The notes under the pieces were generated by a model. That model saw only the letters and a program-made list of their open reading frames with translations, was not told the DNA's origin and did no database searches. A DNA stretch of 63,986 nt, counting the filler, from Octopus bimaculoides (taxonomy: Eukaryota): assembly GCF_001194135.2 (NCBI RefSeq). It is 10 parts of 10 records of this genome, joined end to end, with 100 filler letters (N's around TTAATTAATTAA, not from the genome) between each part and the next. Parts side by side here need not be neighbours in the genome. Positions count along the whole stretch, not along the records: positions 48,212 to 53,260 come from NC_068984.1; positions 53,361 to 54,606 come from NW_026381282.1; positions 54,707 to 58,821 come from NW_026333619.1; positions 58,922 to 61,184 come from NW_026318301.1; 6 more parts are not named here. One strand, 5' to 3'. Both the position numbers and the translations under genes were made by a program. The first letter of the stretch is position 1; every line of letters begins with the position of its first letter. Of this stretch, positions 1-63,986 are shown one piece after another.

Positions 1-253
1 TGTGCATGTGTGTGTGTCTCTGTGTGTTCATATGTGTGTATGCATACACGTGACATATGTTAATAATTCTGTGAAGATCAATTACGAAATAAAGAGGAAT
101 GGTATTCAAAGCTTCTTGTATGTGATTTGCGTATACACATATACGCACTTACATACATAGTACATATATACTTACATATGTTTATACATACACAAAATAT
201 ACACACATATATGTATATATATACACATACATGCAGGCTTACTTACATATATG

Positions 254-301
<48 letters not shown>

Positions 302-460
302 TATACATATATATACATGCACACTCACAAATACAATTACACAAATATATATATATATGTATGTGTTTATGCATGTATATATGCCTGTATGTATGTGTAT
401 ATTTATTTATACATATGTATATGTATATCTTAGACAGCTCTTTGTAATTAAGAAAATTTG
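1..460. repeat. Compound (CA)n/(TA)n/(CATA)n low-complexity tract
   Basis: Directly visible, including a pure (CA)n run at about 255-298. It explains the H/T/Y/I-rich ORFs at 127-461. Confidence 0.95.
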
Positions 461-887
461 ATCCACTGTAGAAAGCAGCTGAGGCTTACGAAGCTAGAAT
501 TAATTCTGTACGCATACAGGAATCAGCGTGGATCAAAATTATGATGCGTAACTATGTTTAATGCATTAGTATATACTTAAGCGTATTTATCCCTGTAGAT
601 CTTGTGCGAAAAACACGCAGTGACCCAAATAGTCTAAAGGACTTAGATGGTGCCTATCACTGAGGGGGTATAATGAAGCCAAAACACCAGTGTCTGATAG
701 TCTGCTGACGCCATTTGGAAGATGGAGTGTGTTTTACAATGAAACTCTCTAAGAACGAATTTGTTTTAAAAGACAAAATCTCGCAGCGAATTCACTTTCG
801 ATGGCGTTGTAACGGATAAAAAATGCCGTTGCTTTATATGAGTATACTGAATCCACACACGCATGCGCGTACATGTACGCACACATG

Positions 888-1090
888 AAGGCGGTGAGCT
901 GCCAGATTCATTAGTACTCGGAAAAAATTCTTAGCGGCACTTTTTCCGTCTTTACGTTCTGAGTTCAAATTCTGCTGAGCTCGACTTCACTTTCCTTCTT
1001 TTTGGGCCCGATAAAAGAAGCGCAAATCGAGCACTGCAGTAAATGAAATAATTGATTAGCCCCTCTCATCAAATTTCAGACCTCCCACCT
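888..1090 (+). mobile_element. tRNA-derived SINE, local family C (head AAGGCGGYGAGCTGGCAG)
   Basis: A-box-like GAGCTGCCAGATT and B-box-like GAGTTCAAATTC. Homologous to copies at 5931, 12687, 23757, 38011, 41505 and 52553. Confidence 0.8.
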
Positions 1091-1100
1091 ATCGTACAAA

Positions 1101-1134
<34 letters not shown>

Positions 1135-1310
1135 TCGTAGCACTCCATTGGTTACGACGACGAGGGTTCCAGTTGATCCGATCAACAGAACAGCCTACTG
1201 GTGAAATTAACTTGTAAGTAACTGAGTACTCCACATACACGAGTACCCTTAATGTAGTTCTCGGGGAGATTCAGCGTGACACAGTGTGTGACAAGGCTCG
1301 CTATGAAACA
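1135..1310 (-). mobile_element. 3' half of SINE family B (5'-truncated)
   Basis: Reverse complement matches the tails of the copies at 2912-3245, 14730-15048 and 56222-56527 (gccttgtcacac...gagaactac...aactggaaccctcgtcgtcgtaacc). Confidence 0.85.
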
Positions 1311-1564
1311 TATGTAGCCCGGATCTTATCTACTTCATTCCTTAATTCTTCTATACTTATTCAGATACCTGGCAAACTTGGTTGCCTACCGTGAAACATA
1401 AAAAGAACTTTGTCAATGTATCGTACTTCGTTAATAAATGAAAATCCACAATCTTCCTTCTCAATAAACCACTATTGTCCCTGGAAGTTGTTTATTATAT
1501 TTACTACGGATAGCTTGAAGCTATTTTTCTTCCTACACCTCGGTCCTTGGATCTTATATATATA

Positions 1565-1782
1565 CGAATGTGTGCTTAAAAGTTCCTGGCTTTAAGGATA
1601 TTGAGAAAAGACTAGTTGGAGACCCAACTTTCCGAGTTCTTTTTTACAGGGCTTAGAAAACCTGAAGAACCGCTGCAATAAGTGTGTGAATCTGAGAGGG
1701 GAATATGTTGAATAAAATCATAATTAGCTGATCCTCCTCTATTTTCTTTTACTAAAAACCACGAACTTTCAGCACCTCCTCG
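1565..1782 (+). mobile_element. mariner-derived MITE / internal-deletion derivative
   Basis: Imperfect TIRs (cgaatgtgtgcttaaaagttcctggcttt vs revcomp cgaggaggtgctgaaagttcgtggttt) with TA on both sides (1563-64, 1783-84). The interior translates to FFYRA/GLENLKNRCNKCVNLRGEYVE*, a mariner transposase C-terminus. Confidence 0.85.
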
Positions 1783-2100
1783 TATACATGTGTATATGCG
1801 TGTATGTAAGCATATGCGTATTGACGGATGTATGGATGTACGTATATATGCGTGTAAATTTTTATTTGAATATATATTATATTCGTGAGTATATAGCTTA
1901 TGATATTATAGTAATAAACACACTTGTGTGTCTGCATATATGTAGCTTATCGGTTTTTGCGCTTATCCGTACGTTCTATATGTAAATGACAGTACGGCTT
2001 CATGTCAGTTTTACTTATATTTTATGCATATTTTTATATCTTTTTTCTCACAATGAATTTAAAAGATATTTTATGAACTTATTGCATATGTACTTACATT

Positions 2101-2213
2101 GAATTTATAGATGTTTCCGATCTAGTTTGGATTCTTTGCCATCAAATTTGATTGCAAAGAATTCAAATTTGATGGCAAAGAATCCAAACTAGATCGAAAA
2201 AATCTATAAATCC
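2101..2213. repeat. Long inverted repeat (34 bp perfect arms, 11 nt spacer, about 51 bp imperfect arms)
   Basis: 2118-2151 is the exact reverse complement of 2163-2196. The outer 17 bp pair with 3 mismatches. Confidence 0.95.
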
Positions 2214-2475
2214 ATTATGTGTAAAACCGGGATGCATATTTAAGCACACGTTTGCATCTATGCGTGTACTTTGTATAAGCATGCGTATAAAAATGTGATG
2301 TTTAAAAACCTCCTTTTTTAATGCATTCCCGTTTTCTTACGTGAGGTCGGAAGAAATGCTGCTAAGCATTTATTCCGGCACGGTAACTAGTCTAATGGGT
2401 ACGTATTAGTTGGTATTTTGGTAGATTAATGTATCTGTATGTGCATTTATATTTGGTTCACTGCGTGTATATTAT

Positions 2476-2614
2476 TTTATTCTTTTAGTTGTTTCAGCCA
2501 GTTGACTGCGGCCATGCTGGAGCACCGCCTTGAAGAGGATTTGTGGAAAAAATCGACTACAGGTTCTTTTATAAACTAGTTCTTATTCTATCGGTCTATT
2601 TTGTGGAACCACTA
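2476..2614 (-). mobile_element. 3' tail of SINE family A
   Basis: gtttcagccagttgactgcggccatgctggagcaccgcc matches the family A tails at 36981, 49455 and 61603-61915. Confidence 0.85.
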
Positions 2615-2624
2615 NNNNNNNNNN

Positions 2625-2662
<38 letters not shown>

Positions 2663-2911
2663 GTCGTTACTATTATGTTAAACTGTCGTATGTCCACATT
2701 TGGCCAAATGCGTTCGTCTTCAATATTTATTTTTGCTTGCAATAACCGGTACTTTTGGTCAGACTGTCGTATCTCTAGCTGCTTCAGATGGCTACATATA
2801 AAAAATTGTCAAAGTATAGTACAATGGTGAAAGAATTTTTTCGTTTTCTTCAAACAAAGTTTTGAACTGACGACACTTTGCATAATAGCAACTATATATA
2901 TATGTATATGT

Positions 2912-3245
2912 GGAGGCGCAATGGCCCAGGGGTTAGGGCAGCGGACTTGCGATCATAGGATCGCGGTTTCGATTCCCAGACCGGGCGTTGTGAGTGTTTA
3001 TTGAGCGAAAACACCTAAAACTCCACGAGGCTCCTGCAGGAGGATGGTGGCGAACCCTGCTGTACTCTTTCACCACAACTTTTTCTCACTCTTTCTTCCT
3101 GTTTCTGTTGTGCCTGTAATTCAAAGGGCCAGCCTTGTCACACTATGTCATACTGAATATCCCCGAGAACTAGGTTAAGGGTACACGTATCTGTGGAATG
3201 CTCAGCCACTTGCACTTTAATTTCACGAGCAGGCTGTTCCGGTGA
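2912..3245 (+). mobile_element. tRNA-derived SINE family B, near full length (3' end in gap)
   Basis: tRNA-like head with A box TGGCCCAGGGG (2922-2932) and B box GGTTTCGATTCC (2965-2976), followed by the family B tail. Confidence 0.9.
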
Positions 3246-4140
3246 NNNNNNNNNNNNNNNNNNNNNNNNNNNNNNNNNNNNNNNNNNNNNNNNNNNNNNN
3301 NNNNNNNNNNNNNNNNNNNNNNNNNNNNNNNNNNNNNNNNNNNNNNNNNNNNNNNNNNNNNNNNNNNNNNNNNNNNNNNNNNNNNNNNNNNNNNNNNNNN
3401 NNNNNNNNNNNNNNNNNNNNNNNNNNNNNNNNNNNNNNNNNNNNNNNNNNNNNNNNNNTATATAATGAAGAAATAAATGGGATAATTAGCCCCTTATACA
3501 GCACTAATAATTAACGTTCTAATACAGCATCAGGAATATAAAACCAAGAAAGAGAGAACAAATTTCAAAGGTCAGTGTTCGTATTCACTCAATATATTTC
3601 AATGCGTCGGAATACTCCACTGCATACATAGTTGCATTCATATATACATGATATAATATATAAAAACATAAATATATAAATACATAAATGTACTTGCGAG
3701 GTTGTATGTCCGTATTAAAATCAATGAGGATATTAAAATATGCACATGGTCAATCTATAGTGGTAATCCAAATAGATGAGTATGTAGGTATAAAATGATA
3801 AGAAAAAGAATTTTCAGCACGTGCAAAGTCTGACGGCCGTTTCGAGAAAATATATGTTGGTATGGGCGAGTTAATTCCAACCATAACAGTCATCTACATT
3901 TCTCTCATCAGAGTTAATCTAAAAGGATTTATAAAATAGTTATTTAAATTTTAATGTTTTAAGTAACATGAGAAGCTTAAGAATTTTTAGTATTCGAATG
4001 CTCTATCAGAACATACTGTTCAGGCGGATGATATAATAATTAAAATTCCGTGTTTAAATAGATTATGAATTTATAGACAGTAGTGTCTTAAGATGAATCC
4101 AAATGCACAAAGGGTAAATAGGTTAAAATCATATAAGCTA

Positions 4141-4378
4141 CATTCAAATTCAAATGCGTATCTGTCAATGTAAATTGTATAATATATTTGTAGATATAAC
4201 CTTAATTCTTGTCTCTTTCTCAATCACAACCGTCTAACGAACGGGAACGTGAAACTGTGAGTAGCAATTTTTGTGATGTTTATGCAGCTTTAATAACAAA
4301 GCATATTATTCTACCTCCGGTATTCAAATACTATTTTCCCCACCTTGTTTCACATTTATGTACTCATTCTAGTGTACT
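4141..4378 (+). repeat. About 235 bp direct repeat, copy 1 (putative PLE pseudo-LTR)
   Basis: Aligns along its length with 7140-7376 (ttcaaatg.gtatctgtcaatgtaaattgtataat...cacatttatgt). It lies just upstream of the PLE ORF start. Confidence 0.85.
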
Positions 4379-4443
4379 CTGCTCCTTTTGAAGAAAGTTT
4401 AAGTGACTTTCCACAAATAGGAAGACGAAACAGGTAAAAATAA

Positions 4444-5450
4444 ATGGAACTCTACCCGTTGGATTTTTCTATAAAAAATACACGTATCCCGCCGCAGAAG
4501 CAATATCTCAAGAACCTAATTGAGAAAACGAAAAATTTTATTCGAAGAGTGAGATGGTGAGCTTATTTCTTTGACATGAAAGAAAATCAGGATAACGGAA
4601 ACAAGTATGCCTTAAATCTTCTTTAAAAAACTCACCACCTATTTTAGAAGTAGAAGATTTTGAAAAAGACCTTTTCGAACTTATTAGAAGGATAAAATTC
4701 CGTAAAATCAGCAATTCGCACAAGAGAACTATGAATGAAAATATTATAAGTATAATGAATTCGGATAAGATTTTCGTAAACTCTGATAAAATCAAAAACC
4801 TATATGCGGTTGAAAATGATCTTTACAAACGACTTCTTTCTAATAACATTACAGACACCTACAAAATTGCAAATACTAACTTATATAAAGAGGTGAATAT
4901 CGAAGCAGGAATGATCGCTACTAATTTTCGTCTCTTTAATTAACCAGTACCACACGAAAATCATTAGAAGTAACCACAGAGCCGGAAATAACCAGAAGAT
5001 TTATAATTGTAAAGAACAAAATTGCTGTCCATTAGGAGGAAGTTGTCTAGAGAAAGGAATGGTGTATAGAACTAAGAGGCAAATAGATGGCTCAGGAGGA
5101 TGCAAAACATGCAAGAGCCTCGGAATATTCCTTCACAACTAGATTACATTTCCATGAGATTCATTTCGATACCCTGAAAATAGAACAGCAACGAGTCTCA
5201 CTAAACATGTCTGGTAATTGAAAGAAAATGATACCCGTCCTTTCCACATCAGCTGGACAATCTTGGAGAAAACAGCACCATATAAACGTGGGGCATATAG
5301 AGGCCAATTGGGGTGCAATTTGTGCCTGACTGAAAAGTTTTTCATTCTGGTCCAGGATAAATACGCACTAAACCAAAGACGGAAGCTTTTAAATTCCTGC
5401 AGACACGCCACGAACTATAAAATATCGTGTAAAAAGATACTGTATGGGTA
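4444..5450 (+). pseudogene. Penelope-like element ORF remnant: N-terminal domain joined directly to GIY-YIG endonuclease, RT absent
   Basis: Frameshifted translation: MELYPLDFSIKNTRIPPQKQYLKNLIEKTKNFIRRVRW*AYFF ... SDKIKNLYAVENDLYKRLLSNNITDTYK, then YNCKEQNCCPLGGSCLEKGMVY ... TSLTKHVW*LKEN ... CNLCLTEKFFIL ... LNQRRKLLNSCRH. No RT motifs lie between the two halves. Confidence 0.85.
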
Positions 5451-5809
5451 ACATTGACTTTCGCACCTAAAAGCTGGCACCATTTTAGTATTACATTCGT
5501 TTTACATTTTCGCCTTTCAAAAAAACTTTCGACTGGATACAAACTATATATTTTTATTTTATTTTTATTATTTTTATTTTCATTATTTTATTGTAACTAT
5601 TTCTTTTAAATGCACCTTTTTAAACCATATAATTGTTTTTTTTTTTACATTGCAATTTAGCGCATAAAATACCTCTCAACGTTGATTTTTTAATGCACAT
5701 CTATAAAAGTGCATCTACAATTGCCCAAAACGTATTTTAAAGATATCGACTACCCAAAAGGAATTTTTTAGTAATTTGTTTTATTTTTTTTATAATAATT
5801 TATTACTTA

Positions 5810-5867
<58 letters not shown>

Positions 5868-5930
5868 CATTATTATTATTATTATGTTACTTCATTGCAT
5901 TTATTTATCATTATTATTATCATTGTTAGT

Positions 5931-6030
5931 AAGGTGACGATGCTGGCAGTACTTTAGCGAGCTCAACAAAATGTTTAGCAATATTTCGCCAGTTGCTAAG
6001 TTACTGATTTAAATTTCTCCGAGCTAAATT
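5931..6030 (+). mobile_element. Degraded head of SINE family C, after an (ATT)n tract
   Basis: aaggtgacgatgctggcagtactttagcgagc...aaatgtttagcaatatttcg resembles the family C head. Confidence 0.6.
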
Positions 6031-7139
6031 TTTTTACTGATTTTCAAATTTATATTACACAAAATAATATTTTTAGCAATTTAATTTAATTTTGTAATTG
6101 ATTTTATTTAATCTTCACCTCTGAAAATGTTCCTTCTTTCAACAATTTCTATTTATTTTTATCCTATTTTCGTTCTTATATTTATATTCAATAAAACAGA
6201 CACACAGTTTTGAATATATATGTATGCGCATATATGTATTGTGTATGTATGGATGTTTATGATTATTTGTATGTAGATATATATTTGAATATATGTTTAT
6301 AAGTATATGTGTATGCTTGTATACATGTATGTAGTTATGTATATATAAATATATGATATATGTATGTATTTATGCGAGTATGTTTATGCAAGTCTATTTA
6401 TATGTGTGCGTATACTGGTTTGACTAAACACACATAAGGGTTTTGCCGTGTCTCATCTTTTCTTCCCTCCTCTCCGCCTACTAGATTCTGTTAGGAACGC
6501 CATTTTCCAACATTTCTCTTTCTCTCTTCTCTCCACAACACTACTTATACTGATTCTTTTTGTTCTCTTTTCTTTCTCTCTTTTCCTAACTAGCAACAAC
6601 AAAGTGGTAACTATTAGAAACATATTAGCATATATACACGGTGACATTGTGTATATATATATATATATATGTGTGTGTGTAGATATCTATGTATACATTA
6701 GTAAATTATACATATTAAGATTTTGCCTGTATATATTTGTATTTCTGCATGTATGTATCAGCTTTTGTACGTATTCGTGTACATATGTATGTATATGTTG
6801 TGAGTGTGTGCATGTATAAATGTATACATGCATGCGTTTGGTTGTGAATAACGTGTATCTATATATGTTTTTATGATTTTAGATTTCTGTAAGTGAATAT
6901 TTTATTATAATCAGACTCACATTTATATTGATTAAACTTATTTTACCATTAATTAATTTACTCTAGGCATGTGTGTTTTTCCTTCTAAACTAAAATTTAT
7001 TTTTTTAATTTGAGGTTTTCTTCGATTTTACACAATACGATATTTAAGTCTTTTAATTTTTAATATCATTATATATACATTACCGTTTCTTAAAAAAAAA
7101 AAGACTGTTAGCTGAAACGACCAATGAAATGAAACAACG

Positions 7140-7373
7140 TTCAAATGTGTATCTGTCAATGTAAATTGTATAATACATTTATCCATATAACCATAATTCT
7201 TGCTCCATTCTCAATCACAACTGTTCAACGAACGTAAGCATGAAGCTGTGAGTAGCAGTTTTATACGATATTTTTGTGATGTTTTTGCAGCTTTGATAAC
7301 AATGCATATTACACTACCTCCGGTATTCGAGTACTATTTTTTCCGCGTTGTTTCACATTTATGTGCTTACTCT

Positions 7374-7376
<3 letters not shown>
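7140..7376 (+). repeat. About 235 bp direct repeat, copy 2 (putative PLE pseudo-LTR)
   Basis: Homologous to 4141-4378 and terminates at a (TA)n(GA)n microsatellite. Confidence 0.85.
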
Positions 7377-7438
<62 letters not shown>

Positions 7439-7482
7439 NNNNNNNNNNNNNNNNNNNNNNNNNNNNNNNNNNNNNNNNNNNN

Positions 7483-7494
7483 TTAATTAATTAA
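7483..7494. other. Artificial gap spacer TTAATTAATTAA (also at 16334, 31878, 48156, 53305, 54651, 58866, 61229, 62599)
   Basis: The same 12-mer is centred in a 100 bp N-block each time and gives stops in all six frames. Confidence 0.95.
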
Positions 7495-7538
7495 NNNNNN
7501 NNNNNNNNNNNNNNNNNNNNNNNNNNNNNNNNNNNNNN

Positions 7539-7579
<41 letters not shown>

Positions 7580-7813
7580 CACCAGGAAAATGTTCGGAAG
7601 CGAATATTTATAAGATGTTATCATTCCTATTATCATTGAAGACAACATAAATAATGTTTGTATCAAACCAGAAACCGATGTGAGAGATTTTTTGACCAGC
7701 TACTATTCCGTTGAATCTGGTTTTTCTTTCAGTGTAAATTTTTGGTGTGGTCTAAATAAGGGTTTTAACTCTTATTTCTAGCAGGTAGATACTTTAATGT
7801 GTCGTAATGATTA

Positions 7814-7870
<57 letters not shown>

Positions 7871-9065
7871 TGTGCAAATTTGCACACCTCGGAGAAATGT
7901 CTGTATGCAATCAAGCTATATGCATTGAACTAACAGAGACTCGCACAGAGACGTAGTGATACAAGTACCAATGTATATTTTGTTCCGCACAGACAGCAAA
8001 TAGTGCTGTCACGGTGGAGTCGCGTGAAGATGTCACACCACTGACACAGTTGCCGCATTGGAATGCAGTATGCGACAGACTCATAATACATCTAAAGCAA
8101 CTTGACGTGGTAATATACACATATAGTTTCCATTATATAAATTCAAAGAGAATGAACGCATTAGCAAGGAAATACATTTCATAAGAAAATACCGGCCAAG
8201 TCTAAATTCTCTAAAGTAGCAACACTGAGACTTTCATATATATTTTTATATATTTATATGTTGATTTGCAAGTTATTCATAAGACATAAAGAAAGGGGAT
8301 CGAAGAACCCGATTTCTATTAAAACCACAGGGGGAGCAACTTCACCACGATGACCCCTACTATTATTACTACTATTGTTATTATCATTACTGCTACTGGT
8401 TATTCGACGGCTACAATCACTCCGAGAAAACAAGTCTTGACCACTATTTAATTTACAAAAGCTGATAGTAGTAATCTACTATCACAGTGAGTTGAAATTA
8501 CCATGCCTTCAGAACAGAACGAAAGGACCACGTACCCATGCAAGAAATATCAGTAAATTATGAATGTCATTCTTAATTTTAATTTCAATTGAATTTTATT
8601 AATAGCCCTCTTTTCTTCTCACATATTTTATACTCATTTTTGATAAGGTTTTTCAAAAAAAAAACGAAACATGTAATGTAAATGAATTAAAACACCCAAT
8701 TTTTTTTTTTAAGTGGCATTTTCATTTTTATTTATCTTTAATGTATATATACATATACATATATATATATATATATATANNNNNNNNNNNNNNNNNNNNN
8801 NNNNNNNNNNNNNNNNNNNNNNNNNNNNNNNNNNNNNNNNNNNNNNNNNNNNNNNNNNNNNNNNNNNNNNNNNNNNNNNNNNNNNNNNNNNNNNNNNNNN
8901 NNNNNNNNNNNNNNNNNNNNNNNNNNNNNNNNNNNNNNNNNNNNNNNNNNNNNNNNNNNNNNNNNNNNNNNNNNNNNNNNNNNNNNNNNNNNNNNNNNNN
9001 NNNNNNNNNNNNNNNNNNNNNNNNNNNNNNNNNNNNNNNNNNNNNNNNNNNNNNNNNNNNNNNNN

Positions 9066-10497
9066 GTAAGTTATGAGGAAATAAGCAAATTATCTTCCAA
9101 ACTGCAACGCCAAATTTAAGGGTCGCTCAGGAAAACAATGAAAAATGGAACAAGAGTAAAAAAGAAACCCCTACTAGTAATATTTTGTTGACATCCCGTT
9201 ACTATCAATGAAATTTGATACCACAGAACTGAATTCATTTCTTGCAAAAGGATGGAGTAATATTGTTCTGTTCGTTTCTCAATAGTTCCCAGAATTCACT
9301 TCGTTATTTCTCTTTCATGTTCCATCTCCAATAAACTTTTAGACGTTTATAGGGTTGAGATCGGGACTTTGAGGTGGGAAATCCATAAGATCAACTCCTT
9401 CATCACTCACGAAATTTTTGATTCTCTTCGTAGTGTGACAGTGAGCGTTATACTGAACGAAGATAAGAAGTTGAACTGACGAGGATCGGAGTTGAGAATG
9501 GGTATGCTGTCTAAGAATCTGCTTGTAGATTTCGGTATTTGCAATCCCTTGTAGGCGAATAAGTGGATCAGGACCAACAGCAGAGATTACTCCCCGTAGC
9601 ATTACACTGCATTCTCCATAATTCCCTGTCTCCTTCACATATGCATAAGATAACCTTTCGCCAATTTTTCTCCAGACTTACATGCCGCCATCAGAACAAT
9701 CACATTAAACTTCGATTTATCGCTAAAAGGAAACTGCGACCACTGTTCTGTTATCCAAACGACATGTTCATGATCGAAGAGGAAGGCGGGTTCTTTGCTT
9801 CTTCTCGGAGATCAGAGGTTTCTTTGCTGGGGCCAGAGCAAGTAACACAGAACCCCGTAATCTCCGAGAAACTGTTTTGCGCGATACGTTGACATCGGAA
9901 ATCTCCGCAGCACTCTTAAACCTATCCTTCAGTGACATTCTAACCATAATACAACCCGGTTTTGGTGAAAGTCTTATGAGATCTACCGGTTTTGGGATTT
10001 AGCATCTGTCGATCCTGATGACTTAAAGCGAGCTACAATTCGTTGCACAACACTTCTAGACATCCCTACAGTAGTTACTATCACATAATTTGACTTGCCC
10101 TCTTGGTGAAGGTACATAATCCTTTGTTTTTCATCACAGGTCACCGGTTGTCTCTCACAAACCGCCATGTTGATAGTTGAAAGTTCCTATAATGTAAGAT
10201 CATAAGAAGTAACTGTTAGCCCATTAACAGTCTTCTAAACAGCAGATACCTCAGATAGTAGTTCGTTTTTTTCTAAGTGACCCTTAACTTTTGTCCGCTG
10301 CAATTTGGAGGATTGTTTATTTATTTCCTCATAACTTACGAAATATTTATTCATTTTACTTGAAAATTTCTCAAAAGATAGATATTAGATCTATTTAAAT
10401 ATGCGTAAAATATCTAGTTTCAATATGTTGTTAATATTCTATAATAACTATTTCAATTCATTTCGTCTTACTGACCCCTATATTATGGCTGCTACTG
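9066..10497 (-). mobile_element. Tc1-family DNA transposon with long TIRs (outer left TIR in gap)
   Basis: 9066-9142 is an inverted repeat of 10262-10339. The right end reads ...gctactg followed by TA (revcomp TA-CAGTAGC, a Tc1-type terminus). Transposase remnant inside. Confidence 0.9.
9178..10168 (-). pseudogene. Tc1-like transposase, disrupted by stops and frameshifts
   Basis: HTH-like N-terminus MAVCERQPVTCDEKQRIMYLHQEGKS..., catalytic region QYNAHCH...FPPQSPDLNPI (compare QDNAPCH...WPPQSPDLNPIE), C-terminal NGMSTKY. Confidence 0.9.
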
Positions 10498-10844
10498 TAT
10501 ATATGTATATATGTGTGTGTATATATATATATCATCACTTAAATCGCTTAAATGGTTATATATTATGAGTAATATGTGTATAAATATTTTGAATTCTCTG
10601 GTAATTCATTGTTTTAAATATTTCAGTAACAGAAGAAATAAAGAAACATTAATTTTCATTAAGAAATTATCTTGTATCTTCTACTTTATGATAATAAAAA
10701 TATTAATGATAAATTCAGATTATAAATAATAAATACACGATGTTTATGAATGTAATATATCTTCATATAATTCTGGAAACACACATTTATATTAAAAAAA
10801 AAAATATGCGTGCAACGTACACAATGTGTTGATATGAATAATAA

Positions 10845-10906
10845 TTAGATTGGTGCGATACAGAAACGATATCTACAGATATCGTTTCTTTATCGCATCG
10901 ACAAAA
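10845..10906. mobile_element. About 60 bp palindromic mini-element, possibly mariner-TIR derived (MADE1-like)
   Basis: 21 bp arms 10854-10874 and 10877-10897 with one mismatch. The left end ttagattggtgcga resembles mariner TTAGGTTGGTGC termini. Confidence 0.5.
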
Positions 10907-12248
10907 TTTAGTTTCATATTAGTTTCAAGTTAGTGGCGGAGACGTAAACGGACCCATCCAAGCCTAATTTTTTTTTTGTTTGGCGGAATCCCACGTTTTC
11001 AGCTATAGAAATACCGATTCTAAAAAAGAAAATTTCTAAATTTCAATACCCCACCCCTATCCTCTCATTGCTTCCTTTTTTCACTTTTTTCGGAAATTTT
11101 ATTTTTAGCAAAATACGTAGAAAAATACGGAGATCATGATTCTGGAAAAAAACAACAACAAAAAAAACACTTTAATTTCACAGTGTTTCTTTGCTATTTT
11201 TACTTCTCTTTTTCTAAAGAGTTTCCTGCACTCATATTTTTTGTAACTATAAAAAAAAAAACAAGAACAAAAGAACAAACAACAACAAAAAAATGAACAC
11301 TTGAATTCCTCTTTGTCCTATTACTGCGGGAAATTACTCTGAAAGAAATCTTTGCAGAAAGATGAGTAGTCTGATTACGTATTTCTTTCATTATGTTATC
11401 GGAGTTTTGCCAGATTTGGCTGTTATTTCTAGCATGTAGATAGCCTACTTGACTTTTGAAATTTTTTTTCAGAATCGGAATGACAGTTTTTCAACTAGCT
11501 CCGTTGCATGAAAATCACCCTGACCTGTTTGATTACTTTGAGCACAGTAATATCTGACACAAAGTAACACAAGATAAAACCATAACATTTAACCATTGTA
11601 CAAGAACACATCCAGAATTTAATGCAAATGGATTGCCACCACAAAACTATATTCTTTTGCATCATTGAATAGTAACAGCTTAAACACATGCGTCGTACGT
11701 AATCTGATCAAAACGAAGAAAAGAAGGATTAGTGGAAACGTAAACAAAAACTATCGAACGGTTAATTCTTTGCCAACAACTACAAAATATTAATATCAAT
11801 ACTTTGTAACACACTGGATACTCATCTGTGGAATGTAATTTCGATTGAACAGAAAAGAATCTTGAATTCCAGAATGGTATACATAACTCTAAATTGCATT
11901 TTTGAAACTAGATATTAAGGAAGGGTCTCCGAAAACTGCACGATTCACCGCCGTTATGGCTACGGTTAAATAATTGCATTCTTAAACGCACATCCTGTGT
12001 CTCATGTAGTCTAGCGCACATTATTAGCTTAAAAAAAGATTGTTATTCTTTATAGTATAGCATGCTTGCTATGTGCTTAAAGAAATTTTTATAAGATTAT
12101 TTATTTTGGGAGAGTCCTTTGTAAACGCTACTACGTAAAACGCCATGAGACGTTTGAAAATCTTTTGAAAGAGATGGTTATTCATTCATAAGTCTAATTC
12201 CAGGGACAAAAAAAAATCAACTTTACTGTTGCAGAAGAATTCATAATT

Positions 12249-12301
<53 letters not shown>

Positions 12302-12319
12302 ACAATGATAATGATGATT

Positions 12320-12440
12320 TCAAATTTTGACAGAACGCTAGCAATTTTGGGGAGGGATGAATCGATTTCATCGTCCCCAGTGTTCAACTGGCTCTTATTT
12401 TATCGATCACGCGGGGATGAAAAGCACATTGCACTCATAC
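12320..12440 (-). mobile_element. 3' part of SINE family C, degraded
   Basis: aattttgggggagggatgaatcgatttcatcgtccccagtg...atcgatc matches the family C tail in reverse. Confidence 0.65.
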
Positions 12441-12686
12441 CTTTGAAATTACAGCTTATCAAAACGAAATATAGCTAGAAAATAGTTGATGAAATTATAA
12501 ATCCTATGCTATATATGGACCGACTGAAAGTGTATGCTAAAAATGATAGCGAGTTTGAAGACTGTTGAAGCGGTAATGTAGGAACGAATTTTCACAAAAG
12601 CAACATTCAAGAAAGGCAGAATGACGAGCACAAATTCAATAAAATATAGATGATGATGATGATGGTGATGATCATGATGATGATGG

Positions 12687-12838
12687 TTTCTAATTTTGGC
12701 ACATGGCCAGCAATTTTAGAGATGGGGTGAAATCGATTACATCGACCCTAGTACACAACTGATGCATAATTTATCGACCCCGAAAGAATGAAAGGTAAAC
12801 TCGACCTCGACAGAATTTGAATTCAGAACCTAAAGACT
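12687..12838 (-). mobile_element. SINE family C (head truncated)
   Basis: cgattacatcgacccta...atcgaccccgaaagaatgaaaggtaaactcgacctcgacagaatttgaattcagaac is the reverse complement of the 23757-type sequence. Confidence 0.8.
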
Positions 12839-13017
12839 AATATACAACAAGCAGCTTATTATCTACAACAACACAACTTATGCAACATATACTATACAAA
12901 GCTCAATAAAATAACACAACTCACATTATACAAACTACACAGAACAGAATAAAGGAAACGTGAGTCACTTCCTATTTCTGGAGAAGATAATGCTTTATAG
13001 CAAAGACAGGAAACCAA

Positions 13018-14250
13018 TTGAACTATTTAACTGAAACCATAGTAATATGCAACAGCGATATTTCGATGATATTAGGAACCGAGAAACGTGATAGGATAGA
13101 AATGAATCCGGTTTTTAAATTCATGAAAATTACTGGAGTATACCTATCTAATGACGAGAATATAAATTCATTAAACATAGAAGAAAAATTGAAATATCTG
13201 GAAATAATAGGAAGTGAAAAATTTAAAATTATGGGAATCAAGGACAAAAGTTTGCAGAATGAAGATTTGAAATACAAATTTGAATGTGCGAAACATCACA
13301 AAAAAATTAATTTGAGGTCACTATCACAAATGAACTAATGAATAAAACTATTGAATGGATAAATAATGAGCAGTAATGGTTTTGACAAGATATTAAGGGT
13401 GTAGGTCACAATGTACAGAAGTATGCATCCTCAATCAGATGATGAGCGGTTATAGTGGAAAAAACGGAAGGAAATGCGGGTTAGCATATGCCGCAGAATT
13501 AATGTAACTACAGAAGAGAAGTTTAGATTTCTGGCAAGAAGATCTGAAGCCATCTTTAAGACAGTATCGAGTAAAGGAATATTTGCTGAATTACACAGTT
13601 CTCTAAAAGAAAGGATATATCCTTACTTAAATCTGGTAAAAAAAAAAAAAACATAAAAATTACGCGTTAAGGGATGACAGGCCACTTGGCTATAGGTAAA
13701 GGAAGGATGATAAAAAAAAAGCAATGCGTCTGTGAGCGCGCTTTTGACACCACAGGGTGAGACATACATGAAAAATGGATCAAGAAGAAGACACTCCAAT
13801 AGGACAATTCATCCAAATATTGTATGTTCGACATTCCAGAATTACCGGACTTAGTCCAGATCAAATACAAAACGTATTGAGTAAATAGATAACTGATAGC
13901 ATTTCTTTTAACATTCGCTATATTTTTGTAAATAAAATGGTTTTATTGGAGTAAAGAATCATAAAATTCTGCAGCGAAGAAATTGACAGTGTCACAGCCT
14001 TATAATCTGAGTACATTATAGGGAATAATTTGAGAGCAAGTTTTGTACAACTTAGTCTTCAGTTGGGATTTGGTGTACAACAGGAAAACTGTTAACAACA
14101 TTCAGTAAGAATTAATTAATAGGAAAATCCTCAGTACACAGTAAGAACAGAAACGAAGAGCGGAAAATGAAAAATTATATATGAAGTAAAACCTTGCTCT
14201 TGACCATACACAACATAATAGGATGTGATACGATGCATAATTATACGAAG
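13018..14250 (+). pseudogene. Old, heavily decayed R4/Dong-like non-LTR retrotransposon fragment (RT C-terminus, thumb, CCHC region)
   Basis: GVYLSNDENINSLNIEEKLKYLEII (compare GE.IK.L...E.YKYLGI), TMYRSMHPQSD.ERLY.K...G.G, and FCSEEIDSV. These parallel the younger copy at 15165-16289. Confidence 0.6.
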
Positions 14251-14729
14251 CACAACATCGATACCACGTCACAACAGATTCATAATACATTCTACTGAAG
14301 ACACTTTGGATTCAATAGAACAAATCAAGCAGTACACATTCAGAACAGAAGATATAGCGTATGCAATCACGTAAACAACACAATACATGCACTTATATAA
14401 TCGATATTCGAAATTACAAAAACAAAACTCACAAATCTTATCTTCTATAAGTTTGTCATTCAATAACTATAACACAATCAGCACAGAACCTACCATACAC
14501 AATCATTATTCTACATTGAAATAGAAAACACCAATCACAAACAAAATAGGAAAGGACAATATGAATAAACCTCGAAACACAATTATCACATATTGCAAAA
14601 AACAGCACTCGAAATGAGAAAGAATAATATCATTGTTACCTTTAATAAAAATGGAGTAGAGTACAGAGAAAATTCTACAGCCCAAAATTGAGCAGTTTCA
14701 TATACACCAGGTTTAGTAGAAAATCGAGA

Positions 14730-15048
14730 AGGCACGTGACTTAGTGGTTAGGGTAATCAGTTTACGATCGTAAGAGTAGAGTATGGACATCGATTCCAGG
14801 CGGTGTTCTTGAGAAAGACACTTCATTTCAGGGTGCTCCGGTTCACTCAACTGGCAAAAATGAGTTGTAGATGTATTTAAAAGGGCTAGCTTTGTCACGT
14901 TCTAGGTTATGCAGAAATGGCTTGATAACTACGTTTAAAGTATGCGTGTTTCAGGAATCCTCAGCCATTTGTACATTAATTTCACGAGCAGACTATTCCT
15001 TTGAAAGGATCAATTGGGACACTCATCATCGTGACCGACGGAGTACCA
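14730..15048 (+). mobile_element. tRNA-derived SINE family B, full length, diverged
   Basis: Head ggcacgtgacttagtggttaggg, CORE-like gttcttgagaaagacact, and the family B tail ending gtgaccgacggagtacc. Confidence 0.85.
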
Positions 15049-15080
15049 ATTAGAAGGAAATCTCTTGAAACTGAAATATA

Positions 15081-15166
<86 letters not shown>
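15081..15166. repeat. (ACT)n(AAT)n microsatellite
   Basis: Directly visible. It abuts the 5' end of the R4/Dong fragment. Confidence 0.95.
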
Positions 15167-15167
<1 letters not shown>

Positions 15168-16289
15168 GATCAGCTACTCATCAATAAGATGATCTTAAAA
15201 GATTGTCACAAGCGACACAAAAACTTGTCAATAACCTGGATAGACTATAAAAAGGCCTTTCATAGCCTACCACATAGCTGGATTAGGAATTGTCTGGAAA
15301 TGTATGAAATAGCTCCTACTCTGCGAAACTTTTTATCTGTAAGTATGAGATCATGGAGAACCACACTGACATTGAACAATGACAATGAATTTCTAAATGC
15401 TGGAGATGTAAGAATTTCATGTGGCATTTTCCAGGGTGACTCNNNNNNNNNNNNNNNNNNNNNNNNNNNNNNNNNNNNNNNNNNNNNNNNNNNNNNNNNN
15501 NNNNNNNNNNNNNNNNNNNNNNNNNNNNNNNNNNNNNNNNNNNNNNNNNNNNNNNNNNNNNNNNNNNNNNNNNNNNNNNNNNNNNNNNNNNNNNNNNNNN
15601 NNNNNNNNNNNNNNNNNNNNNNNNNNNNNNNNNNNNNNNNNNNNNNNNNNNNNNNNNNNNNNNNNNNNNNNNNNNNNNNNNNNNNNNNNNNNNNNNNNNN
15701 NNNNNNNNNNNNNNAACTCAAAGGCCTACTAGCGATTGTTAAACAATTCAGTGATGACATCAGGATGCAATTTGGCCTTGATAAATGTGCAAAAGCTACC
15801 TTTATCAAAGGAAAAATGACAAAAACATCTAATGTGAACCTTGACCAGCAAAATGTCATAAAAGAGTGAGAACCAGCCGAGAGTTACAAATACCTAGGGG
15901 TAATTGAAGGGAACAATATCAAGCATTTAGTGATGAGGTAAATGATCAGAAGAGAATGTTATCGTAGGGTGAGAGCAATACTGAAGACAGAGCTGAACGC
16001 AAGAAACAGGATCGAAGCGATCAATGCTCTAGCCATACCACTCGTGACTTACAGTTTCAATATCGTTAACTGGTCAATTACTGAAATATGTAATGTTGAC
16101 AGAAAAATACGAAAACTGTTGACAATGCATAGAATGCACAACACTAGGTCAGATATAGAACGTCTTTATCTGCTAGGAAAATAGGGAGGTCGTGGACTTT
16201 TACAGCTGGCATTAACAATGAAGGTAGCCACAATTGACCTAGACACCTATCTGAAAAACTCTGAGGACTGGATGCTAAAACCTGTCCCA
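15165..16289 (+). pseudogene. R4/Dong-like non-LTR retrotransposon reverse transcriptase fragment (5'-truncated, gapped)
   Basis: KDQLLINKMIL, WIDYKKAFHSLPHSWI, GIFQGDS, FSDDIRMQFGLDKCA, YKYLG, TELNARNRIEAINALAIP, SDIERLYL. Premature stops near 15869 and 16184. Confidence 0.9.
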
Positions 16290-16645
16290 NNNNNNNNNNN
16301 NNNNNNNNNNNNNNNNNNNNNNNNNNNNNNNNNTTAATTAATTAANNNNNNNNNNNNNNNNNNNNNNNNNNNNNNNNNNNNNNNNNNNNAAAAATTAAAA
16401 CTTATAAGTAGGTATGTATGCATACACAAACAACTACAAGTATATCTAATCTTATATATGTATATCTGTGTGTGCGTTTGTGTGTATAGGTGTGAGAATA
16501 TATGAGTATATAAATGTGCGCATATGTTTGAGCGGGCGAAATACTGATATGGCTCTTTATATATATACGCCTTACATACAAAAATATATACTGGTTTATA
16601 CACACAATTCATAGACACTAACGCAAAAACGCAAGCACACACACA

Positions 16646-16709
<64 letters not shown>

Positions 16710-18167
16710 CTACCATGTATACGTGTATAATTCGGTATTTGTTTATATATACAATACTTTTGTATACATAAATATATCAGTATTTATATACGATATAATT
16801 AACACGAACTAATGACTGTTTCTTTAGTTAGTGGTGAGTGTGTAATCAAACTACAGACTGACGTGTCGATTCATTGTGTGTGGCACAGATAGAGTTATGA
16901 CACGTTGCCTCGATGTCTGATAGTGGCTCGCATATGAACAGCCATTGTCTTGTTTTCGACCTCCACCTAGAGATATTACTGTGGTCGGTGAGAGACATTG
17001 CAACACTAGACCAGATAACATTGCATACGTACACATTCAATACAGCGCACTCTTTATATATATATATATATATATATATNNNNNNNNNNNNNNNNNNNNN
17101 NNNNNNNNNNNNNNNNNNNNNNNNNNNNNNNNNNNNNNNNNNNNNNNNNNNNNNNNNNNNNNNNNNNNNNNNNNNNNNNNNNNNNNNNNNNNNNNNNNNN
17201 NNNNNNNNNNNNNNNNNNNNNNNNNNNNNNNNNNNNNNNNNNNNNNNNNNNNNNNNNNNNNNNNNNNNNNNNNNNNNNNNNNNNNNNNNNNNNNNNNNNN
17301 NNNNNNNNNNNNNNNNNNNNNNNNNNNNNNNNNNNNNNNNNNNNNNNNNNNNNNNNNNNNNNNNNNNNNNNNNNNNNNNNNNNNNNNNNNNNNNNNNNNN
17401 NNNNNNNNNNNNNNNNNNNNNNNNNNNNNNNNNNNNNNNNNNNNNNNNNNNNNNNNNNNNNNNNNNNNNNNNNNNNNNNNNNNNNNNNNNNNNNNNNNNN
17501 NNNNNNNNNNNNNNNNNNNNNNNNNNNNNNNNNNNNNNNNNNNNNNNNNNNNNNNNNNNNNNNNNNNNNNNNNNNNNNNNNNNNNNNNNNNNNNNNNNNN
17601 NNNNNNNNNNNNNNNNNNNNNNNNNNNNNNNNNNNNNNNNNNNNNNNNNNNNNNNNNNNNNNNNNNNNNNNNNNNNNNNNNNNNNNNNNNNNNNNNNNNN
17701 NNNNNNNNNNNNNNNNNNNNNNNNNNNNNNNNNNNNNNNNNNNNNNNNNNNNNNNNNNNNNNNNNNNNNNNNNNNNNNNNNNNNNNNNNNNNNNNNNNNN
17801 NNNNNNNNNNNNNNNNNNNNNNNNNNNNNNNNNNNNNNNNNNNNNNNNNNNNNNNNNNNNNNNNNNNNNNNNNNNNNNNNTATATATATATGTAATGACT
17901 TATATACATAAAAACACGCTTATGCATATACATACGCATGCATACATACATCCTTACATACAATAAGAGAACCTGAGAAAGAGACCGAACATCAGGAATG
18001 AATGTGTGACGTGTTCCCATTTGCCAATCCTGGATGTAATACATCCGTACTTGAAATTTCATTAAATTTCTGGTATTTTACCCCACCCCCACCCCTCGGA
18101 AAAGACTGATATACCAGAATGCGGAATTTCACAAGCCGTGATCCCACTTCTGATCTTCCAACTGTAT

Positions 18168-19878
18168 AGCTCAAATTTTCTGTTGGAGGTATTTCTAACT
18201 AAAAATAGTGCGTCGTCCCCATCGAATTCAGGGAATTCTTCTTTGAGTAAGTGTAAATTCCAACTAAGTCGGTAGAGATATACAAAAAAAAAGACATTAC
18301 ACAACTTCTTCAAAAACCAAGAACTAGCCATTACCATTGAAAAAGATTACAACTAAGTGAAATTCCTAGACGTTAATTTTAACCCTAATATTTCATGTTA
18401 TCAAACTTGCCATAAACCTAGCAATACTATCACGTACATACATGCACAAAGTAACCATCCTCATAATATTATTTAAAAAAATCTACCCTCTAACATAGAA
18501 AGTAGAATTAACTTATTATCCAATGAGGAAAATTTTAACAAACACAAGGACTACTATAATCTAGCACTTAAGAAGGCAGGAGACAAATATCGAATTAAGT
18601 ACAACGAAAACAATAGCAGCTATTCTAATTATTCCAATAAATAACCATATTAATGAACCCATATCAACTGGTATATTAGAAAACACCGACACACGATTAA
18701 TTAAGTTTTCTCAATAATAATCATCAGCAATACATTAGCAATAGACAAATCCTACAACAACAATAAACATAATATCAGACGCTATATGAGCAGGATAACC
18801 ATAACCTCGCTAATAGGACGAATAACAGTAATTTTACCAACCCACAAATCACTGTTAATAATGTAATTAAACCCAAGTAGACGAACAATAAATATCGAAA
18901 TCAAATAACTAAAGATAGAAATAAGAACATGAAACCTACACACTTGAAAAATGAAACTTATCCCACTACATATCATCCTTCTAATAATTCACATAATCGC
19001 ATAAATCATATTAATAAAGTTACGAATAATATAGAAACAAAGTAATCTATACCATATGTAAGAATAGATGACCCACAAAATATTAAACCACTACGATAAT
19101 AGACGCAGCAATAACATCATTTGGATCATAATTCTTTTTGCAAAACATCTAAAATCTAATTCTATTAAATGCATTAGAAACAACATTAAAAAAAAATTTA
19201 ACTCTAAATATGCAAAAATATTTAATAACAAAATGATCAGATTTGGATTTTCAGTATCTCTAAACCTATATAGGATCATCACTTCATTTCACAATAGGAA
19301 ACTAGACCAATTCTATAAAAAAAACAAAAAACTTTGTAATATACATACTAACCTCGATAATTCCATATCTAATAACAATTATCAGAATAACCAAACGTCA
19401 ATTACCCCTAATACATATAGACATAACAATAGAGTACCAACTAATAATTCTAATTGTAATTGTAGAAACCCGAATACTTGTGAAGTAGAAGGTAACTGTA
19501 AAATGAAAGATGTAGTATACAAAGCAACAGTTATTACCCATAATCTCTCTAAATTGACTTACATCGGATGTACACAAAATGCTTTCAAATTAAGATTAGA
19601 TAATCATAGATTATCCTTTAATGACCCTAGAAAAATAAATAGCACAGGTCTATCCAAAAAGGTTTGGCAACGGAAAAGAAGCAATACAGATTACTCGATT
19701 TCTTGCAAAATACTTTCTTCAGTTCCATCTTATAGACATAATAATATGATATTCAAATTATGCGTAGAAGAGAGTTTATATAACAATGAAAATGAATAGT
19801 TTTCTCGTAAATTCGAGAGATGAAAAGGTTTCTTCTTGTAGACATTTGTCAAAGTTCCTTTTCATTAACCTTAAATAA
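18168..19878 (+). pseudogene. Penelope-like element (RT C-half plus GIY-YIG), 5'-truncated, with inverted 5' segment
   Basis: VKFLDVNFN, YIHAQSNHPHNII, CNCRNPNTCEVEGNCKMKDVVYKATV, YIGCTQNAFKLRLDNHRLSF, LCVEE, SSCRHLSKFL*. The segment 18168-18280 encodes the RT catalytic neighbourhood on the minus strand. Confidence 0.9.
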
Positions 19879-20146
19879 TCTTTTCACCCACTACCTTAAG
19901 TACTGACATATTATTCCTTCTCCTTGAACTTTAGTTGTTATGTATAAAACCTCTCTCTAAATTATTCTATAATACGCTCTACTTTAATTATCTTACACTA
20001 TTTGGATATTCATATGTTATTGAACCATCCCGCCATATATTGTACGAACCTCATTTTACTTATATAAAACCTATACCAAATGTTTATATACCTTGCCCTC
20101 TTTCTCAATATATATATTTTAGACAATTTTTGGACCATTACTTAAT

Positions 20147-20245
<99 letters not shown>

Positions 20246-20312
20246 CATTATTTGTATGTAATCTATATTTTTAAAATGTGTACTTAGATACGCCTCTCTC
20301 ACCTAGTCTAAA

Positions 20313-20379
<67 letters not shown>

Positions 20380-22016
20380 ATAATTTCCTAATGCCAATAT
20401 GTATGATACTTTTTACTTTTTGCTTTTTACTATTGATAAAGGCAAACACCTTTTAATATTTTTTCGATGACTATTTTGCCATTATATATTTTTTTATTAT
20501 CCTTTTCACATTTACTTCCTTATTCGTATCCTATTCCGTTTGTACAATATGCGTATATATATATATATAAAAAAAACTACCTCTATTAACTATCTCAATT
20601 TTTATTTCTAAAATGTTATTTGAATATTTTGTGTTTCTTACAAATCTCCGTATATTAACCAAATCTTACAGATGATATACGTTTATACTAACAGTAATAG
20701 TAATTCTAATCACTTCCATGAAATTCATTAAACTTTCGTGGAAGTCATTGAGTTACACGAAATGCACACATTCTCATAGATATAGTTTATTTATCTTTTT
20801 GGTTATGCATATAAATAGAGTTATAGTATTTCCACCTTCTTTTTCTGTTTTTTCTCTTCATTAGTTTTAATATTATTTTTATTTATCTATCATAATAATA
20901 ATTATTACTACTTCTGACGTTTTTTTCAACTTTATATTTACACTGATTAATATAATTAATAGATTATACATTATATTCTATATTTAACTTATAAAACTTA
21001 TTAACTTTATGCATATACGTACGTCATATATTATAATATCGTTATACAAAGATATATGGATGTACACATATGTATGTATATATCTGCATAAGCAACAAGT
21101 ATATATATATATATNNNNNNNNNNNNNNNNNNNNNNNNNNNNNNNNNNNNNNNNNNNNNNNNNNNNNNNNNNNNNNNNNNNNNCACATATACACATATAT
21201 ATCCTTTCATCTTATTTTGTATTTTCTTTTTTTTTAATGCATCTGTATGCAAAATATATATACATATTTTGAAATAATATTCTTCTGTATATTAGAGATT
21301 TATACATATGAATTACTTCTCGTATCTTTATTATACTTATTTATTTCGTACCTATCACTCCATAATAATAAAAACACTTTTTCTTACATCCACGTTCACC
21401 ACTACGTTATATAAGTTAGAATATTATTTATAAATATCACTTCGGTTTTCTACCTCTTTTATCCGTAACTAGATGCTCAATTCATATTGCAATTTTTTAA
21501 TAACTAACATAGTTAACATTAAAATATAGAAAAATGTATTTCTTCGAAAAATCATTCTTAAGAATATACCTTAGCCTTATCTTCCTTACATTGTAACCTT
21601 ATTCAAACTCTCAAAAAAAAAAAAAATCATACGTGTTTTTTTTTCAATATATTTAACCACAGCAAGTATTGTATTTCTCTATACTGTAATATTAACAACT
21701 ATTCTACTTTTTTTAGTCCTTCCTCTTAGACTTATTTCACACAAACGAATATAATGCTCTTTAAGTAATTACAAATCTGTTTTCCCCATTATATTAGCCT
21801 AAAAATTACACCGTCACAACCCTAAACTTTTTGTCATCTGAATTTCAAGTAACTTATATAAAATTATACTAACTACTTATATTTGTGATTCTAGGATTTT
21901 TTTAAAAGACAATTTCATTTTAATATACAACACAATTTATTTTCATTATTTGCATTGTATACCACTCATAAATATCAAATCATATATAAATATAGCTATG
22001 CATATATGTACACATA

Positions 22017-22095
<79 letters not shown>

Positions 22096-23202
22096 ATACA
22101 CATATAATATTTTACTTCTAATGATAAATGCTTTATATGTATATATATAAACGCATTTGGTTTCACGACAGCTTCTTCACACTTTCTATCTTTACATATT
22201 CTCTATCTCTTGAACATATATAGAGGATGTGATATCTGGTACAATGCTGCGGAATTGCACGTGGATATTGTGGTTCGAAAGCCTTAACCACTTAACAATT
22301 CATAAAGGTATGCAATGGTGTTTTTTGACACCTGACTATATAAGATGATACATCAGTCTGAAGTGAAGAGAATGTAGGTATGAAATTTATGTCCACTTTG
22401 TGTGAACTCACCGCCTAATATTTCAGTCGGTTTGATCTGTTCTTATAGAATCAATGGATCAGCTGATGAGTGACATGGTCGACTACACACAGAAACTCAC
22501 ATAAGTATATATCTGCGTGCGTGTATGAGTGTGTGTATATATATATATATATATATATCTGTGTCTTCATGTGCGTACGTGTTATGCATCTAAGGGAAAC
22601 TGAATTATCTGCGTGAGCAGCCCTTAGATATAACTTGATGTAAAATAGCTACAATTTGGTATATGGGGCAATATTTTGCCTGGTGTTATTTAGCAGACTG
22701 AAATATTATTTTCTCACACGTTTCCTGTGTGATTCAACTGTTAAATATCTTTCCATTTTCAAACATTTATTTTGCCAAATGCTAACTGCAATCCAATGAA
22801 ATTTGTACAGTTAAAGTCTCTATCAGTGCTACACTGTATCTCTATTTAATGTTTGTCCCACAGGGAGGTTCCCGTTATACATCTGAAATGAAATAACTGC
22901 TATAAAAAAGCTTCAACTCACAAGTCATCATTCATTTCAGCAAAACAGCAGGCACGTTGTAGAACAGTTTTAATTCCACCGTTGCTAAAAACTACAACCC
23001 ATTGCGATTCATTTCGTGTCTATATTTTCATTGCAGACAGATATAAATATGTAATACACAACTGTAATATCAAGGGCAGCGGTCTTATGCATGGGGAGGA
23101 CTGTAATATCTAACAACACATCTCAACTCTGTCAATGGTATTAAATTTTCTCCATTGATTAAGAAAATCCTAACACCATACACATTTTAGGACATTAATA
23201 AA

Positions 23203-23695
23203 AGGCGCAAAAGTTGCTGTGTAGTTAAGAAGCTTGCTTTGTAATCATAAGATTTCGGGTTCAGTCCCACTGCGAGGCACCTTGAGCAATTGAATTTTAC
23301 TATATTCTTGGACTGACTAACGCCTTATGAAGAAAACTAGAGAAAAACAGTTTGGAAGCCTATCGTGTATATACATGAGTTGTGCAAGTGTGTGTAAGTG
23401 TGTGTGTGTACGTAGGTGTGTGTACGTATCCGTGCGTGTTTGTGTGTGTGTGTGTGTGTGTGTATGTGTGTGTGTGTGTGCTTGAGTGTGCCTGAGTGTG
23501 CGGATATATGTGTTTATGTGTTTTCTGTTTGTGTTTGTCCTTTTCCTTAGCCCGATCACTTAACGATTCGGCGAACAGGACTGTTAGCATAATTACCCGA
23601 GTTTGAAAATTATAAATACCATTTCGAATAAACCTTTTAAAAGCGGTGCTTCAGCCTGGCTTCAGTCCAATGACTAAAGAAATAAAAATAAAAGA
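23203..23695 (+). mobile_element. SINE family A (tRNA head, CORE-like block, internal microsatellite, tail), full length
   Basis: B-box GGTTCAGTCCC, gcaccttgagcaa (CORE-like), a central (GT)n tract, and tail gcggtgcttcagcctggcttcagtccaatgact. Confidence 0.85.
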
Positions 23696-23756
23696 TAGTA
23701 GAGATTGATCAGGACAGGTTGTATACAAATGATTGCTTCATATATACAGAGGAACC

Positions 23757-23975
23757 AAGGCGGCGAGCTGGACGAAACGTTTGCACGCTGGGCGAAATGT
23801 GTGCAGTATTTTGTCTGTCTTTACGTTCTGAGCTCAAATTCTACCGAGGTCGACTTTGCCTTTCATACTTTCGGGGTCGATAAATTAAGTCTCAGTTGCG
23901 TACTGGGGTCGATCTAATCGACTGTCTCCTTCCCCATAAATTTCAGGCCTTGTGCCTAGAGTAGAAAAGATTATA
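23757..23975 (+). mobile_element. SINE family C, near full length
   Basis: aaggcggcgagctggacgaaacgtt...gagctcaaattctaccgaggtcgactttgcctttcat...ggggtcgat...caggccttgtgcct. Confidence 0.9.
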
Positions 23976-25189
23976 TCCAGATGACCCGTCTTGGCTGGTT
24001 GATATTTCGTCACATTTCTCTTAGATTACATGTGACACTTAGCTGTTGTGATTCTTAGATTTTCTAAGTGTGCAGCACTATTTAAATATTAAAACAGCAT
24101 AATCGTTTAGCCATAAGATATTGTTTAGCCTTAAGATATTTTTGCCTTCAAACACACCTACTGAATCTAACGAAAACAGTTACTCACTGTTTCCTACATC
24201 GAAGGCGACAAATGTAGCTGACAGCGCGAAAAGTCATCGAGAAGAACACAAAAGGCTGAAATTCATTCGGTGTCCTCGGTGACCGCTCTGTTATGTTTTG
24301 TGCTTTTGACGCAGTACGTACATAAGAGGAATTTACTGGGCGACGAACTGTATCTACATTAATTATAATGCATAGCTGTCTATTTTAATTTAATACTGCC
24401 TCAATACAGATTTCTTAAGATGTTTTAAGATTCGAAATTCGGAAAAAAAAAGTTGTACAAAGTCGTTACTTACATAAAATAATTAAATAGAAACTAACTG
24501 AAATGTATCTCCAAAATATTCGTCTATACTTGGGGAATCAAACACGAAATAAGAATTCACTTCTGATATATAAATTATACTTTTTGTCATAGAACTGGTA
24601 AAACAATGCTTTTGTGAATCCCAGACCTCCTGTTCAATTTGAAACCAACAAAATTCAAAAATTATTCAACTCTCCTTACTCACAAATCTTTCCGCTGGCA
24701 ATTAACCTTCAAATCAATTAAGTCATTAAATGTATGTATTTTTAACACACATCACTACATCCGCTTGCCACTTCAAACATCTCCCCAACTTAGAAGCTTA
24801 GATACTTTTCCTTTCTTACCAATTATTCAATAAACGAAACGCTTGCCTATATTCTTTGAGGCAGTTTGTCAATTTGGTTTACTCGCTAATATGTCGGTTA
24901 ACAGACACTTCGATATGAAAGCGGATAATTATACACCGAAAAACACAGTATATGCCAAGGATTTGGCCAACAAATAGGAACCAAAACTATTTCGGTTTTA
25001 TTAACCTATTTAGTCATTCTGGCCATAATATTACTGGAAAATCCAACGAAAAAAATATATATCAAACTATAATGGAAATGCACAAGATGTGTTAATGATG
25101 GGGTATGAAATTTAGGAATCAGTCTCCAAAACAATGGTAAAAAAAATATTAACGAAAGAAAACAAAATCTATACAAACGTTGACGTTTC

Positions 25190-26390
25190 TACACAGAACA
25201 TCATCATCTTTATGATGATGATGTTGGTCATCAACCTACAAAACCACCACCACCACCACACCATCCCTACAATCATCGTCTTCACCACCAACACCGCCAA
25301 CCTAACCACCACAACTATTACTACCATTGTCCTTGTCGTTGTCATCATCATAATCGTCATAAATACCAACATTTTCATCAGCATCGTCATTATCGACATC
25401 ATCATCATCATCATCATCATCATCACCAACAGAGTCATTGTCATCGTCCGAAAGTGGTTATTGACGTTGTAAATACTGTCTTGTTCACATATTAAGGTAC
25501 AGACCAACATCCAGATCAAGCAAGCGTTCAGTTCAATACACCAACCATAATCATCACCTTCACCATCATACCTCCACGATAGCCATCACTGACAATACAA
25601 CCATCACCACCATCAGCACTATTATAATCAATGCCAGCACCATCCTGATGGTTGAATAACAACGTATTACTTACCAACAACACCCCTAAATATCATATCA
25701 CAAACCTCTTAACACCAAAATCAACACCGCCGCCACCGCCACCGCCACCGCCACNNNNNNNNNNNNNNNNNNNNNNNNNNNNNNNNNNNNNNNNNNNNNN
25801 NNNNNNNNNNNNNNNNNNNNNNNNNNNNNNNNNNNNNNNNNNNNNNNNNNNNNNNNNNNNNNNNNNNNNNNNNNNNNNNNNNNNNNNNNNNNNNNNNNNN
25901 NNNNNNNNNNNNNNNNNNNNNNNNNNNNNNNNNNNNNNNNNNNNNNNNNNNNNNNNNNNNNNNNNNNNNNNNNNNNNNNNNNNNNNNNNNNNNNNNNNNN
26001 NNNNNNNNNNNNNNNNNNNNNNNNNNNNNNNCGCTGCCACCGCCGCCGCCGCCACCGCCGCCACTACAATCAACACCATCGCAACAAACATCATTAATAC
26101 CAGATCAACCACTACCAACACCGCAACAAAACCACCACTGTACCACAACCAATACTATCTCCATCACTAATAACACCACAACAATCACCAGCACAAGTTT
26201 CGTCATCATCATCATCATCATCACCAGCATTATCATTATCACCACCACCACCACCACCACTACCACCGCCGCTACCATCCCCATCACTACATATACATTC
26301 CCCTACCACCACAATCTCTACTACCACCATACCCACAACAACCACCACTACCACCACAACCACCAATACTACCCAGAATTCGCCATAAAT
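25190..26390. repeat. Degenerate trinucleotide tract (ACC/ATC/GCC)n with central gap
   Basis: Directly visible. It produces poly-H/I/T/P/A pseudo-ORFs on both strands. Confidence 0.9.
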
Positions 26391-26575
26391 GTATCAGACG
26401 TGTCAAATTCAACTCCACTGGGGTCGTTTTCTAGTTTTTATAGCAAACTTCTCATTAAACTCTTAACCTCGTCCTCTCTCTCCCTTATTTCTTTCTTCAT
26501 CCATTATTTTCATTCAATTTCCCAATGTTTAGCTAAAGCTGGCTCTTTCCTAACCCTTCACTCTCATTACCTCCA

Positions 26576-26630
<55 letters not shown>

Positions 26631-26735
26631 GTCATCAAAGTGGGTGTCTCTAAATATATTCATACTTACGTGTATCTTTGCATACGCATATGTCTGTGTG
26701 TGCTTAAGTGAATGTGTTTGTGTGTCGTGTGTGTG

Positions 26736-26767
<32 letters not shown>

Positions 26768-26813
26768 CATATATTTCTATATAAATAAACACACACACAC
26801 ACACGCACACGCA

Positions 26814-26852
<39 letters not shown>

Positions 26853-27404
26853 ATACACACACACATATATATANNNNNNNNNNNNNNNNNNNNNNNNNNN
26901 NNNNNNNNNNNNNNNNNNNNNNNNNNNNNNNNNNNNNNNNNNNNNNNNNNNNNNNNNNNNNNNNNNNNNNNNNNNNNNNNNNNNNNNNNNNNNNNNNNNN
27001 NNNNNNNNNNNNNNNNNNNNNNNNNNNNNNNNNNNNNNNNNNNNNNNNNNNNNNNNNNNNNNNNNNNNNNNNNNNNNNNNNNNNNNNNNNNNNNNNNNNN
27101 NNNNNNNNNNNNNNNNNNNNNNNNNNNNNNNNNNNNNNNNNNNNNNNNNNNNNNNNNNNNNNNNNNNNNNNNNNNNNNNNNNNNNNNNNNNNNNNNNNNN
27201 NNNNNNNNNNNNNNNNNNNNNNNNNNNNNNNNNNNNNNNNNNNNNNNNNNNNNNNNNNNNNNNNNNNNNNNNNNNNNNNNNNNNNNNNNNNNNNNNNNNN
27301 NNATATATATGTATATATGTATGTATGTATGTATATATATGAGAGAACGTGAGAGTAAGACGTAAGTGGCCTGGTACACGCTCGTGCATAACAAACTATG
27401 TGCG

Positions 27405-27582
27405 TATGAGAACTATGGATATCTGTTTGTTTATGAGTGTATCCATGTGTTTGTGCACATGTGTATATATTTATATATAGATATATGTGTATATTTGCAC
27501 ATATATCCATATATAAATATATACACATGTGCACAAACGCATGGATACACTCATAAACAAACAGATATGCATAGTTCTCATA
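27405..27582. repeat. 178 bp palindrome (85 bp arms, 3 mismatches, 8 nt loop)
   Basis: 27405-27489 pairs with 27498-27582. The outermost paired dinucleotide is TA on each side. Confidence 0.95.
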
Positions 27583-27656
27583 TATATATATATATATATG
27601 TTTCTATAAATATATATGTGTATATATATATGTCTATCTATCTATCTATCTGTCTA

Positions 27657-27744
<88 letters not shown>

Positions 27745-28455
27745 TGTATATATGAATATATACGTATATATATATGCGTATATATAGTGCATATATAATG
27801 TGTGCGTATATATAGCTCTATTCGTATATGTATTCATACTTACACACACACACATATACCTAGATACCGAGGTATTAGTCATGTCCTCAATACGCTCACT
27901 CATCTACCGTCAATCTTACATTGGCAGTCTCCAGACACCCTTCACATTATCTGCTCGTCAAAACCTATGTTCAAACTTCACTCAGTTTCCATCAATTCAT
28001 TTGTCTTGCTTCATACATCTTCGCCTCACCTATAACCTTCATCATCTTCCTTCTGATTTTCTTCCGTTTCTCATTAGTTTCATCTACCTCCTGTGATATC
28101 TCAACTCATGAGCAATGTCTTTCAAGTAACGCTCTTTTCCAAAACTTTCTGACACCGTCGTTTTCTCCCTCTCTGCTAATGTCTCACTCCTGCGTCATTA
28201 CTTTCCTAACGAGATAATTATCTGTATATATTCTTAATTATTTATCTTTTATTAAAAGTTTGTTCCTCAGCGTAATTATAGTTATTTTACCTTACTACCC
28301 TATACGCCTTATTTCTGTCACTTGCTTTCTCTATCTGTTTGCCTCCCGATCTCTCTCTTTCTCTCTCAATCTCCCTCTGTCTCTCTCTGTCTATCATATC
28401 TGTTTATCATTCTATCTTTCCATCTTGCCATATATCTGCGAATTGATCTTTAAAG

Positions 28456-28538
<83 letters not shown>

Positions 28539-30875
28539 AGATGGAAGATAAATAGAGACACAGGCAGAGATAGATAGATATTTAGATAGATAGAAAGAGA
28601 GAAAGATATACAAACGGACAGTCAACCAGGCTAATATATATATATACCAAATTGTTTCTATCTTTTTGACTGTCCCTCTCTTCTTATGTGTGTAAGTGTG
28701 TATGTGTGTATGTGTGTTTGTGCGTGTCTGTCCATGTGTGCTTCTGTCCGTGTGTGTGTGTGGTGTGTGTGTGTGTGTGTGTGTTTGTGTCTGTATATAT
28801 GTGCGTATGTATGTATGTATGAATGTATATGTATATATAGATGTACGCACATTAAAACACTATGTATACGTGCATGCATGGGTGAAAGAGAAAGAAGAGG
28901 ATAAAGAGAGACGTGCCTCTGCTCCAATATCAAATTACAATTTATTTTTCACCCTTTATTCTCAAATCACAGACTGCCCCTCACTTTCATTCCTCTCCTC
29001 TCAGCATGTTTTCTCCTCACCCCATCTTTCTGGTTCTTTCTCTACTAACCGTCTTCCTCTAGAACTTTCTCTCCATCTTCACTCAGTTCTCATTCATTTA
29101 TTTTCCCATGTTCCCTCTCATTCTTATATTCTCACCTTACCGTACCTTTAACTTAGTTCCATCTTAAACTCAATCATAACTTACGAGTGAGTCGCACTCT
29201 TTTTTTTTTATTCACCATCTTATTATCTCCCCTTTTCCCTACAAAAGCTGCACCCTTAGTCTTTCTGTACACACATACAAACAAAACACACTCAACATTT
29301 GCATACCCAACATACACATAAAAATACATATACATATAAACACACAACTACTGTCGCTTTTTCAGTCTCCAACCTACTTTCACCCTGCAATCACCCTTTC
29401 ACTCCTCGCTCTTTCTCTTTGGGCACATTCTCACACGCCATCCACGTTGTAGCGTTCTCTCCTCTCACTTACTCATTTTCCTCACACCATCTCCACCACT
29501 CTCTCGTTTTCACCTCACGCCATCTTTCATCTATTAACCTTCTCGTTCTAATTCTGTTCATCTGTATCCCCTCCCCTTCCCACTTTATTCGATCATACAC
29601 AACGCCATTGATGACGAAGTCCGCCATTATATCTGGAGCAAAAGGTGTTAGCTAGGAATGGGGTACGAACGTACAATGTTTACATCAGTGCAAAGTAGTA
29701 TACGTATGTGTGTGTGTATCTGTGTACGTATGTGTGTGTGTGCTTATGTGACTGTTGGTTATATGTCTATCACGTGTGTGTGTGAAAGACCATTGGTGTT
29801 GTGTGGGAGAGTGGTGTGTGTTTATTTAAATGTAATTTACTTTTACGGCGTTTTTAAAGCATTATAGTGTTTCCCGTAAAATATTGATATAAACAGGTAA
29901 TTGTTATTCATGGAAAAGTTCTACGATGTTGTTTTTCCTTCATCTGTCAGTATATGGATGCGTGCATGGTGTGCATGTATGTATGAATATACACACGTGT
30001 GTGTGTATGTGTGTGTGTGTGTTTGTGTGTGCGTGTGTGTGTCTGTGTATGTAAGCATATATGTACGTATAGATGTCTGTATTTCTGGATGTATGCATGT
30101 ATGTATGAGTGCGTGTATGTATGTATGCGTGTGTCTATATATGTATATATGAATGTATGTATGTATGCATGTGTCTATGTATGTATGCATGTGTCTATGT
30201 ATGTATGTATTTATGTATGTATGTGTGTGTGTGTATCTATGCCATTAAATTGCATCTAATGGTGAGGTTTGTGAGAGAGCTGGAGTTATGAGGAGCGTGG
30301 GCTCACTCCTTAATTATCATTGCTCTCAGTTCCGTTCGGGTCCAGAATGATAGTATCTGCGATGGTTCTATCTAAGGGTTAAACAAATCTCCCGAAGGTT
30401 ATGGAAGCTCTTGATATTTCTAACAAAGCTGTGCGGAAGACAGCTCATCTCGGAGTAGATATTTCGATATAAAACTTGCAGTTAACATAGTACCAATGAT
30501 ATTATATCGGTTATCAATAGAACATACTATGGCGATTGGGAGCTTTTGTAATTTAAATTCAATGACAGAGATGTCTCACTATTCATATGATTTTCTTCCG
30601 TTTTGTATCTCATAGCCTCTTACGGAGATAGACGCGGGGGTGAAAAGTCATATCTACACACATCCAAGGATGAAAGTGAATCAGAACAGGTCCGAATCTG
30701 ACACAGCTATCATCTGAAAAGATACAGCAATCACCATGTATGTATGTGTGTATCTATGTATGTAATTGTTCAGTTGTTTTTTTTAAAGATTTCTTGCGAA
30801 TAGAGAAAGTTTCGGTTTCTAATATAGATTTAAGTCTCTTTCATTGGAATTTCAAAATCAACAAGAGGGTATTTC

Positions 30876-31082
30876 TTGTTTGTATGTATTTATGTATGTA
30901 TGTATGTATGTATGTATGTATGTATGTATGTATCAATGAATGCTNNNNNNNNNNNNNNNNNNNNNNNNNNNNNNNNNNNNNNNNNNNNNNNNNNNNNNNN
31001 NNNNNNNNNNNNNTTGTTTGTATGTATTTATGTATGTATGTATGTATGTATGTATGTATGTATGTATGTATCAATGAATGCT
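30876..31082. other. Probable assembly artefact: the same 69 bp sequence on both sides of a 69-N gap
   Basis: 30876-30944 equals 31014-31082, and the gap length equals the repeat length. Confidence 0.75.
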
Positions 31083-32000
31083 AGCATTCCTGCCTGCATG
31101 CATGCCTGCCTGTCGCCTACATGCATACATGCACGCATCTATGAATGCACGTATGAATGTGTATCATTGAACGCAGGCATGGTTGAATTGTTAAAAGATT
31201 TATTTCGCTAACCTGCATGCCCGTCGATAAGGGATGCACAGGACGGCACTGTCCCCTCAATGGTATACCCTCAGACTTACAGTAATGCACTTATTTCGAA
31301 ACTCCATTTCGGCATTTATTACAAATTAGAGCCGCCCAGAATATTGCGAAGCACCATTAGGCAACAAAAACAATGACCCGGGCTCCATCCTGCTACATGG
31401 TATAGGCTTACGTTTCTTTGGAGAAGCCGCGTCTGACGCATGGAGATTGTACTTTGAATTTTCGAAAAGTATTACATATTTATACTGTTCCACTTTAAGA
31501 TTAAGGTTAGAGTTAGGGTAACGTGAAAATTAACCGGTTTATTGAAGAATTTACTAGCAAAGTCAAGTGAACCAAATATAATTGGTACAAATGTAAATTT
31601 ATAACCTGAGTATAGAAGATGGCAGTTATCCATAATTATCATGTTTTGTCTGGTTTCCGAAGCGATATTCTGATCAGCAGAAATCTATTACTGTAGATAC
31701 ATTTCTTGACAATTCCAAATATCTATGTATAACTGCCATCCTACAAATACACACAAACACACATACAGTCATACACATACACACAGAAACACATGCCAAT
31801 ATATATGTTTGTGTGTGTATATACATATATATANNNNNNNNNNNNNNNNNNNNNNNNNNNNNNNNNNNNNNNNNNNNTTAATTAATTAANNNNNNNNNNN
31901 NNNNNNNNNNNNNNNNNNNNNNNNNNNNNNNNNTCAGTATGAAAAAAACCTTTATCGGTAAAAACATTTATGATTATATATATATATATATATATATACA

Positions 32001-32165
32001 ATGACCTTCTTTTAGTTTCCGTCTGCCAACCAAATCCACTCATAAAGCTTTGGTCGGCCTGGGGCTATAGTAGATGACACTTGCTCAAGGTGTCGCGCAG
32101 TGGAGCTGTACCCTGAACCATGTGGCTGGGGAGCAATCTTCTCACCACCCAGTCATGCCTGCGCC
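32001..32165 (-). mobile_element. Head of SINE family A
   Basis: Reverse complement reads ggcgcaggcatgactgggtggtgagaag...ggttcagggtacagctccactgcgcgacaccttgagcaagtgtc...gtggatttggttggcagacggaaac. Confidence 0.85.
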
Positions 32166-33174
32166 AACGTATATCTGTGTGTGCGTGCGTATGACGAAGA
32201 AAATAGTTCGAATATGTCCCTGGTTATGTTTCTCTCTCTTTCTCTGTTTATGTATACACACACATACAAACAGATTCGGAGTGAAAGATAGAGAAAGAAG
32301 GAGGGAGAGAGAAAGAGAAATTTTGTTTTCAAAACCCTCCCTATGTCAGTCGGTCTGTATTAAACTTTGATAAAAGAGCTTAAGCAAGTCAGTCTCTATA
32401 CAATGTATTTGTTACTTCTGCTTAAATCTTCTGTTTTCCCTCGGTTTGCTTAATCTGTCAGAAAGGATTATATTCTTTCTTCCCTGTTTATATATGACCC
32501 TACATGTCCTTATCCTTTATTTTTATCTCTTCCCTCACTTGATCAGTCTTCTACTTGCCTCTCCTCATTGTCAATTCCTTCAGTTTCCATTTTTATTCGT
32601 TCTTCCACTGTCGATCCCAGTAATACGCTCTGTTGCCATAAATGTGGTTTCTTAAGCACTGAGAGTTCCGAGCAAGAAAGCTTCTTTCTACCCCCACCCC
32701 AAAATTGTGACGTGGGGTGTATTGAGAGAGTAAGTTTTTAGTTTCAAATAGCAGGTGTCCTGATAGAGAATATTTGTATCCTTAATCCTTCCACAGATTA
32801 TCTTCCATATTTTGATTTATTTTTTATTTTCTAAATACCTTATTATTTTTTGTTTTGTTTTGTATTTCATATCATTTGCAATGAGCTGTCAGAGTTGAAA
32901 GGCAATCCAAGCTTGCATTAACGACGAAAATAATGCGAATCAGGCGACTGGCACTGAAAATATGTCTCTGGTTATCTTTCCTTCTTTCTCTTTTTTCCTT
33001 TTTCTTTCTTTCATTCTTTCTTTCTTTCATTCTTTCTTTCATTCTTTCTTTCTTTCTTTCTTTCTTTCTTTTTGATGTCTGAATAAAGTTTGTATTAAAA
33101 TATTTCTACACGTTTTTCTTTCCCCGAAGTGTATATACATGTTTTCGCGGATTCTATATGTATGCATACAAATA

Positions 33175-33400
33175 CAGATTGTTCAGGGTAAATTTGAAAG
33201 TTTACATAAAAGGAACAGAAAACACAATATCCTATCCAAAAATAAAACTTATAAAATCAAAAAGTACCAACTAGATTATGGCTGGGTGATAACAGTTCAC
33301 CCAACATAGTCTCATTCAGCTTCCAGCACAGAGCAGTTGGCATCTTTCTCAACCGCGCCACACACGTAGTAAACTATGGTATTACAACCACCCTACCTCT
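33175..33400 (-). mobile_element. maT/DD37D-type transposon 3' end, internally deleted
   Basis: TA-cagattgttcagggtaaatttgaaag...caactagattatggctgggtgataacag aligns with 46315-46445. Confidence 0.65.
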
Positions 33401-34315
33401 TCTATCATATAGTCGTAGGAATAGGTCTCGGAAAGTTTCATGGTTCGCCACCGCACCATTTTTCTCCCTTAATGTTTGGACAAATATAAGTAAAAATCCT
33501 TGCATTTAGTAGATATTCACTTTCCTAGAACCCATAGATACAGTAAGATCTTTAACAGACACACAAAATTACATTTTCTTGTCCGCCTAATGTTAAAACA
33601 TGTATCAATAAGCAACCGATGACGCAAGCCTGCCCTGGATGCACACGTAGAAACAAATGTAAATGTCCTCTAGGGCAGAAATTCGATATATCCTCAGCTG
33701 TTTATGAAGCATAGAGACTATATCTTTAACAGAAATAAAGGACCTCCAATGGCCATTTAAATTCCAGAAATGAGATTTTTTTTATTATGTTGGCATTGTA
33801 AGAAATATATCTTGGCTGAATTTATAAAGAGGCCATCGAAGACATCGTAAATATATTTAAGTTTTTTTCAACGTTGTCTGTTGTAACGTAGGTTATCTCC
33901 CCTGTGTTCTTCTTTCCATCTTCTTTATGAGAGTTCTTTTGTTTAAACGTCATCTGCTTTAAGCCAACTGTCAAACCGTCTTGTTCTTAGCTAGTTGTAA
34001 TTAACAAAACTTGTGGCTTTTATTATANNNNNNNNNNNNNNNNNNNNNNNNNNNNNNNNNNNNNNNNNNNNNNNNNNNNNNNNNNNNNNNNNNNNNNNNN
34101 NNNNNNNNNNNNNNNNNNNNNNNNNNNNNNNNNNNNNNNNNNNNNNNNNNNNNNNNNNNNNNNNNNNNNNNNNNNNNNNNNNNNNNNNNNNNNNNNNNNN
34201 NNNNNNNNNNNNNNNNNNNNNNNNNNNNNNNNNNNATATATGTATGTATGTATATATATATATATACATATATATGTATATATATATATATGTATGTATA
34301 TACATGCATATATAC

Positions 34316-34350
<35 letters not shown>

Positions 34351-35669
34351 AGTATGCACTATGTACGTATGTATGTATGTATGTATGTATGTACGTACAT
34401 GTGTGTATGTGTATATGTGTGCGCATGTAGATGTGTGTGTGTATACATACGTTACATGCATATACATCTTTAGCTATATTATACACATACACACACGAAC
34501 TCTCTTTGATGAAACACCAGCAAGAACACCACTAACAGTCGCTGTTTCTGCACATTCTGCGGGGAGGAATAGGAAATGTATCTTAAGTTACATCTTATCA
34601 CCTTAATAAAAGAAATGATTTATTGGATTATACTTCATTGATAAGGTCCCATAAGTAAGAAATATGCCCAGAATTATCACTTTATAACATTATGTTCTCC
34701 TTAGCTTCCCACTTCTTTCAACCATACAATTTATTTTGAGTTAATTATAATTAATTAACTTTTGAGAGTTGTCACAAATTAATCATGAAGCTAATCTCAT
34801 CGCAGTGCTTATTTTGATTTAAATAATTTAAATATAATTAAATAAATTAAAAAAATTAAAATTTGACTTAAATAATTAATTTTATTTTGTCTTGTTGCTG
34901 TAGGCGTGTTCACATTGATTTTACTGTTTGGTGTTCGTGCAGTGTGTGTCCACCTTCTAGTCATTATTGGACAAAAAGCAGTCAGAGTTAAAACTACGAC
35001 CTGAATGAATTTAATCATAAGTTCGCTGGTTTAAGACTGACTTCGGGTTAAACAACAACAACGATGACAAGCAACACGACAAAACGACAGTGGTGACGGC
35101 GTTAATTCTAGTTTTATGTTTTATCAGCAAAAGCAAGATTTCGGTTGGAATGATCAAAGGAGCTTTTCTGCCATAAATCTTGGAGAAACCGGGGCACACG
35201 CATAACTGATAACTGAAATGACGAAGTGTTTCATTTCAGTCTGTTCTTAATTATCCTTGAAAATAAAACAACTTGAACGGAGAAGAGGGCGACAAGGGAG
35301 ATAATGAGGTTAGGGAAGAGCCGCAATGAAAGGAGAAAGAAGAAAAGGGAGGAAAAAACGTATTGCTATTTTGTTTTTGTTCGTTTTACTTTTGCTTTTC
35401 CGACCTTTTTATGATATTTGTGTTTGGTTTTGTAATTTTCGTATTAGTAAGAAAGAGAAGAGGGTAGGCATTGTTATTAATTGTAAACAGCCAAAGCAAC
35501 TAAAAGGCGGCAGTGACCTCAATACGTGAAATAACCCCAGCAGTACTAAATAAATAAATAAGAGAGAGTAGGGATATGGACATGCGGAGGGAAAGAGAAA
35601 AGGAGGGAGAGAAAGAGAAAATTTTGACAAAGTATTTAGCATTGTACATTGTTATTACAAAATCAAACC

Positions 35670-35742
<73 letters not shown>

Positions 35743-36278
35743 NNNNNNNNNNNNNNNNNNNNNNNNNNNNNNNNNNNNNNNNNNNNNNNNNNNNNNNNNN
35801 NNNNNNNNNNNNNNNNNNNNNNNNNNNNNNNNNNNNNNNNNNNNNNNNNNNNNNNNNNNNNNNNNNNNNNNNNNNNNNNNNNNNNNNNNNNNNNNNNNNN
35901 NNNNNNNNNNNNNNNNNNNNNNNNNNNNNNNNNNNNNNNNNNNNNNNNNNNNNNNNNNNNNNNNNNNNNNNNNNNNNNNNNNNNNNNNNNNNNNNNNNNN
36001 NNNNNNNNNNNNNNNNNNNNNNNNNNNNNNNNNNNNNNNNNNNNNNNNNNNNNNNNNNNNNNNNNNNNNNNNNNNNNNNNNNNNNNNNNNNNNNNNNNNN
36101 NNNNNNNNNNNNNNNNNNNNNNNNNNNNNNNNNNNNNNNNNNNNNNNNNNNNNNNNNNNNNNNNNNNNNNNNNNNNNNNNNNNNNNNNNNNNNNNNNNNN
36201 NNNNNNNNNNNNNNNNNNNNNNNNNNNNNNNNNNNNNNNNNNNNNNNNNNNNNNNNNNNNNNNNNNNNNNNNNNNNNN

Positions 36279-36332
<54 letters not shown>

Positions 36333-36980
36333 GGTGTGTGTATGTGTATGTGTGTGTGTGTGTGTGTGTGTATTTGTTATTTGTGTCTGTGTTTGTCCCC
36401 CAGCCCATGTAAAGGGTGTGCATTTTCCTTCTTTAATTTCTTTATATATATATATATATATATACACATATATAGTAATTCTATATTCTGTTTAGAACGT
36501 AGTAAAGTACAGTATAAAGCTCGTTCACCTTCAGATTTCACCTTGTGCTATCCATTAGTAGTGTTATACGTACTTCTACGTCTGCGTTGGGTTTCTGTCG
36601 TGTGGGAAAAGATAACTGAAAAAATTTGGAGCGAACAGGAAGCAGCCCGGTTAGACATTTATTTACAAGCACTACAATTGTTTCTATGCATCTTAGTTCT
36701 CCAGGTGTGTAGGTACTTGATTATGCATCCGTTTTCCTGCAATATGAGGTCTAGTTGCGTTTCCTCGGGTGACATGTAAATGTTGTCTCCGTAAAAAACA
36801 TATATATATATATATTTATATATACATACACATACGCACAGGCATGTATGTGAGTTTGTGTGTGCATAATGTGTGTGTATTCAAAGAGACAGTTATCCAC
36901 TAGAACTGTCTGCTCCATATTGGATCAGCTAAATATAAATAAAAACTTGTTTATTACTGGAGGGGCGAAACAATAATCTA

Positions 36981-37845
36981 TTCTTTTATTCTTTTATTTG
37001 TTTCAGTCATTTGACTGCGGCCATGCTGAAGCACCTCCTTTTGTCGAACAAATGGACCCCAGGATTTATTCTTTGTTAGCCTAGTACTTATTCTATCGGT
37101 CTGTTTTACCGAACTGCTAATTTACGAGAACGTATACACACCAACATCAGTTGTCAAGCGATGGAGTGGGGAAAAACACAGACACACAAATAGATACATA
37201 CGTATATATAATATTATTGTTCTTTCTTATGAAATATATAGAACTGCTCAAGAAGTGCTCGGGTCGAATCCGAGACAAAAGATAAGAATTAAGATGTAGA
37301 CTNNNNNNNNNNNNNNNNNNNNNNNNNNNNNNNNNNNNNNNNNNNNNNNNNNNNNNNNNNNNNNNNNNNNNNNNNNNNNNNNNNNNNNNNNNNNNNNNNN
37401 NNNNNNNNNNNNNNNNNNNNNNNNNNNNNNNNNNNNNNNNNNNNNNNNNNNNNNNNNNNNNNNNNNNNNNNNNNNNNNNNNNNNNNNNNNNNNNNNNNNN
37501 NNNNNNNNNNNNNNNNNNNNNNNNNNNNNNNNNNNNNNNNNNNNNNNNNNNNNNNNNNNNNNNATATAGCTCGAAACGTCAAAGACTTTCCGTATTCCCG
37601 AGCGTCATACTAATATATACTTTTGTTATTTACACCACCTGTCCTCGTCTGTTGTTATTATTTGTATATTCTCCCATATATATATATATATATATATACA
37701 CCCCGGGTTTCTTTAAGTATTCGTCTACCAAATCCACTCACGAGGCTTTGATCAGCCTGAGACTATAGAAGAAGACATCTGCTCAAAATGCCATGCAGTA
37801 GCACTGAACCCGTAACCATGTGGTTGGGAAGCAAGTTTCTTACCA
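36981..37845 (-). mobile_element. SINE family A split by a gap and a hammerhead-bearing insertion in its central microsatellite
   Basis: Tail at 36981-37195 and head at 37700-37845 share one orientation. The insert is at 37569-37678. Confidence 0.7.
37569..37678 (+). mobile_element. Short PLE-pLTR-like element; 3' half of hammerhead (GCTC GAA ACGT C AAAG), 5' half lost at gap
   Basis: About 110 bp identical, except for one base, to the reverse complement of 49891-49999. Ends ttctccca followed by (TA)n. Confidence 0.85.
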
Positions 37846-38010
37846 AGATTTTGATAATTGCTGTCACCAGAAATGTAACACAAACTATTTCAAAGTTTTC
37901 AAAGTTAGAGCTGGCTCCTTAAAAATATTACTGGCGAACGGCAATATTTTATGAACCTAAATGCCTTTTATGAAATCCAAATGATAGCATGATATTGATG
38001 ATAGGAAAGA

Positions 38011-38215
38011 TATTTCTTTCTACAATAGAAACAAACCCTGAAATTGTGTGGGTAATAGATTACTTCAACCCCAGTGCGCAGGTCGTATTATTTTATTGAC
38101 CCCAAATGGATGATAGGCAAAGTCGACTACGGCAGTATTTGAACTCTGAACATAAAGCCGGAAGAAATCCGCTGCAAATTTTATCTGTAACTTTTATCTG
38201 CCGGTTCGTCACCAT
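38011..38215 (-). mobile_element. SINE family C, diverged
   Basis: ggcaaagtcgactacggcagtatttgaactctgaac is the reverse of the family C B-box region. Confidence 0.75.
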
Positions 38216-38325
38216 AAAGAAATGATATATATAACAATAATAATATAAATGATGAAGATGCTGATAATAATGATTAAAAATTTTGGCACAAAGCCGGCAA
38301 GTCCGAGGGAGGTGGGTAAGTCGAT

Positions 38326-38451
38326 TTGTGATGCATGTGCCTGGTGTACCCTTATCAGACGGGTAGTCATGATGGGTATACTGGGCTTCGTATATGTTCC
38401 CCCAGTGTCACTTTGATGACATGCACTGCTCTCTCAATCAATCAATCAATC

Positions 38452-38499
<48 letters not shown>
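38326..38499 (+). repeat. Repeat family D, short terminal copy plus (AATC)n(AAT)n
   Basis: Matches 40093-40205 and 40858-40966 and ends at the same ctctctca boundary. Confidence 0.85.
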
Positions 38500-39806
38500 T
38501 TTAAAAGGATTGACGTAACTCTTCACGAAGGTAAATAATCAAGACGAAGAACGCAATTCGATTGTATAGATATTTTATTAGTTGAACAATATTTCAACAG
38601 TACGTCTGTCTTTGTCAAGTTCAAAATAAGAGGTGATTAAAAATTCAAAATTACAGAAATTTAAACGTAAAGTATGAACGAGAGCAACCAGCATCCATAC
38701 GTTGATGGAATGAGATCATCAGTTTTATAACAGGCAGAAAGAAAGAAAAAAATAGAAAAAGGAAGACGACAGAAAAAAAAGGAAAGAAAAAGAGAGAAAG
38801 AAGAATATTCAATCAAACAGTCTTGTATAAATTTGATGATATTCTCCTGTCATATTATTCATTCCTCCAGGGCGTGATGTTAATAACCCGAAAACATATT
38901 TCTCCTCATACATTCTGAGAAGTGAAAGTGGGGTAGATTCAGAATATTTCAAGTCTTCTTCAAAATTGCAGCCGCTTGAAACGAAATGTTCAGCAAGTTC
39001 TGTTGAACTACTGTTCTTGTGCCTGAAGTCGAATCTGAGCCCATTAAACCTTTTGTTTAATTGTTCTGTTGTATAACCAACATAAATCAAGTTGTGTTTC
39101 GTGCATTCTGCAACGTACACTAAATGAGAATCTTTACATGTTCCACCTTCTGTATAAATCATAACATTTCTGTTATGATTTTTGATGGAATTCACTTCAC
39201 TCATGCTGTTGCACAATGAACAGCGCTTACCTCTCTTGCGGCTGTTCTTTAAGGTACAGCGTGCAGATACTCCAATGTTCGTTTTCTTGGAGTCAGATAT
39301 AGAGGTCAATAATTCTCTTATGTTCTTATTCCGTCGAAAGGCTACAATGGGCGGCTGAGCAAATATCTGTTTGAAACTGGGATATCTTTTCGGCACATGC
39401 TGGTAACTTTCATGCAACACTTCTGAAATGCCAGCGAAACGTCGGTGCCAGCTAATCACTAAAGGAATTCTATCATCTATTGTATTTTGTTTGCTAAAAT
39501 TATGCGTGTAGGTTTGACTATCTTTGCTAATCTTAGCTATTTCATTTGCTATTTCCTTTAAACGTGATTCACTGTAACCTCGTTTGACATAATGACATAC
39601 AAAAGCATTTGCATGTTTCCAGTAATCCCCTATGTCAGTACAAATCCATTTTATCCTCAAAAATTGGGATTTCGGATTTGACCGAATAAGATGATGTGGA
39701 TGATCTGAGTGGCGGTGGAGATAAATGTGGGATGACGTGGGCTTGCAAAATGACTGTCACTATTCTGCCTCCAGAAAACTTGACTTTTGCGTCTAAAAAT
39801 TCAACG
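38500..39806 (-). pseudogene. Penelope-like element, Neptune-like (end of RT, thumb, Zn-finger linker, GIY-YIG), 5'-truncated
   Basis: GVEFLDAKVKFSGGRIVT, then the 283 aa ORF 38809-39660 with IPLVISWH, PPIVAFRRNKNIRELL, RCSLC, GGTCKDSHLVYVAECTKHNLIYVGYT, ELAEHF and PGGMN. A hammerhead lies in the 3' UTR. Clade assignment is inference. Confidence 0.9.
38582..38624 (-). ncRNA. Minimal type I hammerhead ribozyme motif with U3-A8 variant
   Basis: Minus strand: UUGAAC UUGACAA A GACAG acgua CUGUU GAA AUAU U GUUCAA. It has a 6 bp stem I, a 5 bp stem II and a palindromic AUAU stem III. Confidence 0.75.
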
Positions 39807-40217
39807 CCAGCTGAGCATGTCCATTGGTGGCTGACGATATGTGCATCTCTGATCACGAGCAGAAGTAGTGGGGGAGCATCATAGCCATGTGTTGAGAGGA
39901 ATTCTTTGGGGTTTGAATGATTCACCTTTGGAAGCATAGGTGTTTTGTGCAACATACTTAAACAAACCTTATTCAAGGACCTTTTGACAGGGATGGGCTA
40001 CTTGACCTGAAGAAAATTCCAACTGGGTCCCACTTGCGAGGTCATGCGCTGTTCATTTTGATATGAGATCACCATGTCGCGCACATATGGTTGTGATGCA
40101 TGTGCCTGATTTACCCTTATCAGACGGGTAATCATGATGGGTATATTGAACCTCGTATATTTTACCCCAGTGTCACTTTGATGGCATGCACTGCTCTCTC
40201 ACTCAATAATAATAATA

Positions 40218-40308
<91 letters not shown>
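39807..40308 (+). repeat. Repeat family D copy plus (AAT)/(GAT)/(AAT)n tail
   Basis: Aligns with 40582-40966. It abuts the truncated 5' end of the PLE. Confidence 0.85.
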
Positions 40309-40310
<2 letters not shown>

Positions 40311-40429
40311 TCGTTTTATTGGCCACAAGGGCTAATATCAATCAAAAACCTGTAAGGACAAAGACAGGACGAAGGTTACAAAAGGTTTTGTCCGAAAAAG
40401 TAGAAAAACGTTCGTGTAAACAGAAGAAG

Positions 40430-40962
40430 AATGCCCTAACACAGTACCAGGCAGTGGCTCTCATAGTTTCTAATCTTAACTGAAGTCAACAAGTACATAT
40501 TTTGTCTTGGTGGAAAAGATGGGCTACAGCAAATATTCAGCTCAATACCACAGATTTGCTTGCCAGTTGCTTGACCACAACCAGCTGAGTATGTCCCTTA
40601 GTGGCTGACGATATGTGCACATCTGATCACGAGGAAAAGAAGTGGGGGAGCATCATATGTTGAGAGGGATTCTTTGGAGTTGAATAGGTTACCTCTGGAA
40701 AGATGAGTTTTTCGTTCATCATTTTTAAGCAAACCTTATTCACGAACTTTTGGGCGTGATGGGCTACCCTACCTAAAGAAAATTCTAATTGGGCTCCACC
40801 TGCAAGGTCATGCGCTGTTCATCTTGATATGAGATTACTATGTTGCGCGCATATGGTTGTGATGCATGTGCCTGGTGGTAATTATGATGGTAGTTATAAT
40901 GGGTATATTGGGCTAAGTATACTTGTACACCAGTGCCACTTTGATGGCATCCAGTGCTCTCT

Positions 40963-40993
<31 letters not shown>

Positions 40994-40998
40994 GCTAC

Positions 40999-41068
<70 letters not shown>

Positions 41069-41070
41069 TA
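40430..41070 (+). repeat. Repeat family D, longest copy, plus (ACT)n(AAT)n tail
   Basis: No recognisable ORF. Same right boundary as the other two copies. The left boundary is approximate. Confidence 0.8.
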
Positions 41071-41085
41071 TTATTATTATTATTC

Positions 41086-41466
41086 AGTAGTTTTATTTTT
41101 ATAACGTGCTTTCACTTCACTACCGAGCGCAGCTCTGTGCGCCTTGGGTATGTGCTGTGGTTTGCTGTGGTGCTCTTATGTTTACTGTATTGAAAGTGTT
41201 TTGCGTAGAATGTGTGCAGTACCCAGTAGTGCAATTTTCTGTATGTTATATATATTTGTAAGTCCTGGTGTTTTTGTTATGTATTTGTCTGAATATTTTT
41301 TTATTATACCTAAGGCACCTACTATGATAGGAATTGTTTCTGTTTTTAGATTCCACATTCGAGTTATCTCTATTTCCAGGTCTTTGTATTTTGAAAGTTT
41401 TTCCATTTCTTTTAGAGAAACGTTGTCATCTGCTGGTATTGATACATCAATTAGAAAGCATTTTTT
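41086..41466 (-). mobile_element. 3' end of R4/Dong-like non-LTR element (restriction-like endonuclease C-terminus plus 3' UTR)
   Basis: KKCFLIDVSIPADDNVSLKEMEKLSKYKDLEIEITRMWNLKTETIPIIVGALG...IQKIALLGTAHILRKTLSIQ*. The 3' UTR runs into (AAT)n. Confidence 0.9.
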
Positions 41467-41504
41467 AAATTGTTATTGTTGTTGTTATTTTTATTATTAT
41501 CATG

Positions 41505-41700
41505 AAGATAGCAAGTTGGCTTAATCGTTAGAATGTCGGAAGAATGCTTTACCGTACTTGTTCCAGCTCTTTCCCATTGTCACCAGAATCACGGTGCTTT
41601 TCATTCTCACAGTATCAATTAAATAAAGTACTACTCTAGTAGTGAGACTGATGATATCGACTGATTCTCCAATTTTCTCCCCTTGTGCCTAAATCAGAAA
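41505..41700 (+). mobile_element. SINE family C, old copy
   Basis: aagatagcaagttggcttaatcgttagaatgtcggaagaatgc...atcgactg...cttgtgcct. Confidence 0.6.
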
Positions 41701-42412
41701 CATCTAGGTTGTAACATTTAATTTGTGTATGCATGTATGTACGTGTACATATATATTATTCAAAACTGTTTGATTCGAATTCTGTGTTACTTCAAATTTC
41801 GTCAGGCTTGTAGAATAGCCGAATATGTGTGTGTGTGTGAGTGTGTATGTATGTATAATGTACATATATATATATATATGCATATATGTATTTATACGTA
41901 TATATCTATATATAATGCATATATATATATATATATATATANNNNNNNNNNNNNNNNNNNNNNNNNNNNNNNNNNNNNNNNNNNNNNNNNNNNNNNNNNN
42001 NNNNNNNNNNNNNNNNNNNNNNNNNNNNNNNNNNNNNNNNNNNNNNNNNNNNNNNNNNNNNNNNNNNNNNNNNNNNNNNNNNNNNNNNNNNNNNNNNNNN
42101 NNNNNNNNNNNNNNNNNNNNNNNNNNNNNNNNNNNNNNNNNNNNNNNNNNNNNNNNNNNNNNNNNNNNNNNNNNNNNNNNNNNNNNNNNNNNNNNNNNNN
42201 NNNNNNNNNNNNNNNNNGTTTTCCAGCAGTACGCTTCAGTTCTTCATGAAGAATAGGTGGTGTTTCAGGAGTATCGGCTCCCTCCTTTACCGGTTTCCTC
42301 CATCCGTGGTGATGACAAGCATTGCTCTCCCAGTCACCCTCCTGCATTTAACAGGATTTTAATGAGGACTTTACACAGTCTTTAAATTGCAGTCTTGGCA
42401 TCTGCCATACAA

Positions 42413-42560
42413 ATTGAGAAATTAGGCTTCTCAAAACCTGAAAAGAGAAAGCTAATTCGAAGACTACAGATCCAATCTATCACTGGAACTGTAAAAATCT
42501 GTAAAACTTTCCAGAAGCTTATCATTTAAATATATATGAGCATGTCTAGATATGCAACTA
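42413..42560 (+). mobile_element. 3' end of a second RLE-type (R2-superfamily) non-LTR retrotransposon
   Basis: 42413-42529 reads IEKLGFSKPEKRKLIRRLQIQSITGTVKICKTFQKLII*, resembling C-termini of RLE non-LTR ORFs after the GALG motif (recalled similarity, not searched). Confidence 0.6.
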
Positions 42561-45500
42561 TATGCATGAAAATGCGTGCGTGTGTGTGTGTTTGTGTGAG
42601 CGTATGTGTATGTAAGTGTATACAGGGTAGATATTACAATATGTTTAAGCATTTTGTCATGTCATTTTTTTTTGCCTCGAGCCTTACTTCTCTTTCGTAC
42701 ATTTTTTGTTCAGTCTCAATTCTTACCTCACCATGCACCACTATCATACAAATTTCTGCTTTTGTTTCTCTCTTTATTCATCTAATTTTTATCATTCTCT
42801 AGCATTTGCTTACTTAGTTACTTTATCCTGTTACCTCTTTATTTCCTTCCTTTTACAGTTTTATTTTCTTTCCACCACCCCTCTCTTAGTTCATTACTTA
42901 TTCAAGCTATTTCTTCTTCACTCACTGTTATCCATCACTCACAATATTACAGTTCCTGCTCCCATAATGACCTATCCTGCCAGTATTCTTAACGGCTGAC
43001 TTCTGACTATTTTCTCGATCTCTTGCTGTCCCACGTTGTGAATCTCTCAGCAGCCTATTTGTCTCTCTAATCCATCACACTCATTATAATGCTTTCTTTG
43101 TCATCTGTTTCTCTCAGTGCAACCAAAATATTCCCCCCTCTCTCTCTCTTTCACTTCACATTTTTATAATGTGACAGAAAGACAGAAACCACAAAACAAA
43201 ATAACAGTATTTATGTTATCGAAGCCTAGATCTCAATTTAATTTTCCAGATGGTCTTATTTATAAGTATATATCTTGTGCCAGTGGGAATCACCAATAGT
43301 GCATTATACGAGTTGTTACAGCAAACTGCACAATGTCTGTTCAAACTACAAATCTTGCACCCTCATACAAATGGTTAATCACTATGTTTCTCATCTTCCA
43401 AGTGCAAGTCTGAAAACAGAGATTTTAGTTTCAAAATAAGAGAGAATTTGGAAAAACTGCTGCATATTGGCACTGCTTGCTACTAAACCAGTTGTTTGTA
43501 TACAAAAATCTTCCTAACAGTCCATGCCATTATTTATGTTGTTTGACTTAACATTTACTCGAGTTGAGTGTGATGTGACTATTACTTTAAATAGTTTAGT
43601 AAGTGTGATGGGGTTGCACCTATGATTGTTGTAGAATCTACCACGAGACTGATGAGATCGAAACGGGGGTAGGGTGAGAATTGCGGGGTGAAATTCAGGA
43701 GAGTTTACGTTCTGGGGAGAAATTATTGGGCAGAGTAATTATTGGGGATCACTGTGGAGGTGCACACATATGATTGGTACAGAGAGGAGAGACAAATCTA
43801 GGCTTGGTAGAGGTGTTGGGAACGCAGCTAACTCCAAAAAGCAGAGGCCACAATAGTAGCAGCAGAAAAGACAACATGAGGAGCGGGTGAATCTTTGGGC
43901 TAGTAGAGGGAGATTGTCATTCTACTCTTTCATCTATATGAAACAAAAAATCACCCGGACCCTTACAAATGTTGATCCCTATCAACATTTCATCTTAATC
44001 TTCTGCACAGAACTCTCATGATACTGAACCCTCAATACTTGGTGTCTGGCAGGTACATATTCTATTCCTTACAAGGAAACTTTGAAAATAGCTTTTATTG
44101 TATGCTGTAACAATCCTATTTAGAAATTTCTTACCAAACCAAATTGAAGTGATTGCATAGATCGGACAAAAAGGGAAAATATTTATGCATAAGAACAACA
44201 AAACACGCTATATTACCTAACATTTCACACCGTCCTACAAAAAACACTACACTGCTCTACAAAACACATCACACGGCCCTACAAATCTCAAAAATATCAC
44301 ACAGCTTTACAAAATACGTCATACCGCTCTATAAAATAGCTAGCTTAACCCCCGATAGACGAATATAGACAAAGAATAAAGAGAAAAAAAAAAGATTTCA
44401 TTCTACGAATAATGCAATGTTAATATGTCGGACGAGTTGCGAACTATTTTTACAGAGTCCAGCTTTTGTTAATTTGTCTCAGTAAATCCCGTTGACGTCA
44501 CCAGAAGGTTCGCTTATCTTTCCTGTCATCGTTGTTATCACAGAGTCACCCATAAGTATGGCGGATTCTGCTTAATCATCAGGGAATAGTTATTTAGATG
44601 ATTTATTGTGTTTATTTCATCTATTTAGAGACCTCAGTGTACCGCGTCCAAGTAACAGGGAGGGGGAGTTAGAGAGAGAAAGAAAGAGGGAAGGAGAGTG
44701 AGAGAAAAGAAAAAGAGACTGGGGAGAAATTCGACATTGCTATTTAGTGGGTGGGTCAATGAAATAAATTCCAGTTGATAGACAAAGTTCGATTGAATCG
44801 ATTGCAAACGTCTGCAACTTGCTTCTCTTTTGCAACGGAAAATCTTGAATGTAGTAGTGATGAGGTGCAGAACAGAGCTGTGAATATGGATGGAGTGGAG
44901 AGTCTGTGATGAAGAGAAAATGAAAAGCAGAGGGGAAGAGAGGGGAAGAGAGAGAGAGGGTGGAGGGAGAGAGAGCGGTAGAGAGAGGCGGACAGAGACA
45001 GACGGATAGGCAGACAGAGAGCGAGCGATGAAAATCCGGAAATGACATCTTATTAACCTAAACGTTATTCTTGCTGACACTGGCCGCCATTCATATCAGA
45101 AATAGTTCCATCTTTAATAAATCTGATTTAGCAAGAACGAACGGAAAGAAGATAAAAGAAAAAAAGAAAAATGAAATAAAAATGAAACGAGAGATAAAAG
45201 CGGTAAGGAAAAAGTAGGAACAAGGGAACGAAGGAATTATTAACAATAAAAGATAAAGGGGGAAGAGAAAAAGAGAGAAGGATCTATTTTTATTGGATAA
45301 GATCGCCGATGAGAGGAAACGGAGATTATGTGATGTTCATGCATCTAAGGGGTAGTGAAAGGTCATTAACGGAGCTAAATTATATGAAATGACTGACACA
45401 TGGAATTTCAAATGTAACGAAATAACAAAAACAGAAAATTTAAATTAAAAAACAAAAAAGGATTTAAGATAACAAAAAACAAAAAGCAAAACAAAGGAGA

Positions 45501-45916
45501 AAAATATGGAGAAAATGAGTGAGAGTGGGGTTTAAAGAAAGCTCAGATAAATATACAAAGTAAAAGAATGATAGAAGGTCATATACAGACAAGATGAGTG
45601 AAAATTGTTGATGTCAGTTTCTCCAGTATATAACTGGAATTGTAACTACGGAGAAATTAATGATAATGTTGTCATCGGCGGGATTTGAACTTGAAAAGGA
45701 AGTTAAACATCACAGGCAGACTTCACCGGTGTGCTATTCTTCCTGTATCTCAGTCACTTCTTGTTGGAAAGGCCCTACAATGTGATTAATTGAAATGTGA
45801 GACAACAGGCAAATATCTCTCAAATTACAAAAGCAGAATGGACATACACAACACGTGCACATACATGAGTGTGTGTGTGTGTATATGTATATGTGTGCGT
45901 GTGGATATATGTTTGT

Positions 45917-46234
45917 GAGGGCACATGACTCAGTGGTTAGAGCATCGGGCTCACAATCATGAGGTAGTGAGTCTGTTCTTCAGTAAGACATTTTATTTCA
46001 CGTTGCTCCAATTCACTCAGCTGTAGAAATGAGTTACGACGTCACTGGTGCCAAGCTGTATCGGCCTTTGCCTTTACCTTGGAAGACATCAGTGGCATAG
46101 AGAGAGGAGGCTGGTCTGCTTGGGCAACTGCTGGTCTTCCACCAAGAGTCTTGCCAGGACTTGTGCCTCGAAGGGTAACTTTGTAGGTGCAATTCTATGG
46201 TTAATTATGACCGAAGGGGGTTCTTTACCCTTTA
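45917..46234 (+). mobile_element. SINE with family B head and core but a different 3' module (B-prime); B box deleted
   Basis: Head gggcacatgactcagtggttagagc, shared core ttttatttcacgttgctccaattcactcag, then a distinct tail gtcactggtgccaagctgtatcgg...gaccgaagggggttctttac. Confidence 0.75.
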
Positions 46235-46314
46235 AATGTAGTCGTGTTTCTCTCTGTGTGTATATATACGTACATATACATGTTTGCTTCTCTCTTTCTC
46301 TCTCTTTATATATA

Positions 46315-47188
46315 TAAAAGGTGCTCGGACTCAATTTGAAGGTTTGCACAAACAGAAAAGGAAACACAATATCCCATCCAAAATTATCTTTTTAAAAATC
46401 AAAAAAAACATCAACTAGATGATGGCTGGGGGATAACAGTTTTCTCAAACGAGCTGCCTTCAACTTCCACTACGGCCTCAGGAAGGCCCTGGAACTTGGC
46501 GTATGCATCCCGCACTGACCCTGAGAAGAACTTCCAACACCTTCTTGATCTTGGCCACCAGGTAGAACTTGGCGTTACAGGGAGAACAGTGTCTTTTTCA
46601 ACCGCACTCCATACATGGTAATCCATGGGATTGCAATCGGGAAAAACTGAAAGTCAGAAATTAGGGCTGGTGCAATAGTAAAAATTCTCCGACAATCACT
46701 TCTGACTCTTCCCGGAGTTATGGCAAGGGACAAAATCCGGATGCTACTCCCCAGCAAAGATTTGACCACATTCTTCGCATAGCCGTCAGAATTAAGCCTA
46801 AGGCCCTATTCAAGGTTGTTGGATAGCGTAGTATCACCCTCACTGGAGAAACATCCAAAGACCATGACAGTTAGGGAGATCTTGGTTTCCACGAAGTCCA
46901 TGTCACGTCTTACGGCCTTTCCCAGAACGTTGAACAGCTGCCAGCAGACAGAGCGTTGAACAGCAGTCAGGACAGTAGACAGGAACAGCAGTCATGATAC
47001 CCGGCGCGAATCACCATGATACAGGTAACTCTTTTCCAATATTCAGTTGGCTTTCGGTCCTCCATGTAAGCTAACTTTTTCTCGACTACAGCTTTATGCA
47101 ATCTAGTGCCGTTGACTGCTCACTAATACGTTAAGCTTTTCCTGAAAAAGGAAACAAAAAATCGTCGAATTCAGCTTGAATACGCTAC
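46315..47188 (-). mobile_element. maT/DD37D-type Tc1/mariner transposon, internally deleted and frameshifted
   Basis: TVMVFGCFSSEG...GLRLNSDGY...(C)NPMDYHVWSAVEKDT...PEAVVEVEGSSFE. Degenerate inverted termini at about 46315-46345 and 47160-47188. Confidence 0.8.
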
Positions 47189-47272
47189 ACACAGACGCAC
47201 ACACACACACACACACGCACACAAACACACACACATATACATATGGATATAGACAGACAGACAGACAGAGCG

Positions 47273-47336
<64 letters not shown>

Positions 47337-47442
47337 TCACAAACACATACACACCCTTTGTAGATAGAGGTATAATATAGAGCGACCGATTGTCGACTAG
47401 AATACTTTACGATATTTGTTTTGACCCTGCATACGCATATAT

Positions 47443-47605
47443 ATACGACAGGCTTCTTATAGTTTCCATTTACCAAATCTACTCACAACGCTTCGATCGC
47501 CCCGAGGCTAGAAGACATCTGCTCAGGGTGTCCTGAATTTGAGATTGAACCCAGAACCATATTGTTGGGAAGGGAGCTCCTTACGACACAGCCACACCGG
47601 CGGCT
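47443..47605 (-). mobile_element. Head of SINE family A
   Basis: Reverse complement ggtgtggctgtgtcgtaagg...ggttctgggttcaatc...gtagatttggtaaatggaaac...gcctgtcgtat. Confidence 0.8.
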
Positions 47606-48211
47606 ATATAGATATATGGTATCTAATACCGCATGAACGACTGCAATATGTCTGATCCGTTGCATGAATTGGAGTAGCGAAGACATAAACTTTAAAATCG
47701 GAGAGAAGCCTAAAGTGAAGAAGTAGAAATAATATTTTATCTGTAATGTTGTATATCGAAATTTCCTTTTCGTTTGACTTCATCCTCGCAGCCGGTAATT
47801 AATTATAGTTTCTCATAATTATTCATAGAGAGCCTTTCAACAAAACATACCTTCATTAGGATGAGTTGAGATGTAGTTCGTTGAATTCTCATGTGTCTTA
47901 TTACCAGATAAACACGCACGCACACACATAAATATATGTAAATAATTTTTGCGTGTACCTCATTCATTAAACATAGATTTAGCCACACTGTGTAAATAGA
48001 CCTCCTGATTTAACCACAGAAGCCCACTGTTACCACAGGATTTATTTACACAGCGAGAATCTAGGAATATTTAACAAACATATGGCTGTGTATATATATA
48101 TATATATATATNNNNNNNNNNNNNNNNNNNNNNNNNNNNNNNNNNNNNNNNNNNNTTAATTAATTAANNNNNNNNNNNNNNNNNNNNNNNNNNNNNNNNN
48201 NNNNNNNNNNN

Positions 48212-48303
48212 TCTATTTATCTATCTGTCTGTCTATCTATTTATCTATCTGTCTGTCTATCTATTTATCTATCTGTCTGTCTATCTATTTATCTATCTGT
48301 CTG

Positions 48304-48334
<31 letters not shown>

Positions 48335-48335
48335 G
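48212..48335. repeat. Higher-order microsatellite, about 4 x 24 bp unit TCTATTTATCTATCTGTCTGTCTA, then (TCTA)n
   Basis: Directly visible after the gap. Confidence 0.85.
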
Positions 48336-48347
48336 CATGCAGTCATA

Positions 48348-48392
<45 letters not shown>

Positions 48393-48826
48393 TATTCATA
48401 TGCTACTTTTGTCTTATACTTCGACACATGCCAACATTGTTCCACATTGCTCTTTACATTCACTTTGCCATCCAATTAGCAATAGCATTATTTCCCCTCC
48501 AACTTGCTCTTGGTCTCACTTCCTTACATACACGTTTTCACATAACTAAACTACAAATTCCGTACATGTACACACACACAAACACCCCGCTATCCCACTA
48601 GTCAATGACACAATATCTGCACATTTGCACACCTCTGTACACATATTGCTGCCACTTCTTATGCCTCTTTCACGATACACCCTTATACTTTCATCTACAC
48701 AGCTGTCCCTGCCACCCTTTTAACCTTCCCCTCAGAGAACAGCAATTCTACCTGGTTTCTACCGCTTGGACCGTTTGTTTGTTTTTGTTACCAGCTATTT
48801 CTCTTTCCCTCTACGCTATCTGATTT

Positions 48827-48862
48827 TCTTTTGATGATGGACTTCTATCCGAAATGTTAAGA
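48827..48862 (+). ncRNA. Degenerate minimal hammerhead motif
   Basis: UCUU UUGAUGA U GGA cuucua UCC GAA AUGU U AAGA. Stem I UCUU/AAGA and stem II GGA/UCC are intact. C3 is U without G8 compensation, and ACGU has become AUGU. Confidence 0.5.
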
Positions 48863-49890
48863 CACTTTCTATTTCCTTTAAAACTTTCTTACTTCCATAT
48901 TGTCTTTTTTATTGTTCATTAGATTTATACTACACTCGTATTTCATCAAAAGCATTCTATATTTTGTGAATTCACCTAGAACAACTCTGACACATATTTC
49001 CTTTTTTAAAGATTTTAGTTTGTGATATGTAAAAGGTCTGACAGCCATTGTTTGAACAAACAGTGCTTGGGTAATCTCACTGTTAATCTTGGATAAGTTG
49101 TCGTTGTTGCTATTGTATTTAACCTTAGATCACTTCTCTTGGAGCGGACTTACGTTCAAAGTTATTCCATCTATGATCAACTCATCTTATTCCTATACGA
49201 GGCGAAAATATAGCCATGTTATCCAGCGTATATTTTTTTGAGATGGAGGATGTGTGATCAGCGTTTGATTGGGCTGAGATTTAGCAGGTCGAACGACCAT
49301 ATGGAATCTATATGGTGAGCATCTGGATAATTTTCACAGATTAATTTCTTGGCGAACTGCAGACACCAGAGGATATGATCGATCGATTTTTCTCTCTAAA
49401 TATCTGCTTCTCCATCAATAGGCTCTTCTGTCTGGATATCTTTAATTTTTATTTATTTATTTATTTCAGTCATTGGACTCCGGCTGTACAGTAGCATCGC
49501 ATTGAAAGGGTTAGTCGAGCAAATCGACTGCCATATATGCTTTCTTTTTTTTATAGTCTATTTGTTTCTTTTGTCAAACCGGAAAGTGACGGTGATGTTT
49601 CGTAAGTAAACCTACACTGGTTCTTTAGCGGTCGAATGGGGACAAACACACAGACATACATGCGCACACATACNNNNNNNNNNNNNNNNNNNNNNNNNNN
49701 NNNNNNNNNNNNNNNNNNNNNNNNNNNNNNNNNNNNNNNNNNNNNNNNNNNNNNNNNNNNNNNNNNNNNNNNNNNNNNNNNNNNNNNNNNNNNNNNNNNN
49801 NNNNNNNNNNNNNNNNNNNNNNNNNNNNNNNNNNNNNNNNNNNNNNNNNNNNNNNNNNNNNNNNNNNNNNNNNTATATATATATATATAT

Positions 49891-50075
49891 ATGGGAGAAT
49901 ATACAAAAAATAACAACAGACGAGGACAGGTGGTGTAAATAACAAAAGTATATATTAGTATGACGCTCGGGAATACGGAAAGTCTTTGACGTTTCGAGCT
50001 ACGCTCTTCAACAGAAAGAATACGGAGACAAGGAGAAAAACACGGAGAAAAAAAATTGAATAGTGTTCAGTCAAC
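49891..50075 (-). mobile_element. Short PLE-pLTR-like element carrying a hammerhead
   Basis: Homologous to 37569, 53361, 58200 and 60825. The 3' end ttctccca abuts (TA)n. Confidence 0.85.
49984..50018 (-). ncRNA. Minimal type I hammerhead motif (U6 variant)
   Basis: CUUU CUGUUGA A GAGC gua GCUC GAA ACGU C AAAG, with a GUC cleavage triplet. Confidence 0.75.
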
Positions 50076-50536
50076 ACGACGAGCACCTACATAGTTTCCC
50101 TTACATAAATTCACTCACATGGCACTAGACAGCCCAAGGCTATGGAAAAAGATACATACACAAGCAGCGGGTCTGAACCCAAAACCAACGCGAGTTTCTT
50201 AACCACACAGTTATTCTTGTATGTTGAAAACTTCCCATGCTGGGAATCGAATATGAGCCATCTGGGTGAAACCCAGGTGTCCAATATGTATATGTTTAAT
50301 ACAAATTAATAATATCTTTATTTATCGCTTCAACCCTACTACAAACCCCTTTCACGTTAAAACAGTCATTAAGTGCAAGTAGTTAATCTCATATTTACTC
50401 GTGTGAGCCTACAAGCTGTTTCAATGTATGAAATAGATTCTTAATTTTTTCCGTTTTAAGGTGTACTTGATTACCTTATGTCTTAGTGTCATAGATTTTC
50501 ATTTCAAAACAATATCAGTTTGAATATGGAATGAGT

Positions 50537-50569
<33 letters not shown>

Positions 50570-51118
50570 GTATAACGTATATAGTTTTATGTATGTATAT
50601 TTTATTATTTTATTATTATGGGTGCCCCTGAAGCTGATGTCTTTGTTGAAATGACCATCATCATCATAGTCATAAATTATCATCACTCGTCGTCGTCATC
50701 ATCATCATCATCACCATCGTTGTCGTCACAATCGCCGTCGTGTTCGCTTCCATTAGTGTTGTTGTTGCTGTTATTACTGCATACGTTGGTGATGATGCTG
50801 TTGAAAGGCAAAATTCCAGAAGAGATATCGATTTACATTGAAAATCCATAGAAACGTCTACAGAAGTGGCCAATGGCAATGAAAGAAAAGTTCAAATGGT
50901 AAAAAATCTAATCGAGGTATTTCTAAGAGAATTCCATAAAACCAGGAAAGGGAAAGAAACAGGGTGGAGGAGGGAAAAGAATGAGAAGGTGGGAGGAAGG
51001 GAAGTATTAAAATGAAAAAGATAGCAAGCCAGATGGAAGAATAACGAGATAATAGGTGCGAAAATTAGATAGATAAAGAAACGAAGAAAGGTGTTAGAAA
51101 AGAAGTGTATATACATAC

Positions 51119-51156
<38 letters not shown>

Positions 51157-52552
51157 GCGAGCACACACACACACATATACGTATCTGTGAAACCTTTCTA
51201 CCAAGCCCTAAAATTAATATTCATTAGCTCCCTAATTCCACAACCGTTTCTGCCAAATTCATAAGCTTCTCTGTTTTTCATTGGCCACCTCGAACTCCCT
51301 ACTGTTACCTCAGTCTTCCGGAACACTCTCCCGATTTCCCCTCAACCCACACCTTAACCATAATTCCTATCCCCTATTTCCATTTTATTCGCCTCACCTC
51401 CTTCTGCAGTCATATCCTTGACAGATTTTAATATGATAGAAGGTTAGCGATGAGCTTCAACAGTTTGAATAATTAACTGTAATGTAATTAAAAGAAGTTG
51501 ATACTAAATTAACAACGAGTATGTGCTCACGTGTGTGTAGTTTTTTTCTACGTATTTGTAAAATGAGAGTAAGGATGTGTCGTTCTATCTTAAAACACTG
51601 TGGAACTTAATTTCATCGAACTTAGACTGGATTAATTAGTGCGTAGGACATAGGTTGAGATAGATATTTTAAACTTGCTACTTTGGCAACTATGTTACGA
51701 CTAGGTGTTGTAGAAAAAGCAGAAAAGTATGAGAAGAAGAAACAGTGCCATATAGGATATCTATCAATTTTCCAATAGGGAGTATATGCTTCAAGACATA
51801 CATTCTATTAAATTCTATGTAGCTATCCGTAATACTGTGCGTTTTAAAAGGAAACTCAGTTTTAAAAGGAAACGGTTTATTAATTAATCAATATATTTAT
51901 TTACTTATAACTGCAAATTCTGATATTTAATGCACAGGTCGACAATGGAGAAAAAAAATGAGAAAGGAAAAACGCGAGGCAATACAGTTGGAACTAAAGG
52001 TACAAGAAGTTAAAACTGTTAATATTGCGAAAAAGGAATATATGATAGTAAAAGCAAAATGTTTCAATATGTAGAGTAAAAAAGAATAATCGGATGCTAT
52101 TTGGAAAGAAGTGAATTTAAATCGATATTTTGTAATAAAAAAAAATTTAATCAAAAACAAAAAAAAGCGTTGAAAATTCTGCATGGAGTGATATTTTTAA
52201 TGGATTAGACGGAATGTAGATTCATATAATGTGTTACTCTAAATATACGTTAGTGAGAGATGGTAAAGAAATATATTTAAAAAGTGTGTGCTTCCTATGA
52301 AATGAAGTTCATTAGTAAATTAATTAACACGATGCCTTATCTCTTTATGTAATTTTGAGAAATACTAAAACTTCGGATTGCAATTCATTGGATAATGTCC
52401 ATACTCTCATGTATATGAACTTTATACATAACTTTCAAGTGGAAATATATTATTTTAATATCAGATAGAATGCTCCGACCCTCCGACGTTTTGACTTCTC
52501 TCTGGGTCTCCTTTATCTTTCATTATTTTGGAGTCGATGAAATTGTAAACCA

Positions 52553-52660
52553 GGAAGGCGAATTAGCGCAGCTGTAAGAAAGTTTGACCAGATGCCTTTC
52601 GGTATTAGATCTGGCTCTTTGCGTTCAGAGTTCAAATCCAACTATAGTCTACTTGGCTGT
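52553..52660 (+). mobile_element. SINE family C head, old
   Basis: aaggcgaattagcgcag...gcgttcagagttcaaatcc. Confidence 0.6.
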
Positions 52661-52852
52661 TAGACTTAACCAGTCACCCAGTTTAACATGATCCCCTCTC
52701 CTTCGCCACTACCACCTAATATCTTGGGTGCTTTTAAGGAAATTCACTTCTGGAAGCATTCGATTCAGATCTCGAGTTTGGGAACACTTTGCTCTATCCC
52801 ATCAGTCTCGGAAGCCCTGTTTTAGAACATGGGCAATATTTTCCATTCTGAT

Positions 52853-52902
<50 letters not shown>

Positions 52903-53360
52903 ACACGCACACACGAGAGTATTTTCGCAGAAAAATGTCTTCCCACGTTTGAGTTTAAACGCATGCATGTATCATATTCAGCTTCCTGCGACACACACAC
53001 ACACTTCCTGCGAGTGTGTGTGTGTATTTACGAATAAACAAACATAAATGAGAAATAGGAATATGGCTCTTAGTCATCGAAAGCAATATCAAACGTAAAA
53101 TGTAGCCGAAGAGAAGTAGTAAGAATTGGAATGGTGGGGAAAAATACGGGCAGACACAAATATCAATGACCCTGAGTGTGTAAAAGCGAATACATCCTTA
53201 CACAGACCTATACATACACACATACATACATACATATATATATATACATATATATATATANNNNNNNNNNNNNNNNNNNNNNNNNNNNNNNNNNNNNNNN
53301 NNNNTTAATTAATTAANNNNNNNNNNNNNNNNNNNNNNNNNNNNNNNNNNNNNNNNNNNN

Positions 53361-53560
53361 ATATAGGGAGAATTCACTAAAAAAAAAAGACAAAGACAGG
53401 TAGTGTAGACGACAAACAGATGTATAACTTTAACGCTCGGGAAGTGAAAAAGTTTTAACGTTTCGAGCCTACGCTCTTCCACAGAAAGGAACACAGAAAG
53501 AAACAGTGAGAGAAAATAAAGAGACGGGGAGAGAAAATAAAGAATGTGTGGTGGCTGGCG
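53361..53560 (-). mobile_element. Short PLE-pLTR-like element; hammerhead at 53453-53488
   Basis: CUUU CUGUGGA A GAGC guag GCUC GAA ACGU U AAAA. The 3' end ttctcccTATAT lies at a gap whose other flank is (TA)n. Confidence 0.8.
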
Positions 53561-54706
53561 ATCTATCAGTTGCCGTTTTCTTTACAGTTGTTTGAAATCT
53601 ACTCTCCTGATAATAATGAGAGCAAACTCGGAGTACCGTCAGAAGAAATATAGCGTTACCGCTAATACTAAGCGACCATTGACGCTTAGCACTACTTGAT
53701 ATGGTTAGCCGTAAGCTGGAATATATCTGAGAGCTACCAGTAAACTTCAAACGTAATACACCTGTGAAAACAGCTGAGAAATTTGGGTATTTACCTTTAT
53801 TAGACGGGGTAAAATATGTTGCCAGCAGGCATCTACGTCAATCGAACAACGTATCCCAGTACCCTGCATCTAAATAAGGGGTACAGAGTTTGATTCCTCT
53901 AGCCATCAGCATTTTTCTCTCCTATAAGGCTGTAATATGTATATATATATATATAAATATACACACACATACACACATATATATATATGTGTGTGTGTGT
54001 GAGTGTTTGTGTATCTCTCTATGTATATATACGTTTGTCTTCTTGAAGCACACCTGCTTATTCCAGTTTTCCAAAGCTGTATGCGATGTAATATTTGTAT
54101 GCATAAGAGTTGATCTCTCCGGGAAAAATTTTTTTCACACATCAAAACAGGAGAACGACAAACGTGTTTGGTATTATTTATTTACCATTACACCTGTTCC
54201 ATTTTATAATAGGAGTTACAAAATTGTACTTGTAGTAGAATCCTTTTAGATATATCCCGTTTTGTTCGAGTGGTCATATCTGCAGTGGCCATTTTGACCT
54301 CATTTGTTCATCTCCGAGCGGCAATGTAAACAACGTTGATTTAGCAAAAACCTGAAGATTAGCTAAACTGAAATTGTGTTTGTTACAGCTAACATTACAA
54401 GCTTCATTTTGCTATCAATCGATTGTAATCCGTACTTTACTTGCTCCGTACTTTACCTGCTCCGTTCCTTACTGTTTTGGATTTGGATTCGCCTTCTTAG
54501 CAGGTTTAGTGGTTAACCCCCTTGAAGCTTTCTAACTTCCTACACTTGGATCTCTAGATCATACTAACTGATTACTATACATATGTATATATATATATGT
54601 ATATATNNNNNNNNNNNNNNNNNNNNNNNNNNNNNNNNNNNNNNNNNNNNTTAATTAATTAANNNNNNNNNNNNNNNNNNNNNNNNNNNNNNNNNNNNNN
54701 NNNNNN

Positions 54707-54725
<19 letters not shown>

Positions 54726-54737
<12 letters not shown>

Positions 54738-55027
54738 GAAAATGAAAATAATACTGACATCTGTTTTAACAGATATATTTACCAAAATTGCATCAAAATA
54801 TCTTGAAATAATAGAGAGTAAATTTACTCAATAAAATCGCCATTGGCTTCAACCATGACACCCAGACGACTTTGAAATCTCCTGCAACTCTTCTCGACGG
54901 TCTCCTTGTTTAAGTTGGTGAATGCTGCCATAATCCTTGCCTTCAGTTCATCTTTGGTGTTACAAGGGATTTTGTAGGTCTCTCGCTCAACTGCGCCCCA
55001 CACGTAATAATCAAGTGGGGTTACATA
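54726..55027 (-). mobile_element. maT/DD37D-type transposase 3' end
   Basis: PLDYYVWGAVERETYKIPCNTKDELKARIMAAFTNLNKETVEKSCRRFQSRLGVMVEANGDFIE*. Confidence 0.85.
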
Positions 55028-55310
55028 CCCCCACACATATATCAACATGAATATATACTTATAGATATATACATACATATATTCAACCATAGATAGAAAT
55101 TCATATACACACATCTGTATATGCAACGGTTATATTCCATATCGTAAATGAACGAGGTAAGTTGAACCTCTTACCTAGTCTTATAAACATAACAAATAAA
55201 GAACGCACAGAACAAAAGTGGGATTTCCCTCCTCGGCTGCCTACCGGACATGTACGTAGTTTTGTCACTCAAAGGCATGACCGCAGCCTATATATTTGAC
55301 CATACATATA

Positions 55311-55600
55311 CAGTAATCCCTCACCATATCACTGTTCACTTATCGCGGTTCAGCTATCGCGATTCACCTATCGCGATTCACCTATCACGATTCACCTATC
55401 GCGGTTTATCATTTTAGCCTACGTCGTTTCCTCCGTGGTGTTGTCTTGCATTTATAATAAAATAAATATATACAAATTATAGAAATAATAATAATAATAA
55501 TAAAATTTACAGTACAATACTGTTTCTACTTCGCGGATTTGTACCTATCGCGGAGGGGGTTGTTTGGAGCGTAACACTCGCGATGGTCGAGGGATTACTG
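55311..55600. mobile_element. pogo/Tigger-like MITE (290 bp) with internal 14 bp tandem array
   Basis: Perfect 12 bp TIR CAGTAATCCCTC / GAGGGATTACTG, TA on both sides (55309-10, 55601-02), and five copies of TTCACCTATCGCGR at 55335-55404. Confidence 0.9.
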
Positions 55601-55682
55601 TACATATTAAAGATGATATGCACTGTCGGGTGCTGTTACTGATAATTCCTGGCAGTTTTAGAATTGGTGGTAGTGGTGGTGG

Positions 55683-55720
<38 letters not shown>

Positions 55721-56221
55721 GTGATGATGAGGATGATGATAATGGTGGTAATGACAATGATTGTAATTGTAATTTTGATGATGGCAAGATTATGACTTCA
55801 TATTAAAATGTTTCGTACGATCGACTTTACACAGCCGAATTCATACGTAAATCAAGACAATGTTTAGAATATCTAAAAGAGTGGAAGGATCTTAATTCGT
55901 CATGGGGTCGTTGGCATCAACACCATTTCTTTTTTCAAGCATCAGGCAAGGCAATGGTTCTACTTGGAAGTTCTGCAGAAAATTTGGCATATGGCAACAA
56001 GTCAAGCTGAACAAAAATCAGATTTTTGTGTTCAAGATCAGAATGGGAGCAGCAAGTAATGTAAAGTTTCTCTGCGAAACAGGTGCTGCAAATGTTTGTT
56101 CCATTTTAAAACACGATTATTGTGTCTATACTTCCTGACGTGAATTTCCTATTCATTCACCCATCCTTTAATTGCTTAACGTTTTTGGAGAGTGTCGTAG
56201 CCTTCTTCCCATGTTGTGTGA

Positions 56222-56527
56222 TGAAGGATGGCTTAGTAGCCAGGGTATTCGGCTCAGAATCGTAAAGCCATAAGTTCGATTCCCCGTTGACGATTTGTGT
56301 CCTTGAGCAAGACACTTTATTTCACGCTGCTCCTGTTCACTTAGTACCTGTATTTCAAAGGGCCAGCCTTTCTACATTTTGTGTGCCACGCTGAAACCCG
56401 CTGAGAACTACGTTAAAGTTACGTATGTCTGTGGAGTGCTCAGCCACTTGCACGTTAATTTCTCGAACGGGCTGTTCCGTTAATCCAGTCAACTGGAACC
56501 TTTGTCGTCGTAACTGACAGAGCGCCA
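56222..56527 (+). mobile_element. SINE family B, full length, diverged
   Basis: B box AGTTCGATTCC, CORE-like gtgtccttgagcaagacact, and the family B tail. Confidence 0.85.
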
Positions 56528-56898
56528 ATGGAAAAGTGCATGGCGAAACGAGTTGATGGATTGGCGGAGTCGGTTACTGGAAGTGCTCTTTGTCAGACTG
56601 AAGGGGGTGTGATAAGTAAATAATCCACGAACGAACGAACGAACCAGCCAACTGTGGTCAAACCTTTTTCGAAATAGCTTTAACATACCTTATGTAATGA
56701 GCAAATATTTTCTTTTATTAATCGATAGGTGAAGATTTCGAAATCGCAATCATTTAAAGTTAGAATTACGCATGCGCTGAAGGGGAGGAATCATTCGTAG
56801 TCTTGCATGAAAGCAACTGTTTCACCGCCTTCATCTCTTCCTCCCGTCACCTTTCTCTCAGCAAATTGCCAGTGCATTATGGGATTCGCCACCACCAC

Positions 56899-56961
<63 letters not shown>

Positions 56962-58199
56962 TTGAGTTGGTGTTTCATGTAATCGATGTACTGAGTAAGG
57001 GAAAGAGAGGGAGGTAGAGTGAAAAACACAAAAAGAAGCAGAGAGAGAGAAAAGGAGAGAGAGAGAGAGAAAGTGAGAGAGAAAGAAAGATGGAGAGAGA
57101 AAGAGAGAGAGAAACATAGAGAGAGAGAGAAAGAGAGTTTTTTTATGTAGCTTATATTGCAATAAAACTATTGGAACGTCCCGAGGCAATTTGGTGTTAC
57201 TAGGTTTAGTCTGGCCACTTAAGATCTCCATAAAAACACGCACAGCATAAGACACACACACACACANNNNNNNNNNNNNNNNNNNNNNNNNNNNNNNNNN
57301 NNNNNNNNNNNNNNNNNNNNNNNNNNNNNNNNNNNNNNNNNNNNNNNNNNNNNNNNNNNNNNNNNNNNNNNNNNNNNNNNNNNNNNNNNNNNNNNNNNNN
57401 NNNNNNNNNNNNNNNNNNNNNNNNNNNNNNNNNNNNNNNNNNNNNNNNNNNNNNNNNNNNNNNNNNNNNNNNNNNNNNNNNNNNNNNNNNNNNNNNNNNN
57501 NNNNNNNNNNNNNNNNNNNNNNNNNNNNNNNNNNNNNNNNNNNNNNNNNNNNNNNNNNNNNNNNNNNNNNNNNNNNNNNNNNNNNNNNNNNNNNNNNNNN
57601 NNNNNNNNNNNNNNNNNNNNNNNNNNNNNNNNNNNNNNNNNNNNNNNNNNNNNNNNNNNNNNNNNNNNNNNNNNNNNNNNNNNNNNNNNNNNNNNNNNNN
57701 NNNNNNNNNNNNNNNNNNNNNNNNNNNNNNNNNNNNNNNNNNNNNNNNNNNNNNNNNNNNNNNNNNNNNNNNNNNNNNNNNNNNNNNNNNNNNNNNNNNN
57801 NNNNNNNNNNNNNNNNNNNNNNNNNNNNNNNNNNNNNNNNNNNNNNNNNNNNNNNNNNNNNNNNNNNNNNNNNNNNNNNNNNNNNNNNNNNNNNNNNNNN
57901 NNNNNNNNNNNNNNNNNNNNNNNNNNNNNNNNNNNNNNNNNNNNNNNNNNNNNNNNNNNNNNNNNNNNNNNNNNNNNNNNNNNNNNNNNNNNNNNNNNNN
58001 NNNNNNNNNNNNNNNNNNNNNNNNNNNNNNNNNNNNNNNNNNNNNNNNNNNNNNNNNNNNNNNNNNNNNNNNNNNNNNNNNNNNNNNNNNNNNNNNNNNN
58101 NNNNNNNNNNNNNNNNNNNNNNNNNNNNNNNNNNNNNNNNNNNNNNNNNNNNNNNNNNNNNNNNNNTATATATATATACAGATATAGATACACACACAA

Positions 58200-58345
58200 A
58201 AACACACAAATATTTCTTTCTTCCCTTTCTGCGTAAGAGCGTAGGCTCGAAACGTCAAAGACTTTTCCATTTTGCTCAAGCGTCAAACTAGTACACCAGC
58301 TTGTTTTTCCCTCATCTGTTACTGTATTTTGCCTTCTGCACATTT
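58200..58345 (+). mobile_element. Short PLE-pLTR-like element; hammerhead at 58225-58260 with decayed core
   Basis: CUUU CUGCGUA A GAGC guag GCUC GAA ACGU C AAAG. Confidence 0.75.
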
Positions 58346-58469
58346 GAACTACACACACACACATACACACACACACACACATAGATACATACACACGAAG
58401 GCGGCGAGTTAGTAGAGTCGGTTTCATCTCCGAAAAGACATATGGCGGTCCACGGGAACCATGTCTAAC

Positions 58470-58625
58470 AAAGTGAACCGATTGAACCAGTGGAAACATA
58501 ACTTTCATCTATCACCCATGCTTCTGCATCGGGACCAAATAGTCATCTGAGAGGTCATTGATGGAAGGTCAGAAGTGCCATTGACAACGAGGAGGCTCAG
58601 AGAAACGGCAATCATCTGTGAAGAT
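58470..58625 (-). mobile_element. Possible CR1/L2-type LINE fragment
   Basis: Higher-GC insert reading (T)DDCRFSEPP..., reminiscent of the STLDDSG..PP region upstream of CR1 RT. Short and frameshifted. Confidence 0.35.
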
Positions 58626-58764
58626 GGAGCAATCACCTTGAATGTATGTATGTATGTAGGTGTGTGCGTACGTACGTATGTACGTATATATGTATGTATG
58701 TACGTACATATGAGTCGATGTATGATGTATGTGTGTTTGTATGTATGGCAACATGCATGTATAC

Positions 58765-58821
<57 letters not shown>

Positions 58822-59279
58822 NNNNNNNNNNNNNNNNNNNNNNNNNNNNNNNNNNNNNNNNNNNNTTAATTAATTAANNNNNNNNNNNNNNNNNNNNNNN
58901 NNNNNNNNNNNNNNNNNNNNNTAAATTGATAATCCTTTACCCTTTTAATTTGTGTATATATATATATATATGAATTTGCTTTCGAATATAATACATTTCC
59001 AAATTTGCTTAGTTCGAATAAATTCTTTCTTCAAGGCTTGGAGGTAGAATTTTATGTACATACATGCAGCATAAATAAATAAATAAATATTTGTGACATG
59101 CATACATTTATATATTTGAATATGCAGCGATAAATATCGTTACACGACATGTGTCTATTTGCAAACGAATATGATATACATACATACATACATACATACT
59201 AAAACACATGCATGCACTCACACAAGCGCACACACATACGCATGCGTGTGCGTGTGGTTTTGTTGTATTTCTAATGTAG

Positions 59280-59404
59280 TCATATAATTATTCTCTCCTT
59301 GATTATGATCATTGTAGTTATGATCATAATCATCGTCATCAGCGTCATCGTCATCATCATCGTCAGTACCATCATCATTATAACCACCAGCCCCTCCGCC
59401 GCCG
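59280..59404. repeat. (ATC/GTC/ACC/GCC)n trinucleotide tract running into a gap
   Basis: Directly visible. Confidence 0.85.
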
Positions 59405-60255
59405 NNNNNNNNNNNNNNNNNNNNNNNNNNNNNNNNNNNNNNNNNNNNNNNNNNNNNNNNNNNNNNNNNNNNNNNNNNNNNNNNNNNNNNNNNNNNNNNN
59501 NNNNNNNNNNNNNNNNNNNNNNNNNNNNNNNNNNNNNNNNNNNNNNNNNNNNNNNNNNNNNNNNNNNNNNNNNNNNNNNNNNNNNNNNNNNNNNNNNNNN
59601 NNNNNNNNNNNNNNNNNNNNNNNNNNNNNNNNNNNNNNNNNNNNNNNNNNNNNNNNNNNNNNNNNNNNNNNNNNNNNNNNNNNNNNNNNNNNNNNNNNNN
59701 NNNNNNNNNNNNNNNNNNNNNNNNNNNNNNNNNNNNNNNNNNNNNNNNNNNNNNNNNNNNNNNNNNNNNNNNNNNNNNNNNNNNNNNNNNNNNNNNNNNN
59801 NNNNNNNNNNNNNNNNNNNNNNNNNNNNNNNNNNNNNNNNNNNNNNNNNNNNNNNNNNNNNNNNNNNNNNNNNNNNNNNNNNNNNNNNNNNNNNNNNNNN
59901 NNNNNNNNNNNNNNNNNNNNNNNNNNNNNNNNNNNNNNNNNNNNNNNNNNNNNNNNNNNNNNNNNNNNNNNNNNNNNNNNNNNNNNNNNNNNNNNNNNNN
60001 NNNNNNNNNNNNNNNNNNNNNNNNNNNNNNNNNNNNNNNNNNNNNNNNNNNNNNNNNNNNNNNNNNNNNNNNNNNNNNNNNNNNNNNNNNNNNNNNNNNN
60101 NNNNNNNNNNNNNNNNNNNNNNNNNNNNNNNNNNNNNNNNNNNNNNNNNNNNNNNNNNNNNNNNNNNNNNNNNNNNNNNNNNNNNNNNNNNNNNNNNNNN
60201 NNNNNNNNNNNNNNNNNNNNNNNNNNNNNNNNNNNNNNNNNNNNNNNNNNNNNNN

Positions 60256-60289
<34 letters not shown>

Positions 60290-60824
60290 AAAATGATATA
60301 TGAGCATACGCATGTATACATAGGTGACAGTGGATTTTCATTGATGAGTTCATGAACCTTGGTTCTTTTCACTAATATATATATACATATATATAAAGGC
60401 TAACAAAAAACTATGTTTCCAATAGAACGATTCAAGTGATTAAATTGATGGAAATGTGTGTTTCTCATAAAATACTTTGCAACATAAATGCAGATCTACT
60501 TCATATACAACTATTAGCATTTATACAATATACAAGCTTATAAGTACTTACTATACAAAGTTTGAAATATATTTACTTTAAACTGTTTACAATACAGCAA
60601 CGTTTACAATATAATTTTTTTCTCTTTTTTGTGATAAGTCTGTTTTAAACGTTATTATTTAGAATTGAAAGCTGTAGACAGGGAAGTGGGTTTAAAATCG
60701 CTTTGCAACCATGTGACTGCGAACTTGGTTCCACTGTCTCACATCTTGGCCAGGGCTGTTGTGCTATAGACTCGGATAGGGTTATGTATGAAATTTGGTA
60801 AGCAGAACTGTATAAAAAACTAAA

Positions 60825-60990
60825 GACAGGTGTAGGAACAACAAGCAGGTGGATTGATTTAACACTCGCGAAAAATGGAAAAATGTTTTACGTTTCGAGC
60901 CTACGCTCTTCGACGGGAAGGATTAAGAGGGAAAGAAAATGCTGAGAGAGAATGAAGAAAACGGAGAGAGAAATAAAAGTGCAGAATTCA
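60825..60990 (-). mobile_element. Older PLE-pLTR-like element; hammerhead remnant at 60885-60920
   Basis: CUUC CCGUCGA A GAGC guag GCUC GAA ACGU A AAAC. Confidence 0.7.
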
Positions 60991-61011
60991 ACGGTCCAAC
61001 ATTTGCATGCG

Positions 61012-61184
61012 TTGCTGTGTGGTAAGAAGCTTGCTTTCCGACAACATGGTTCTGGGTGTTCAGTCCTATTATGCAGCACCTTGGCCAGGTATCTTGTATT
61101 ATAGCCCCGGGCCAAACATTTTCTGTTTGTCTGTGTGTCTAATGCCTGTACGTATGTTTGTCTGTTTGTGTGTGTGTGTATATA
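61012..61184 (+). mobile_element. SINE family A head plus microsatellite
   Basis: gttgctgtgtggtaagaagcttgc...ggttctgggtgttcagtcc...gcaccttggccaggtatc. Confidence 0.8.
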
Positions 61185-61284
61185 NNNNNNNNNNNNNNNN
61201 NNNNNNNNNNNNNNNNNNNNNNNNNNNNTTAATTAATTAANNNNNNNNNNNNNNNNNNNNNNNNNNNNNNNNNNNNNNNNNNNN

Positions 61285-61600
61285 AAGTGCTGCCACACCC
61301 GCCGTACTCTTCTGATTTGACACCAACGGATTTCTACCTCTTTCGATCTCTTTCAAATGCTATGCGCAGTTTCGTTCAATACTGATGCAGAATTGAGAGC
61401 TTGGTTGGATCAATTTTTCGAGTCGAAATCGGGTGATTTCTACCAACGAGGTATTGAAAATCTTGTTGAACGTTGGGAAGAAGTTGTAAACAACAAGGGT
61501 GAATACATTATTGATTAATTAGTTGTTAGTTTTTTTATTTATTAAAGCTTTAAAAAATTTAAATTAGAAAAAACGGCGGCAACTTAAGTTGCCAACCCAA
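61285..61600 (+). mobile_element. mariner (DD34D) 3' end with right TIR
   Basis: VLPHPPYSSDLTPTDFYLFRSL...FYQRGIENLVERWEEVVNNKGEYIID* (one frameshift). The TIR ends aacttaagttgccaacccaa followed by TA. Confidence 0.9.
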
Positions 61601-61602
61601 TA

Positions 61603-61915
61603 CAATATCATCGGGCCGACCAAAGGCTTGTGAGTGGATTTGGTAGACGGAAACTGAAAAAAGCCCGTCGTATATATATATGTATATCTATGTGTGTATC
61701 TTTTAGTCTGTATCTGTCCCCCATCACCGTTTGACAACCGGTGTTGGTGTGTTTACGTCCCTGTAGCTTAGCGGTTCTGCAAAGCAGACTGAAAGAATAA
61801 GTATCAGGCTTAAAAAAAGTACTGGGTCGATTTGTTCGGCTAAAAATTGAAGGCGGCGCCCCAGCATGGCCGCAGTCTAATGATTGAAACAAAATATAAA
61901 AAATAACAATAAAAA
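61603..61915 (+). mobile_element. SINE family A body and tail, 5' part interrupted by the mariner
   Basis: cgggccgaccaaaggcttgtgagtggatttggtagacggaaactg...gcatggccgcagtctaatgattgaaac. Confidence 0.9.
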
Positions 61916-61981
61916 TAATAATATATAAATTCATGTTTTGAGCTCTATTTACTGTTTGCACCACCAAATCAATCAATCTGT

Positions 61982-62047
<66 letters not shown>

Positions 62048-62502
62048 CATACATACATGTGTGTGTGTGTGCGTGCGTGTGTGTGAGTGTGTATGTAATC
62101 GTCAGCTAAAACTAAGCCTCCTAACCTAATAAAATTAATGACTATTTTAATAGCTTTTCTCTCTCGCTTCATTAATTTATTCAAAAATATTGAATAAAAT
62201 ATAACTTCTTCACCAAATCATTCAGTGCTACAAAACAAATTGCGTTGTCATTGTGTACACGCTACGTATTGTCACTAATTAGTTTCTTAAATTATTATTT
62301 GTTTAGTTACTTTTAACTACTATTAATGGCTTCTAAATTGAACGTGGCATTTTCGTAGCAAAATTGACATTTCTTATGACTTATTTTTCCGTTCAGTAAA
62401 CTCATGTTGGCGTCTTGCTGACGTTGTTGCTGTTTAACTCCACGTCAGTTCTGATCCAGTAAGCCTATGATCAAAGGTATTCCAGCCATAACCATCCCGC
62501 TT

Positions 62503-62554
62503 TATTACCTCCGCCCTAGCAAAGGCGGAGGTATTGTTTTCAGTCGTGTTTGTT
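62503..62554 (+). mobile_element. 5' end of a DINE-1/HINE-like (non-autonomous Helentron) element
   Basis: TTATTACCTCCGCC-ctagcaaa-GGCGGAGGTA forms a perfect 10 bp hairpin, followed by ttgttttcagtcgtgtttgtt leading into a gap. The architecture is recalled from HINE elements. Confidence 0.6.
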
Positions 62555-62654
62555 NNNNNNNNNNNNNNNNNNNNNNNNNNNNNNNNNNNNNNNNNNNNTT
62601 AATTAATTAANNNNNNNNNNNNNNNNNNNNNNNNNNNNNNNNNNNNNNNNNNNN

Positions 62655-62685
<31 letters not shown>

Positions 62686-63179
62686 TCACACACATACGTT
62701 TACGTATTCGCTTTGCAAGATTCGTGTTGTGAAATCGCTATATTTCGGCATGGTCATTTTTTTTAATGCTAAATATACGCAGGCACTATATATTCGTTCT
62801 TCACTTCAGATTTATTACTGTCCTTATTTTATGTCTTTGTCTAGAAATCTTTCGTCACATCTTGTGACCTCTTCAGCGACTCTCCATCCCACGTGTCTCC
62901 TCCTGTGTTGTTTAGTCTATAAGAGAATGAATTAGACCATAAGCTGTTATTTGTTGTTAAATTTAGTTTTCCATGAATGTTCATGCAAGAAAGAATAGAA
63001 CAAAATAAACAAAAATCGCTTATATAATGTGTTCCTAACATAAGCACAAAGCAAGAACTTTCAGTGTAGTGGTCTATGTCGATTATAATCACTTCATTAC
63101 TTGAAATGATGAAAGACAAAGTTGACTTCAGTGGGATTTGAATTCATAATGCAGTAAGTCAGAACAAATATCACAGAAT

Positions 63180-63530
63180 ATTTAGATTATCTAGTTGGAT
63201 TCTCAGTCGTGACCAACTGAAACTATGGATATTTTCCAGCCATCATATTCTTGGTCTACCACTAAGTCTCCTGCTTGAACCTTTTATCTAATCATGTCTG
63301 TAGGACGGAGTTGTGACTTCTCAATGTGGAGAAGTGACAGCTCGCTGCAGAGACTTCCTGATCTCCAAGCTGCGTATCTAGTGAAGTAACGTTACCCCCA
63401 GATGTCTTTCCGATGAACCTCATTTCCACCGCTTGTATTCGCGATTGTACTCTTTCTGTCATTGTCCAACATTCGTGAACATAGGGGACAATAGAGAGGC
63501 AAAATACATAGAATTAAAATAAGGGATTTA
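63180..63530 (-). pseudogene. RTE-clade LINE, RT C-terminal fragment
   Basis: YVHECWTMTERVQSRIQAVEMRF...IRSLEIRKSLQ...LLHIEKSQLR...GRPRI*WLENI...SWSRLRI. Confidence 0.8.
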
Positions 63531-63702
63531 CAAAACCAATAAAGACACAGTATTAAATAATTTTTAAAAAAGAACTCACAGTACATAAGGGAAGCAACAA
63601 CAGACACAGCACTGGATTATCCTGACTCACTAAAGGTATACGCCTTTTCCCTATTATTTCTGCTAACCTACAGCCATAAAATTTAGGTCCATTGAGGCTT
63701 AC

Positions 63703-63733
63703 CTAATTTCCCAGTTTCCTCAGCCTCACCCAT
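63703..63733 (-). CDS. Candidate first coding exon (MGEAEETGKL, phase 1)
   Basis: aaacATGG Kozak-like context and AG|GTAAG donor at 63702, downstream of an NRF1/ETS motif cluster. No downstream exon was identified, and it may be decayed RTE sequence. Confidence 0.2.
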
Positions 63734-63871
63734 GTTTCATAAATTAAATGGTGGGAGTGGGAAGCACCTCCCTTGCTACCTTAACCTTCCAGTTCAAGTA
63801 GTACTAAGAGAAGTTGATGAAGAATTGACCTGAGAACACAAGTGTAGTGACGCCTTAATAGCAGACGACAT

Positions 63872-63945
63872 TTCCGGAAAGTTTATCCACGCATGCGCAG
63901 GGACTAGTTCCGGAAGGAATACAGGAAGAGCCTCATGCGCATGCG
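63872..63945. promoter_or_regulatory. Cluster of NRF1-like and ETS-like motifs (candidate housekeeping-type promoter)
   Basis: TTCCGGAA 63872-79, CGCATGCGCA 63890-99, TTCCGGAAG 63908-16, CAGGAAG 63922-28, TGCGCATGCG 63936-45, all within 75 bp and relatively CpG-rich. Confidence 0.4.
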
Positions 63946-63986
63946 TAGTCATCGACATCCAAGCTTTCGCGTTTCTATTCATTCTC

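Follow-up and report, generated by a model that had tools for sequence, protein, structure and literature searches.

A repeat family of Octopus bimaculoides with a U6 variant of the minimal hammerhead motif, possibly derived from the 3' ends of PLEs

The window analysed here, a 63,986-nt stretch of Octopus bimaculoides DNA (filler included), contains exactly five homologous copies of a repeat that carries a hammerhead motif. A whole-window search with a profile built from four copies found no sixth, in agreement with the earlier note, which had placed homologous elements at 37569, 49891, 53361, 58200 and 60825. The motif formed by stem II and GAAACGU occurs four times in the window and is absent from 500 dinucleotide shuffles; for its 11-base core the counts are five in the window and four in 500 shuffles.

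The 49891 copy (49893–50075, minus strand) is the most intact. Its hammerhead (50018–49984) has stem I CUUU/AAAG, the core CUGUUGA with U6 at 50011, an extra A9.1, stem II GAGC/GCUC with a 3-nt loop, the ACGU palindrome and H17=C at 49988. The copy ends 95 nt beyond H17, where (TA)n leads into an N gap, and is flanked on its 5' side by a SINE-like repeat. The 53361 copy (53366–53569, minus strand), our reference for read placement, has a hammerhead at 53488–53453 with the core CUGUGGA (U6 at 53481, N7 at 53480), H17=U at 53457 and a stem I 3' arm, AAAA, that is one base short. It ends 91 nt beyond H17, followed by TATAT and an N gap. The 58200 copy (58206–58352, plus strand; hammerhead 58225–58260) is 5'-truncated and decayed, with C6 at 58232 and U8, yet stems I and II are both intact. 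It has H17 at 58256 and ends at (CA)n, 95 nt beyond that base, with a TA/CA repeat on its 5' side. The 60825 copy (60801–60984, minus strand) is also decayed: its core is CCGUCGA (C4 at 60915, U6 at 60913), H17 is A at 60889, stem I is broken and the 3' end has no microsatellite. Finally, the 37569 copy (37567–37675, plus strand) is a 3' half that begins at the TA of loop II beside an N gap, lacks the 5' core and terminates in a (TA)n run, where a SINE-like repeat has its tail. Over 116 nt it shares 99% identity with the 49891 copy, and these two are therefore not independent samples of the family. Hence, of the five elements to which the full motif had been ascribed, only the 49891 copy matches it; the others are truncated or decayed.

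Position by position, the motif departs from the canonical CUGANGA core at position 6, which is U in three of the four complete window copies and in the majority of reads in all four sequencing runs. The remaining core bases are kept in two of these four copies and in the read majority. The unpaired base 9.1, the G10.1-C11.1 pair and stem II are found in all four, and G12, A13, A14, the A15.1-U16.1 pair and the loop-less ACGU palindrome of stem III in all five copies, with H17 being C, U or A. The earlier description of position 7 as U, G, G and C, of G8/A9 as kept in three copies, of U6 in three copies and of the palindrome thus holds. Its statement that both stems pair holds fully for stem II; stem I, of 3–5 bp, is complete in only two of the four copies. 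Stem II is invariant in the family and never changed on both sides. Stem I is changed on both sides only between the window group and animal-like metagenome loci, whose selection pattern held stems II and III constant. This pattern matched 13 metagenome loci; we retained the 6 that are AT-rich and animal-like, and set aside the other 7 as chance matches on the grounds of their GC content and context. Since the window group and the retained loci are two related groups, the stem I covariation amounts to about one event. Rfam returned no hammerhead among the 150 best of 195 matches listed at E<=5, and the copies fold as monomers no better than shuffles (z −0.6 to −1.6). An alternative core had also been suggested. 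On inspection, we rejected the register in which UUGAAGA supplies a core with U3 and A6: only the U7 subfamily could adopt it, stem II would be disrupted and U16.1-H17 would be out of place.

Is U6 a property of the family or local decay? We placed reads on the 53361 copy at a likeness of at least 80%, the sample being 8033 and 8203 contigs from two DNA runs and 2477 and 2293 reads from two RNA runs. The placed sequences put the family at thousands of copies, up to about 10^5. At position 6 most of these sequences read U (A6 below about 20%, G6 below 5%), which supports U6 as a family-level state, as the earlier note had proposed. Among the 40 difference rows listed, of 84, none falls on C3, U4, G5, U6, G8 or A9, and none on G12–A14 or the palindrome; the lowest top share among the 31 listed rows entered was 19.5%. 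This apparent conservation is favoured by the choice of reads for their likeness to a U6 copy. In contrast to these bases, N7 and H17 vary freely: N7 is U in 43–44% and C in 15–16% of DNA depth, and H17 is A in 23–24% of DNA depth and 42–44% of RNA reads. By the tallies for each kind of change, neither DNA run has room for an unlisted A>C row, which puts both G6 and G17 below 5%. The base absent from the 53361 stem I arm is present in about 54% of DNA depth and 43–45% of RNA reads. There are three variable places in the 36-nt hammerhead versus 11 and 7 in the 36-nt flanks, and the chance that both variable core places would be N7 and H17 is 1 in 78, calculated post hoc. Free variation at N7 and H17 with G17 below 5% is the pattern expected of a hammerhead. 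Against the reading favoured below, RNA reads are equal by strand (940/958 and 781/981), in libraries that may be unstranded.

The anatomy of the copies fits that of the pseudo-LTRs (pLTRs) of Penelope-like elements (PLEs), with a fixed 3' end shortly beyond the hammerhead, a variable 5' end and microsatellite targets. In four of five copies the 3' end lies 91–95 nt beyond H17, and four of five have a microsatellite there, as against a background chance of 3.3% per position. The copies had been described as mostly abutting (TA)n; this is so for three, two of whose runs go directly into N gaps, while one copy abuts (CA)n and one no microsatellite. No PLE ORF (RT plus GIY-YIG) adjoins any of the five window copies or any of the six animal-like metagenome loci. 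Two of these six have the inverted-pair layout typical of PLEs. The proposed pLTR origin therefore stands as far as the anatomy of 3' ends at (TA)n and a scaffold near-identical to that of Neptune are concerned, but not as regards a joined ORF. A PLE remnant in the window (38812–39805) ends 89 nt beyond its own hammerhead; that hammerhead is different from the family's and has A6, and we rejected the remnant as a partner. Downstream of the PLE-like remnants at about 4540–5450 and 19070–19800, we saw no copy of the motif.

The closest printed scaffold is the hammerhead of the Acropora digitifera Neptune PLE (Cervera and De la Peña 2014, PMC4209133, Fig. S3), whose stem II is almost identical and which shares GAAACGUC, but has A6. 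With the PLE minimal type I hammerheads of that study the octopus family shares the extra base between 9 and 10.1, G10.1-C11.1, a 4-bp stem II ending in GCUC, the loop-less ACGU palindrome, a stem I of 3–5 bp and a distribution mostly as single dispersed copies. In contrast, all 56 printed rows of that study have A6, which its search required; stem I is GCU/AGC in the Acropora motif rather than CUUU/AAAG; and no ORF adjoins the octopus copies. A second comparison is Anolis Poseidon PAc (Frangieh et al. 2024, PMC11167929). PAc reverse transcription starts 111–118 nt into the ORF and the cut is at +26, hence 85–92 nt beyond the cut, and the octopus copies likewise end about 90 nt beyond it. Both also have AT-rich targets and no RNA-seq ends at the cut site. 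However, PAc has an ATG at stem II, where the octopus copies lack a sense-strand ATG, and protein-assisted cleavage has been demonstrated for PAc, while the octopus family is known from sequence. The Hydra-1_Obim and Naiad_Obim PLEs (Craig et al. 2021, PMC8557442) share with the family the octopus genome and a preference for (TA)n, but in Hydra-1_Obim the hammerhead carries A6 and its stems are unrelated. In the portions of supplement cells examined from that study, the GCUC-GAAACGU motif does not occur.

On balance, we lean towards reading the copies as 5'-truncated 3' ends, or pseudo-LTR pieces, of a (TA)n-targeting PLE, the masters of which would carry a U6 minimal type I hammerhead that is likely slow and dependent on a dimer or a protein. 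The Neptune clade is the likeliest source, a judgement that we hold with about evenly balanced confidence. In the mechanism that we envisage, the PLE protein would nick a (TA)n target and reverse transcription would begin about 90–95 nt downstream of the hammerhead, usually halting after 110–210 nt and so leaving single copies incapable of cis pairing. In a tandem master transcript, the U6 hammerhead would fold as a dimer via the ACGU palindrome and the dimer would cleave slowly, probably needing the PLE protein. Cleavage would likely be dispensable for these insertions.

What activity might a U6 hammerhead have? Single mutants of the CUGA turn all have low activity, rescued only by a C3/G8 swap, and A6C sharply lowers Mg2+-supported activity; U6 may thus be dead, and the change is at least predicted to slow cutting. 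The natural A6C hammerhead of phage Bcep176 (Perreault 2011, PMC3088659; Naghdi 2020, PMC7151607) resembles the family in that position 6 is altered and the other core bases are kept, although it has C6 rather than U6 and comes from a single phage sequence, not from an animal family of high copy number. It cleaves, better in Mn2+ than in Mg2+. It is possible, and we put it tentatively, that a genome-dominant PLE lineage swapped A6 for U and kept a working ribozyme across subfamilies, aided by the PLE protein or a metal such as Mn2+. We also considered whether U6 locks the monomer through the palindrome. The helix forms, but giving the same copy A6 makes the misfolding stronger (−8.0 to −11.2 kcal/mol with A6, −7.2 to −8.7 kcal/mol with U6), and the lock is therefore not specific to U6.

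A somewhat doubtful alternative keeps the PLE origin but takes the U6 hammerhead to be catalytically dead: a founder master would have lost A6 and spread anyway, cleavage being dispensable, with the fold kept as a signal for protein binding or positioning or by recent common descent. Second mutations do not restore activity to CUGA-turn mutants. In PAc, whose hammerhead requires protein for cleavage, hammerhead mutants remain capable of insertion in vitro, so that insertion there is independent of cleavage (PMC11167929). Naiad PLEs multiply without canonical hammerheads, and RNA-read ends show no pile-up at the H17 cut site, in libraries of a type insensitive to cut ends. All of this would suit a dead ribozyme. 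However, variation of the subfamilies on N7 and H17 and the avoidance of G17 and the catalytic G8 and G12 form a pattern of cleavage rather than of binding alone, and the natural C6 hammerhead stays active, especially in Mn2+.

We consider it unlikely that the copies belong to a short non-autonomous family in its own right, parasitic on PLEs in the manner of a retrozyme or a SINE and with short masters of its own. Consistent with such a family, abundance is very high, no ORF was seen and the depth of one subfamily drops to single-copy level at about 53570. Moreover, animal retrozymes derive from PLE pLTRs, and the animal non-LTR retrozymes (bioRxiv 10.64898/2026.07.22.740005) likewise consist of short units that are non-coding, related to PLEs and equipped with a type I hammerhead. 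They are, however, defined by tandem units, whereas the octopus copies are single, 5'-variable and at microsatellites; there is no array of the unit in 49000–62000, and back-joints in the reads are rare. The reads also have variable 5' loose ends with several different continuations. The copies also lack the internal Pol III boxes of a tRNA-derived SINE, with no sense-strand A box within 1 mismatch and no exact B box; a B-box look-alike (1 mismatch) is part of stem II. It is very improbable that the active masters are canonical A6, with U6 a side branch sampled here: beyond the 40 listed rows of 84, one A>T row per DNA run could fall at position 6 (A6 at 5–20%), and reads below 80% likeness were not placed, but at least three N7 states occur together with U6, depth does not change over positions 6–7, so that A6 reads are not clipped there, and the 49891 copy has U6 and lies within 1% of a second copy, and is therefore young.

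The function of PLE hammerheads is called unclear in the literature, and in PAc, the one reconstituted system, cleavage is not needed for insertion. An abundant family with one core base altered and the other rules kept is a natural experiment on this question. If the family we favour as PLE-derived does cleave, either a protein makes up for the altered base or the accepted core extends beyond CUGANGA; if no cleavage occurs, a highly successful PLE can do without it. Searches that require CUGANGA would miss this family. A working U6 would, if true, constitute a natural U6 hammerhead class invisible to such searches, and PLE clades reported without hammerheads might carry such variants.

The literature listings searched, which do not extend to the Lünse 2017 survey, contain no U6 hammerhead family, and an earlier description is possible. 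The family motif has no match in viral contigs and none in phages. Prokaryote genomes gave 0 and 2 matches, and we judged both to be chance. The family also has small word shares with three insect-gut RNA runs, to which we give no weight.

The repeat family is real and very abundant, and its sequence carries the predicted minimal hammerhead fold of Penelope-like elements (PLEs). Alignment confirmed the five homologous copies that the earlier note had located, and a profile built from the four longer copies (67–76% pairwise identity) matched exactly these five, with no further copy in the window at E<=1. In the window, whose DNA is AT-rich and of animal origin (35% GC, 6450 Ns), the hammerhead motif has four matches versus none in 500 shuffles, far above chance; no hammerhead appears among the 150 Rfam matches listed of 195 for the window. 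The uniformity of the motif had been overstated: only copy 49891 (49893-50075, -) has the complete pattern. Copy 53361 (53366-53569, -) is missing one stem I base, copy 58200 (58206-58352, +) has C6 and U8, copy 60825 (60801-60984, -) has C4 and a disrupted stem I, and copy 37569 (37567-37675, +) is without the 5ʹ core. Copies 37569 and 49891 are 99% identical across 116 nt. The inverted sequences at 37567-37694 (+) and 49874-50001 (-), also 99% identical, are separated by 12.2 kb with an N gap beside each; they probably arose as separate insertions of one young subfamily, and may instead reflect duplication within the region or an artifact of assembly.

Contigs from two DNA runs and reads from two RNA runs of the same organism (four of the 24 runs listed) were placed at a likeness threshold of 80% on copy 53361, the most central copy by pairwise identity. 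This placed 8033 and 8203 DNA contigs, and 2477 and 2293 RNA reads. Summed DNA depth, which is not itself a copy number, reached maxima of 4.4 and 4.9 million over the core, compared with 48 and 55 in unique flank. Since the raw core-to-flank ratio is ~9x10^4, and ~3x10^3 after division by 31 for contig overlap, the family comprises about thousands to ~10^5 copies.

U6 is supported as the majority state of the family: among the 40 differences listed of 84, none falls at C3, U4, G5, U6, G8, A9, G12–A14 or ACGU. Because the smallest top share among the 31 listed differences examined (53378-53507) was 19.5%, we infer that differences outside those 40 are below ~20%. Tallies by kind of change include no further A>C in either DNA run, which puts G6 and G17 below 5% in both, and no further A>G in one run, where C6 is below 5%. 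Each DNA run has one further A>T, which could be A6 at 5–20% or could lie at any of the 93 reference A bases. Depth is level across positions 6–7. Position 7 is U in 43–44% of DNA depth and C in 15–16%, and the cut-site base, H17, is A in 23–24%. Three positions vary inside the 36-nt hammerhead (N7, H17 and a CpG base of loop II), compared with 11 in one flank and 7 in the other. Variation is distributed as in a U6 hammerhead under constraint, with the qualification that reads were chosen for their likeness to copy 53361, a U6 copy.

A metagenome scan yielded 13 loci, of which six AT-rich ones, chosen by a pattern fixing stems II and III, share stem II and GAAACGU with the window family but differ from it in stem I. 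Between the two groups, both sides of stem I are altered; this is not so for stem II. A6 followed by intact G8-A9 is present in 4/6 primary motifs, and no PLE ORF was found in the six loci. Two of them contain motif pairs in inverted orientation, an arrangement known from PLEs (PMC8557442): the head-to-head A6-type pairs at L009:2190-2270 and L005:2850-2910, on AT-rich, animal-like contigs, match the published Acropora Neptune motif. Independent of these pattern-selected loci, the Acropora digitifera Neptune hammerhead has nearly the same scaffold with A6, whereas the octopus family has U6 (Cervera and De la Peña, PMC4209133, Fig. S3/Table S1). A6 occurs in all 56 rows available from that source and, in Craig et al. 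(PMC8557442), in each of the 34 File S2 rows; both studies required A6 in their searches.

The distance from H17 to the 3ʹ end is 91–95 nt in four of the five copies, and the 3ʹ end abuts (TA)n in three copies and (CA)n in a fourth (background 3.3%). The 5ʹ ends differ between copies, and loose read ends show several 5ʹ continuations as well as direct joins to (TA)n. In PAc, an Anolis PLE, reverse transcription begins 111–118 nt inside the ORF; with the cut site at +26, this start lies 85–92 nt beyond the cut (PMC11167929). An insertion bias towards microsatellites has been reported for PLEs of the Neptune, Naiad and Hydra groups (PMC8557442). A PLE protein would nick (TA)n and prime ~90–95 nt beyond the hammerhead, and reverse transcription would usually abort early. 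The tails of an abundant SINE-like repeat (37699-37850, 50107-50187, 61020-61112, 23226-23330, 32007-32147, 47451-47584, 61611-61667) presumably supply (TA)n targets, which would explain why two of the five hammerhead copies are located there.

Is the U6 hammerhead active? Position 6 matters for activity. A pairwise scan found low activity for every single mutant of the CUGA turn (PMC9901934), and a natural A6C hammerhead cleaved at <0.1 per minute (PMC3088659), or ~0.3 per minute in Mn2+ (PMC7151607); our literature search found no measurement for A6U. Single copies would lack a partner for the palindromic stem III, and any cleavage would therefore occur in tandem master transcripts. We lean towards the whole explanation, with a slow, helped U6 ribozyme as a candidate activity, which is favored over a dead one because variation avoids G17, G8 and G12. 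A catalytically dead U6 hammerhead seems to us less likely. The PAc hammerhead cleaves only with PAc protein, and its catalytic mutants still insert (PMC11167929). Speaking against activity, RNA reads come equally from both strands without a pile of ends, as in passive read-through; the same lack of piled ends is reported for PAc. The PLE origin is likely, and both an ORF link and cleavage are putative.

Minimal PLE hammerheads are already known and abundant, and the octopus family falls outside them if A6 is the mark of membership. Among the entries listed by our literature search, no family-level U6 state appeared in print. The survey of Lünse et al. 2017, reportedly the largest of such hammerhead variants, may already include these motifs in its alignments. 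It is discussed in the review PMC6765202; retrozymes were compared using bioRxiv 10.64898/2026.07.22.740005, and solo pLTRs (pseudo-LTRs) are described in PMC3846280. The accessible text of two cephalopod repeat papers (PMC13282606, PMC8967140) does not mention a ribozyme, and that of PMC11014351 adds nothing on position 6.

The window also holds a PLE ORF remnant at 38812-39805 (-), with a GIY-YIG match (E 6e-4, below the Pfam cut-off) and relatives that bear RT. A named relative of this protein comes from Octopus bimaculoides, which makes an octopus the probable host. A Cys-rich linker precedes the GIY-YIG, a motif that would make the ORF Neptune-like. Behind the ORF is its own minimal hammerhead (38582-38624, -), intact, with A6, a 6-bp stem I, a 5-bp stem II, an AUAU palindrome and U3-A8, a known core swap. 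This element, an in-window control for 3ʹ-end spacing, ends 89 nt past the hammerhead, at (ATT)n. Decayed PLE-like ORF remnants at ~4540-5450 (+) and 19070-19800 (+) resemble Hydra clade proteins by eye, and no hammerhead was found downstream of either. Non-LTR retrotransposon RT remnants lie at 15075-16184 (+; RVT_1 E 3e-5 at 15162-15440) and 41182-41472 (-), and frames at 9339-9998 (-) resemble a Tc1/mariner transposase remnant. Nine sites (e.g. 53261-53360, 58822-58921) have paired 44-base N runs with a short fixed AT spacer between them, and these appear to mark gaps in the assembly rather than a biological feature.
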